A DNA stretch of 42,935 bases from contig CANKTL010000002.1 of NCBI GenBank assembly GCA_947486405.1, positions 1 to 42,935 of the forward strand, written 5' to 3'. Source of the stretch: a bacterium. GTDB taxonomy: Bacteria; Margulisbacteria; Marinamargulisbacteria; CANKTL01. Positions 1 to 42,935 of the stretch are shown one piece after another. Both the position numbers and the translations under genes were made by a program. A model generated the notes under the pieces. The model was not told the origin of the DNA. It did no database searches and saw nothing but the letters and a program-made list of their open reading frames with translations. Every line of letters begins with the position of its first letter. Positions within the stretch are counted from its first letter, which is position 1.

Positions 1-1
1 A

Positions 2-574
2 GGCGCCAAATTGGGTGAAAAAGGCATATATATTTCGATTGATGAGCGACCCGATCACGTGGTCATGGACGCCGAATCCTTAGGCCTAAACATCCAACCT
101 TTTTTAGAAAACGGCCAAATTCAAATTATTGATGTCACTAAATATTTTTCGACCTCTGAAATTGGGGATAAAGGCATTTCAATTACACGGATTGTGGACG
201 ATATCCTGGGCTTTGTAAAAAAATCGGGGGCCACACGCTTGGCCGTCGATCCAGTAGCGCCGCTGGTCTTTGCCGAGAAAAATATTCCCCAGGTTGCTGA
301 ATATATTCGGCAATTGGTATTTGCGGTTGAAGATACTGTCGGCTGCACCACATTATTGACCTCTTATGTGCCGGTGGGCTCTGAAAAATTCAGCCAGCAT
401 GGCATAGAAGAATTTGCGGCATCCGGGATTGTTCTCCTGCGTTTGCGCCAAAAAGAAAATCAAATTATTCGATCGTTGTGGGTGCGGAAAATGCGCGGAA
501 CCCGAATTGATTTGTCGGAATATAGTTTTGAAATTTTGCCGGCCCGTGGGCTGGTGTTGCGTCAGCCAATTTAA
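2..574 (+). CDS. KaiC-like RecA-superfamily ATPase domain protein, C-terminal part (5' end outside the window)
   Basis: The frame is open from nt 2 (GAK precedes the TTG at 11). GEKGIYISIDERPDHVVMDAESLGL...GCTTLLTSY...WVRKMRGT resembles the region after Walker A in KaiC/RadA-type ATPase domains. No Walker A is present, so the N-terminus is missing. Stop TAA at 572-574, 3 nt before the next gene. Confidence 0.6.
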   Translation, partial: GAKLGEKGIYISIDERPDHVVMDAESLGLNIQPFLENGQIQIIDVTKYFSTSEIGDKGISITRIVDDILGFVKKSGATRLAVDPVAPLVFAEKNIPQVAEYIRQLVFAVEDTVGCTTLLTSYVPVGSEKFSQHGIEEFAASGIVLLRLRQKENQIIRSLWVRKMRGTRIDLSEYSFEILPARGLVLRQPI

Positions 575-577
575 ACA

Positions 578-1702
578 ATGCCGAAAATTTTAGTTGCCGA
601 TGATGAGACCAATATTTTAATGCTAACCGGCGTTATGCTGCGTGAAGCCGGCTATGAAGTTATTAAAGCCAGCAATGGGCAAGAGGCCGTTGATTTGGCC
701 ATATCCGAGCAGCCAGATTTGATTATTACCGATGTCATTATGCCCAAAAAAGACGGCTTCGAAGTGTGTAAAACGGTGCGAAATACCGCCTCAATTTCAG
801 ACACTCCCATCATTATTTTGTCCGCAATGGGCGATGAATACAACAAAATCACTGGCTTTGATGAAGGTGCCGACGATTACGTCACGAAGCCGTTTAGCTC
901 AGAAGAATTAAAAGCCCGCGTGCGTGCATTGTTGCTGCGGTATCAAAGTCGGAACCGAGCCTCTGCCGCCAAACCCAGCGTTTCCCGCCAAGAACCCCAT
1001 CCCGAAGCCCCGGAAATCGACCGCATTTCATCGGGTGTGCCCGAGTTGGATGATCAACTCTATGGTGGCATTCCCACGGGCTCAAATATCTTGGTGATGG
1101 GACCGATTGGTTCAGGAAAATCAAGCTTTTCACGGCGGTTCTTGGCCGAAGGACTGCGCAATCATGAGCGCAGTTTGTTTGTTGCCATTGATGATGACCC
1201 CAAATTAGTGCGCAAAACCATTTCATCGTTTTTAGAAAAGCCGGTCGCGGAATATGAACAGTATGGCTTTATGCGACTGGTAGATGCCTATAGTTGGAGC
1301 GCATTTAACGAAACCGACCACGAAAGCTTTGCGATTAATGGGATTTTGGAACTCAACCAATTGTCTGGTGTCATTTCAGATGCTGGATACGAATTGGGCC
1401 AAACCATTCAAAACAAGCTGGGCGGCCGACGGGTCATTGATTCCATTTCCAGCTTATTGGTGAATTTCGAATTGCCTTCGGTGCAACGGTTTATGAGTCA
1501 AATTGCACGCACCTCCCACTCCTTTGGTGGCGTGACAACCTTGTTTATATTGGAGGCCGGCACGGTGTCGGATCAGGTCTTAAACAACATCAAATATATT
1601 ATGGATGGTGTGATTGAATTTGGAGACGACAAAGGCCTGCGGTCCGTCCGCGTCGCGTCGATGAAATGGACCCAATATGTCACTGATTGGCGGGCCCTAT
1701 AA
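578..1702 (+). CDS. Response-regulator receiver domain fused to a KaiC-like ATPase domain
   Basis: Canonical receiver residues are present: ILVADDE, DLIITDVIMPKKDG, IIILSAMGD, DDYVTKPF. After a Ser/Pro-rich linker comes a KaiC-like domain with GVPELDDQLYGGIP and Walker A GPIGSGKS. Confidence 0.8.
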   Translation: MPKILVADDETNILMLTGVMLREAGYEVIKASNGQEAVDLAISEQPDLIITDVIMPKKDGFEVCKTVRNTASISDTPIIILSAMGDEYNKITGFDEGADDYVTKPFSSEELKARVRALLLRYQSRNRASAAKPSVSRQEPHPEAPEIDRISSGVPELDDQLYGGIPTGSNILVMGPIGSGKSSFSRRFLAEGLRNHERSLFVAIDDDPKLVRKTISSFLEKPVAEYEQYGFMRLVDAYSWSAFNETDHESFAINGILELNQLSGVISDAGYELGQTIQNKLGGRRVIDSISSLLVNFELPSVQRFMSQIARTSHSFGGVTTLFILEAGTVSDQVLNNIKYIMDGVIEFGDDKGLRSVRVASMKWTQYVTDWRAL

Positions 1703-1706
1703 GTCC

Positions 1707-3035
1707 ATGCAGGCCATAATTTTAACCGGTGGAAATGGCGCACTGCTTCGGCCCCTCACTTTTTCAACGCCCAAGCCCTTATTACCGCTACTTAATCAAC
1801 CTATTTTGCAATACATCATTCGACTGTTGATTCAGCAGGAAGCCAGCGAGATCATCGTAGCGGCTAATTATCGAAGTGAGCTGGTATTTTCCTGGATTAA
1901 CCAGCAACAGTGGCCGGTTCCGGTGCGCGGGCACGCCGTGGACGAATATAGGGGGAGCGCCCAAGTACTTTGGGACATGCGCGATCAACTTGCTGAGCGA
2001 TTTTTGGTTATTTTTGCAGACACCTTAGTAGATTTGCCAATGAAAGTCGCGTTTGACGCATTTTCAGAGTCAGGGGCCGCCGTTTGGATGGGACTCAGTG
2101 CGGACTCGGATCCGTTTTCACCGGCGTCACTGCGGGTACAGGACGGCGTGGCAACCGCGCTGATTCCGGGCCCATTAGAGAGTGGCTCGACGGCGACGGA
2201 TTTGGCCAGTGATGGGCGCTTTTATTTTTTAACCCGCGACGTGATTACCCAATATGGGGAAACCACGGCCAATATATTCCCTGATGTGGCGAGTGAGTTG
2301 ATAACCGCGAACGGCAGCATGCCGGTTGTGGCGGCCCCAGGGTTTTGGTCGGTGTTGGGCCGGTTAGAGCCCTACCTGGACGCGAATTTTACGCTCTTGT
2401 CTCAGCTGGGGATATCGTACGTGGATCCACGCGCAACAGTTCACCCTAGTGCCGTCATTCATGGCCCCGCGTTAATTGGTCCCGACTGTCACATCGGTGA
2501 AAACAGCGTGGTTGGGCCCTATGTGGTGATGGGACCGAATATTCAGGTCGGCTCTGACACGACAATTCAACATAGTATGGTGTTCACCGCAGTTCGCATT
2601 GGTGCAGGAGTTCATATTGATCGCTCGGTGATCGGTTTCTCTGCAACGGTTGAAGAAGGCGTTAGCATTGCGCCTCTGTGTATTGTGGGGGCCTATACCT
2701 GCATCGGCGCCAATTCAAAGTTAGCCTCGGGAAGCCGAGTTGGGCCCAATTTATCGGTCGCCCCTGATAGCCACATCGCCGACATTTTGTTTCCGCCCGA
2801 TCCCCTCAATGAGGATAACGATAACACTCAGAGCGCCCAGTATAAGGGCCTGGCCGCAATTGAATATGATGTGTTTAGGGTGATATCTCTTACGGGAGAT
2901 ATCACCGCCGCTCAAATTGCACTAAAGCTGGACTTGCCCAGTGAGTCCGTTATTCCAATTCTAAGTACGCTCGTACACCGTTCGCTGTTGATTCGCTCCG
3001 AATCGGGTGAGACTCGATTTAGTGTTCGTCCTTAA
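1707..3035 (+). CDS. Sugar-phosphate nucleotidyltransferase with a hexapeptide-repeat (left-handed beta-helix) region and a C-terminal winged-helix-like tail
   Basis: N-terminal signature ILTGGNGALLRPLTFSTPKPLLPL. Hexapeptide-like run IGENSVVGPYVVMGPNIQVGSDTTIQHSMVF..IGAGVHIDRSVIG..VEEGVSIAP. The tail ITAAQIALKLDLPSESVIPILSTLVHRSLLIRS looks like a wHTH. ATG 1707 is preferred over ATG 1677, which overlaps the upstream gene; the start is uncertain. Confidence 0.7.
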   Translation: MQAIILTGGNGALLRPLTFSTPKPLLPLLNQPILQYIIRLLIQQEASEIIVAANYRSELVFSWINQQQWPVPVRGHAVDEYRGSAQVLWDMRDQLAERFLVIFADTLVDLPMKVAFDAFSESGAAVWMGLSADSDPFSPASLRVQDGVATALIPGPLESGSTATDLASDGRFYFLTRDVITQYGETTANIFPDVASELITANGSMPVVAAPGFWSVLGRLEPYLDANFTLLSQLGISYVDPRATVHPSAVIHGPALIGPDCHIGENSVVGPYVVMGPNIQVGSDTTIQHSMVFTAVRIGAGVHIDRSVIGFSATVEEGVSIAPLCIVGAYTCIGANSKLASGSRVGPNLSVAPDSHIADILFPPDPLNEDNDNTQSAQYKGLAAIEYDVFRVISLTGDITAAQIALKLDLPSESVIPILSTLVHRSLLIRSESGETRFSVRP

Positions 3036-4248
3036 GTGCAGATGCTTCGCTGCCTTGCGCAGGGGTCATTAATTCGTTTAGCCGCGCTGCCACTTGGGCC
3101 ATTGTCCAGCTTTCCGGCGTTTCCCAAAGTGATTTGATCAGCGCCAAATAGCCCTCACCATAATGGGAACGCAATGAGCGATTCTCCGCGTTTAAAAAAT
3201 GGCTGATCGAAACATCCTCCCCCTCCAGAACATCAGCCAACAATCTTGCGTATGACTGAATCTCGTCTCGAAACCCTATTTCTCTGGTTTGGCCAAAAGT
3301 TAAACTATTCGAATTCTGAAATTGATGTGTTGACCAATATTTCCTAATCCCCCGAACCTGGTTTCGGAGCGGGTCACGGAATTCATCTTCAGAGCCACCA
3401 GGACCATGAACCATATAGGCACATTCAAAATCCAGGACCCGAAGTCCTGCAATTTTGCCCGATTCCGGCTCAATCTCTACCAAAAAATTGCTGGTATTCA
3501 AATCATTTTGGACGACGCCCCCCCTATTTAACTCCGCCAATGCCAAAGCTATCAAATAGACAATTTCCTTTTTCTGCTGCACAAGCTGGCCGCGTTTTTC
3601 AGGTATTCCCCACTCATGCTCGTTTAATGCAAGCACTTGATTCAACGGCACTCCCGGCAGTCGCTCCATCACAATATGACCGATGTCTAAATGGTCTGGC
3701 CCTTTACTTCGATACCAGCCGTAAATGTGCGCCACGCGTCCTGGGGCTGCCAGTTGCGCCATTTGTTGGATCAAAATAGACCTCACAAACATGATCCAGT
3801 CCCAACATTTTTCAAGGCCCTGTGAGCTCGGATTATATAAGGTACTTTCCTTGTCCACGGCGTCCACATCTTCAACCGTTATCGGAGGCCGGCAACTTTC
3901 AATTCGCGCGTGTGCCTCGATTGCCGAAGAAATATGCCCTTTTCCGACTTCAATAACCCCTTTTTCAACAACTACCAAATGATCCTTGCTTGGGGACCTC
4001 AAAACCGGATTTTTCCCATGAAAAAGCATCCCTTGCCGCCGCAAGGGAAAATACATCTTCAATTCCTCACGGGTAGACTCATGATGCTCCGGCAATCCCG
4101 AAACCTCTACAAGCAGCCGCAATCGGTCTACTGTATCTGTCGGAATAGTCTTGCTTGAGCTAAGTGGCCTGGGGCTTATTGAAAAAAGTCTACTCCGCGT
4201 TATGACAGGTGACCTTGCAGGTATGGCAATTTGTTTATATTGATTCAT
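3019..4248 (-). CDS. Atypical protein-kinase-like fold protein, tandem paralog 1
   Basis: 409 aa ORF with SD AAGGAG upstream. Kinase-like layout: glycine-rich EVGKGHIS, hinge-like IVMERLPG, catalytic-loop-like GGVVQNDLNTSNFLV (canonical HRDLKPxN), and VLDFECAY (canonical DFG). Roughly half the residues are identical to the 4404-5645 product by eye. Confidence 0.6.
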   Translation of the reverse strand: MNQYKQIAIPARSPVITRSRLFSISPRPLSSSKTIPTDTVDRLRLLVEVSGLPEHHESTREELKMYFPLRRQGMLFHGKNPVLRSPSKDHLVVVEKGVIEVGKGHISSAIEAHARIESCRPPITVEDVDAVDKESTLYNPSSQGLEKCWDWIMFVRSILIQQMAQLAAPGRVAHIYGWYRSKGPDHLDIGHIVMERLPGVPLNQVLALNEHEWGIPEKRGQLVQQKKEIVYLIALALAELNRGGVVQNDLNTSNFLVEIEPESGKIAGLRVLDFECAYMVHGPGGSEDEFRDPLRNQVRGIRKYWSTHQFQNSNSLTFGQTREIGFRDEIQSYARLLADVLEGEDVSISHFLNAENRSLRSHYGEGYLALIKSLWETPESWTMAQVAARLNELMTPAQGSEASALKDEH

Positions 4249-4281
4249 ACTCGAACTCCTTTTCGTATTATTTATCTGGTC

Positions 4282-4320
4282 CTAAGAAACATGCGGCGTC
4301 GCAGCAGCCAAAAACACAGA
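4282..4320 (-). pseudogene. Relic of the last 12 codons plus stop of dinG, carried along by the tandem duplication
   Basis: The minus strand reads tct gtg ttt ttg gct gct gcg acg ccg cat gtt tct tag (SVFLAAATPHVS*). The true dinG end at 5677-5715 reads gaa gtc gtg ttg gcg gcg gcc aag cac cac gtt tct tag (EVVLAAAKHHVS*). That is 26 of 39 nt identical, and the block sits at the same distance from the downstream ATG. Confidence 0.6.
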
Positions 4321-4403
4321 CTGACATGATTACGTGCACATCCGAGAGCCTATCACAAAAAGTACGCCGCGATCACGCTCGGGCAATGATACTTGCTTTA
4401 TCT

Positions 4404-5645
4404 CTAAACAATAGACACAGTTCTGGACGGTGCCTTGGCGCTGGCAGAGCGCGCTCTAGGAGTCATGAGCTCCTGTAGCTGGTCTGCGATTTGCGACATG
4501 GTTAATGAAGTAGGATTAGACCAAAGTGTTTGAATCAATTCCAAATAGCCCTGGCCATAGCGACTTACCACTATTTTTCTCTCCTGGTCGCTTATCAGGT
4601 AAGGACTGACAAATTCACCGACAAATATTTCTAACAAAAGTTTTGAAAATGATTGAATTTCATCCTTAAATCCAATATCAACCACTGCTTTTACGGTCAG
4701 TATACGGCTTTGATCTGCGGATACATAGTTTCTTATACCAAAAATTTCGTTTCGAAGCGGGTCGTCAAATTTGTCATCCACTCCACCGGGGCCATGCACC
4801 AGATACGCGCATTCAAAATCCAGCACTTTAGTACCCAGAAGGGTACCCGTGTCAGGATCGATGTCCACCATAAAATTGCCTGGATTTAAATCGTTTTGAA
4901 CAACGCCTCCCCGATGCAATTCCGCCAATGCGACCGCAATTTCGCAAACAATTTTTTTTCGAAGCGCGACGATTTGCGATATATCTTTACCCGAGCGCCA
5001 TTGTTCATTTTGATTGGTCAACAGTTGCTTTATCGTGATTCCAGGTAGCCGGTCCATAATAATATGGCCCATATCGTCGTTTCCGCCATCTCCACACTTT
5101 GTGCGATACCAGCCATGAATGTGAGCCACTCGCTGTGGTGCTACTTGTTGTGCAATTTCCTGAATTAAAATCGATCTCACAAACGTGATCCACTCCCAAT
5201 ATCGATTAGGTCGGGTCGATCCCGCTATAAATATATGTGATGATTTGTCGATAGTATCAATAGATTCAGCTATGTCCCGTCCATGTACCGGTACGATCCG
5301 GGCACGCGCGCTCATCGCAACTGAAATATGGCCTTCCCCCACTGCTTCAAGGCTCGTATGAAGGACCACCAAATGGTCATGACTAGGCGATTTTACAACC
5401 GCCTGATCCTTTGCAGAGCGAAAAAAAGAGCGCTTATTCAAGGGAAAATAGGCTTTCAACTCAGTCCGGGTTTTCCCATCATCCCGATCGAGTGTTGAAA
5501 CGGTGTACAGCAATGCTAGCCGCTCCCTGGGATCTGTCGGTATTTCCTGCCGTGATTTAAGTGGTGCTGGGCCAGCCGAAAAAAAACGCCTTAGTCCACT
5601 CTTAGACTCTCCTGCAGTCACCGCAATTTTTTTGTACTGAATCAT
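4404..5645 (-). CDS. Atypical protein-kinase-like fold protein, tandem paralog 2
   Basis: 413 aa. Same motif set as paralog 1: AVGEGHIS, IIMDRLPG, GGVVQNDLNPGNFMV, VLDFECAYLVHGPGG, DPLRNEIFGIR. It starts 31 nt after the dinG stop. Confidence 0.6.
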   Translation of the reverse strand: MIQYKKIAVTAGESKSGLRRFFSAGPAPLKSRQEIPTDPRERLALLYTVSTLDRDDGKTRTELKAYFPLNKRSFFRSAKDQAVVKSPSHDHLVVLHTSLEAVGEGHISVAMSARARIVPVHGRDIAESIDTIDKSSHIFIAGSTRPNRYWEWITFVRSILIQEIAQQVAPQRVAHIHGWYRTKCGDGGNDDMGHIIMDRLPGITIKQLLTNQNEQWRSGKDISQIVALRKKIVCEIAVALAELHRGGVVQNDLNPGNFMVDIDPDTGTLLGTKVLDFECAYLVHGPGGVDDKFDDPLRNEIFGIRNYVSADQSRILTVKAVVDIGFKDEIQSFSKLLLEIFVGEFVSPYLISDQERKIVVSRYGQGYLELIQTLWSNPTSLTMSQIADQLQELMTPRARSASAKAPSRTVSIV

Positions 5646-5676
5646 ATCCGAACTCCATTTCTTTTTTATTCTTGTC

Positions 5677-8349
5677 CTAAGAAACGTGGTGCTTGGCCGC
5701 CGCCAACACGACTTCTAAACTTCCCTCTACCAATTGATACTCTGAAATCTCGGCCAAAAATACCGACCGATACGATTGCGTATACAGACGGGAATCTAGC
5801 ACAAAAAGAACGCCCCGATCCCGCTTAGAACGAATCAGTCGGCCAATGCCCTGTCTAAACTTAATCACGGCCTGAGGCAAATAATAATCTCGAAACCCGT
5901 TGCCCCCCTCTAAATGGATGATATTTTGGCGCGCCTGCAATACCGGGTCGCTGGGCACAGGGAATGGCAATTTCACCATAATCACGCAGCTCAGAGCTTG
6001 ACCGGTGATATCCACACCCTCCCAAAAACTGTCCACGCCCAACATCACCGCGCGTCCTTTTTCAGCTTTAAACCGCGCAATAATACTTTCTTTTGGGCCT
6101 GATAATTGTTGGCAATACAGGGGAATATTGGCGTCGCGCATTGCGTCCCGCATGCGGTGATAGACGGCCTTCATTTGTTTAATTGAGGTAAACAGCACCA
6201 ATGAATTGCCGCCCAAATGAGTCACAATAGCCATCACTTGATTGGCCACATCGGAATCGCGCTCAACGCCAGATACCTTGGCGTGAATCGCCTGCACTGC
6301 ATAGTTAAACTCAGTGCCAAATATTCGAGTTTCCACCGGCTTACGGCAGCGATCTAAGCCCATCTGAGACACAAAATAATCCAGCTTTCCGCTGACCGAC
6401 ATCGTCGCCGATGTAAAAATTACCGCCGATTTTGCAGCCAGCACTTCGGATTCAATAATGCGTTGGCACCGCAACGGCGCTGACAAAATCTCGAAAAAAT
6501 CCCGCCGCGAGCCCGGAATACGCTCTACCCACAGCACATGACCCGGATCGGGATTCTCTATTGCCGCGATATCCGCACGCATGGTGGCGATCTCTTCTTT
6601 TAACGCAATCCAACTGGCCACGGGCATTGAGGGATCGTTAGCCCGCGCTTCAGCCAAGCTACCTATTTTTTTCAGCAACTCATCCATCGTGTTAAGTGTT
6701 TTGGTAATCGACTGCCATTTTTTGGACAGCATCACCTCATCGGTAATCCCGATTTGTATTACGCCACGCTCAACATCTTCCTGCCCGGTTTCAGTTATTT
6801 TTTTCAGATGCTCCTGCAACTTTGTTTTCCGTGCCCGAAATTGCTGCCATTCCGTGTGCACTTCGGACAGACCGCCGCCCCAGGTATCAGCGATCAGATT
6901 GACCACTTCGGCCACTCGGTCCGGCCCCAGACGCCGTGTAAATGCCCCTGTAACCGCGTCCGCAAAACTGTGTGCCTCATCAATCACCAAAAACCGATAA
7001 GCCGGCAGCACGGCGTTATCTGCCGCGACATCCGACAACACCATAGCGTGATTGGTAATAATCACATGCGCCCCCTGTGCTTTTTGCCGCATTCGGGCCA
7101 CAAAACACTTGGAATTGCGCGAATAATCAATGGGTTTAAAGCGCCGAAATGCCAACATCGACGCAAAACGCTGATACAAACTCGGATGAAGCTCCGACAA
7201 ATCCCCGGTTTCGGTCAATAACACCCAGCGATATACGGCCAAATACTCAATCACCGGTACCATTCGCACTCGCGAGCGCATCCCCGCAATCATCTCATCC
7301 AAAAATTCAATATCAACAAAGTTTTCCTTGCCCTTCACCACGGCCACTTCAAACCCAAAGGGAATGATGCGTCGCAACGTGGCAATGTCCTGGTCCACCA
7401 ACTGCGATTGCAAATGCTTGGTCTTGGTCGCCACCACCACGGGTGTACCGCTGGCCAAGGCGAAATAAATCGAGGGAATCAAATATGCCATCGACTTCCC
7501 AATTCCCGTTCCCGCCTCCAGCACCGCGTGATGCTCGTCATATAGGGCATCTGCTACTTCAGCCGCCATTTCTTCCTGCTGGGGCCGTTCTTCAAAATTC
7601 CCCAAAATAGATTTCAGTCCTACCACACCCGTTAAGCACTCGGCTGCTTCCGCCCGCCAATCCTTAATCTCGGGTCGCGCCGCAATTTCGTCGCGAGTCA
7701 GGTTCGGCAAATAGTCTTTGTAATCAAAACTACGAATTGCGGTCACATCAGGACAAAAATGGGTAAAGACCGCTTTTAACCCGGGCTTGTTATCGCCCAA
7801 TACGCGGGTGGCCTCGATAAACACCAGCGGATCCAGCCGCCGCAGGTCAACAAACATTCGCAACATAATTTCAGCCAATACCGCCGCATCAGCCAAGGCC
7901 CGGTGGCTTTCAGCAAATTCAATTCCCAACGCGGTCGCAAATAATGCCAGCTTATGGCTACCGAAATTGGGATACAAAATCAGCCCCAAATCTCGGGAAT
8001 CAAAATAGGGGTTTTCAAGAATCGGGCGACTCAGCCGCCGCAACTCGGTATTCACCATTTTAAGGTCAAATTCAACGTTGTGGGCCACAAAGTAACTGTC
8101 TCCAATAAAGGCCAACACGTCTTCCACAATATCCGCAAACTGCGGCGCGGTGACTAAATCTTCATTGGTGATGCCGGTTAAATACTGCACATAAGGGGGG
8201 ATTTGCCGCTCTGCGCGAACCAAGGACGAGTATTGCGCGACAATCTGTCCATCTTGCACCCGCACCATACCAATTTCTATGACTTCGTTGAGCTCAGGTG
8301 TCAGGCCCGTAGTTTCAACGTCGACACAGACAAAAGTGGGAAAATGCAC
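5677..8349 (-). CDS. dinG: DinG-family ATP-dependent helicase with an N-terminal DnaQ-like 3'-5' exonuclease domain
   Basis: GTG start. Exo motifs VDVETTGL, HNVEFDLKM, HRALADA. SF2 helicase Walker A AGTGIGKS and DEAH box VIDEAHSF. 890 aa. Confidence 0.9.
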   Translation of the reverse strand: MHFPTFVCVDVETTGLTPELNEVIEIGMVRVQDGQIVAQYSSLVRAERQIPPYVQYLTGITNEDLVTAPQFADIVEDVLAFIGDSYFVAHNVEFDLKMVNTELRRLSRPILENPYFDSRDLGLILYPNFGSHKLALFATALGIEFAESHRALADAAVLAEIMLRMFVDLRRLDPLVFIEATRVLGDNKPGLKAVFTHFCPDVTAIRSFDYKDYLPNLTRDEIAARPEIKDWRAEAAECLTGVVGLKSILGNFEERPQQEEMAAEVADALYDEHHAVLEAGTGIGKSMAYLIPSIYFALASGTPVVVATKTKHLQSQLVDQDIATLRRIIPFGFEVAVVKGKENFVDIEFLDEMIAGMRSRVRMVPVIEYLAVYRWVLLTETGDLSELHPSLYQRFASMLAFRRFKPIDYSRNSKCFVARMRQKAQGAHVIITNHAMVLSDVAADNAVLPAYRFLVIDEAHSFADAVTGAFTRRLGPDRVAEVVNLIADTWGGGLSEVHTEWQQFRARKTKLQEHLKKITETGQEDVERGVIQIGITDEVMLSKKWQSITKTLNTMDELLKKIGSLAEARANDPSMPVASWIALKEEIATMRADIAAIENPDPGHVLWVERIPGSRRDFFEILSAPLRCQRIIESEVLAAKSAVIFTSATMSVSGKLDYFVSQMGLDRCRKPVETRIFGTEFNYAVQAIHAKVSGVERDSDVANQVMAIVTHLGGNSLVLFTSIKQMKAVYHRMRDAMRDANIPLYCQQLSGPKESIIARFKAEKGRAVMLGVDSFWEGVDITGQALSCVIMVKLPFPVPSDPVLQARQNIIHLEGGNGFRDYYLPQAVIKFRQGIGRLIRSKRDRGVLFVLDSRLYTQSYRSVFLAEISEYQLVEGSLEVVLAAAKHHVS

Positions 8350-8352
8350 CCG

Positions 8353-9144
8353 CTATCGCACTGAAAACGCGATTGTTTGTTGGATATTCCCGTTAAATCC
8401 GTACCGCATTCCATAATTCACGATTAATTCAATTTCGTAATCCCCAGGGGTCAATGTCATCGCAGTTAAAAATTCACGACTCATTTTGCCCAAAATCGGC
8501 CAGCTTCGCGTAATATCTCCGCTACTCACCTTATCGCGGCTAACAAACGGCCAAAGGCCACCATATTTATACAACGAATAGGTAACCACTGGTCGGTCTT
8601 GTACCGAGCCATCATTACGCAGCACCAACTTGGTCTGCTTGGTGTCTTTTAAATAGGTGAAAGAGTCAATTGCCATCGCGTGGGTTTCCAGAGCAGGCAC
8701 GCTGACATAAATGGGGATACCAAAGGCCAATCCAATCATAATTCCCGACTCAGTTTTGCCAGGCTTGCTTTCAAGCTGCTCGGTCACCACCAACTTGGCG
8801 GTGTATTCTGCTTGGGTATTGCTGGTCACTAAGATTTCATACGGAATCGTTAACTTCCCGCCATTTTTCTTGGTTTTCTTCACCGAAGAGACGGTTTTAA
8901 TCCAGCTTAAATTGCGCGGAGCGGTGTCATCCGACCGAGAATTCCCCTTGGCATCAATCGTAAACGGTTGAACACTAATGTCTACCCCAGCTTGTTCGGT
9001 TTCAACAGTCACTACCCCAGTAACTTTTTGGCCGGGATTCGCCTGAATTTCCATGATGTCGGGGGACGCTGACATGGCTGATAGATGAATCGGCATCCCG
9101 ATTATCATTAGCGCCAGAATCAAAATTTGCACTATTCGCGTCAT
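8353..9144 (-). CDS. Secreted two-domain beta-sandwich-like protein of unknown function
   Basis: Signal peptide MTRIVQILILALMIIGMPIHLSA. Two segments have alternating beta-strand patterns (PGQKVTGVVTVETEQ.. and TKLVLRNDGSV..LTPGDYEIELIV). The stop lies 3 nt before the dinG GTG. Confidence 0.55.
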   Translation of the reverse strand: MTRIVQILILALMIIGMPIHLSAMSASPDIMEIQANPGQKVTGVVTVETEQAGVDISVQPFTIDAKGNSRSDDTAPRNLSWIKTVSSVKKTKKNGGKLTIPYEILVTSNTQAEYTAKLVVTEQLESKPGKTESGIMIGLAFGIPIYVSVPALETHAMAIDSFTYLKDTKQTKLVLRNDGSVQDRPVVTYSLYKYGGLWPFVSRDKVSSGDITRSWPILGKMSREFLTAMTLTPGDYEIELIVNYGMRYGFNGNIQQTIAFSVR

Positions 9145-9193
9145 TTTAACTACTGTAGCGAACAGTGCCGCAATCTATCAAGAATTAAATTAC

Positions 9194-9940
9194 TTATTGG
9201 CGAACAAATTCAATAATGACGGTTGCAATATAGGTGCCCGGAAACTTCGGCCACGAAAATGCGCCTCGGATATACACGTCCATCGTATCTTTACTCACCA
9301 ACGAGTAGTCGATCAATTTTTGCTTACCCGCTGTAATTCGTGCCAGGTCATTTCGATTATCATTAAATGCAGGGCTAGCATCTGTGATCCACACCCATGG
9401 GGCTGAGGCGTTGGTTGTAACTACTGCCTCGTTGTTCATTGCGACCCAAGCCCGAATTGGTACTGTTGTTAGGTAGGCATTTGGATGAGTCAACAATGAA
9501 TCTTTGCGCGTATTAAGCGGGGTATTGTCTCCCACGTGGATCAAACCAGAAATATTGGTGGTGCTCACCAACTGGTTAGTATCCACATCAGCGAAATAGC
9601 CTTGTGCAGAATGGTTGGTATAAATTAGCAAATCACCTGGCAAGTTATTTTTAAATGTCATCGTTACTTTAACCGAACCGGTTACCTGCCACGGGTCGTT
9701 TGCGAATGCTACGGCATTGGGGGTCGAGGTGGTGCCAGCTGCCGTTCCCGGAATAAAGGTTCGTGCTGGATCAAGGGCAACAGTACCGAAACTAGCCGTC
9801 CCGCCGGATGTTAGGGAAATGTCGTTAACAGTCGCCACGATCGCAGTAATCGTAATCGGGTTGGAATCAGTGGCCCAAGCAGCTCCAGTGGCCGAAACCA
9901 TCATCATCACGCCCGCCAATATCAATTTTTTAATTTTCAT
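9194..9940 (-). CDS. Secreted protein of unknown function (fimbrial-subunit-like or WxL-like beta-rich)
   Basis: Signal peptide MKIKKLILAGVMMMVSATGAAWA. Thr/Ala/Asn-rich and beta-rich. Alternative starts at ATG 9961 and GTG 9964. Confidence 0.55.
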   Translation of the reverse strand: MKIKKLILAGVMMMVSATGAAWATDSNPITITAIVATVNDISLTSGGTASFGTVALDPARTFIPGTAAGTTSTPNAVAFANDPWQVTGSVKVTMTFKNNLPGDLLIYTNHSAQGYFADVDTNQLVSTTNISGLIHVGDNTPLNTRKDSLLTHPNAYLTTVPIRAWVAMNNEAVVTTNASAPWVWITDASPAFNDNRNDLARITAGKQKLIDYSLVSKDTMDVYIRGAFSWPKFPGTYIATVIIEFVRQ

Positions 9941-10095
9941 AACTGATCCAAATCCTTTCATCACTACGAGGGTTCAATACGCACATAACGCGCTCATTTT
10001 CTTCTATCTTACTTAATTATCGAAATTTAAGAAACAAAATTTCACAGAATCTCGACGCCGATCCCGTTTATATGTTATGAATTATAGCTCTTCCT

Positions 10096-10177
10096 GCGCG
10101 GGTGGCGAAATTGGTAGACGCATCAGACTTAGGATCTGACGCCGCAAGGTATGGGGGTTCAAGTCCCTTCCCGCGCA
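10096..10177 (+). tRNA. tRNA-Leu (anticodon TAG), type II with a long variable arm; no encoded CCA
   Basis: Acceptor GCGCGGG/CCCGCGC is a perfect 7 bp stem. Anticodon stem TCAGA/TCTGA with loop CTTAGGA. T-loop TTCAAGT. Discriminator A. Confidence 0.9.
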
Positions 10178-10193
10178 GAATATAAATGGTTGG

Positions 10194-10508
10194 TTAAAAC
10201 CGAGGCCGATTCCATTCTTTTTCTACTGAAAAGCCTTCGTATTCTTTACCGCCGTAGCATTTTATAAATAAGTTGCCTTTGGCGATATCTGCCGCGTCTA
10301 TGATGTCATCGTCCATGTCTTTGATTAGGCGGTCGAGTTGGGCGTTGTCGAGTTTGGCGAACATTAACAGGGTGACGTAGACCTCGCCGCTGAGTTTGTA
10401 ATGAAGATCGGCGGTGCCGACTTTTTCGGTGTCTGAGAGCGACAGGATGTTGAAACGCTCGGAACTTGCCGTGCGTAATTCTCGTGCAAAATAAAAGAGT
10501 TTTTCCAT
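10194..10508 (-). CDS. Hypothetical small protein (104 aa)
   Basis: Clean ORF filling the gap between tRNA-Leu and the divergent 10535 gene. No motif recognised. Confidence 0.4.
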   Translation of the reverse strand: MEKLFYFARELRTASSERFNILSLSDTEKVGTADLHYKLSGEVYVTLLMFAKLDNAQLDRLIKDMDDDIIDAADIAKGNLFIKCYGGKEYEGFSVEKEWNRPRF

Positions 10509-10534
10509 TTACTGTAATGGTAGCATGATGAATT

Positions 10535-10894
10535 ATGGAGATCTTAATTATTCACCAGAAACTTCGCACGACTGATACCTTGCAGTCTCGGCTCACCCAG
10601 ATGGGCCATACCTGCTACATTCTCGATTCCGCCGAAATCCTTTTAACTGACCCTATTTTATATCCCTGTGACATCGTAATGATTGAAATGGACCAGCTAC
10701 CGTCTTTGAGTTACGCATTAAGCAAAACACTCTTCAAACCCTATATTATTGGCGTGTCAGACAAGCCCAATCCCGAGCTCATCATGCTGGCCGCCGCTAG
10801 TAACGTCAGCGATATTCTGCAAGCTCCCTACCCTGAAGAAGAAGTTTCCGAAGCGTTGACCAAGGCGAAAACCACTATTACCCACAAACGCTAA
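10535..10894 (+). CDS. Stand-alone receiver-like domain with degenerate phospho-acceptor pocket residues (pseudo-receiver)
   Basis: The (beta-alpha)5 spacing is kept: ILIIHQK..DIVMIEMD..YIIGVSD..VSDILQAPY. HQ replaces the DD acidic pair, and the conserved Lys before the final Pro is missing. Confidence 0.5.
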   Translation: MEILIIHQKLRTTDTLQSRLTQMGHTCYILDSAEILLTDPILYPCDIVMIEMDQLPSLSYALSKTLFKPYIIGVSDKPNPELIMLAAASNVSDILQAPYPEEEVSEALTKAKTTITHKR

Positions 10895-10950
10895 TCCCAA
10901 TTGACGGACGCCCAACCACCTGAATATAATGTCGGCTTCGCTGCCAATTT

Positions 10951-11026
10951 GCGGGATTAGCTCAGTTGGTAGAGCGTCTGCTTGCCATGCAGAAGGTCGC
11001 CAGTTCGAACCTGGTATCCCGCTCCA
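10951..11026 (+). tRNA. tRNA-Gly (anticodon GCC) with encoded CCA
   Basis: GCGGGAT..ATCCCGC acceptor, D-arm GCTCAGTTGGTAGAGC, anticodon loop TTGCCAT, T-arm GCCAGTTCGAACCTGGT, discriminator T then CCA. Confidence 0.92.
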
Positions 11027-11051
11027 TCTATTTGTAAGGACATTTCTTATT

Positions 11052-12335
11052 ATGAAAGTTTTAAAAAACAAACGAAATAATTTTACCGTTGACCTTGAAA
11101 TTGAAGTAAGTCAACCAGAATTCAATGCGGCGATGGATATCGCATTTAAAAAAGTGGTCAAAAAGGCCAAAATTCCGGGATTTCGACCTGGAAAAGCCAC
11201 GCGCGCCGTATATGAGCGCTATTATGGACCCGGCCCGATTATTTCAGAGGCCGTGATTGAAGCGGTTAATACGGCTTATCAACTGGCGATTAAGGAATTG
11301 GACCTGTTTGTCGTGGACCAACCACGAAATGTGGATATTTCCGAATATAAAGAAAACGAACCGATTATATTTAGCTGCCAAGTAGACACAAAACCTGAAG
11401 TAAAATTGGGCAAATATAAAGGGGTGAAGGTCTCGAAAGAAGACAACGCGATCACTGAACAGGCGATCGATGATGCCGCCCGCCATTTGCAAGATAAGCA
11501 CGCCGAATTTGCGGAAATTGACGGTCCTATTGCGACCGATCAATTGATTCGCTTCACTATGATAGCCAAAATCGACGGCGAAATTCTTGAGGATTGGACC
11601 CGCGAAAACACCAGCATCCGAGTGGGTGCGAAGCAATTTGGTGATGACTTTGATCGTGCCTTGATTGGTCTGTCTAAAAATGACCGCAAACAATTTCAGG
11701 TGAGCTATGACGCCGATTATGCCGATGCGACCGTCGCCGGTAAAACGGTTGAATTTGACATCGAAATTTCAGAAATCCGGGACAAAGTACGTCCCGAATT
11801 TAACGATGATTTCGTGGTTAAGAATTCCACCTATTCTTCAGTCGCCGATTTTCGCGCAAAAACACGTGTTGAGCTTGAGGAAGCGGCCAAAGAGCAGGCT
11901 GAGCAAAAGATAAACACCGCTGTGATTGAAGCCGTGGTCGCAGAGTCGAAAGTGGACATTCCTGCCGGTATGATCCAACGTGAAATTGATTATTCGATTT
12001 ACCAATTTGATCAAAACTTGCGCCGCTCACGATTGAATCTGGAGTACTACCTCAAATTAACGCAAAAAACGATGGACGATGTCCGCCAAGATTTTGCGGA
12101 ATCGGCTGAGAAAAAAGTGCGGGCGGATTTGGTTCTTGAAGCCGTTAGCGAAACTGAAAAAATCGAAGCCCTAGAAACTGATATTGAGGCTGAAATTCAA
12201 AAATGGAATTTACCTGAAGGTCAAACATTAGCCACCTTGAAAGAAAATCCAAATTTCAATTTTGAGCAACTGCGTTCTGGTATTTTGGAACAAAAAACAG
12301 TGGCGTTTTTGAAAGAACACGCTAAGATTTCATAA
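11052..12335 (+). CDS. tig: Trigger factor
   Basis: MKVLKNK..; ribosome-binding signature GFRPGKATR; length and acidic C-terminal arm are typical. The ATG at 11052 is the first start downstream of tRNA-Gly. Confidence 0.9.
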   Translation: MKVLKNKRNNFTVDLEIEVSQPEFNAAMDIAFKKVVKKAKIPGFRPGKATRAVYERYYGPGPIISEAVIEAVNTAYQLAIKELDLFVVDQPRNVDISEYKENEPIIFSCQVDTKPEVKLGKYKGVKVSKEDNAITEQAIDDAARHLQDKHAEFAEIDGPIATDQLIRFTMIAKIDGEILEDWTRENTSIRVGAKQFGDDFDRALIGLSKNDRKQFQVSYDADYADATVAGKTVEFDIEISEIRDKVRPEFNDDFVVKNSTYSSVADFRAKTRVELEEAAKEQAEQKINTAVIEAVVAESKVDIPAGMIQREIDYSIYQFDQNLRRSRLNLEYYLKLTQKTMDDVRQDFAESAEKKVRADLVLEAVSETEKIEALETDIEAEIQKWNLPEGQTLATLKENPNFNFEQLRSGILEQKTVAFLKEHAKIS

Positions 12336-12367
12336 GTAGCATCGATTTGTTCTGAAAGGGGAACGTT

Positions 12368-13006
12368 ATGTCACTGATTCCAATGGTTATTGAACAAACT
12401 GGCCGCGGGGAGCGCTCGTTTGATATTTACTCTCGCTTATTAAAAGAGCGCATCATCTTCATTACGGATGAAATTGAAGATCATATGGCCAATACGGTTA
12501 TTGCCCAGCTTTTGTTTTTAGAAGCTGAAAACAGCGAAAAAGATATTCATATGTATATCAATAGCCCGGGCGGTGTTGTCACTGCGGGACTGGCGATTTA
12601 CGACACCATGCAGCACATCAAGGCAGACGTTTCGACCATTTGCTTGGGTCAAGCCGCTTCGATGGGTGCCTTGCTATTGGCATCTGGACACGCCGGCAAA
12701 CGGTTTTCATTGCCCAACTCGCGGATTATGATTCACCAACCACTGGGCGGTGCACGGGGTCAGGCCACTGATATCGAAATTCAGACCAAAGAAATTTTAC
12801 GTATCAAACATATTATCGAAGATATTTTAGTGCACCATACTGGCCAAGACCGTAGCCGCGTGGAAAAAGACACCAATCGAGATTACTTTTTGAGTGCCGA
12901 AGAAGCCCTGAAATATGGATTAATCGATAAAATTATCGAGCCTAGAATAGGCGTAAAAGGCAAACTGGACAAAACACCAGCAAAAAAATCGGCTAAAAAG
13001 AAATAA
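12368..13006 (+). CDS. clpP: ATP-dependent Clp protease proteolytic subunit
   Basis: Catalytic Ser in GQAASMG, His in IMIHQP, Asp in TNRDYF. It has an extra Lys-rich C-terminal tail, [18 protein letters not shown]. Confidence 0.93.
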
Positions 13007-14313
13007 TGTCTGAACTGCCCCCATCCGGCGTGGTCGCCTGCTCGTTTTGTGGTAAACACCAAAGCCAGGTTAAACGGCTGATTGCGGGGCCTGCCGGGAA
13101 TTATATCTGTAACGAGTGTGTCGAAGTATGTCGCTCCTTGGTGGGTGATGCCCCTGCAGATGGCCTTGCCGAGGCCCCCGGTTTGAGCGTGGAAGAAGCG
13201 CCTAGCGCCGACTCTAGCGAGCCGGTAAACGTGCACTCGCCTCGGCAGATTTTTGATTGGCTCGACAACTATATCATTGGGCAAGAGCACGCCAAACGAA
13301 TCGTCTCGGTGGCCGTGTACAACCATTTTAAACGGGTCACTAATCCCGGTGACTTGGAGGACGATACTGAAATTCAGAAAAGCAATATTTTGCTGGTGGG
13401 GCCGACCGGCACCGGCAAAACACTGTTTGCACAGTCCCTGGCCAAATTACTAAATATTCCGTTTACCATTGCCGACGCCACCACCCTGACCGAATCCGGT
13501 TACGTGGGTGAAGATGTGGAGAGCATGCTGTTTCGCCTGGTTCAGGTGGCCAATAATGATGTTGAGCGCGCCGAAATCGGAATCGTATATGTGGATGAAA
13601 TTGATAAAATTTCGCGAAAGTCTGAAAACCCTTCCATTACCCGGGATGTCTCCGGTGAAGGTGTTCAGCAGGCGCTCTTAAAAATGTTGGAAGGCACCAA
13701 GGTAAATGTACCCGTGGGCGGTGGACGAAAACATCCGCAGCAGCAATTTATTACGATTGATACCAGCAACATTTTGTTTATCTGCGGTGGCGCGTTTCAC
13801 GGTGTGGAAAGCATTATTGAAAAGCGGATGCATCAAGCCCCCATTGGGTTTCATTCCGAAGAAACTGAGACCAAGGAAGAACGGAATAAAACCTTATTTA
13901 AGCACCTGCAATCCGAGGATTTGCTGAAATTTGGGATCATTCCGGAATTGATTGGACGATTGCCTGTTATTGCGCCGCTGAATCCATTGGATCAAGCCGA
14001 CATGGTTCGTATTTTAAAAGAGCCCAAGAATGCTCTCACCCGCCAATTTCAAAAATTGATGAAAATGGACAATATTACGCTCACATTTGAAGATGGTGCA
14101 CTAGAAAAAATTGCAAAAATTGCCATTAAGCGAAAAGTGGGCGCGCGGGCTTTGCGCTCGATTGTGGAAAGTTTAATGTTGGACACCATGTTCACTGCCC
14201 CGGGTGGCGACATAAAAAGTGTAACCGTCTCAGAAGAAATGGTTAATACGTATATTCGCGCCGAATTGCCAAAACCGTTACAGGTTGAGTTACTGGGTGA
14301 TATCGCGCTTTAG
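13006..14313 (+). CDS. clpX: ATP-dependent Clp protease ATP-binding subunit ClpX
   Basis: Zinc-binding CSFCGK..CNEC, Walker A GPTGTGKT, Walker B VYVDEIDK. The ATG overlaps the clpP TAA (TAATG). Confidence 0.93.
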
Positions 14314-17017
14314 TCGCTGCACGCGCCGGACCCTGGCCTTGGCCCTTTTGGGATGTTTGAGTTTGGTAAACCCCGTGCATGCCGATGCCTACGAGTGGCA
14401 ACGCATTGAAATTCCCCATTTCACCATTTATTTCACGCCTAAATCGAAGGCTTATGCCAATCAGGTTGCGGTTGCGGCGCCGGGCGTTTATCAGAAGATA
14501 AGTCAATTTTTTGACGTTCAGCCCGATCATTGTTCCATTGTAATTTGGCCCAATCAGGACGAGTTTAATGGCGGGTTTTCAAGCTTGCCGGATCGAATTG
14601 ATTTATATGACACGATTCAAACCGACTACGAGACCCACGGCATTGCGGCACACAATGTAATTGAGGACGTTTTGACCCATGAATATACGCATTTTGTACA
14701 CATGAGTATCGTGCTCCCGGAATACCGGATTCTGATTCCGTTTTATGGCGACGCTTTTTTGTCCTTCAATCGGATGGCCCCGTATTGGTTCATTGAAGGG
14801 CTAGCCGTATTTATGGAAAGTTATCAAACCGCGAGTGGCCGGGGAAATAGTGCTAGTTTTCACAGTGATTATCTCCAACATTCGGCCGTTCATCCCTACA
14901 ATTACTGGCAGGCCTCGGTTCAAACCCCCAGCCAACTTCCGCTGTCTCGGGGCTACGAATATGGTTATCATTTTGTGGCTTATATTCATCAAAAATATGG
15001 CAAGGCGGCGGTGGTGAATCTGGCGAAATCATATGATCCACTAAAATATTTTTTCCGGTTTTCCGCGGCCATCGAATCCGCAACAAAGACCCCTTTTGAG
15101 CAAGTCGTGGCAGAATTCGAGGCCCAACGTCACCTCCCCAAATTGTCACTGGCACCGGGTAGCCGAAGCCTGTTTGCCGCTGGCGGGGACCCTATTTTGG
15201 GTTACGCTTGGGAAGGGTCCACGCTGTGGATTGCCAAGGGAACCGGAAAAACGCTGGCAGAATGGGTAGCGATCGATTCTCAAACCAGTACCAAACAGCG
15301 ATATCCCATGCAGCGCCTGGGTGGCCTGTCCCCGGTGGTACCGATTCAAAACCGGCTGTGGCTGGCCGCGCGGCACCCGAACACCGATGGCCGTGAAACC
15401 TATTCCAATCTGTTTTCAGTTTCCCCCACAACCAATGAGTGGCGACAAGAAACCCACGGCGGGCATTTGTTTGATTTTGATTTTTCTAAAGTGGCAAATA
15501 CCTTGGTAGCGGTCAAAAATGACGGAATTCGCAGTGCCCTAGTTCAGATCACCCCGGGCGCGGAAAGCGAAGTGGAGTTAATTAGCACAACCAATGTCAC
15601 ATTTTATGCCCCCCGATTTTCAGCCGATGGCCAAAAACTCGTATTTTCGGCCCACCGGAATGGGCAATTAAACGCACTTCTCTTTGATATGAAATCTAAA
15701 ACTCTCTCGTCTGACTTTTCAGATATTCCAATGAACGTACGCTCCCCTGCCCTCCACCCCAGTGAAAAATGGCTGCTGTTTTTGGGCGATGCCTCCCAGC
15801 AATGGCAAATTTACGCTCAAAACATCCAAACACGACGATTTATTCAGCTCACCCAAAATACTGCGCTTGGGGTTGAATCCCCCCAATGGAGTCCCTCAGG
15901 CGACGATATTAGTTACATCGACCACCTTGCCGACGGTGACCATGTGACCGTAATGCCATTTAACCCAACGACCGCGACCGCCGTCACCCCTACCCGTCGT
16001 GTGCCCCCCGCCTCGCTGCTGTCCCGAGAATCCGCCTATCCCGAGGTCTCTTTCCCCGTTCAGCCTGGCATCCCACTCAGTGCCTACACCCCCTATCACA
16101 TCGGCTATGTTCCCAATCCGCTGGCCTCGATACGCGCTTCCAATCTAGGCCCACACATTGGGGTACTCGGTGCCTCACCCACCGTAGAAACCCGCTATTT
16201 CGCGGGCGTGGGAATCGGCTACTCTACCAGCAGCGTTTATCCCAGTATCACGGGCGGCATCACCAATCGGTCACTGGGCCCTGAGTGGGGGACTTATGTG
16301 TCCCATGTGGGGCAATTCGGTAATGCTGCATATACCCAGGACATTTGGGGCATATTTTCATCATTCGAACTATTTCACCGGACATTTCCCACCATTCAGG
16401 CGTCAACGATTGACCTGGGACTGGATCTGCAAACCACGCGCTACAACGGCACGGCATCGATTGATAATATTGTCTCCCTCTCGCATCGGTTTATGGACGC
16501 GTACTCAGCCCCCAAAACCAGTGCATTTTTAAGTCTGGGGTATCAACTGCAAACTCAGTTTGCTGCCAGCATCACCAAAACACCCACGCCGTTTCAGGCG
16601 AGCCTATTAATGAAACAAATTATTCCATTTGAAACGGGGAACACGGGACTGGTGGGTGTTTATGGCGGCTCCTATTCCTACGCACCCGCTCTACTTCCGC
16701 ACCCGCGCGTGTTAACCCGCGACTACTTCTATCTCGCCCCCCAATGGGTGATCAGTGGGTCGTTGGCGTATTGGCAACCTGTAGGCGACCAAGACCGCCC
16801 GCTGATTCAGGGAATACCCGGTTACATTTGGAAGAGCAAATGGGGATTCTTTGCCGACGCCACCATTAATTATCCAGGAAATCTGGTGGGTGCTTCATAT
16901 GCGCTGGATATGGTCGTTTTTGGGTTACCATTACCCTTGCAATTCGACGCCGGGTTGAATATTTCCAAAGGTGGTACACCCATTTTTCTGATTCACGCCG
17001 ATTCCACCCTGCTCTAA
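14285..17017 (+). CDS. Secreted multidomain protein: MA-clan zinc-peptidase-like domain, TolB/PD40-like beta-propeller repeats, C-terminal beta-rich (possibly barrel) region
   Basis: Signal peptide ..[22 protein letters not shown] (HExxH) followed by [12 protein letters not shown], as in Peptidase_MA_2-type proteins. PD40-like repeats ([19 protein letters not shown]; [16 protein letters not shown]; [14 protein letters not shown]). It overlaps the clpX end by 29 nt. Confidence 0.65.
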
Positions 17018-17653
17018 GGCCGCCGTCAGAGCGCCTTCAAATTGCTGGCCGATTTCAACGGCTCTAGGTGGGGTGATTAGCCCATGGCTCAAATACGGAT
17101 GCCATTCGGTGTCTAATTTAAAATCCCGGTGATTGTCATTCAGATGAAAAATCCCTTGCACAATAAAATGGTGGCGCATTTTTCGAAGGGTCAGTGCCAC
17201 TATTTTTTCGGAACCCACTGCTATTTCATAGGGACTTTGATAGGTATGGCAGAACGCCCGATTTTGGAATGCCGGGTCAGTGGTTGTGGGAAGCGGGCGA
17301 AAACCAGCTTGCGTCAACGCCTGTTGGGCCGCCTTTGAAATTAGGCAGAGCTTGGCCTTCAGCCCCGTCCCCCAGCGCAAATCAGTCAAAGATCCCACCA
17401 GGCCAAATACAAGGTCTCCTGGCGAATGAAAGAGCAGCCCACCCCCAGTAATGCGTCCAGAGGCATCAAATTGGTCCAAGGCAGCTGGAATATCCGTTTG
17501 ACGATGGCTTATCGTTATTCCAGGCTTTTGCCACTCGTACCAGCGTAAAACGGTCGTGTCGGCAGCCTGGGACAGCAGGTGCTCGTCATAGCGCATATTC
17601 TCAGCGGCAGTATCGAAGTACGCGGAGTCACTTAAAAAATGAGGATTTGGCAT
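16931..17653 (-). CDS. Biotin/lipoate A/B protein ligase family protein (LplA/LipB/LipM-like)
   Basis: GGGLLFHSPGDLVF and GSEKIVALTLRKMRHHFIVQGIFHL match the BPL/LPL catalytic-domain pattern, including the catalytic-Lys context. Its 3' end overlaps the convergent 14285-17017 gene by 87 nt. Confidence 0.6.
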   Translation of the reverse strand: MPNPHFLSDSAYFDTAAENMRYDEHLLSQAADTTVLRWYEWQKPGITISHRQTDIPAALDQFDASGRITGGGLLFHSPGDLVFGLVGSLTDLRWGTGLKAKLCLISKAAQQALTQAGFRPLPTTTDPAFQNRAFCHTYQSPYEIAVGSEKIVALTLRKMRHHFIVQGIFHLNDNHRDFKLDTEWHPYLSHGLITPPRAVEIGQQFEGALTAALEQGGIGVNQKNGCTTFGNIQPGVELQG

Positions 17654-17693
17654 TTCAGTAGTTTACCGACAGCCTCGAAGTCCGGCCAGCCGC

Positions 17694-18380
17694 TTATTTG
17701 GTAATCGAGATGACCCGCAAGCCGCGCTTTTTGGCCGATACTAGCGCCGACAGAAAGCCGCGAGGTCCGGGAATGGATTGCATAATATCACTGGCTTTTT
17801 TGTGGTACTTTCGAATCGTGGGTAACGGTGTCAAATCCGCCATGCCCGATTTAAATCGATGCAATGGTGACGCTTCGATGCCGGATTTGAAGTGACTTAA
17901 ATCAATTCCAGGCGCCAAATCAAATTGAACACCCGCAAGATCAGCCCCACTCATCTCGATCAATTCAAATAACTGGGCCAACTTTACTTCCAACATTTTG
18001 GGGGAATGAACTGGACCTTTGGACTTAATTTCAGCCAAAATCGCCACCACATCCAGCTGGAGACGCAGGTAAATCTGCACGACATGCTTCAATTTGGTCA
18101 CCTGAGCAATGATTTCCGGGCGATCACCGATTCCCAACAACGCAATGATCTCCAACAAGCGATAAATCTTAGCAATCGCTATTTCCGAGGACAGCCCTTT
18201 ACCCCGAATTTCACTCAACAACGCCAAAATCATGCCAATAACTGACGCTATCAACACTTCACGCTTTTGCTGTCGTACCGCCTCTACCTGACTGGCCACG
18301 GACGCTTGGTACAACGTCATTATCTGCGCAATGCGATTAACATCAGGAGATGGATTAGGAATGATGCGTTCGACGGTCAT
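17694..18380 (-). CDS. Hypothetical all-helical protein (228 aa)
   Basis: Clean ORF downstream of the PorV-like gene on the same strand. Short internal repeat HFKSGIEAS / RFKSGMADL. No family recognised. Confidence 0.45.
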   Translation of the reverse strand: MTVERIIPNPSPDVNRIAQIMTLYQASVASQVEAVRQQKREVLIASVIGMILALLSEIRGKGLSSEIAIAKIYRLLEIIALLGIGDRPEIIAQVTKLKHVVQIYLRLQLDVVAILAEIKSKGPVHSPKMLEVKLAQLFELIEMSGADLAGVQFDLAPGIDLSHFKSGIEASPLHRFKSGMADLTPLPTIRKYHKKASDIMQSIPGPRGFLSALVSAKKRGLRVISITK

Positions 18381-18456
18381 AAGAATAGATGCCCATTCTT
18401 ATTTTAGACTAAACATTCGCACTAAATTTTTGGCTTTTTCTAGGAAAGCAACGGTG

Positions 18457-18585
18457 GGGCGGTCAGAAAAGGCGTGAGATGTGCAATTTCTCGTTTTGCG
18501 CAGACTACCAAGGAGCGGAGCGAATGCGCAGCGGTGTAGTTAAGCAAAGCGAAAATTGTGCAGATTGCGTCTTTTGTGACTGCCC
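18457..18585 (+). repeat. Long-hairpin intergenic element, copy 1 (core 18466-18576)
   Basis: Near-identical to 33563-33677 and reverse-complementary to 40981-41089. It folds by hand into one long imperfect hairpin. It ends 1-10 nt from the stop of the convergent PorV-like gene. Confidence 0.85.
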
Positions 18586-19524
18586 TTACGGAATGAACAT
18601 GTAGCCTAGGCTAAATCTCCATACATCTGCGATAACGGTGTTTTCGGGATTGCTCCAGGACAGGTCCATTCTCAGCCGTTCTAAGTAGATGCCGGTACCT
18701 AATGTTAAATCAAACTTGGCGCCACCTTGAGTGGTTACGTTGTCCAATCCCAACCGAATCGGGACTATGGGGCTAACCCAGTATTCAGTACCCAAATGAT
18801 ACTTGAAAGGACGCGAAGGGCGGATATCAATATCTCCGGCTGCGATCCAATTCGGGAAAATCGCATAGTCTGCGCCAATCTTTAGATTGCGGGGTACGGT
18901 GTCCACGTTACCAGAGGCGGTGTTCCATACCATGCGCGGTTGCAGTGCATTTTGCACGATAGCCGCCACGGCCAATTGCTCCGACACTTTGTAACTTGCT
19001 GCGACATCGACACCATAGCCACTGGCCCGATTGGAATCTAAGGCTTCGGACAAGACTTTAACCGATGCGCCCAGGCTTAATTCAGGCGTGATTTGCTTCC
19101 CTGTAGAGAGGAAAACAGCGGACGCGCTATAAGAAAACTCGTCTCCGGTTGCAATAAATCGCCCACTATCGCTCAAGGTATCCAGAGTGGTCCGTCGAAT
19201 ACCGGGGGTATTTGCGCCATAAAAGCCCAAGCCCATCGACCATTCGCCAACCGGTCCGGCCACCTGAACATTTGAAAAATTGGTTTCAAACGCTGAAGTA
19301 ACCATACCGTTGACGTCGATATTTTTAACATTGGTCAATTTGGCAGGGTTCCAATACACCGACTGACTATCGCCCACCACACTCACATAGGCCATTCCCA
19401 TCCCAGCGGCCCGCGCCCCAATGCCTTGCTCGATAAACGCACCGGCATTGTCTGAGGCAAAAGCTGGCACCGTGGCCATAACTGCAATTCCGATTCCAAG
19501 TAATCCCTGTTTCATCATGGTCAT
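18586..19524 (-). CDS. PorV/PorQ-like outer-membrane beta-barrel protein
   Basis: Signal peptide ..AVMATVPAFA. N-terminal motif GARAAGMGMAYVSVVGDSQSVYWNPAKL is typical of PorV-like porins. The rest has an alternating beta-strand pattern. SD GGAGG; it starts 10 nt after the giant gene's stop. Confidence 0.65.
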   Translation of the reverse strand: MTMMKQGLLGIGIAVMATVPAFASDNAGAFIEQGIGARAAGMGMAYVSVVGDSQSVYWNPAKLTNVKNIDVNGMVTSAFETNFSNVQVAGPVGEWSMGLGFYGANTPGIRRTTLDTLSDSGRFIATGDEFSYSASAVFLSTGKQITPELSLGASVKVLSEALDSNRASGYGVDVAASYKVSEQLAVAAIVQNALQPRMVWNTASGNVDTVPRNLKIGADYAIFPNWIAAGDIDIRPSRPFKYHLGTEYWVSPIVPIRLGLDNVTTQGGAKFDLTLGTGIYLERLRMDLSWSNPENTVIADVWRFSLGYMFIP

Positions 19525-19534
19525 CCCCTCCTGC

Positions 19535-22500
19535 CTATTTCAACACCGCGATTTTAACTTTTTTCACAATTTTCTCACTACCGTTGTCGCAAAGAATGTA
19601 AGCCACATAGACACCATTCGCAACCAACTCACCATATTTGTTTCGGCCGTTCCACTGCACTGTATTAAATCCAGCAGTGCCATTGGTTTGACCTTTGATT
19701 AACTTCGTTTCCCACAATTTCTCACCGCTGATGCTGTATACATAAATTGTAACGTCGGCATCTTGAGACAATTGGTATTGAATGTTGGTGCTTTGCCGAT
19801 TGGGGTTAAATGGATTCGGACCGTTTAACACATTCGCCACTTGGAAGCCCGCTTCAATGTTGAAGGTTGGTGACTTGTAGACCGTGGTGTTGGCATTCAA
19901 GTCAGCCACCGTTAGCTGAGCGACATACTGGCCACCCCCCAATTTATTCAAGTTCATATTGGCCGTTACCAATGTATTACCGGTGGCACCGTTGCCATTA
20001 CCTGAATTGCTAACGCCGGTTACATCTGATGTCGCAAGCGTTGCGGTATCAATTTTGATCATCTTAATCGACCAGGCACCGACACCGGAATCACCCACTT
20101 GTGGTTCAGAAATCGTGAATTTTATTTTGGCACTGGTTTTAATATAGTCGCCAGCTTCGATAGTCTTGTCATCAAATTTTACTGAATTAACGGTTGGGGC
20201 AGTCTGATCCACCACATCCAAAACACCAAACAATGAGAAGTGAGTCACGCGAAATCTAATATATTTCTCGTCGGTATCGCCCACACCGTCTACAGCTAGT
20301 CGGTCAACTATTTCGATGTTGGAAATACCCTCTTGTGTCCAAGTTTTAGTCGCTGGGTTGAAGTACCACGGCTCAACACGGTTGGTAGAACCGGCTGGGA
20401 TTGGAATCGAGACGATGGCATATCGTTGTGATTGAAGGGCTTGGCCGATGGTTATATCCACCAACGACGCTGGGCCAGTTGCCAATCGACGGTAAGCCAC
20501 GGTGATCGGATATTCGCTGGGCTCGTGGTTAGTATCAATGATTGGTGCTACATCAGAAGCCAGTGATCCCACTGGGAAGTCCACATAGATCGGACCGGCC
20601 ACAGATGACGCGCCTGGCACTCGAAGACTTGAGCGAACGCCCCATTTTACGATGATCTCCGCACTGCGACTGGTTTCTCGGCCTCGGGCATCAATACCAG
20701 CCACTGAGATTCGGGCATCGCGGGTGTTATCAAAGCGAATGTTATCGAACACAAAGTAGTTAGGTTGATCTGCCGAGCCGACAATGGTTTTTGGAGAGGT
20801 TACCAAAGAAGTGACCTGAATATTTCGGGTAACGGCCTTAGAGGCAATGGTCGCCACAGGGCTACCGTTGATATAAAGCTTAACCTGAACAGTACCAGCA
20901 GACACGGTTCCGTATATCGCCGGGCTGGTCACTGAGGTATTTACAGATTCCGCCAACAAGCGTGGTACTGACGCAGGCTCAACTGCCGCCGGTGGGTTAA
21001 ATGTAATCACCGCATCAGTAGCGTTTACTGGATTGTGGTTTTCATCAAAGAACACTACTCGGATTGGGTTATCACCCGGCGCCAAGTTTGGAATCGTAAC
21101 GGTCCAAGTATTTCCGACCACCGTCGCAGGAATTACCGATCCATCAGGTAGGATAACTTCAACGACGGTCGCACCAGGTACCAAATTACCGGTTACGGTT
21201 TGTGTGCTGTTTGAGTTATCAGTTGGCACTACCACTTCGGTATCGAATCGATCCAAGACGGTGACAAGTCTTGAGTTACGGGTATCTTGCTTACGCAATA
21301 CGATGTTTTTAAGCGTTAACGTCACTGGATTGGCACTGGCGTTGTTACGATCAACCACCAATTGGATCGACTCGATATTATTTAGATCGATGCGATTATT
21401 CAGTACATCGCCGTTCACTGTATCCAATACAAATGCACTTGCGTTGATGGTCACGCCTGAAGTGAAGAATGCGTCACTCGAAACAAATGAAAACTCACGT
21501 TGCTTCCAAATTTCTTTTCGGCCATTTTCAGACCGCTCTACTGCTACTAGGTAGGTTTTTACGGGGGCATTAATCGATGATTTGATGTCATAAGTTAAAT
21601 AGCCCAAGGTGGCCGTCTGAGTTTGAAGTGAGCGTTCGTACAAACTAACCACTGCCGCACTGGCCTCAACGGTCGGCGTAATGATGATACCTTCACCCCA
21701 GTTGAACCCGGGTTGCGTATTATCAGAGTTACCTGCGTTAAAGTTGAGGGTCAATCCGGCAAATCCATCACCCGCCGCTAATGTGTTGGTAGCTGTAAAC
21801 AAGTTCAAGCCAGTCATAGACTTCAGTTCGTGTACCGGAATTTCGCCGTTGTTCCAGCTTACGATGAAATCTGAAACCACGTCTCGAACGTTGCCGTAGT
21901 AGTCAGTGACATTTCGAATACTAACCGTGGCCACCACTCGGTTGGCGCTTGCTGGAACGGTACCGGTAATTATCCACTCATCATTTACAAACTGAAGCGC
22001 TGCATCAGCAACGGCCTCACCGTTAGCGACAACTGCTACGGTCGGTCGAAGTGTGGTGCTTAAGCCACCCAATTCGTCAAAGTGCGGTTTAATTGTGAAT
22101 GAATTTGCAATGGGGTTGGCCACTACATTCGAAGTGACATATACCGGTCGGTCCGTGTCGTTGGCGGTTTTAACATCGTCAATCCACACTGTCGCGTTTC
22201 CGGTGGTTGCACCTCGGAATACAAAGTAGAAGATGTTTTTAACACCGTTTAAATCCAGTTGGCGGTTACCGACGGTACCTGCGGTGTCTAACTTAAAGAT
22301 TTGCTCATTCAATCCGAAGCCAAAGCGTTTGAAGTCGGTAGGCAATGTCACTCGGCGTGAAATCCATACTTCGTTATCTGAATCTTGCAGCGCCACTGCA
22401 AATTCAACAGATCCACTTGGCGCATTTGATTTTACAACCATTGCCAGAGTTTGCGCACCCGTGAAGTTATATGCGCTGCTGTCTGATTTGTTTTGAATCA

Positions 22501-25423
22501 GCAATGATCCCCAGTTGGGCTGACCGTTCACATCCGCACCGGTTCCGAAATCGTGAACCAATTTAATAGAGGCTACTGACTCAGGCAGCTTGTCGGTTAG
22601 CGTTGAGAAATCCAAGACGGTTGATACGGTATGGTTTTGAATTTCAAATGTGTTGTTTTCATTGTTAGGACCAAAGTGAGTCACTCGAGCAATGTTGCCA
22701 TCACGAACTACAGTAAAGCCTGGCGCTTCAGGATTTTCGGGATTGTTGCGGCCACTGATCGCGATTGCTTTGGTAAATGGCAACGAAACGTTTCCAGATT
22801 GGTCGATCACATTTGAAACCACTACGGTTACCGGTACTTGGCCAATTGGCAATGTGCCCGTTACCGTTAATTTAGAATTGGTAAATTGAGTGATGGTTAC
22901 CGGCACCACGGTGTCATCGCTAATGCGAGTCACAGTGATAGTCGGTTGTACAGCACCAACACCACCCAGCTCTTGGATGCTGGCTTCTAGTGTGAAGGTG
23001 TCGGCTTGAGAAGTAGTGGTCACGTCGGTAACAACGGGTTTCACATCGTCGATGCGGGTATGGACCATGTCCATATAAACTTCTGCGTTTCCAGTTGCGG
23101 TACCGCGGTAGATAAAATAGTAAACCGATTTAATGCGGGCCGCATCAAAAGTTTTGTTACCGCCAGTGGGTCCGGTTACATCTAAGGTTAAGGCCTTGTT
23201 GTCCAATCCCACTGAATACAATTCATACGCGTTGGTTAATGTGAATCGCTCAGACACCCATCGTTCATTGATTGCCGTGTTGCCGTTATCTTCTTCAAAT
23301 CCAATCGCCATTGTAATCGGTGCGCTGGCGTCTTTGGATTTTGCATAAAACCCAAGGGTACGGAACCCCGCCAAGTTAAACGCCGATTGATCGCGGTTGC
23401 GGTGAAGTAGAATAGCACCCCAGTTGGATACGCTGGCCGAATCACCCCGTGGTGTCGCAAAGTCTGTACCATCGCCAAATGCCAAGTTTACTTTCAATGC
23501 ACCCATTCCTGCCTGTGAGCTGGTTGAGTTTTGGAACACGGTGGTGTCGGTTAAGTTGAAGGTCAATCCGTTAGTGAAGTTCAAACCGGTGATCTGGGTA
23601 TTGCGAACCAATGGCGCGTCAAACGGAGGTTCATCAGTAAGGTCAAGGCGGGTTAAGTCATCCACCACGGTAGGTGTGCCCGCTACCGTATATTTTTGAC
23701 CAAAATCAAAAAAGGTTAGAACGGTTTGATTATTCGGGAGCGGCACAAACAAGGGGTTAAATTGCAGTTCTTGAGTTAATCTTGCGGTATTTCCTGCTAA
23801 GTCTCGAATGCCCGTAACATTTAATTGAACAGTGCCACCTGTAATAGATTCAGGCATTGTTCCAGCCAATAGCAACGATCCGTTTGTGTAAGATACAACG
23901 TTAACACCCACTACATTCGCGCCTTGCGCCAAAGTTACAGTTGGTCGAGCAGCATAATCCATACCACCGCCATCACTCACAGGCACTCTGATTTGGAAGT
24001 CACCACGCGTTAATGTTCGGTTGGTTAATGTTAGGTCACCCAGTTGAGGTGCCAATGTATCGGTATTCGATTTCAGGATCTCATCCAAGTAGATCGCTTG
24101 TGGTTGGTTATTGTCAGATGTTTTATAAAAGAAGTAATACACCGCTTTCACATTGTCTAAATTCAACACGCGATTGCCGTTTTGTGCGCCATCAGTGCTC
24201 AAACGAAGGGCTACGTTATTCAATCCCACTTCAAATCGTTGGTATGTCGCTGAGTTCAGCTTCATCCGGTCAGAAATCCAGATTTCTTGCTCAGCATCCG
24301 CACCGCCCTCTGCAAAGGCAACTGCAAATTGAACATCGCTATCGCTAGCATTCGCTTTTCGGGCATATAACGAAATATAGTCCCAGGTCGACAAATTCAT
24401 TGGAACCATCGTCGGATTCACTGCTGCACCGTTAGTTTGCTGCTCGTTTAACAACACGCCCCAGTTCACCGCAGAAACAGCTTGGTTGTTAAATGGAATA
24501 TCGATCCGAGCTGCGTTTGAACCTGCAAACACTTCCGCCGACACCGCATTTTCAGGTTTGAAAACGGTTGAAATGGCAAGTCCACCAGAAGTTAGCCCGT
24601 TAACCGCTGACAGTGAAAGGAAGTTAGGTTGAGTAGATAAAACACTGCGGGTATCGTTACCGCCGTCGCTTGAAGAAGTCGATGCCCCTTCAAAGTTTGC
24701 CAATATTCCCGATTCAATTGGATTTTGAGGCCGTGAATTTCGAGAAATCAAGATCGGCCCGCCCACTGCTGAGAAATCAGCGGCTCTTGAAATTGTTAAT
24801 GTTAGGTTATCCGCAAAAATGCTTTGCCCAGTACCGGTTGTGATCAATCGGATTTCAATAATATTAGTAAGGTCCAATGTGCCGTCTACCGGTGTACCGC
24901 TCACTTCATACTCAGAGGCATTCAGATCAGCCCCCATTACCGTGTAAGTCGTGTTAACGGTTTGAGCATTACGCTGAATCCACACTTCGCCACTGGCCTC
25001 AACTAGCGCAACCTTAGCGGTTACCCCCGTGCCAGACGCTTTCATGAAATAGATCAATTGGCGATATGAAGTAAGGTTGGTTCGGCCATCAACAAAATAT
25101 TCCCACGACATTTGGCCAGGGGCTTGTGTATAGGCTAAAGATCGGTTGCCCGCATATTTTTGAGCTGGGGCAGTCGTTAAACCCATTTGGGTAGCACCAT
25201 TTTCAATCAGGTGCCATCGGGCCGTTACATCGGCGGGATTCGGCAATTCCGCGTCTTCTAAAATTCGGTCAGCAAAACCACTCGCGCCACCTCCCAAATT
25301 GACATCGAATGAAACAACGACGTCGGCGGCAAACACAGTCGTTGCCCCCACTACAGCCACGACGGCAAGCGCAATTCCCTGCCCCAAAAGTCTCATTAAT
25401 CCTGTTTTAATTTGTATTCTCAT
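19535..25423 (-). CDS. Giant modular cell-surface protein with a FlgD-Ig/T9SS-type C-terminal domain
   Basis: Signal peptide MRIQIKTGLMRLLGQGIALAVVAVVGATTVFA. Four to five diverged ~300-350 aa modules, each with a jelly-roll-like part (NWG..L...; E.WIS.R; NLDNVK..YYF.Y) and an Ig-like part. C-terminus NPFNPNRQSTNIQYQL..VTIYVYSISGEKLW..VQWNGRNKYGELVANGVYVAYI. ATG 25423 has the SD GAGG; an alternative ATG lies at 25462. Confidence 0.8.
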   Translation of the reverse strand: MRIQIKTGLMRLLGQGIALAVVAVVGATTVFAADVVVSFDVNLGGGASGFADRILEDAELPNPADVTARWHLIENGATQMGLTTAPAQKYAGNRSLAYTQAPGQMSWEYFVDGRTNLTSYRQLIYFMKASGTGVTAKVALVEASGEVWIQRNAQTVNTTYTVMGADLNASEYEVSGTPVDGTLDLTNIIEIRLITTGTGQSIFADNLTLTISRAADFSAVGGPILISRNSRPQNPIESGILANFEGASTSSSDGGNDTRSVLSTQPNFLSLSAVNGLTSGGLAISTVFKPENAVSAEVFAGSNAARIDIPFNNQAVSAVNWGVLLNEQQTNGAAVNPTMVPMNLSTWDYISLYARKANASDSDVQFAVAFAEGGADAEQEIWISDRMKLNSATYQRFEVGLNNVALRLSTDGAQNGNRVLNLDNVKAVYYFFYKTSDNNQPQAIYLDEILKSNTDTLAPQLGDLTLTNRTLTRGDFQIRVPVSDGGGMDYAARPTVTLAQGANVVGVNVVSYTNGSLLLAGTMPESITGGTVQLNVTGIRDLAGNTARLTQELQFNPLFVPLPNNQTVLTFFDFGQKYTVAGTPTVVDDLTRLDLTDEPPFDAPLVRNTQITGLNFTNGLTFNLTDTTVFQNSTSSQAGMGALKVNLAFGDGTDFATPRGDSASVSNWGAILLHRNRDQSAFNLAGFRTLGFYAKSKDASAPITMAIGFEEDNGNTAINERWVSERFTLTNAYELYSVGLDNKALTLDVTGPTGGNKTFDAARIKSVYYFIYRGTATGNAEVYMDMVHTRIDDVKPVVTDVTTTSQADTFTLEASIQELGGVGAVQPTITVTRISDDTVVPVTITQFTNSKLTVTGTLPIGQVPVTVVVSNVIDQSGNVSLPFTKAIAISGRNNPENPEAPGFTVVRDGNIARVTHFGPNNENNTFEIQNHTVSTVLDFSTLTDKLPESVASIKLVHDFGTGADVNGQPNWGSLLIQNKSDSSAYNFTGAQTLAMVVKSNAPSGSVEFAVALQDSDNEVWISRRVTLPTDFKRFGFGLNEQIFKLDTAGTVGNRQLDLNGVKNIFYFVFRGATTGNATVWIDDVKTANDTDRPVYVTSNVVANPIANSFTIKPHFDELGGLSTTLRPTVAVVANGEAVADAALQFVNDEWIITGTVPASANRVVATVSIRNVTDYYGNVRDVVSDFIVSWNNGEIPVHELKSMTGLNLFTATNTLAAGDGFAGLTLNFNAGNSDNTQPGFNWGEGIIITPTVEASAAVVSLYERSLQTQTATLGYLTYDIKSSINAPVKTYLVAVERSENGRKEIWKQREFSFVSSDAFFTSGVTINASAFVLDTVNGDVLNNRIDLNNIESIQLVVDRNNASANPVTLTLKNIVLRKQDTRNSRLVTVLDRFDTEVVVPTDNSNSTQTVTGNLVPGATVVEVILPDGSVIPATVVGNTWTVTIPNLAPGDNPIRVVFFDENHNPVNATDAVITFNPPAAVEPASVPRLLAESVNTSVTSPAIYGTVSAGTVQVKLYINGSPVATIASKAVTRNIQVTSLVTSPKTIVGSADQPNYFVFDNIRFDNTRDARISVAGIDARGRETSRSAEIIVKWGVRSSLRVPGASSVAGPIYVDFPVGSLASDVAPIIDTNHEPSEYPITVAYRRLATGPASLVDITIGQALQSQRYAIVSIPIPAGSTNRVEPWYFNPATKTWTQEGISNIEIVDRLAVDGVGDTDEKYIRFRVTHFSLFGVLDVVDQTAPTVNSVKFDDKTIEAGDYIKTSAKIKFTISEPQVGDSGVGAWSIKMIKIDTATLATSDVTGVSNSGNGNGATGNTLVTANMNLNKLGGGQYVAQLTVADLNANTTVYKSPTFNIEAGFQVANVLNGPNPFNPNRQSTNIQYQLSQDADVTIYVYSISGEKLWETKLIKGQTNGTAGFNTVQWNGRNKYGELVANGVYVAYILCDNGSEKIVKKVKIAVLK

Positions 25424-25671
25424 TGTGACCTCATCCCCCTTTTGCCTTAAACTACCTATCAACCTTTACGCATACTTTGAGTTCAAATTTTATCGTTGGT
25501 AGGGTGTTCCCCACTAAGTTATCGAATCAAGGCTGGGTAAATTTCATTCTGTTTGGGATTGCGGTAAGGAGAGTGCTTGAAAATATAAAGACCCAGCTTC
25601 GGCAGGATTATCTCTGATTTTTTTCAAATTATCTAGCGAATAATTAATGGTGTGTGATACTGTTTGACGCT

Positions 25672-27882
25672 ATGACGTTCAAACCAGGCAAGCGATCAGG
25701 GGCGCCTCGGCCGACCAAGAGGCCCAAAGGACTCTCTTATAATACAAGATTAAATACCCAACGCCGCGTTTCAGGTGTAATGCGCAAGGTTGTGTACTAC
25801 GGTCTCGTCATTGGGTCGTTTATGGCAGTTGTAATGGCCATCATTATTATTAACGTCTCTAGGACGCTGCCGGATGTGAATTCAATCAGCACCTACGTGC
25901 CGCTCGAAACCACCAAGATTTATTCAGACGATGGCATCATTCTGGCGCAGCTTCATGAGGAAGAAAACCGAATGGTTATTCCCCTCTCCGAAATTTCGCC
26001 CACCATTAAAGATACGGTCGTGGCGATTGAAGACCGGGAGTTTTATTCCCACCCTGGTATTAATATTCAGGGGATTTTCCGGGCACTATTTCGTGACATC
26101 ATCGCCGGTAGCTTCGTCGAAGGCGGGAGCACGCTCACTCAGCAGCTGGCCCGAAACTTATTCTTAAAGAAACAAAAGAAAATCTCTCGAAAAATTGCCG
26201 AGGCCATTTTAGCAATTCAAATGGAACGTAAATATTCCAAGCAAGAAATATTAGAAATGTACCTTAATCAGGTGTATTGGGGGCATAACGCCTATGGGAT
26301 TGAATCAGCGTCCCTTCAATATTTTGGCAAACACGCGTCTGAAATAAACATCCCGCAGGCTGCGATGTTGGTGGGGATATTAAGCGGCCCTGAACTATAT
26401 TCCCCATTCAGAAATTTTGAATTGGCCAAAAGTCGGCAAGAAATTGTCCTCAATCGGATGGTGGAACTGGGGAAAATCTCCAAAATTGACGCCGACCGAT
26501 ACAAACGTCAGGATTTGGAAATAGCAAATCGGCGCATGTTGCGCTACAAAGCACCGTACTTTACCGAATATATCGTTCAGCAACTTATTGAACGTTACGG
26601 AGAGCAGGCGGCATATACCTCGGGGATGCGGGTCTATACCTCGCTGAACTATGACATGCAACGCAAAGCCGAGACGGTGGTTAAGAAATACGTGGACATG
26701 GGCCAATCCATCCAGCAGACCCAGTCCGGAAAACCCGTGCCGAACCTTCATTTTGACCAAGGCGCCTTGCTTGCGATGGACCCGCGCACCGGGTACATCC
26801 TTGCGATGCAAGGGGGAACCGATTTTCGGGTAAGCGCCTTTAACCGTACGATCCAAGCCAAACGGCAACCAGGATCGGCGTTTAAGCCCTTTGTTTACCT
26901 GGCCGGCCTTGAAAAAGGGATGACGTCCAGCACGATTATTGATGACAGTCCCATTACCTTTAATACCGGAAACGGTACTTATTCCCCTCAGAACTACACG
27001 CAAGAGTACTTGGGTCCTATTCCGTTACGAAAGGCCCTCGAGCTATCAATCAACATTGTAGCGATCAAAATTACCAACATTGTGGGTCCCAAATATGTCA
27101 TCAACGTGGCACGGCGACTGGGCTTAAAATCGCCTCTTTTACCGGTGTTATCGCTGCCATTAGGGGCGAATGAAACGACTATGCTTGAAATGACCTCGGT
27201 ATATGGGGTATTGGCCAACAATGGCGTTCGGGTCGAGCCCGTAAGCATTGTTCGAATAGAAGATCGCAATGGGGTTCCTTTATACAAAAGCCGTTTCGAA
27301 GAAAAGCGGGTTTTCGACCCTGATTTAATCGCCACTTTGGTTGATATGATGAAGGGAGTGGTGGATTATGGCACGGGCAAAGCCGCCAAGTTGCCGCGTC
27401 CGATGGCGGGCAAAACCGGCACGACCTCCGATTACCGCGACGCCTGGTTTATCGGATTCGTCCCCCAAATGGTCACTGCAACCTGGGTCGGTAACGACAA
27501 CTACACGCCGATGAATGGCGTTACGGGTGGCTGGATTCCCGCGATGATGTGGAAAGACTTTATGATGTACGCCTTACGCAGCACCCCACCTCGCGAGTTT
27601 ATGGCCGCTGGTGGCGCAACCCCGCATCACGATAACTGGGAAACAGGTACGCCCAAACGAGAAATCTACCTTGATGATGCCGCCCCGGCCCTAGAGACAC
27701 ATGACAATGGAGAAACCACCGAAAATGCCGTCCCGGTGACGCCCACGAAAGCACCTGCCGAACCCGTGCGTCAGACAGAAGCCCCTCGGGCCGCCACACC
27801 CGGCACTGCCCCTGTTTCAGCGCACAGCGAGCCAGCTGAAACCCAGGATCAAAAAATTATGGAATTTTTTAACCCGCGATAA
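25672..27882 (+). CDS. Class A penicillin-binding protein (glycosyltransferase + transpeptidase)
   Basis: GT51 motifs EDREFYSHPGI and GGSTLTQQL. Transpeptidase motifs SAFKPF (SxxK), SIN (SxN) and KTGTT. Pro/Ala/Thr-rich C-terminal tail. Alternative GTG start at 25654. Confidence 0.9.
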   Translation: MTFKPGKRSGAPRPTKRPKGLSYNTRLNTQRRVSGVMRKVVYYGLVIGSFMAVVMAIIIINVSRTLPDVNSISTYVPLETTKIYSDDGIILAQLHEEENRMVIPLSEISPTIKDTVVAIEDREFYSHPGINIQGIFRALFRDIIAGSFVEGGSTLTQQLARNLFLKKQKKISRKIAEAILAIQMERKYSKQEILEMYLNQVYWGHNAYGIESASLQYFGKHASEINIPQAAMLVGILSGPELYSPFRNFELAKSRQEIVLNRMVELGKISKIDADRYKRQDLEIANRRMLRYKAPYFTEYIVQQLIERYGEQAAYTSGMRVYTSLNYDMQRKAETVVKKYVDMGQSIQQTQSGKPVPNLHFDQGALLAMDPRTGYILAMQGGTDFRVSAFNRTIQAKRQPGSAFKPFVYLAGLEKGMTSSTIIDDSPITFNTGNGTYSPQNYTQEYLGPIPLRKALELSINIVAIKITNIVGPKYVINVARRLGLKSPLLPVLSLPLGANETTMLEMTSVYGVLANNGVRVEPVSIVRIEDRNGVPLYKSRFEEKRVFDPDLIATLVDMMKGVVDYGTGKAAKLPRPMAGKTGTTSDYRDAWFIGFVPQMVTATWVGNDNYTPMNGVTGGWIPAMMWKDFMMYALRSTPPREFMAAGGATPHHDNWETGTPKREIYLDDAAPALETHDNGETTENAVPVTPTKAPAEPVRQTEAPRAATPGTAPVSAHSEPAETQDQKIMEFFNPR

Positions 27883-27914
27883 TCTCGCATTTTTAAGGAA
27901 GGATTAATCTATCT

Positions 27915-28853
27915 ATGAACAGCCATCGTAAAGTTATTATTATCGGATCCGGTCCCGCCGGACACACTGCCGCCATTTATGCAGGCCGCGCCAATCTTGC
28001 ACCACTGATGTTTGAAGGCGAGATGGCCGGGGGCATCGCGGCGGGCGGCCAGCTCACCACGACCACCGAAGTCGAAAATTTTCCGGGGTTCCCGACCGGT
28101 ATTTCCGGCCCCGAGCTGATGATGGCCATGCGGGCACAATCCGAGCACTGTCAGACCGAAATCCTCACCAAAACAGTGGACAGCGTTGATTTAAGCGTTC
28201 GCCCGTTTAAGGTGACCGTCGAAAATACCACTTACACCGCAGATACACTCATCATCGCGACTGGCGCTACCGCCAAACGTATGGGCATTGCTGGGGAATC
28301 GGAGTATTGGCAAAAGGGCATTTCGGCCTGCGCCGTGTGCGATGGTGCCCTCCCGATTTTTCGTAACAAGGCGCTGGCTGTCATTGGCGGCGGTGATTCG
28401 GCCTGCGAAGAAGCCAGCTTTTTGACCAAATTCGCTTCAAAAGTTTACTTAGTGGTACGGCGTCATGAATTGCGCGCCTCAAAAACGATGCAAGACCGTG
28501 TGCTTGCCAATCCAAAGATCGAAATTCTATGGAACACTGATCCGATTGCGGCCAAAGGCGAAAACTTACTCACCCACCTGTCAGTTCAAAGCAATAAAAC
28601 CAACGAACAACGTGACCTTGAGGTCGCAGGGCTGTTTTACGCCATCGGCCACATTCCCAATACCGCCTTTTTAAACGGACAGCTCAAAACCGACGAAACC
28701 GGTTATATTCTCACCGAACCCGGTACCACCAACACAAGCGTTCCCGGCGTCTTTGCAGCCGGTGATGTCCAGGACAAGAAATACCGGCAGGCCATAACAT
28801 CGGCTGGCACTGGCTGCATGGCCGCGCTCGACGCCGAACATTTTTTGACTTAA
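27915..28853 (+). CDS. trxB: Thioredoxin-disulfide reductase
   Basis: FAD motif [10 protein letters not shown], redox centre CAVCDG, NADPH motif [11 protein letters not shown]-terminal [20 protein letters not shown]. Confidence 0.92.
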
Positions 28854-28922
28854 TTTGGCATTTACCAAGTTGCTATAGCCGCTGGCCTCTTTCATCCATA
28901 GTCAATTTACACCCAACTTGAA

Positions 28923-28952
28923 TTGACACTCAATTTTTTTTTATGTTATTGT
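28923..28952 (+). promoter_or_regulatory. Candidate sigma70-type promoter for infC-rpmI-rplT
   Basis: TTGACA at 28923-28928, an 18 nt T-rich spacer, then TGt-TATTGT at 28944-28952. It lies about 45 nt upstream of the infC start. Sequence pattern only. Confidence 0.35.
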
Positions 28953-28997
28953 GGATACCTTATACAATTAAGAGCGCCGCTGTAAGGAGGACATCGA

Positions 28998-29516
28998 ATA
29001 AAAAAGTACATACTTAACGATCGGATACGGGCAAAAGAAGTTCGGTGTATCGATGAGAATAGGAAACAGCTAGGCGTATTGCCAATTGAAGAAGCCCTCC
29101 GACTCGCAGATGAACGAGACCTCGACCTTTTACTATTATCCGAAGATGCGTCCCCTCCAGTTTGTCGTTTAGTTAATTTCGGTCAGTTCAAATATGAACA
29201 ACAGAAAAAAGACAAGCAAGCGAAAAAAGGCAACAAAAGCCACGTAGTCAAAGAACTCAAGATGAGCCCTAAGATTTCTGACAATGACTACACCGTGCGA
29301 TTAAATGCGGCAAAGAAGTTTTTAGACAAAGGGTTCAAAGTAAAGTTAACGATCTTTTTCAAGGGCCGCGAAATGAGCCACCCTGAATTAGGAACCAACC
29401 TCATCAACCGGTTTTTAGGTGAGATTGGCGAATGGGGAGTGCCGGAATCCGGTATTTCTCAAGCAGCACGAACATTTATTGTTTCGATTGCGCCCGGAAA
29501 AGCAAAGACCAAATAA
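28998..29516 (+). CDS. infC: Translation initiation factor IF-3, probably starting at a non-canonical ATA codon
   Basis: The frame is open from 28986. IKKYILNDRIRAKEVRCIDENRKQLGVLPIEEAL is the conserved IF3 N-terminus and lies upstream of the TTG at 29079 where the ORF track begins. SD AAGGAGG at 28984-28990 is 7 nt before ATA 28998. No ATG, GTG or TTG occurs in frame between them. Confidence 0.8.
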   Translation: MKKYILNDRIRAKEVRCIDENRKQLGVLPIEEALRLADERDLDLLLLSEDASPPVCRLVNFGQFKYEQQKKDKQAKKGNKSHVVKELKMSPKISDNDYTVRLNAAKKFLDKGFKVKLTIFFKGREMSHPELGTNLINRFLGEIGEWGVPESGISQAARTFIVSIAPGKAKTK

Positions 29517-29531
29517 AAAGGAAGTAGAGCA

Positions 29532-29744
29532 ATGGCAAAAAAATATAAAATTAAAACCAAAAAAGCAGCCGCCAAGCGTTACCGAGTGACAGGCACTGGT
29601 AAAGTGCAGCGTCGCAAATCTGGCAATCGCCACTTATTGGCTCACGAACGCTCCAAGACAAAGCGGTCGCGCCAAGGGCACGTTGTTGTATCAGGCTCAG
29701 ATTTGGCCAAAATCAAAATAATGATCCCAGGTATTGGGAAGTAA
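29532..29744 (+). CDS. rpmI: 50S ribosomal protein L35
   Basis: MAKKYKIKTKKAAAKRYRVTGTGKV.. is typical of L35; it sits in the infC-rpmI-rplT order. Confidence 0.9.
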   Translation: MAKKYKIKTKKAAAKRYRVTGTGKVQRRKSGNRHLLAHERSKTKRSRQGHVVVSGSDLAKIKIMIPGIGK

Positions 29745-29762
29745 GCAGAAGGAGACGGGAAA

Positions 29763-30110
29763 ATGGCACGAGTAAAACGGGGTAATGTCGCCCGAAACCG
29801 ACGCAAAAAAGTATTAAAAATCACCAAGGGATTCGTAGGATCTCTTTCTAAGCTATACCGCCCGGCCCACCAGGTTATGTTGCATGCGCTTAAGTATGCC
29901 TACCGTGACCGCCGACGCCGTAAACGAGATTTCCGCGTTCTATGGATCGCTCGAATCAATGCTGGATTGGGCAACGTGGGCGTTTCATACTCTAAATTTA
30001 TTGGCCAAGCCAACAAAAAGAGCGTTGCGTTGAATCGTAAAATGTTAGCTAGCTTAGCTGTACACGAACCCAACGTATTTTCTGAAGTCGTCACATTCGT
30101 CACTAAATAG
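29763..30110 (+). CDS. rplT: 50S ribosomal protein L20
   Basis: [39 protein letters not shown] is typical of L20. Confidence 0.92.
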
Positions 30111-30123
30111 AAGGGAATTTCGC

Positions 30124-30621
30124 ATGATCGAAATGCAGTTAGGCGGACTTGGATTCGACCCTAAAAACATGTCGCCTATTGTACTGCTGCGGGACGCTGA
30201 AGAGCGAAATTTTTTACCTATTTGGATTGGGATGTTTGAAGCAGCGGCAATCGCTATGGAATTGCAAGAATTCAAACCTCCTCGCCCCATGACACACGAC
30301 CTTATTACCAAACTTATTAAAGAGCTGGGTGGTACCGTGACCCGAGTGGTCATCAACGAAATTAACGACAACACCTTTTTTGCGCTCATCGAGCTTACCA
30401 AGGGGAACGGCAGTCATACTCCCATCAAAATCGATTCGCGTCCTTCTGACGCCATTGCCGTCGCCGTGAGAGCCAATGTTCCGATCTTTGTATCTGAGGC
30501 AGTGATGGCCAAGGCCAAAATGGTAAATTCAGAAAAAGACGAGCAAGAAACCAAGCAATTCAAAGACTTCGTAGATAACCTAAACCCGGACGATTTCTCG
30601 AAATACTTCGACGAACGCTAA
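30124..30621 (+). CDS. Bifunctional nuclease (DUF151/BFN) family protein
   Basis: PIVLLRDAEERNFLPIWIGMFEAAAIA..RPMTHDL..VVINEINDNTFFA..IDSRPSDAIAVAVR matches the BFN-domain pattern. Confidence 0.7.
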   Translation: MIEMQLGGLGFDPKNMSPIVLLRDAEERNFLPIWIGMFEAAAIAMELQEFKPPRPMTHDLITKLIKELGGTVTRVVINEINDNTFFALIELTKGNGSHTPIKIDSRPSDAIAVAVRANVPIFVSEAVMAKAKMVNSEKDEQETKQFKDFVDNLNPDDFSKYFDER

Positions 30622-31009
30622 GGGGGCCAATGCCCCCCACTCGCAGGATTTCCCACGCATCAGGTAAGTACCGATTCACTTTTTCATTGCCGCGCAAGGC
30701 TTCGATGGCCTTCCACCAAAAATCGGTAATGCTAGGTTGTTCTCGCATGGCGCCTTTAAACATCGCCCTTAACTGATCTATTGGGGCCTGCCTCAACGGC
30801 ACAGGAATGTCAGCACCCGCTCCAAAAAAAGCCCTAAGCGTTGCCAAATGCCTCGGCGGCACGCATCCAAACTCGGGGAATCCGCCAATTCGGTCTATGA
30901 GGGTTTTAGTAAGGTGCCTAAAGGTTGTTCGGCTTACCCCGATTTTTAAGGCACCCCAAATATAAAATTCATGACTTACAACATAGCCGGCGATTAATTT
31001 ATATATCAT
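30560..31009 (-). CDS. Hypothetical protein with a possible N-terminal helix-turn-helix
   Basis: 149 aa ORF in the 447 nt gap between the BFN gene and tRNA-Arg. SD GAGGAAA. GVSRTTFRHLTKTLIDRIG is HTH-like. The last 62 nt overlap the convergent BFN gene. Confidence 0.4.
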   Translation of the reverse strand: MIYKLIAGYVVSHEFYIWGALKIGVSRTTFRHLTKTLIDRIGGFPEFGCVPPRHLATLRAFFGAGADIPVPLRQAPIDQLRAMFKGAMREQPSITDFWWKAIEALRGNEKVNRYLPDAWEILRVGGIGPLSVRRSISRNRPGLGYLRSL

Positions 31010-31068
31010 CCGTGCATTTCCTCTTCGTCCGTGAATCCAAATATGTTAACTTAACAAAGGTAGTGTAT

Positions 31069-31145
<77 letters not shown>

Positions 31146-31205
31146 TTTATTTTTATAGAAAGGCCGCCCGGCCATTTGACTCTCCCGGGTGGTAATATCA
31201 ACCCA

Positions 31206-31724
31206 ATGTCATTTAAACTCATTTCTAACCCTACATTAAGACACTATATTCAACTAGGTCCTAAGCTATCAGACATCGGCCCGTTTTGCCTTCAGATTGG
31301 GGCCGGGGTTCTAGCATTTTCGGGTTCTGATGCTGCACAGAAATATTATGATCCCTCAAAAGGTGATGGTTTTAAATTTACCTACATATTGAATGTCGCG
31401 AAAGTCGAGGGAGACCCTTCGCAATCTGGCGCTGTCCGCTTTTACCCCGTGAGAGAAGGTGACACTAATGGCTACCGTGAAATTGCGAAGCGAACTTTTC
31501 CTGAAATACAAGCGGTTTTATTGCGTGGTGAGAATGTGCTAATTCATTGCAGGGAGGGTCAAGTTCGCTCAACAACCCTATTTATGTTTTTTTTGACCGA
31601 GACCCTTTGCCAGCCAATTTCGACCGCTCGCTCGTGGGTACGAACGCTGAGTACAAGCACAAACCCAACTATGTCGCTTTTTCGGTATGCTGCGTCACTC
31701 CCGTCTCTGACCGAGGTCGACTGA
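31206..31724 (+). CDS. Dual-specificity (Cys-based, CX5R) protein phosphatase-like protein
   Basis: Active-site signature VLIHCREGQVRST (HCxxGxxRS/T), with an upstream YPVREGD candidate general-acid loop at the usual distance. ATG 31206 is preferred over TTG 31176. Confidence 0.65.
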   Translation: MSFKLISNPTLRHYIQLGPKLSDIGPFCLQIGAGVLAFSGSDAAQKYYDPSKGDGFKFTYILNVAKVEGDPSQSGAVRFYPVREGDTNGYREIAKRTFPEIQAVLLRGENVLIHCREGQVRSTTLFMFFLTETLCQPISTARSWVRTLSTSTNPTMSLFRYAASLPSLTEVD

Positions 31725-31731
31725 CTCAAAC

Positions 31732-32514
31732 TCACCTATTTTTGAGCTCGAGTTCGGCCAATACCACGTCCATAAAGTTCGCAAACGGCCTTGTCACCTT
31801 TCCAAACGATTTACTTGTTGAAGGCGAAACACACCCAGGGTCTATTAAGTAGGCCTGTCCGGTATCTGGCGAAAATATAAGTTGAGGGTCTTGAACTGAA
31901 CATTTCCAACTGCTAATTATTTCGAGGCGTTGATGAAGAGTCCTTAATGCATCAAGGGACATCGATTTAATTTTGTCACGTGCCACCTGGGAAACGTCGT
32001 GCTGCCCCCCAATTTGACCGAATGGCACTGTAATCGCATTCGGGAGCCATTCCATCGCAACTCCGCCTGATTTACCTAATACAGGCTCCTCAACAAGGTA
32101 AACCGCGGGAAATACTTCCGGGTTCTTAGAATACACACTCAAATCCAGAGACGAAAAATTCTGAACTAAGGCCCGTGTTGCTGAAGAATGGGAGGTGGGT
32201 TCCCCCTTGTTGTCGAAAAGAAAGTGTCGTTTTGGGGATGAAGTACCCGCCAACACGCAATTTGATGGCCAATTTTTATCATCTGGACTCGGCAGAACCC
32301 AGTCGGCGGGTGGTGATGGCAGCAGAGTAGCCCTTGGATTTCTCTCCGGCATAGTCTCCAAGTAACCCTCATCCTCCTCTCCAATTGAACCCATACTAGG
32401 CGGCGACGTCGCCTTAACCGGTGCACTAGCCGGAAATTTGGGCGGTGGAGTTTGCGGCGGTGAAATCGGCAACGCCGGGCCCATTGCAATAATTTTCTTA
32501 TAAATAACATCCAT
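31732..32514 (-). CDS. Proline-rich protein with a possible degenerate kinase-like C-terminal region
   Basis: The N-terminal ~90 aa are Pro/Ser-rich (PPQTPPPKFPASAPVKATSPP). In the C-terminal part, VAMEWLPNA and VQDPQLIFSPDTGQAYLIDPG weakly resemble the hinge, catalytic loop and metal-binding loop of kinase-like folds. Confidence 0.45.
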   Translation of the reverse strand: MDVIYKKIIAMGPALPISPPQTPPPKFPASAPVKATSPPSMGSIGEEDEGYLETMPERNPRATLLPSPPADWVLPSPDDKNWPSNCVLAGTSSPKRHFLFDNKGEPTSHSSATRALVQNFSSLDLSVYSKNPEVFPAVYLVEEPVLGKSGGVAMEWLPNAITVPFGQIGGQHDVSQVARDKIKSMSLDALRTLHQRLEIISSWKCSVQDPQLIFSPDTGQAYLIDPGCVSPSTSKSFGKVTRPFANFMDVVLAELELKNR

Positions 32515-32576
32515 GTTATTAAAGGGATTCCCATTTTGAGCCTAGATTTAAACACTGGCCCCGATTTACTACTCAA

Positions 32577-32936
32577 CTAGTTCGTGGAATGCACCGGTTT
32601 TGGGGACTCTTCCGGCTGAGCAGGAACTGGGCTTGGCCACAGGCGGTTTAGTCTTTCCATTTGATCATCTGTGAGTTTCATACTGCTTAGGATATCGAGA
32701 ACACCGGTCATCGTTAGATTGACGTGCTCAAATTGCTGATCCATCACCGCCGAGGGGTCGGCGTGCTGGAATTCTTCCAGTTGCGTGGAGATGCTGTTTA
32801 TTGTGGAATGGAGCATGCGGTTTTGATTGAGAACCAGCGCTAGAATAATTAATTCACCCAGTGCCAAGAGAACGATTGCCCACCAGATTGCGCCACCGTT
32901 TCGTTTCAGTCCTTTGGATTCTTTATATTTGTACAT
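32577..32936 (-). CDS. Single-pass membrane protein, unknown function
   Basis: One TM segment, AIWWAIVLLALGELIILALVL, after a Lys-rich N-terminus. ATG 32936 has AAGGAA upstream; an alternative ATG lies at 32978. It sits directly upstream of the 31732-32514 gene on the same strand. Confidence 0.45.
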   Translation of the reverse strand: MYKYKESKGLKRNGGAIWWAIVLLALGELIILALVLNQNRMLHSTINSISTQLEEFQHADPSAVMDQQFEHVNLTMTGVLDILSSMKLTDDQMERLNRLWPSPVPAQPEESPKPVHSTN

Positions 32937-33038
32937 CGGTATTTTATTCCTTTTTTGCCAACCCAAATTTAGACCCATTTGGCAGGTAAATCGATTGAGG
33001 AACTCATTCTAGGGAGTATTCGCTTGAATTTCAACCGC

Positions 33039-33067
33039 TTGAACTTGATGTAAATCTATGGCAAAAT
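33039..33067 (+). promoter_or_regulatory. Candidate promoter for rpmB-rpmG
   Basis: TTGAAC at 33039-33044, a 17 nt spacer, then TGg-CAAAAT at 33059-33067. Sequence pattern only. Confidence 0.3.
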
Positions 33068-33106
33068 CTCATTTCCCTGCAAATTAACTGGGGAGGAGGA
33101 AGAATT

Positions 33107-33331
33107 ATGTCACGAAAAGATACACTAACCGGTAAAGGCAAACTTAAAGGAAATCGAGTTAGTCACTCAAATATCAAAACTAGCCGACCCCGCGAGCTTA
33201 ATTTGCAAACCCAAAAGGTGGTATTGCCAAACGGACGCGTTGTAAAACTTAAAGTTTCAACCCGCACCCTCCGGACGATTTCGAAAAAAGGCATTTCGTC
33301 TGTGCTAAAAAAGAATAACGTTAAATTTTAA
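33107..33331 (+). CDS. rpmB: 50S ribosomal protein L28
   Basis: MSRKDTLTGKGKLKGNRVSHSNIKTSR..NLQ..RTLRTI.K.G is typical of L28. Strong SD GGAGGAGG. Confidence 0.9.
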   Translation: MSRKDTLTGKGKLKGNRVSHSNIKTSRPRELNLQTQKVVLPNGRVVKLKVSTRTLRTISKKGISSVLKKNNVKF

Positions 33332-33343
33332 AAAGGAACTGAC

Positions 33344-33505
33344 ATGGCAAAAAAAGGCGTTCGCATTCATATTGAAATGGAAAGTGAAGAAACCGGCCAC
33401 CGGTACCACACCTTCAAAAACAAACAAAACACGGCTGAGAGACTCAAGGTAAAAAAATACGATCCGATCGCGCGTAAGCATACTGAGTACACCGAAAAGA
33501 AATAG
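33344..33505 (+). CDS. rpmG: 50S ribosomal protein L33 (Cys-free form); too short for the ORF track
   Basis: Hand translation gives [53 protein letters not shown] (53 aa). YxTxKNK..LxxKKYDP..RKHxxxxE is the L33 pattern. SD AAAAGGAA. It starts 12 nt after rpmB. Confidence 0.85.
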
Positions 33506-33562
33506 GCTCTTTAAGCACACTTCGTTTTTATTTTTTCGTCCTATCCTAGACCACTAGACAAT

Positions 33563-33677
33563 AAAAAAGTCGTGAGATGTGCAATTTCTTGTTTTGCGCA
33601 GACTACCAAGGAGCGGAGCCATCAGGCGAAGCGGTGTAGTTAAGCAAAGCGAAAATTGTGCAGATTGCGTCTTTTTT
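33563..33677 (+). repeat. Long-hairpin intergenic element, copy 2
   Basis: AAAAAAGTCGTGAGATGTGCAATTTCTTGTTTTGCGCAGACTACC...GGTGTAGTTAAGCAAAGCGAAAATTGTGCAGATTGCGTCTTTTTT. It is flanked by A6 and T6 runs and sits between the convergent rpmG and 33683-34102 genes, so it could serve as a bidirectional terminator. Confidence 0.85.
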
Positions 33678-33682
33678 GTTGC

Positions 33683-34102
33683 CTACCGCTTGGCTGGCCA
33701 GCGGGTGATGCCGAAGGAACTTATGGCTAGGCACGCTATGGTGTAGCTTAGGAAGATTAGGGCTGATGGTATGGAATACCCTGAGAACAAAAACAGGGGT
33801 AGCAATAGAGGCACAAAGAACGCGCCCCATAGTTTTAGGGTTCTGAAGAATGCGTTTGAGAAATTGTGGATGTTTTCTTTTATGAATAGTTGGGCGAAGA
33901 AAATGTTCAGTTGGTACGCTAAGGCGATGCCGATTAGGTAGATGAAAACGCCATAGGCCCCGACATCTTCTACGGATTTGCTGAGTCCGATCACCCAGAT
34001 TTCGCCAAACATATAGTTAGAATACCAAAGAGTGCCCAATAGTTGGTAGGCGATGACAACACAGAAAAGTGTGGTCCAATTAATTCTTGCTTGGCGTCTC
34101 AT
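33683..34102 (-). CDS. DUF1761-like small integral membrane protein
   Basis: Four hydrophobic segments. N-terminal INWTTLFCVVIAYQLLGTLWYSNYMFGEIW resembles the DUF1761 signature. Confidence 0.55.
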   Translation of the reverse strand: MRRQARINWTTLFCVVIAYQLLGTLWYSNYMFGEIWVIGLSKSVEDVGAYGVFIYLIGIALAYQLNIFFAQLFIKENIHNFSNAFFRTLKLWGAFFVPLLLPLFLFSGYSIPSALIFLSYTIACLAISSFGITRWPAKR

Positions 34103-34190
34103 GGTACTCGAAATCCTACCAAACCCTGTAGCTTTTTCAAAGTACTTCCGGCGGATTCTATTTTATTGGGATGACGGATATAATCACGGG

Positions 34191-35924
34191 ATGAGTATCG
34201 TTCAAAAATGGACACTTGGAGTACTTGCGATGATTGCAGTATCTCAGTCCGCCGTATGGGGCACCCCATTTTTCGATCCCAAAACCAAGGTTAACGCTGC
34301 ATATTCGATTGAGTGGAATGTGATTTCCTCACAAAATCAAACGATTTTAAAGCTCCGTCACGCGACTGCGCCAGCTACCATTTCGATTTCTTCTTATAAT
34401 TTCAGCAACATTATTGAAATCTCTGATTTCCGAAACCATATTCAAAAAACGACATTTTCGGGATGGCGTATTTTAAGTGAGCGAAAAGGGACAAATTTTG
34501 AAGACGAAAGCGCGCGCTCTGATGCCAGCTGGGAATGTATCAACATTCGACCTGGAAAGTCTGATATTTCTGTTCAATTTTATTATTTGGTGGCGGGGCG
34601 AAAAGGCATTCTGTTATCGCTTAATACCGATATTAAGACATGGAAGACAGTTCAGCCTCAATTTCGGAGCATTGTGAATAGTTTTTGGATGGGCGAAGGC
34701 AATCGCCCTACGGTGATTAGACCCATTCCTGAAGCAGATGGTTGGGAAACGCCGGGATATTCCGTGCAAAATCGTAATTATGTACGCTCCATTGTTCCTG
34801 CTGAGGGCGCCAAATCTATTTTTTGGAAATTTAACGTGCCCAAATCGCTTGGCCCCAACCCGATATTTCCGCAGCCTTTATTTTTATCTAGTACCGTGAT
34901 TGTGGGCTATGGCAGCACACTGACCGGGCTGGCTCCTTACGATGGCCGGGTCAAATGGTCTGAAAATCTGAAAGATCCGATTTTGGGAAATCCAATGGCA
35001 TCCGGGAAAGTGGTAATGGCGATTACGACGAGCACGGCCAACACGTTGACGGCGTTGTCTGCTGAATCTGGGTCGGTCCTGTATCGCAAACGATTGAAAT
35101 CAATTGAGCCGGTGCAGCTGGCGATATTGGGCAGCACCGTAATTTTGGCGACACCGAAAGACATCACTGCCCTTGAAAAAGAAAGCGGCAAGGAAAAATG
35201 GACCCTGCCAATCCCAGTGAGTCTGAGCCTGCCCGTCGTTGGAACTTCGGGACTTGTTATAGTGCTCGACAACGATAAAAATGAGCTGGTGGCCCTTCAC
35301 ATTGAGTCCGGCAAAGAATTATGGCGCAAAGGGCTGGCTGAAACCATATTGATTCCGCCATCGATTGTACAAAATGTGTTGGTGGTGACGGCTGGCGATC
35401 CGAATCAGTCTGCGACGTTTTATGGGTTTCATGTGCAGAACGGTAGCTTATTGTGGAGCCGAAAAATGCCCGCCTCTATGAGTCTGATTAGTGAACTTTC
35501 GGCCGATTCCACCCGGTTTTATGTGCCTGCTCAGGAAACTGTGGACCCGCTACTAAATGGCGCACCCGGCCTAGGCAGCGGCGACGGCGATTTTGCTGCC
35601 CAGTTCAAAATACTGGCCTATGATGCCAAATCTGGCGTGAAAGTGTGGGAGTATCAGGTTCCGGCTGCCCATCTTTTACTGCCGGTTAGGGGGGTTGCGG
35701 CACCCAATAAGATTTATTTCTTAACGACGGCAATGGATAAATCTTCGAAAGAAGTGGTGCATTTAATGCAACTGGAAACCGAGAAACCGAAACCCCGATT
35801 TTATCCCATGGTTCCTTTTGGCGGACCGGGGCAACCCCGGGGCTTTACCGCATTCCAGATGTTGGAACACCGGATCTTGATGCAGTTTCAGGATCCCCTA
35901 TCTTGCATGATTCTGCTACAGTAA
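34191..35924 (+). CDS. Secreted PQQ-like (BamB-like) beta-propeller repeat protein with an N-terminal domain of unknown function
   Basis: Signal peptide MSIVQKWTLGVLAMIAVSQSAVWG. Repeated motifs YDGRVKWSENL, AESGSVLYRKRL, KESGKEKWTLPI, IESGKELWRKGL, VQNGSLLWSRKM, AKSGVKVWEYQV. ATG 34191 is preferred because the longer ORF overlaps the divergent gene. Confidence 0.7.
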   Translation: MSIVQKWTLGVLAMIAVSQSAVWGTPFFDPKTKVNAAYSIEWNVISSQNQTILKLRHATAPATISISSYNFSNIIEISDFRNHIQKTTFSGWRILSERKGTNFEDESARSDASWECINIRPGKSDISVQFYYLVAGRKGILLSLNTDIKTWKTVQPQFRSIVNSFWMGEGNRPTVIRPIPEADGWETPGYSVQNRNYVRSIVPAEGAKSIFWKFNVPKSLGPNPIFPQPLFLSSTVIVGYGSTLTGLAPYDGRVKWSENLKDPILGNPMASGKVVMAITTSTANTLTALSAESGSVLYRKRLKSIEPVQLAILGSTVILATPKDITALEKESGKEKWTLPIPVSLSLPVVGTSGLVIVLDNDKNELVALHIESGKELWRKGLAETILIPPSIVQNVLVVTAGDPNQSATFYGFHVQNGSLLWSRKMPASMSLISELSADSTRFYVPAQETVDPLLNGAPGLGSGDGDFAAQFKILAYDAKSGVKVWEYQVPAAHLLLPVRGVAAPNKIYFLTTAMDKSSKEVVHLMQLETEKPKPRFYPMVPFGGPGQPRGFTAFQMLEHRILMQFQDPLSCMILLQ

Positions 35925-35953
35925 ATTTCGATTATTTTATAAATATATTTTTA

Positions 35954-35982
35954 TTGACGTAATTAACTAGCGCTGGTATTTT
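35954..35982 (+). promoter_or_regulatory. Candidate extended -10 promoter upstream of ssb
   Basis: TTGACG at 35954-35959, a 17 nt spacer, then TGg-TATTTT at 35974-35982. This would give a leader of about 180 nt before ATG 36170. Confidence 0.4.
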
Positions 35983-36169
35983 GATCCAGTGACAATGTGC
36001 ATTGCCTGTATCGGTTTGGATGGAGCTAAGCTGTTACGATCAGAACTTGCCCTGCATTAGGGCTGAAACGATCTTGGGGGGTCAGCTAGAAGCGCTGCTA
36101 AATGACCTAACGGGGCCTTTCAGACCAAAACGGGCTCAAAAATACCCTTTTTAAGGAGTTTGAAAAACG

Positions 36170-36523
36170 ATGAGCTACAACTACAATCGCGCAACTCTGG
36201 TGGGACGGTTAACCCGACCCCCGGAAATTCACACGATTAATGAAGTTAAACGCACGACCTTCGTATTGGCGATCAATCGCAATCACAAGCGCGAAGATGG
36301 ATCAACTAACACAGACTTTGTTCCCGTCACCGTATGGGGCAAACTAGCCGGTCTGGCGGAACAATACCTCCAGAAGGGGAAGCCAGTATTGGTGGAAGGC
36401 CGGATTCATGTTCGGGCGTTTAACAAAGAAAAAGAAACCAAATGGATTACCGAGGTCATCGGAGAAAACATTCAACTGTTGGGCGTGAAAACCCAGATAC
36501 TGAGCGACGACGAGAAATCTTAA
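36170..36523 (+). CDS. ssb: Short single-stranded DNA-binding protein (OB fold only, no canonical acidic C-terminal tip)
   Basis: NRATLVGRLTRPPE..TTFVLAINR..TDFVPVTVWGKLAE..YLQKGKPVLVEGRI is the SSB OB-fold pattern. 117 aa ending LSDDEKS, not D-D-D-I-P-F. Confidence 0.8.
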   Translation: MSYNYNRATLVGRLTRPPEIHTINEVKRTTFVLAINRNHKREDGSTNTDFVPVTVWGKLAGLAEQYLQKGKPVLVEGRIHVRAFNKEKETKWITEVIGENIQLLGVKTQILSDDEKS

Positions 36524-37206
36524 GCCTTAGGCAGCTGAAGGCGAAGCGTAATGCCGGATTCGGTGTTGTTTTCAATGAACACAAGGCCACCCATTGCGGT
36601 GACGAGGTAATTCACAGCAATGAGGCCATTTTTGCCTGACTGCGCCATGGGATTTTCAGATTCCCAGATATGGCGCAGTTGGGCGGGATCGATGCCGGGG
36701 CCATCATCGGTCACGATTAGTTGGTAGTACGGGGCGGCGCTGGGATCTTCGTTGAACTCTAGCAAGATGACCTCTAGCCGAGGGGCCTGCTGTGGGTGGT
36801 GACGCACGGCATTTTGGATGATTTCGTGGGTGATGAATTTCAGCGCTTGGGGGTCGGCATGGCAAAACGCGGTGGTGGGAAGCGTGAGGATGGCCGGAGT
36901 TGGCGAGGGAAGCAAGGTAGCCACAGTCTCGCGGATTAGGTCGGCCCAGGGTTGGGGGCCCGGAGAGAGCGGTAACACGCGGGCGGCACTGGTTTTGAAT
37001 TGGGTAATAGTTTCCCGAAATTGAGTGCTGAACTGGAACATGTCTTGCGAGACAACCTCGTAGGGAAGTTCAGCGTCTTGGGCTTCATCTAGTTTATAGA
37101 TTATTTTGGTGAGCGGTTTAATAGCTTCGTGGCATAGGTCTTTAATAATTGCCTTTTGAACAGCGATTGCTTTGATTGAGGAATCTCCCCACACGGTTTC
37201 GCCCAT
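36520..37206 (-). CDS. Soluble histidine-kinase core (DHp + HATPase_c) without a sensor or TM domain
   Basis: H-box DLCHEAIKPL, N-box IIQNAVRH, G1 VTDDGPGID, G2 GKNGLIAVNYLVTAMGG. Its ATG overlaps the cyclase TAA (TAATG). Confidence 0.7.
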   Translation of the reverse strand: MGETVWGDSSIKAIAVQKAIIKDLCHEAIKPLTKIIYKLDEAQDAELPYEVVSQDMFQFSTQFRETITQFKTSAARVLPLSPGPQPWADLIRETVATLLPSPTPAILTLPTTAFCHADPQALKFITHEIIQNAVRHHPQQAPRLEVILLEFNEDPSAAPYYQLIVTDDGPGIDPAQLRHIWESENPMAQSGKNGLIAVNYLVTAMGGLVFIENNTESGITLRLQLPKA

Positions 37207-39065
37207 TATTCGTCCTCCGGACCAGCGGTCATATCCACATCCACTACTTCATATATTTTAACGGCATTGTTCTTGCCCTTCACAGTAACCTCTCCCAGAT
37301 CTTTTACCTTGCAAATCGATTTGACGTGGGCGTAGGTGAATTCGGAGATGATGAGATAACACGGTTGGGCGGTGGTGCCATGATGCCGAGTCTCTGCCTC
37401 GAGACGCGCACCCAGATTCACCGCATCACCAATTACGGTATAGTCTTTGTGCTGGGCCGAACCGATATTTCCCGTAATCATTTCACCGGTGTTAAGTCCC
37501 ATTCCAATGTCTAAAACCGCTTTTCCAGCCGCCGTCCATTGGGCCTGCAAAATGCGAAGCTCGGCCAATTGATCCCAGCAACAGCGCAAGGCAAGACTGG
37601 CATGGTTGGGCTGAGTTAACGGAGCACCCCACACCGCCATGATCTCGTCGCCCACATATTTGTCTAAGGTGCCGCGCCACTTGAAAATCACGCGGGTCAT
37701 CGCATCTAGGTAGTCGTTCAGCTGATCCACAATTTCTTCAGGGGTATGGGCTTCTGAAAACGTGGTGAATGATCGAATATCTGAGAAAAAGACCGTAAGT
37801 TCTCGTTTTTCGCCGCCGAGTTTTAATCGTTTGGGGTCTTTGAGCAGTGTTTCTACCACTTCGGGGGACACGTATTGCTGGAATAGCGATTTCATTTCGC
37901 GCTTCTCCCGCTCGGCAAACCCGTAGCGTATTATTGCGATTACGATGTAGATACCGGTACCCAATGCCATTGGTGTTCCCCAGAATATCAATACCCTGCC
38001 CGCTATAAATGCCGTGATCGCAACTGCGGAATACCCCATTAAGACCCCGGCTACCCCCACCAATGCCTTCATCACCCGCGCCCGAGCTGACACATAAAGA
38101 ATCGGGGCGAGCACGAGGAGAGTTAGGCCCATGTTGGCCCAAAGGGGCACGCTTCGAATCATTTTGTTTTCAAGCAGGGTTTGCAGGACATTGGCGTGCA
38201 ATTCAACCCCGGACATTTCGCCGAAGGGGGTAAAAAAGAAATCATGGAGAACGGGGTCCGTGGCACCAATGAGGACCATTTTGTTTTTAAAAACATCCAT
38301 GTGGGGATAGCGCTGTTCTGCCACCTGATAAAACGGGATCATTTGGAACCGATGTGCCGGCCCCTGGTAGTTGATACGAATACGGCCATTTGCCTCAAAG
38401 GGAATGGCCCGTTTCCCGACTTGAATATGCCGGTCAGATTTAAGCGTAATTTGTGCGGTCGGCACCCCATCATAGTGCGCGAGCATCATGAGGTCCCAAG
38501 AAAATCGCTGGCGATTCTCTCCGATGGTAAAAAAGCCCCATGATTGGCGGACCAATTCGTCGGGATCAATGAATTGATTCACAAAACCAGTGTCGGCAAA
38601 GTCGCGGAAGGGTTTGATAGGCAAATCCCAGCTCACCATTTTAAAGCCATTCCCCGATTCCACGCTGCGTTTTGAGGCCAAAACCACGTTGCGATGTTGC
38701 GCAAATGCGGCTGACAGTACTGCATCTTCTTGCTCGCCCAGACTGCTTTCAGAATCAAACATAATGTCAAAGCCGATGACCTTGGCCCCATGCTGATTTA
38801 ATATGGCGACTAAGTCCGCGTAATAGGAACGGGGCCACGGCCATTTCCCGATTTTATCCAGGCTGGCCCGATCAATTTCGATAATGACAATTTGGGACGA
38901 CGACGGCTGAACACCCCGGATGGCAAATCGGGCATCAATACTCATTAATTCCAGATGATGAAACCGGGTTAACAGATAGGGCAAACACAGCCAAATGGCA
39001 ATTGCCAAACCGAGGCCAATCAGAAGTGTTACTGCGGTTGAAGTGATGGTTTTACGAGTCATCAT
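37206..39065 (-). CDS. CHASE2 sensor domain / class III adenylate-guanylate cyclase
   Basis: CHASE2 motif KIGKWPWPRSYYADLV..GFDIMF, TM segments, then cyclase motifs LTVFFSDIRSFTTFSE, GDEIMAVWGAP, GLNTGEMITGNIGS, YTVIGDAVNLGARLE. Confidence 0.88.
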   Translation of the reverse strand: MMTRKTITSTAVTLLIGLGLAIAIWLCLPYLLTRFHHLELMSIDARFAIRGVQPSSSQIVIIEIDRASLDKIGKWPWPRSYYADLVAILNQHGAKVIGFDIMFDSESSLGEQEDAVLSAAFAQHRNVVLASKRSVESGNGFKMVSWDLPIKPFRDFADTGFVNQFIDPDELVRQSWGFFTIGENRQRFSWDLMMLAHYDGVPTAQITLKSDRHIQVGKRAIPFEANGRIRINYQGPAHRFQMIPFYQVAEQRYPHMDVFKNKMVLIGATDPVLHDFFFTPFGEMSGVELHANVLQTLLENKMIRSVPLWANMGLTLLVLAPILYVSARARVMKALVGVAGVLMGYSAVAITAFIAGRVLIFWGTPMALGTGIYIVIAIIRYGFAEREKREMKSLFQQYVSPEVVETLLKDPKRLKLGGEKRELTVFFSDIRSFTTFSEAHTPEEIVDQLNDYLDAMTRVIFKWRGTLDKYVGDEIMAVWGAPLTQPNHASLALRCCWDQLAELRILQAQWTAAGKAVLDIGMGLNTGEMITGNIGSAQHKDYTVIGDAVNLGARLEAETRHHGTTAQPCYLIISEFTYAHVKSICKVKDLGEVTVKGKNNAVKIYEVVDVDMTAGPEDE

Positions 39066-39781
39066 TAAAATGCCAAGTTAATTCCGGCGCTTGCCATCAT
39101 CATCTGAATGGGGCCTTTAAATCGGGTTATTTGGACAGCGTTATTGGAAATTTGGACCGACGAAATCGAGTAATATTCAATTTCGCCCGTCATAAAATAA
39201 TTGAGGTTGATGTCGATATTGGCCGAAAAACCGACCCGTCCTGATCGGGAATACGCGGTTTGACGCAGGGGAATCAACGCGCCGATCCCCACCTGGCCAT
39301 AAGGTGTCGTGCTGGACTGAACCAATTTGGTGCCCACGATTCGCAGCGATTCCACGGAACTCCCGTCTCGCGAGGACACTTCGGTGTAAATGCCCATGAT
39401 ACCTGTGATTCCTTGCACGTACGGCTGGATCCCGTCGGAAGGCCACCGATAACGCGCGCCCACTCCCCCATGAAACAAATTGTTATCGAATTGGAATTCG
39501 ATGGCGTCCGACACGGCCGGATCGATGGTTTTGGCCGGCAATGCCTGCTTGCCATAGGCCCAGAATCCGAGGGACGCCACTACTGACACATTGGTAAATT
39601 GCCAATTGTAGGCGGTATCAATCCCCATGGTTAAGGCCGTTGTATTTTTGGCAAATGAGCCCACTGGCAGGGCGAAAATCGGCGAAAAAGTGATGTCATG
39701 GGCAATGGCAGTCGAGTGGAACGCCATAAAAAGACCCCCGAACGCAATTGCAACCTTCATCCCCCGACAGGTAGTTTTCAT
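39065..39781 (-). CDS. Small outer-membrane beta-barrel protein
   Basis: Signal peptide ..AIAFGGLFMAFHSTAIA, alternating beta pattern, C-terminal ..AGINLAF with a terminal Phe. Its stop TAA overlaps the cyclase ATG (TAATG). Alternative starts at 39823 and 39760. Confidence 0.6.
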   Translation of the reverse strand: MKTTCRGMKVAIAFGGLFMAFHSTAIAHDITFSPIFALPVGSFAKNTTALTMGIDTAYNWQFTNVSVVASLGFWAYGKQALPAKTIDPAVSDAIEFQFDNNLFHGGVGARYRWPSDGIQPYVQGITGIMGIYTEVSSRDGSSVESLRIVGTKLVQSSTTPYGQVGIGALIPLRQTAYSRSGRVGFSANIDINLNYFMTGEIEYYSISSVQISNNAVQITRFKGPIQMMMASAGINLAF

Positions 39782-39839
39782 GCTTAATTCTAGCACCGAA
39801 CAATTTGCCACCGACCCGCCCATCGCCTAAAATATTCAA

Positions 39840-40982
39840 ATGTCTGAACCAAGGCTTGATGTATCGGTGATTCTGCCGACCTATAACGAATCTGAAAATT
39901 TACCCCAGATTATCCCGATGATTTCGGCCGCGCTGCGCGACACCAACCTTAGCCACGAGATTGTGGTGATGGACGACCATTCGCCAGACGGCACTTATGC
40001 GGTGGCCTTGTCATTGGCGGATCAATTTCCGGTTCGGGCGATTGACCGGGTGGGGCTGCAACGTGGATTAAGTGCCGCTGTGATTGATGGATTTAAGGCC
40101 GCAACGGGTACGGTGGTAGCGGTGATGGATGCGGATATGAGCCATCCAATAGCGGTGCTGCCGGACATGGTGAAACGCATTTTGGACGGCAGCACTGATA
40201 TTGCGGTGGGCAGCCGGAACGTACCTGGCGGTGGCGCCGTGGAATGGCCCTGGTACCGCCGTTTGATTTCAAGTACTGCTGCTTGGCTAACTTTTGGCAT
40301 TACGCCGATGAGCGATCCCACTACCGGCTATATGGCAGTGCGTCGCTCGGTGTTGGAGTTTGATCGGTATAACCCCATCGGTTGGAAAATTGTATTGGAA
40401 ATTGTGGCCAAGCATCCCCAAGCCGATTTAAGCGAAATACCCATCGTGTTTCAAGATCGGCAATTTGGTAAAAGCAAAATGAGCTTGAAAGAACAGCGCC
40501 AATATATTCGGCATTTGCTGCGCCTCTATGACGAAAAATGGCCGTCCCTGTTTGAATTTTTGCGCTTCGGCGCAGTGGGGGCAACGGGGGTGATTGTGGA
40601 TACCATTGGCTCCTCCACCACAATTTTTTTCCTGGCCTCGGTGTTCGGGCTTCAATTCCAGTCCAGTTGGGCCGTCCGAGAATCGGCCTTGATATTGGGG
40701 GCGGCGATTGGGTTTTCACTGGCTTTAACTTCTAATTTCTTTTTGAATCGCAACTGGAGTTTTAAACACGGGGCGAAATTGCCGCTGGGATCTAGCTACT
40801 TTCGCTATTTGTTGGTGAATAGCCTCGGGCTGTGGCTACGTCTAGCGGTGGTATCGGTATTGGCGTTTTTCTTCACTTCCATTCCAGCGTTACAGGGAAT
40901 TAATTTAATTGGGATTTTAGTCGCCTGCGCCTTTAATTTTGTGGGGATCAAGTATTGGGCCTTCAAAAAGAGGATCGACTGA
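39840..40982 (+). CDS. Family-2 glycosyltransferase (polyprenyl-phosphate mannose/glucose synthase-like) fused to a GtrA-like membrane domain
   Basis: VILPTYNESENL, MDDHSPDGT, VMDADMSHP, GSRNVPGGG are typical of DPM1/Ppm1-type GT2 enzymes. The C-terminal ~130 aa have four TM segments with FLRFGAVGATG (GtrA-like). Confidence 0.8.
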   Translation: MSEPRLDVSVILPTYNESENLPQIIPMISAALRDTNLSHEIVVMDDHSPDGTYAVALSLADQFPVRAIDRVGLQRGLSAAVIDGFKAATGTVVAVMDADMSHPIAVLPDMVKRILDGSTDIAVGSRNVPGGGAVEWPWYRRLISSTAAWLTFGITPMSDPTTGYMAVRRSVLEFDRYNPIGWKIVLEIVAKHPQADLSEIPIVFQDRQFGKSKMSLKEQRQYIRHLLRLYDEKWPSLFEFLRFGAVGATGVIVDTIGSSTTIFFLASVFGLQFQSSWAVRESALILGAAIGFSLALTSNFFLNRNWSFKHGAKLPLGSSYFRYLLVNSLGLWLRLAVVSVLAFFFTSIPALQGINLIGILVACAFNFVGIKYWAFKKRID

Positions 40983-41089
40983 AAAGACGCACAAGCTGCA
41001 CAATTTTCGTAACGCTTAACTACACGCTGCGCTATCCGCTCGCGGTAGTCTACGCGTTTCGAGAAATTGCACATCTCACGCGTCTTTTC
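40981..41089 (-). repeat. Long-hairpin intergenic element, copy 3 (inverted relative to copies 1 and 2; most diverged)
   Basis: Reverse complement reads GAAAAGACGCGTGAGATGTGCAATTTCTCGAAACGCGTAGACTACC..GTGTAGTTAAGCGTTACGAAAATTGTGCAGCTTGTGCGTCTTTTC. Perfect 10 bp outer stem GAAAAGACGC/GCGTCTTTTC. Its first 2 nt overlap the TGA stop of the GT2 gene. Confidence 0.85.
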
Positions 41090-41156
41090 AGCCGGTTCAA
41101 TTTAGTACCTCTGGTCTTCACTTTAATCTTTTTTTAATATATTGTGTGCTGAGTAT

Positions 41157-42299
41157 ATGAGTTCACTATTTAAAATTGTGGGGTTGCCCCCAGAAATTCG
41201 GCATTTATTTAAAGCCGGTTTGTCGGCTGAAATGGTCCATCATCTAAATGATGTTTATCAACGCATAACAGGTAGCCCCATTTTGAAAATGGGATCTAAG
41301 ACTACCCCACTTCGCCCATTAAAAAGCATCGAAATACCGGGCGCTGATATCTGGATTAAAAACGAAACGGCCAATCGTGTTCATTCCTTTAAATGGCGCG
41401 GGGCGTATCACCTTATGCATCGGCTGTTCGGAGGTTCGGATCAGGTCGATAGGCGGGTGTGCACTGCCTCAGCGGGTAATCACGCTCAGGGAGTGGCCGC
41501 TGCAGCCAGAGACTTACAAGTTAGGGCAACTATAGTGATGCCAACCACGGCGGATCCGGTAAAGATCGGACGGGTAAGGGAAATTGGTGGGGAGTTCGTA
41601 GATGTGGTGCTCGTAGGGGCGACCTTCAATGACGCACTCACCCATGCCAATGGCCTAATGGCAGCGGATCCCAGCCAAATTTTTGTACATCCCTATGATG
41701 ATTTAGATGTGATGGCCGGGCAAGGCACTATCGGAATCGAAATACAAAGACAGCTTGCTTGTGGTATGAACGCTGACTTTGACTGGATTGCCGTGCCCGT
41801 TGGGGGCGGCGGCCTTTTGGCCGGTATGCTAGTTGGTATTAAAGCTACCCGTCCTGAGGTCAAAATTTTGGGAGTTGAGATGGCGGGAACGGAACGCCTG
41901 CCCGCGTTGATGGAGACTGGCCAACGAATTATGTTAACCACTGTCAATCCGTATGCGGGGGGTGTTGCCGTCAAACAGCTAGGGGCCCAAACCGCGCCTA
42001 TTATTCATGCACTGCTGGATGCGTATGTAGCCGTTTCAGACGAGGCTGTTATGGAAAGCATGTTGGTATTGAATTTAGACCGACCCGATATCGTGGAACC
42101 GTCAGGGGCTCTAGCCTTGGCTGGACTGACAGCCCATATTGAACAGCTTCGAATGCAAGGGGCCTTGGATGACCGGACCGCCTTAAAATGTCTGGCGGTG
42201 GTCAGCGGGGGGAATTATGAAAAAAGCCGCTCTGCGTCAGATTTAGAGAGCGCGCGTGACCGTCAGGGATTGGCCGTCAGAAGCGCCTCAATACCTTGA
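41157..42299 (+). CDS. PLP-dependent threonine/serine dehydratase-like enzyme (Trp-synthase beta superfamily)
   Basis: PLP-lysine motif HSFKWRGAY, ASAGNHAQG, glycine loop PVGGGGLLAG. ATG 41157 is preferred over TTG 41142. No clear ACT regulatory domain. Confidence 0.75.
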   Translation: MSSLFKIVGLPPEIRHLFKAGLSAEMVHHLNDVYQRITGSPILKMGSKTTPLRPLKSIEIPGADIWIKNETANRVHSFKWRGAYHLMHRLFGGSDQVDRRVCTASAGNHAQGVAAAARDLQVRATIVMPTTADPVKIGRVREIGGEFVDVVLVGATFNDALTHANGLMAADPSQIFVHPYDDLDVMAGQGTIGIEIQRQLACGMNADFDWIAVPVGGGGLLAGMLVGIKATRPEVKILGVEMAGTERLPALMETGQRIMLTTVNPYAGGVAVKQLGAQTAPIIHALLDAYVAVSDEAVMESMLVLNLDRPDIVEPSGALALAGLTAHIEQLRMQGALDDRTALKCLAVVSGGNYEKSRSASDLESARDRQGLAVRSASIP

Positions 42300-42303
42300 G
42301 GCG

Positions 42304-42935
42304 TTATAAACGGGTCGCTTCTATTGCGTTTTCACACCAGATAAACTGTTTTTTCGAGATATGAGGTTCAAGCACGGTTAGCTGCCATTCTGGGTGCGAC
42401 GTAACGGTTTTAAATTGAGTCGCGAGCTGGGTTATCAGTTGAGGGGTGGGTTCAATCCAAAGCAACGCGTCGCGGCCTTTTGGGATGTCACCGGTTTCCC
42501 ATTGGGCTATTTGGGTGTCGCCCCACCGAGGGTGCTCGGCGTTAATGGCCTGGGTCATTCCCACGGGATAGCCGGTTAAAATGGACAAGATTCCGACGGA
42601 GCCATGGAAGTCAGAAAGGATTTTGGGTGGGGTTGGGCTGGCCGCAATTTTGCCCTGGAGTTGGTGAACGACCTGCCGGTTATGGCGCACTTCGGATCGA
42701 AGGTACGAGGGTTGGACGAGGAGTAACACAGCTAATACCAGGCCCGTGAAAACCGAGGTGCTCATCAGCCATCGGCGCAGGCACGGGCTTTCGGCATCTG
42801 CAATGGCAATCACCATTGGAATCGTGGCGATGATGGGCCAGTGGGGGTAAACCTGGGTTTTGATGCTTAGCAAGGCAAAAGGTATCCATAGGATGCCGCT
42901 CAGCACTAGCATATCGCGGCGAACAATGGATCGCG
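42304..42935 (-). CDS. C-terminal part of a GT-C (GT39/ArnT-like) membrane glycosyltransferase; the gene continues beyond the window
   Basis: The frame stays open upstream of Met 42912 to the window edge (..RSIVRRDMLVLSG..). Several TM segments are followed by a soluble C-terminal domain. Family assignment is tentative. Confidence 0.45.
   Translation of the reverse strand, partial: RSIVRRDMLVLSGILWIPFALLSIKTQVYPHWPIIATIPMVIAIADAESPCLRRWLMSTSVFTGLVLAVLLLVQPSYLRSEVRHNRQVVHQLQGKIAASPTPPKILSDFHGSVGILSILTGYPVGMTQAINAEHPRWGDTQIAQWETGDIPKGRDALLWIEPTPQLITQLATQFKTVTSHPEWQLTVLEPHISKKQFIWCENAIEATRL

Follow-up and report, generated by a model that had tools for sequence, protein, structure and literature searches.

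A divergent kinase-like gene, probably duplicated in tandem together with the end of the neighbouring dinG gene

The window analysed here (the whole stretch of 42,935 nt) contains two adjacent minus-strand genes, A (4404..5645, 413 aa) and B (3019..4248, 409 aa), whose products resemble protein kinases and whose upstream sequences are more alike than the genes themselves. The locus thus raises the question of what the two proteins are and why the stretch preceding them should be so similar. The answer that we consider probable is that a divergent kinase-like gene has been duplicated in tandem within a 2.65-kb insert between dinG and a nucleotidyltransferase gene, and that the conserved leader consists of a dinG fossil and a spacer.

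Both open reading frames were recovered with the extent and strand that the sequence-only reading had given them, and its description of the products as paralogs, about half identical, proved correct: BLASTP gave 49% identity and 65% positives (E=2e-132), and all the shared blocks it had quoted (FVRSILIQ, RVAHI.GWYR, GGVVQNDLN..NF, VLDFECAY.VHGPGG, DPLRN...GIR.Y and ELMTP) are present. The coding sequences are 55–56% identical at the nucleotide level, with four-fold degenerate sites near random (34% identical vs 25% expected) and synonymous identity flat along their length; dS is 1.5–3.4 and dN/dS 0.13–0.31, and both copies are under purifying selection. Such selection is uninformative on catalysis either way. 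The GC content of A and B lies inside the range of the neighbouring genes, and their codon frequencies correlate with those of the pooled neighbours at 0.74 for A and 0.63 for B (the lowest value), neighbours giving 0.74–0.88. Upstream of gene A lies a gene (5677..8349, minus strand) for a DnaQ-type 3'-5' exonuclease fused to a DinG/XPD-type helicase (890 aa; domain profile matches to RNase_T, E 1e-32, and Helicase_C_2, E 5e-47), here called dinG, and the final 17 nt of gene B overlap the 3' end of a convergent nucleotidyltransferase gene (1677–3035, plus strand). The neighbouring genes are housekeeping ones (clpXP, tig, ruvABC).

The proposal of a protein-kinase-like fold with a non-canonical active site was upheld by hhalign and Foldseek. 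In the HMM and structure searches that had been suggested with it, A and B together aligned with eight bona fide Hanks domains (hhalign 99.2%, E=6e-20); a global run with the family gave 99.9% over 260 columns, and in the local run the C-lobe core alone was aligned. The AF2 model (pTM 0.78, core pLDDT 85–97), whose alignment included six ordinary kinases and whose N-lobe has a pLDDT of just 55–75, gave 1521 Foldseek matches in the PDB at E≤1e-3, and 50 of the 50 listed were protein kinase or pseudokinase domains; Mycobacterium tuberculosis PknB (2fum_B) was matched with a TM of 0.73 normalised by target and an rmsd of 4.4. A profile search of PDB sequences returned 300 matches with E<0.01, all listed rows being protein kinases or Bud32/Kae1-type kinases. 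The sequence-only reading did not recognise the family, and indeed both proteins fall below every curated Pfam and NCBIfam cut-off, with Pfam Pkinase scores of 22.8 and 18.4 bits against a gathering threshold of 31.7; sub-threshold matches to Pkinase, Kdo, ABC1, APH, LanKC, Bud32 and PknB are all located at residues ~165–325. By the profiles and the model, A and B encode Hanks-type (eukaryote-like) protein-kinase domains that have diverged strongly and carry an N-terminal extension of ~75 aa.

With bacterial Hanks-type Ser/Thr kinases such as PknB (PF00069) they share the bilobal fold (hhalign 99.2–99.9%), the G-rich loop, the catalytic Asp and Asn, the DFG Asp, the P+1 loop, the alphaF Asp and the C-lobe helices. 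In the N-lobe of the gene A product, where assignments of the G-loop, beta3 Lys and alphaC come from the global profile alignment and the AF2 model, the G-loop reads VGEGHIS (residues 102–108), beta3 TIDK (K134) and alphaC FVRS (S158 replacing Glu). Further along, the QNDLNxxN catalytic loop and the DFE metal loop are as had been claimed (QNDLNPGN with D252, N254 and N257; DFE with D276), followed by DPLRN..GIRNYVSADQ (295–312) and DEIQSF (328–333); gene B carries the same motif set. Retained, then, are D252 as the catalytic Asp, N257 as the metal-binding Asn and D276 as the DFG Asp (here in DFE), together with the P+1/alphaF region typical of protein kinases. Compared with Hanks-type kinases, however, HRD is replaced by QND (HND in relatives), with no RD arginine, DLK by DLN, with Asn in place of the catalytic-loop Lys, and DFG by DFE; the alphaC Glu has become Ser, the APE Glu is missing, and the beta3 Lys is displaced or replaced, as (I/V)(D/E)K. 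They differ further in the N-terminal extension and in a DP(L/W/F)R(N/D) motif, specific to the family, that precedes the P+1 loop; sensor domains (PASTA, transmembrane or other) are lacking. The strand A.xA(H/R)ARI, which the sequence-only reading took for the VAIK equivalent, is predicted to be beta2, not beta3; predicted beta3 holds the conserved (I/V)(D/E)K, K134 stands one residue off the VAIK Lys in the profile alignment, and the absence of a VAIK lysine is uncertain.

The family is extremely rare: it was absent in a pattern scan of 185,579 GTDB species representatives, and one closer homolog only was found among 15 billion proteins. Outside the window proteins, the family-specific motifs occur only in P0003 and in a small family of ~311–439 aa (P0004, P0014, P0015, P0024 and P0025), a member of which one source names 'serine/threonine protein kinase'. 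The members of the small family share with A and B HNDLNPxN, DP(F/L)..(L/I)xGI(R/K)xYxSPxQ, DE(I/L)xSFG, the N-terminus M.(I/Q)YK.I and the overall length. They differ in being just 21–26% identical to A and B, in keeping the canonical AIK Lys, the REY alphaC Glu and D(F/L)G, and in being single-copy, in a context of HI0933-like, prepilin peptidase, YceI and MgtE genes. The catalytic Asp, Asn and Asp, whose conservation the sequence-only reading had proposed to check, are invariant in 8/8 family members found, and a six-sequence alignment that includes the distant subfamily shows N251, D252, L253, N254, N257, D276, D295, P296, G303, Y307, S309, Q312, D328, E329 and S332 to be invariant.

It is conceivable, and carries real weight although we lean against it, that both proteins are catalytically dead pseudokinases, serving as scaffolds or nucleotide sensors. 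An Asp (D133) aligns to the VAIK lysine in the profile alignment, and A, B and the L091 homolog have Ser where alphaC would carry its Glu, AIK and REY being retained in the distant subfamily; the changes from HRD to QND and from the catalytic-loop Lys to Asn and the missing APE Glu point the same way, and the top Foldseek matches include JAK2 JH2 pseudokinase domains. On the other hand, D252, N257 and D276 are invariant across all family members, A, B and L091 share a conserved Lys (K134) beside the aligned position, and several active kinases, e.g. WNK, lack the canonical Lys or Glu. The likeness to JAK2 JH2 and to the 'moved lysine' of WNK lies in the loss, in the profile alignment, of the beta3-Lys/alphaC-Glu pair with the fold kept; the difference is that A and B keep the catalytic Asp, the Asn, the DFG Asp and a conserved neighbouring Lys, recognised here from sequence.

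The only close relative found (L088), whose DinG is 73% identical and whose synteny is perfect, provides the only orthologous locus, and this has neither the two kinase-like genes nor the leader; there, the stop codons of dinG and the nucleotidyltransferase gene are 20 nt apart. Homology with L088 breaks exactly between CACCACGTT and TCTTAG and at the nucleotidyltransferase stop codon: it ends at 5683, and TCTTAG (5677–5682), the first DNA of the insert, gives dinG its stop codon. Since L088 is without the pair despite perfect synteny, the pair constitutes a lineage-specific insert of ~2.65 kb (3036..5682, minus strand) that starts exactly at TCTTAG. Comparison with this one relative genome is compatible with gain as well as with loss, and it is possible, if doubtful, that the pair was ancestral at the locus and was lost from L088 by a clean deletion, rather than gained in the lineage of the window. 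Ancestry would agree with the GC content and, more loosely, the codon usage, which are not clearly foreign, and with an A/B synonymous divergence nearly as saturated as that between the dinG genes of the window and L088 (four-fold identity 34% vs 28.6%). Against it stand the absence of the family from the GTDB representatives and its near absence among the 15 billion proteins, the different neighbours of more distant DinG loci, and L088 itself, where the DinG C-terminus is longer and no scar is seen between the closely spaced stop codons.

As to the leader, it is indeed more alike than the genes, 34 of the 46 aligned columns immediately upstream of the ATG being identical (74%) vs 55–56% in the coding sequences. 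The 17/19 identity (CACGTTTCTTAGGACAAGA vs CATGTTTCTTAGGACCAGA) and the identical SD-containing 8-mer GGAGTTCG (5649–5656 and 4252–4259) were confirmed, and the 16-mer GTTTCTTAGGACMAGA has two occurrences in the whole window, both at these leaders. However, the 45-nt leader alone is not uniquely conserved, because 108 of 1203 46-nt windows of the coding sequences (9%) are at least as alike. The upstream similarity in fact spans 132 aligned columns, 97 of them identical (73.5%), the best 132-nt coding window having 95; this stronger form of the observation was overlooked by the sequence-only reading.

The stretch CACGTTTCTTAG turned out to be the final codons and stop codon of dinG, and the A/B similarity runs ~100 nt further into dinG beyond it. 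The first part of what had been taken for the leader of gene A is the coding end and stop of dinG; the rest is a 31-nt A-rich spacer between the dinG stop codon and the gene A ATG (5646..5676, minus strand) with the Shine–Dalgarno GGAG within the 8-mer at 5649–5656. Gene B is preceded by a 33-nt copy of this spacer (4249..4281, minus strand; 23/31 aligned positions identical) and by a dead copy of the dinG tail (4282..4380, minus strand), which in the dinG frame reads ERDRGVLFVIGSRMCT, a stop, SCQSVFLA and then AATPHVS and a stop. The source copy (5677..5826, minus strand) comprises the last 49 codons and stop of dinG, KRDRGVLFVLDSRLYTQSYRSVFLAE...AAAKHHVS. A 75-nt block of the relic is 74.7% identical to 5752–5826, with P(≥56/75 | neutral 0.34) = 7e-13; there follow a 51-nt in-frame deletion (17 codons) and 24 nt that include the fossil stop TAG (4282–4284). 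The relic carries an in-frame TAA, is non-coding in copy B and is separated from the gene A stop codon by a 23-nt junction (4381..4403, minus strand).

The repeat unit is thus ~1.39 kb (dinG tail, ribosome-binding spacer of 31–33 nt, gene), with a repeat spacing of 1388–1397 nt, and a dinG-tail fossil and spacer precede copy B because this unit was duplicated in tandem. That a shared operator, promoter or RNA leader is the best reading was not supported: the stretch is the dinG end in A, a fossil in B and otherwise an SD spacer, and the whole of it lies inside a duplication unit starting ~150 nt inside dinG. A tandem duplication carrying the dinG end appears to explain the conserved leader and to make a new regulatory element needless. 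In a three-way comparison of the tails, A and L088 agree against B at 14 sites, A and B against L088 at 12, and B and L088 against A at 1; the tail tree reads as ((A,B),L), in which the A branch is short and the B relic is decaying. What remains puzzling is how little the upstream module has decayed, far less than expected of neutral sequence. Judging from rate heterogeneity in one sequence pair, the likeliest cause would be later gene conversion between the repeats, ahead of a large cis-element. Tandem segmental duplications with a flanking-gene fragment and gene conversion offer a parallel, in that the repeat starts inside the upstream gene, a gene-end fossil lies between the copies and similarity is uneven along the repeat, one part exceeding the rest; the difference is that here the non-coding fossil and spacer are well preserved, the selected coding bodies are saturated, and conversion is what we infer.

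It seems unlikely that the module (dinG-tail copy and spacer) is instead a selected cis-regulatory element needed by each kinase-like gene, such as an internal promoter or operator within the dinG end or an RNA leader, whose function would have kept the B relic undecayed. The module has stayed 73.5% identical over 132 columns while neutral coding sites were randomised, something has slowed its decay in copy B, where it is non-coding, and the identical 8-mer and a 12-mer, GTTTCTTAGGAC, have been kept. Yet the leaders have no Rfam match at E≤1; their folds are no better than those of shuffled sequences (z = 0.03 and 1.03) and differ in structure, with none shared; no sigma70-type promoter or terminator was found in them on the gene strand, and the 51-nt indel alters the spacing between the two conserved halves. 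The mismatches are evenly spread every few bases, with 11/19 at dinG third-codon positions and no clustering outside motifs, and the leader of 46 nt alone is equalled by the coding windows mentioned above. Moreover, the synonymous sites of the dinG copy are nearly unchanged since the A/B tail split (0–4/25), which fits a younger split better than a fully constrained element of 130 nt.

There is a small chance that A and B are small-molecule kinases of the Kdo/WaaP, choline-kinase, APH or Bud32 type and not protein kinases. Their (H/Q)NDLNxxN catalytic loop presumably resembles the Kdo, choline-kinase and Bud32-type loops (xxDLNxxN / HNDLxxxN in the Kdo/WaaP, Bud32/RIO and choline-kinase groups, PF06293, PF01163 and PF01633), and like these groups they have no Ser/Thr-kinase Lys and no RD arginine in the loop. 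The homolog P0003 exceeds the Pfam Kdo gathering score (34.3 vs 21.3 bits), there are weak matches to Kdo, APH, Choline_kinase, Bud32, RfaY and KdkA, and a nucleotidyltransferase gene adjoins. However, the Kdo match spans just ~55 residues and is confined to the catalytic loop, and A and B themselves are below the Kdo threshold (15 bits or no match). Their profile alignment runs through an ePK-like activation/P+1 segment (GIRNYVSADQ vs GT.xYMSPEQ) and the alphaF–alphaI region with its alphaF motif (DEIQSF vs DxYSxG), both motifs being protein-kinase hallmarks; the top structural matches are protein kinases, and the nucleotidyltransferase gene is conserved in L088, which is without the pair. 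Least probable is an accessory element in a housekeeping region, e.g. an anti-phage Ser/Thr-kinase defence gene of the PD-T4-6 or Mokosh-kinase type: the insert is lineage-specific amid conserved genes, the family is extremely rare and gene A has weak PADLOC matches (MkoA, E=3e-8; PD-T4-6, E=3e-7), but these are confined to the generic kinase core, gene B has none below E=0.05, the locus has no partner genes, integrase, repeats or mobile-element ends, there is no PHROGs match and no plasmid homolog, and the GC content is like that of the neighbours, which are housekeeping genes.

In the tandem duplication that we favour, the kinase-like gene became joined to dinG a few codons short of the original dinG end, the first bases of the insert, TCTTAG, now supplying the dinG stop codon. 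Afterwards the ~1.39-kb unit (dinG tail from ~150 nt inside dinG, SD spacer, kinase-like gene) was duplicated in tandem, and gene conversion, with the selected dinG tail as donor, may repeatedly have refreshed the relic after the coding bodies had diverged, leaving a younger-looking stretch of ~130–210 nt (tail, spacer and roughly the first 10 codons). Because the dinG-A gap is only 31 nt and there is no consensus terminator-like site (none was found in the 23-nt junction), dinG, A and B are probably co-transcribed; the three would be transcribed together from dinG, and each kinase-like copy would be translated with the help of its own GGAG, which lies 8 nt upstream of the ATG. As for the proteins themselves, we infer that both bind nucleotide, and that they are either kinases phosphorylating a protein substrate through an atypical mechanism or pseudokinases that bind ATP.

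Gene A (4404–5645, minus strand, 413 aa) and gene B (3019–4248, minus strand, 409 aa) are adjacent kinase-like paralogs. The sequence-only reading had described them as such, about half identical, and we found both open reading frames in place with all of the shared blocks that it quoted (49% identity and 65% positives, BLASTP E = 2e-132). Their codon-aligned coding sequences are 55–56% identical at the nucleotide level, with 39% identity at third positions and 34% at four-fold sites (25% expected by chance). Given the latter value and a dS of 1.5–3.4, which varies with the method, the paralogs are old and their synonymous sites essentially saturated, and the dN/dS of 0.13–0.31 indicates purifying selection on both. 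Synonymous identity is flat along the coding sequence (24–52% per 50-codon block), and patches of gene conversion within it were rejected on this ground. Comparison of the window with two public assemblies of the same contig (L081 and L082) showed four differing positions (608, 3801, 4702 and 10065) in 15.6 kb, two of which are non-synonymous (I/K at 4702 in gene A and D/N at 3801 in gene B).

The sequences preceding the two start codons also proved to be as quoted: the 19-mers are identical at 17 of 19 positions, the SD-containing block GGAGTTCG is the same in both copies and the 16-mer GTTTCTTAGGACMAGA has no further occurrence in the window beyond the two leaders. Directly upstream of gene A lies dinG (5677–8349, minus strand), whose product joins a DinG/XPD helicase to a DnaQ-type exonuclease (Helicase_C_2, E = 5e-47; RNase_T, E = 4e-32). 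The gene closes with the codons CAC GTT TCT TAG, and the conserved leader thus opens with 12 nt that belong to dinG, stop codon included. The similarity of the two upstream regions reaches beyond the leader, further into dinG, and comprises, on the minus strand, a 75-nt block (5752–5826 versus 4306–4380, 74.7% identical), a 51-nt stretch that follows it in copy A only, and, 3' of this indel, 24 nt ending in a stop codon and a spacer of 31 or 33 nt. In the dinG frame, the region between genes A and B reads ERDRGVLFVIGSRMCT-stop-SCQSVFLA/AATPHVS-stop and the genuine DinG tail reads KRDRGVLFVLDSRLYTQSYRSVFLAE...AAAKHHVS-stop. The A–B spacer therefore contains a defunct duplicate of the dinG tail (4282–4380), in which a stop codon has arisen in frame, a conserved Asp has been changed to Gly and 17 codons have been deleted.

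Seven repeat blocks across A and B keep a register of 1388–1397 nt, colinear similarity extends from 5826/4380 to about 4425/3033, and the end of one unit is joined to the start of the next at 4381–4403 (minus strand). Head-to-tail order, constant register, similarity in both coding and non-coding parts and a junction, as expected of a tandem segmental duplication, are all present; judged by its sequence, the locus arose when a ~1.39-kb unit (dinG tail, spacer and gene) was duplicated in tandem. The earlier interpretation of the leader as a shared operator, promoter or RNA leader is therefore largely replaced by that of a duplication scar, made up of the dinG 3' end and a ribosome-binding spacer. 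Coding explanations of the relic, namely a small ORF or read-through or frameshifting that would extend gene A or dinG into the leader or relic, were rejected on account of the differing frames and intervening stop codons.

Among 5.8 billion protein clusters (90% identity), there was one DinG with 73% identity (P0027); DinG homologs in GTDB species representatives, all at 32% identity or less, come from FCB-group MAGs. The contig encoding P0027 (L088) is perfectly syntenic with the window, carrying two hypothetical genes, dinG, the convergent nucleotidyltransferase gene, RR-KaiC, KaiC, ruvA and ruvC. It lacks kinase-like genes, and 20 nt separate the stop codons of dinG and the nucleotidyltransferase gene. 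Homology between the two contigs stops exactly at CACCACGTT, from which the window goes on with TCTTAGGAC... and L088 with AAATCCGATTACGCGCAATAG, encoding six more DinG residues past the break, and it restarts at the nucleotidyltransferase stop codon. These two breaks mark the pair as a ~2.65-kb lineage-specific insert (about 3036–5682), and the leader starts at its left junction. Since this junction recurs in the relic (CATGTT/TCTTAGGAC), the ancestral gene had been joined to dinG before the duplication took place. The rarity of the A/B family favours gain of the insert in the window's lineage over its loss in L088. Two more remote DinG loci, L089 and L090, lack synteny with the window and are therefore uninformative. 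GC and GC3 of both genes fall in the range of the neighbouring genes, though the codon-frequency correlation with pooled neighbours is lowest for gene B (0.63), which leaves a weak argument against recent horizontal transfer. The pair had no matches in PHROGs, a tblastn search of plasmids returned just an ordinary pknB, and a mobile origin was rejected.

The better conservation of the leader than of the coding sequence was confirmed, and it stands out once the leader is extended. Of the 46 columns before the ATG, 34 are identical, and 9% of coding windows reach this level, so the 46-nt part alone is not exceptional; the full module of dinG-tail copy and spacer, with 97 of 132 columns identical, exceeds every coding window of equal length (maximum, 95). 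Copy B of the module is non-coding, and 56 identities in 75 positions, given a neutral identity of 34%, have P = 7e-13. The residual anomaly, a module kept better than neutral, is real. With L088 (L) as outgroup, the 75-nt block contains 14 sites where A = L and B differs, 12 where A = B and L differs, one where B = L and A differs and four where all three differ, so that A and B group together, ((A,B),L). Very little change falls on the A branch, including at dinG third positions (0–4 of 25), and the B branch amounts to about 0.2–0.3 substitutions per site, as against at least ~0.8 per branch for the coding bodies. Such lengths fit together if the relic decays neutrally and split from the dinG tail much later than the coding bodies split from each other. 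The short A branch, the decaying B copy, the flat synonymous identity of the coding sequences and the end of the high-identity tract ~10 codons inside the gene favour gene conversion or a later partial copy, by which a tract of ~160–210 nt would have been refreshed, the selected dinG tail being the probable donor.

The same excess of identity could be attributed to selection on the module as a cis-element, which we consider unlikely. Such an element would need constraint at nearly every position, including synonymous sites of dinG, and a 51-nt indel lies between its two conserved halves. Rfam gave no matches at E ≤ 1 in 2800–6000 and only tRNAs in the whole window; the leader RNAs have MFE z-scores of 0.03 and 1.03 (−1.9 and 0.8 for longer stretches) and fold differently in the two copies; and a scan of both leaders found neither a promoter of the sigma70 type nor a terminator on the gene strand. 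A Bacteroidota-type −33/−7 promoter, looked for by eye, was discarded for its wrong spacing and because the relic carries a mutated form of the TAnnTTTG seen in the dinG copy.

The window derives from a MAG (GCA_965002935.1 / ERZ27280196), and the neighbourhood of the pair consists of housekeeping genes (clpP, clpX, tig, ruvA and ruvC). The neighbours of the pair are conserved in L088, which has no pair, so no evidence ties the pair to them functionally, in agreement with the earlier remark that nothing adjacent explains its function. The 31-nt gap after dinG, the 155-nt A–B spacer devoid of terminator-like sites and a 17-nt convergent overlap suggest that dinG, A and B may form a single transcript. 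In the overlap (3019–3035), gene B extends with its 3' end into the nucleotidyltransferase gene (1677–3035), and the last codons of gene B run antisense to the conserved C-terminus of the nucleotidyltransferase. The region 11–1702 carries a gene for a KaiC-like ATPase followed by one for a response-regulator-receiver/KaiC fusion (Response_reg, E = 8e-29; KaiC ATPase, E = 2e-23), in an order kept in L088. Upstream of dinG, 8353–9144 and 9194–9964 (minus strand) encode hypothetical proteins of 263 and 256 aa with signal-peptide-like N-termini, for which there are no Pfam matches on record and no PADLOC matches; L088 has hypothetical genes of 264 and 271 aa at the matching positions. The mechanically called trigger factor ORF (10929–12335, 468 aa) starts within tRNA-Gly (10951–11026) and is over-extended, the public annotation giving 427 aa. 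Finally, two 96%-identical copies of a ~112-nt element lie at 18467–18578 and 33565–33678 (plus strand), both intergenic with unrelated flanks. The plus strand forms one long hairpin (MFE −59.6 kcal/mol, z = −7.05; minus strand, z = −0.97) that matches no Rfam family, and the element is a candidate small structured RNA or palindromic repeat.

Close relatives of the A and B proteins are very few. Apart from the paralogs, 1.84 billion representatives searched exhaustively with HMMER yielded a single clear homolog (P0003, a fragment of 216 aa, E = 9.5e-21) and a small distant subfamily (P0004, P0014 and P0015), the remainder being ordinary kinases with E-values of about 1e-4. A word-indexed search of the 5.8 billion protein clusters returned the two paralogs only, and its profile version added three members of the distant subfamily. 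Scanning with the family pattern yielded one irrelevant Paenibacillus kinase among GTDB representatives and four loci in JGI metagenomes, of which the best belongs to the distant subfamily; a literature search retrieved general pseudokinase reviews only. P0003 is encoded on a 986-nt contig (L091, 1–986; ENA ERZ28619560 scaffold_68357), where its gene appears to be frameshifted near nt 200–215, the upstream frame encoding part of the N-lobe (..VIEKK..QWIVFVRSLIAQ..). Some 30 nt past the stop codon of that frame, an ORF begins with MYKIFFPKHK.., similar to M.(I/Q)YK.I at the start of family members, so a tandem second copy may exist there too.

Against Pfam PF00069, the proteins score 22.8 bits (A, E = 6.9e-5) and 18.4 bits (B, E = 1.5e-3), both below the gathering threshold of 31.7. 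Their matches in curated libraries are likewise all sub-threshold, all to kinase models (Pkinase, Kdo, ABC1, APH, LanKC, LanL, TOMM kinase, PknB, Bud32, LegK1, RfaY, KdkA, MkoA and PD-T4-6) and all on residues ~165–325; YopO and RIPK1 are sub-threshold matches among PDB sequences. For Kdo/WaaP (PF06293, threshold 21.3 bits), gene A reaches 15.0 bits and gene B has no match; P0003 alone passes (34.3 bits), across 55 catalytic-loop residues. Scores of 23–27 bits against class III/IV lanthipeptide synthetases (NF038151/NF038150, cut-offs 575/650 bits) cover ~90 kinase-core residues, but such synthetases need lyase and cyclase domains, none of which was found in A or B. In PADLOC, gene A matched the Mokosh protein MkoA (E = 3e-8, 203 of 1112 profile positions) and PD-T4-6 (E = 3e-7), with no match below 0.05 for gene B; a defence kinase system was rejected, these being generic kinase-core matches with no partner gene and housekeeping neighbours.

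Profile comparison placed the proteins more firmly. A and B alone, aligned locally by hhalign with eight Pfam-verified Hanks domains, gave a probability of 99.2% (E = 6e-20, 137 columns, residues 191–345), and the global alignment of the family gave 99.9% (260 columns, residues 76–392). A profile search of PDB sequences produced 300 matches with E < 0.01, and those listed are all protein kinases or of the Bud32/Kae1 type. The AF2 model built from a 14-sequence MSA (pTM 0.78, core pLDDT 85–97; a two-sequence MSA gave an unusable model with pLDDT 33) had 1521 Foldseek matches in the PDB at E ≤ 1e-3, the best being RET, AAK1, TTBK1 and PknB; the 50 matches listed are all protein kinase or pseudokinase domains. 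Because that MSA included six ordinary kinases, independent evidence comes from the hhalign result and not from the model. The protein-kinase-like layout noted earlier can therefore be narrowed to a divergent Hanks-type fold.

Members of the family share the motifs (H/Q)NDLN(P/T)xN, D(F/L)(E/G), DP(L/W/F)(R/A)(N/D)...Gxx.YxSxxQ and DE(I/L/V)xS(F/Y). D252, N257 and D276, which align to the HRD Asp, the catalytic-loop Asn and the DFG Asp (here DFE), are invariant both in the six-sequence family alignment and in the 14-sequence alignment with ordinary kinases. The catalytic and metal loops of the pair read QNDLNxxN and DFE, as noted earlier. The gene A protein keeps a P+1-like GIRNYVSADQ and an alphaF-like DEIQSF, features of a protein kinase rather than a small-molecule kinase. 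Elsewhere the site departs from the consensus: the HRD His is replaced by Gln in A and B (relatives keep His) and the RD Arg by Asn; the catalytic-loop Lys is Asn throughout the family (DLN(P/T)xN versus HRDLKPxN); the APE Glu is lost (YVSADQ or YWSTHQ in place of Y(M)(S/A)PEQ); and the alphaC Glu position is Ser (FVRS) in A, B and the L091 homolog, while the distant subfamily keeps REY. The strand A.xA(H/R)ARI, previously equated with the VAIK strand, is predicted to be beta2. The predicted beta3 (127–136) has TIDK, AVDK or VIEK in the close trio of sequences; in the distant subfamily the reading is AIKK. Global profile alignment puts D133 on the VAIK Lys and S158 on the alphaC Glu, and local mode leaves the N-lobe unaligned. 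Adjoining D133 inside this predicted strand is K134, conserved in A, B and L091 as (I/V)(D/E)K; with a conserved Lys just one residue past the VAIK position, the absence of a VAIK Lys is not established. The two proteins may be either active atypical kinases or pseudokinases.

A bolder reading, that A, B and P0003 may be a new family of kinase-fold enzymes with non-canonical chemistry and that the module is at the same time a selected cis-element, appears decidedly improbable. The rewired site would then combine Asp-Lys in beta3, no alphaC Glu, the QND/DLN loop and DFE, and might support AMPylation-like chemistry, an unusual metal or substrate or an unusual nucleotide-binding mode; the ~130-nt module would couple expression of both copies to that of the DinG helicase.

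As a tandem duplication, the locus illustrates cleanly that what looks like a 'conserved leader' may be a scar of duplication with the end of a neighbour gene in it, a scar that automated regulatory-motif searches could misread. The non-coding fossil, kept far better than adjacent synonymous sites, provides a small concrete case of gene conversion versus selection in tandem repeats. Current understanding would stay unchanged unless the unusual chemistry is proven by biochemistry. Should the reading of the active site be correct, a very rare, strongly rewired branch would be added to the bacterial Hanks-type kinase superfamily; with three close members in some 15 billion predicted proteins, it could be used as a natural experiment on dispensable kinase residues.

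Follow-up and report, generated by a model that had tools for sequence, protein, structure and literature searches.

Along a 42,935-nt stretch of contig CANKTL010000002.1 (assembly GCA_947486405.1; the whole of this stretch is referred to as the window), a sequence able to fold into one long hairpin is found at three intergenic positions, each time against the stop codon of a gene. The question raised by these loci is whether such sequences are copies of a mobile repeat or functional elements of the host, acting as RNA or as DNA. The three-copy hairpin repeat is real and represents a previously undescribed family; the element is best classed among the small intergenic palindromic repeats, outside any named family. 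The reading favoured here, to which a probability of about one half may be given, is that of a lineage-restricted family of non-autonomous intergenic repeats of approximately 130 nt, of the REPIN/MITE kind. The positions of the copies, here called w1, w2 and w3, and of the neighbouring genes are reported in Table 1.

Table 1. Copies of the hairpin repeat, invariant blocks of copy w1 and neighbouring genes, with positions in the window and, for the copies, the score of the covariance model.
Feature	Position	Strand	Remarks	Score (bits)
Copy w1	18457..18585	+	complete element, single hairpin including the outer stem GGGCGGTCA/TGACTGCCC	140.1
Invariant 5' block ATGTGCAATTTCT of w1	18479..18491	+	5' side of the invariant middle stem	
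Invariant 3' block AAAATTGTGCAG of w1	18552..18563	+	pairs with the 5' block	
Copy w2	33556..33684	+	without the 5' outer arm; then six T	124.8
Copy w3	40974..41096	-	diverged subfamily, inner-stem pairs swapped on both arms	116.4
Gene downstream of w1, no Pfam match	17694..18380	-	same strand as the PorV-like gene	
Weak PorV-like gene	18586..19524	-	stop TAA 18586-18588 touches the 3' end of the w1 hairpin	
rpmB-rpmG (L28, L33; PF00830, PF00471)	33107..33505	+	w2 starts about 50 nt past the rpmG stop, in sense	
rpmB (L28, 74 aa)	33107-33331	+		
rpmG (L33, 53 aa)	33344-33505	+		
DUF1761 gene	33683..34102	-	converges on w2; TAG 33683-33685, 2-5 nt from the hairpin base	
GT2-GtrA glycosyltransferase gene	39840..40982	+	TGA 40980-40982 inside the w3 base	
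PLP-dependent enzyme gene	41157..42299	+	downstream of w3	

The repeat status of the element was evaluated at the level of short oligomers, of alignments and of a covariance model. The 18-mer GTGAGATGTGCAATTTCT occurs exactly three times in the window, where 0.02 occurrences are expected on the basis of shuffled sequences, and CGAAAATTGTGCAGATTG is found three times with at most one mismatch, against an expectation of 0.12. The three regions align over about 115-130 nt, and a scan of the window with the covariance model, performed with the filters off, detects w1, w2 and w3 and nothing else. The three locations proposed by a first-pass annotation of this DNA are thus confirmed by the sequence itself, by the exact 18-mers and by the alignment; the core of about 110 nt given there does correspond to a repeat, but the repeated unit measures approximately 130 nt, since the outer stem is homologous between copies. 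Within the core, w1 and w2 are 92% identical (104/113), and w3 is 74% identical to w1. The left flanks of w1 and w2 turn unrelated right at the base of the hairpin, which, together with the 92% identity of their cores, indicates a duplicated unit with sharp ends.

The first-pass statement that the element contains no ORF, and that no transposase is found in the window, was also borne out. A conserved small ORF was sought, and the SD-ATG of copy 1 was found to be missing from the other copies; a protein search with the six reading frames of the element, concatenated, gave no match at E <= 1. Transposases of any kind are absent from the window and from its 8-kb extension, and no integrase is present among the annotated genes of these regions.

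Further members of the family were obtained from metagenomes, by using a pattern based on the two arms. The scan produced 28 loci, of which three (L035, L036 and L044) are true relatives, all of them from metagenome Ga0114967. These three contigs carry four more copies, two of which are arranged in tandem on L035, so that the family totals seven copies in two organisms. Each of these is extragenic, and three of them occur within 51 kb. The second copy of the tandem, located at about 1700-1905 (-) of L035, contains a branched insert of about 90 nt at its apex. This insert holds a perfect mini-hairpin with A/T runs (AAAAATGTGACTAAAAGTCACGTTTTT); in the copy that bears it the outer stem is lost, and the otherwise invariant helix described below is altered (TGTACAA / TTGCGCA).

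Searches in other collections gave negative results. The exact 18-mer was found 16 times in 185,579 reference genomes (species representatives), in no case accompanied by the second arm; since this number is about what we estimate to be expected by chance for 596 Gb, the reference genomes contain no family member. Among viral contigs, the two-arm pattern detected one unrelated phage coding region only, and plasmid and phage collections contain no match to the element. When the window was compared to Rfam 15, only three tRNAs reached the gathering threshold, in agreement with the earlier statement that the element is not a known RNA family; a permissive scan of copy 1 against the same release returned noise from miRNA precursors (E 0.59 and 3.4), scoring 17 and 14 bits where 95 and 71 are required. 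Core oligomers, searched in the literature, gave chance matches to primers only.

The region of the window is also found, at 99.94% identity, in the NCBI MAG GCA_965002935.1, and, as part of a 138-kb contig (k141_3171075), in the ENA assembly ERZ27280196. Three assemblies carry identical copies, and neither empty sites nor presence/absence differences between strains were seen. An exact search with rpmG identified the same species only. The ribosomal protein bL20 obtains its highest scores with chains of Pseudomonas and E. coli, those with Flavobacterium being lower; in spite of a weak PorV match in the window, the organism is thus probably outside Bacteroidota. Among the loci reached through the GT2 protein, a 70%-identical relative has no intergenic space at the site, and 50%-identical relatives have no copy. 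In the 70%-identical relative (L051), the closest one, the PLP gene is absent between GT2 and PMT_2, which overlap tail to tail, and w3 and the PLP gene may have arrived together. The PLP gene is threonine-dehydratase-like, without a regulatory domain; among 5.8 billion proteins, no homologue of its product exceeds 46% identity. In other assemblies of the same species, contigs L060 (end 4256) and L062 (end 506) and one contig of ERZ21844626 stop within or just before w2, which suggests that the element breaks assemblies, either as a repeat or as a long palindrome.

The whole element folds as one hairpin of about 47 bp. Minimum-free-energy folds of w1, w2 and w3 reproduce the stems which had been drawn by hand at first pass. 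With RNA parameters, the strand on which each copy is reported in Table 1 (the written strand) gives -69.2 kcal/mol for w1 (z -9.5), -48.2 for w2 (z -5.8) and -61.5 for w3 (z -8.6); the corresponding values for the complementary strand are -37.4, -22.9 and -47.8 kcal/mol, the z of the w2 complement being -1.4. When DNA parameters are used, all six copies are again more stable on the written strand, as in the case of w1 (-33.3 vs -19.0 kcal/mol).

Covariation statistics were obtained from six aligned sequences, 58-92% identical to each other. In this alignment 93.3% of the pair cells are paired, while column shuffles yield 83.6%, with none out of 500 reaching the observed value, and slid controls yield 34-53%. 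Changes on both sides are found at 13 of the 40 pairs, and at 18 of 47 when wider flanks, including the outer stem, are considered. The compensatory exchanges reported in the first-pass annotation for the inner stem of copy 3 and for the apical stem of copy 2 are real, according to the pair table and to the folds. They had been interpreted as selection on structure; the changes themselves stand, but selection on a host RNA and selection on a mobile intermediate are not separable by covariation alone, and a compensatory pattern has been described for REPINs (PMC3116915) and for bcr1 (PMC3184786) as well. The asymmetry in G.U pairs between the two strands, also part of that annotation, proved to be strong: 35 G.U-type cells, distributed over 13 pair positions, are opposed to a single A.C-type cell, an excess indicating that one strand is the folding strand.

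Sequence conservation is concentrated in two inverted blocks, ATGTGCAATTTCT and AAAATTGTGCAG, which are identical in all six aligned copies and spaced by 67-75 nt in each of them. The blocks form a helix of 10 bp, in which pairs 30-39 with 107-116 are unchanged in 6/6 copies and two tandem wobble pairs (U.G and G.U) are invariant. The inner stems, the outer stem and the apex are all variable between copies; the apex is hypervariable, and contains a semi-conserved purine-rich motif, GAGCGGAGC..GCGYAGCG. An extension of the stem had been regarded as special to copy 1. It is not, as homologous outer stems, with consensus AACCGGTC on the left and GACCGGTT on the right, are found in w1, in w3 and in two metagenome copies (L035b and L044), with a constant length of about 21-25 pairs, counted outward from the invariant helix. 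In w2 and L036 the 3' outer arm is kept and the 5' outer arm is absent. The hypothesis that the outer stems are older terminator hairpins, which received the insertion, was ruled out on the grounds of their homology in four copies and of their constant length. Pairwise core identity is 58-77% for all pairs except w1/w2; the identity within the window (74%) is no higher than that to the metagenome copies (63-77%), and judging from these values, the copies within the window and the metagenome would belong to old, mixed lineages.

Conservation begins exactly at the base of the hairpin; upstream of this point no conservation was detected among the aligned copies, and the ends are the least conserved part of the element. 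The base is formed by an A-run and a T-run (AAAAG...CTTTT), so that either strand consists of a hairpin followed by 4-6 U. Direct repeats of at least 3 nt were not found at the ends of any copy, the flanks being inverted rather than direct. When folded alone, the half-arms form weak structures (-5 to -12 kcal/mol), which do not agree with one another and have no stem in common. A T-rich segment located just after rpmG (33518-33539) is 73% complementary to the 5' base of w2 (33553-33574); the two segments could form an alternative pairing or represent a remnant, or the match may be due to chance, the sequence being rich in A/T.

The location of the copies relative to genes was evaluated locus by locus. 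Copy w1 has a minus-strand gene on either side and is antisense to the two of them; the transcript of the PorV-like gene, whose match is below the cut-off (23.4 bits vs 27), would carry the weaker-folding complement. Copy w2 is located between the convergent genes rpmG (+) and DUF1761 (-). Its context differs from the one originally proposed, as rpmB and rpmG had been overlooked and their region taken as a long gap. Copy w3 lies between two plus-strand genes, antisense to both; the conserved part of the GT2-GtrA protein ends at WAFKK, six codons before the stop. In the metagenome, the copy on L044 is antisense to tRNA-Lys, at 1-2 nt from its CCA end, the one on L036 precedes pheS by 44 nt, in sense, and the tandem copies of L035 are immediately upstream of a DNA polymerase III alpha gene, in sense. 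Altogether, three of the six loci are antisense to both neighbours, one is between convergent genes and two are in sense to the downstream gene; because of this mixed orientation, the asymmetric strand is often not the transcribed one.

In four of the six loci, 0-5 nt separate the 3' end of the written strand from that of a converging gene or tRNA, and two loci break the rule. Accordingly, the first-pass claim that the element always abuts the stop codon of a converging gene holds for the three copies of the window and fails as a rule outside them, as at L036 (pheS) and L035 (DNA polymerase III alpha). Two further claims had to be abandoned. The better-folding RNA is not regularly antisense to the adjacent gene, as w2 is in sense to rpmB-rpmG and the L035 and L036 copies are in sense to their downstream genes; nor is there a tie to envelope or membrane genes, as related copies are found beside tRNA-Lys, pheS and the DNA polymerase III alpha gene.

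As for the surrounding sequence, the GC skew passes from negative to positive values at about 32 kb (window about 30000-36000), independently of gene strand: plus-strand genes at 25.6-31 kb have negative values, and minus-strand genes at 36.5-39.8 kb positive ones. The switch near 33 kb could correspond to a change of replication direction. The presence of a replication origin at this point was considered and ruled out, as no DnaA-box cluster is found.

Among known repeats, the closest comparison is with REPINs, doublets of REP sequences which form hairpins and are mobilised by RAYT tyrosine transposases (Bertels & Rainey 2011, PMC3116915). In the GI REPIN of Pseudomonas fluorescens the invariant 16-mers are separated by 71 bp, and REPIN hairpins are reported to show compensatory changes commonly (PMC3116915). 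In the family described here, the two invariant inverted blocks are likewise set at a fixed spacing (67-75 nt vs 71 bp), the sequence between them is less conserved but retains its length and its pairing through compensatory changes, and a long hairpin is predicted in single-stranded DNA or RNA; in both cases the sequences are strictly extragenic, are found in either orientation, contain no ORF and are not associated with target-site duplications. The block arrangement, the spacing and the compensatory hairpin are therefore those of a REPIN, but no REP is contained within the blocks: as indicated by the folds of the half-arms, they lack the self-folding, GC-rich REP palindrome. In addition, a further outer stem of about 20 bp flanks the blocks, and no RAYT is found among the genes of the window and of its 8-kb extension. 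Nor does the element show sequence similarity to the REP/BIME and ERIC repeats of E. coli: in 5,426 complete E. coli genomes, blastn with word size 11 found nothing similar to copy 1 at E <= 0.01.

The element also resembles, in size and position, MITE-like families such as ERIC, RUP, CIR and SPRITE, listed by Delihas (PMC3184786), where comparable families of 100-130 nt are included. Like ERIC/IRU, RUP, Correia/nemis, CIR and RU-3, which measure about 105-157 nt, it is an imperfect palindrome over its full length; as reported for repeats of the ERIC, RUP and CIR type, it is intergenic, often at gene 3' ends, in either orientation and with hairpins at the RNA level, those repeats being co-transcribed (PMC3184786). 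Repeats of the ERIC type differ in that they end in inverted repeats and are flanked by short target duplications, TA in the case of ERIC, whereas no direct repeat of at least 3 nt is found here, so that the element departs from a classical MITE on this point; sequence similarity to these families is also lacking. The bcr1 repeat of the Bacillus cereus group is an interspersed repeat in which compensatory changes keep the predicted RNA structure (PMC3184786), as is the case here; unlike bcr1, the present element is a single hairpin, with no direct repeats. An interspersed repeat of about 105 nt, with a terminator-like fold and located at gene ends, is described in the same work (PMC3184786); compared to it, the stem found here is much longer, at about 47 bp, and the T-run of 4-6 nt is paired with the A-run.

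A resemblance to integron attC sites was also considered, the element being an imperfect palindrome in the same size range and next to a stop codon. AttC sites are imperfect palindromes of 57-141 nt, located directly after a stop codon; they are recognised as folded single strands, their sequence being variable and their structure conserved. The identification was ruled out, as RYYYAAC/GTTRRRY boxes are missing from the ends and no integrase is present. The ends of the element read AAAAG../..CTTTT or AACCGGTC/GACCGGTT, and a lone GTTAAGC is found inside one arm, without a partner. Furthermore, unlike attC, the copies are not arranged in a cassette array, and their flanking genes are core ones (rpmG, tRNA, pheS).

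If the family is a non-autonomous repeat of the REPIN/MITE kind, it would spread via a single-stranded intermediate of the written strand. This intermediate would be recognised as a hairpin by a trans-acting enzyme, putatively encoded elsewhere in the genome, for which an HUH/Y1 transposase (RAYT or IS200-type) is the obvious candidate; enzymes of this class are described as handling IS200/IS605 ends and REPs strand-specifically, as single strands (PMC6006769). Recognition in hairpin form would constrain every lineage still copying to retain the fold, its G.T/G.U wobbles and the two invariant blocks. Once inserted, a copy would ride in the transcripts of its neighbours, where the A-run/hairpin/T-run shape would probably behave as a putative bidirectional terminator or 3'-end stabiliser; such an effect would explain the survival of copies flush against gene ends. 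The strand asymmetry is better explained by a single-stranded intermediate, since in half of the loci the worse-folding strand is the one that the neighbouring genes would transcribe and no promoter is conserved, and the tolerance of the apex for an insert of about 90 nt in one copy also supports a repeat. Against this reading, neither a transposase in the window and its extension, nor an empty site, nor a target-site duplication of at least 3 nt was observed; the arms do not contain a conserved short hairpin of the REP type, and, differently from a classical MITE, the conserved blocks are internal to the arms and not terminal. The location against 3' ends, observed in four of the six loci, could also be the result of a host function rather than of an insertion bias.

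An alternative reading, possible but on the whole unlikely, is that of a cis-acting RNA of the host, kept at each locus as a signal for bidirectional termination, for 3'-end protection or for RNase III-type processing between genes. The runs at the base, leaving a hairpin followed by 4-6 U on both strands, are what it would predict, as is the position of w2, in sense after rpmB-rpmG and ending in six T; a gene or tRNA 3' end is within 0-5 nt in 4/6 loci, other terminator-like hairpins are scarce around these genes, and many known repeats are co-transcribed and influence mRNA stability (PMC3184786). However, the transcripts of the neighbours of w1, w3 and L044 would carry the complement, which folds far worse (-37 vs -69 kcal/mol), and local selection would not produce 35 G.U-type cells against one A.C-type cell on the other strand. 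In spite of the T following the hairpin on both strands, a consensus scan for intrinsic terminators calls none of the three copies, and blocks of 13 nt which never vary are not needed by a terminator. It is similarly doubtful that the family is a new class of host-functional structured nucleic acid rather than a selfish repeat, acting either as a separately made antisense RNA or as single-stranded DNA, in which the invariant helix would dock a dedicated protein, and the tail-to-tail placement at gene and tRNA 3' ends would control 3'-end formation or stability.

The copies may alternatively be small RNA genes, in which transcription of the written strand alone would yield a hairpin RNA of about 130 nt, active in trans or as antisense to the 3' end of the converging gene, with a protein recognising the invariant helix and its tandem wobble pairs. 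Strand asymmetry and covariation are both strong, and the invariant 10-bp helix with tandem U.G/G.U, the semi-conserved purine-rich apical motif, the T-run after the hairpin on the written strand and the tail-to-tail arrangement with a gene in four loci all fit. Nonetheless this explanation is improbable. Nothing is conserved upstream of the hairpin base, where no sigma-70-like promoter was found, and the lack of shared upstream sequence argues against an independently transcribed antisense RNA gene; moreover, two copies are devoid of the 5' outer arm, one has an apical insert of about 90 nt, and the neighbouring genes are unrelated (envelope genes, rpmG, tRNA-Lys, pheS, DNA polymerase III alpha gene). 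Least probable of all is a function at the DNA level, in which the element would form a cruciform or be bound in double-stranded form by a nucleoid or replication protein, with the orientation tied to the fork. BIME/REP elements bind gyrase or IHF, and the invariant blocks could be a protein-binding site of this sort; w1 (+) and w3 (-) flank the GC-skew switch near 33 kb and would thus point the same way relative to the fork, and the hypervariable apex would fit cleavage and repair at the hairpin tip, as may occur in long palindromes. A double-strand site, on the other hand, would function without a wobble bias and without compensatory changes in its variable stems. The skew signal is weak and not accompanied by a DnaA-box cluster, and w2, located at the switch, is assignable to neither side.

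Should the REPIN/MITE-like reading be correct, the family would constitute a REPIN-like hairpin repeat of an uncultured lineage, absent from the reference genome set and with conserved blocks unrelated to known REP sequences, which would extend the range of within-genome replicators; the two invariant blocks would then offer a handle for finding the enzyme that moves them. Should a host function be responsible instead, the element would represent a structured RNA motif not described before, in which covariation and strand asymmetry are unusually clean. The element is also relevant to the annotation of MAGs, as it appears to break metagenome assemblies, sits on gene boundaries, and supplies or touches stop codons.

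Two other features of the window may be mentioned. Its beginning (11-1702, +) encodes a fragment of a KaiC-like ATPase and, after it, a protein in which a response regulator is fused to a KaiC domain. At 19535-25462 (-), adjoining the weak PorV-like gene, a protein of 1975 aa is encoded, in which the only match is a weak, C-terminal, FlgD_ig-like one, of the sort given by T9SS-type sorting domains; in view of the bL20 scores, an assignment of the organism to Bacteroidota is nevertheless doubtful.
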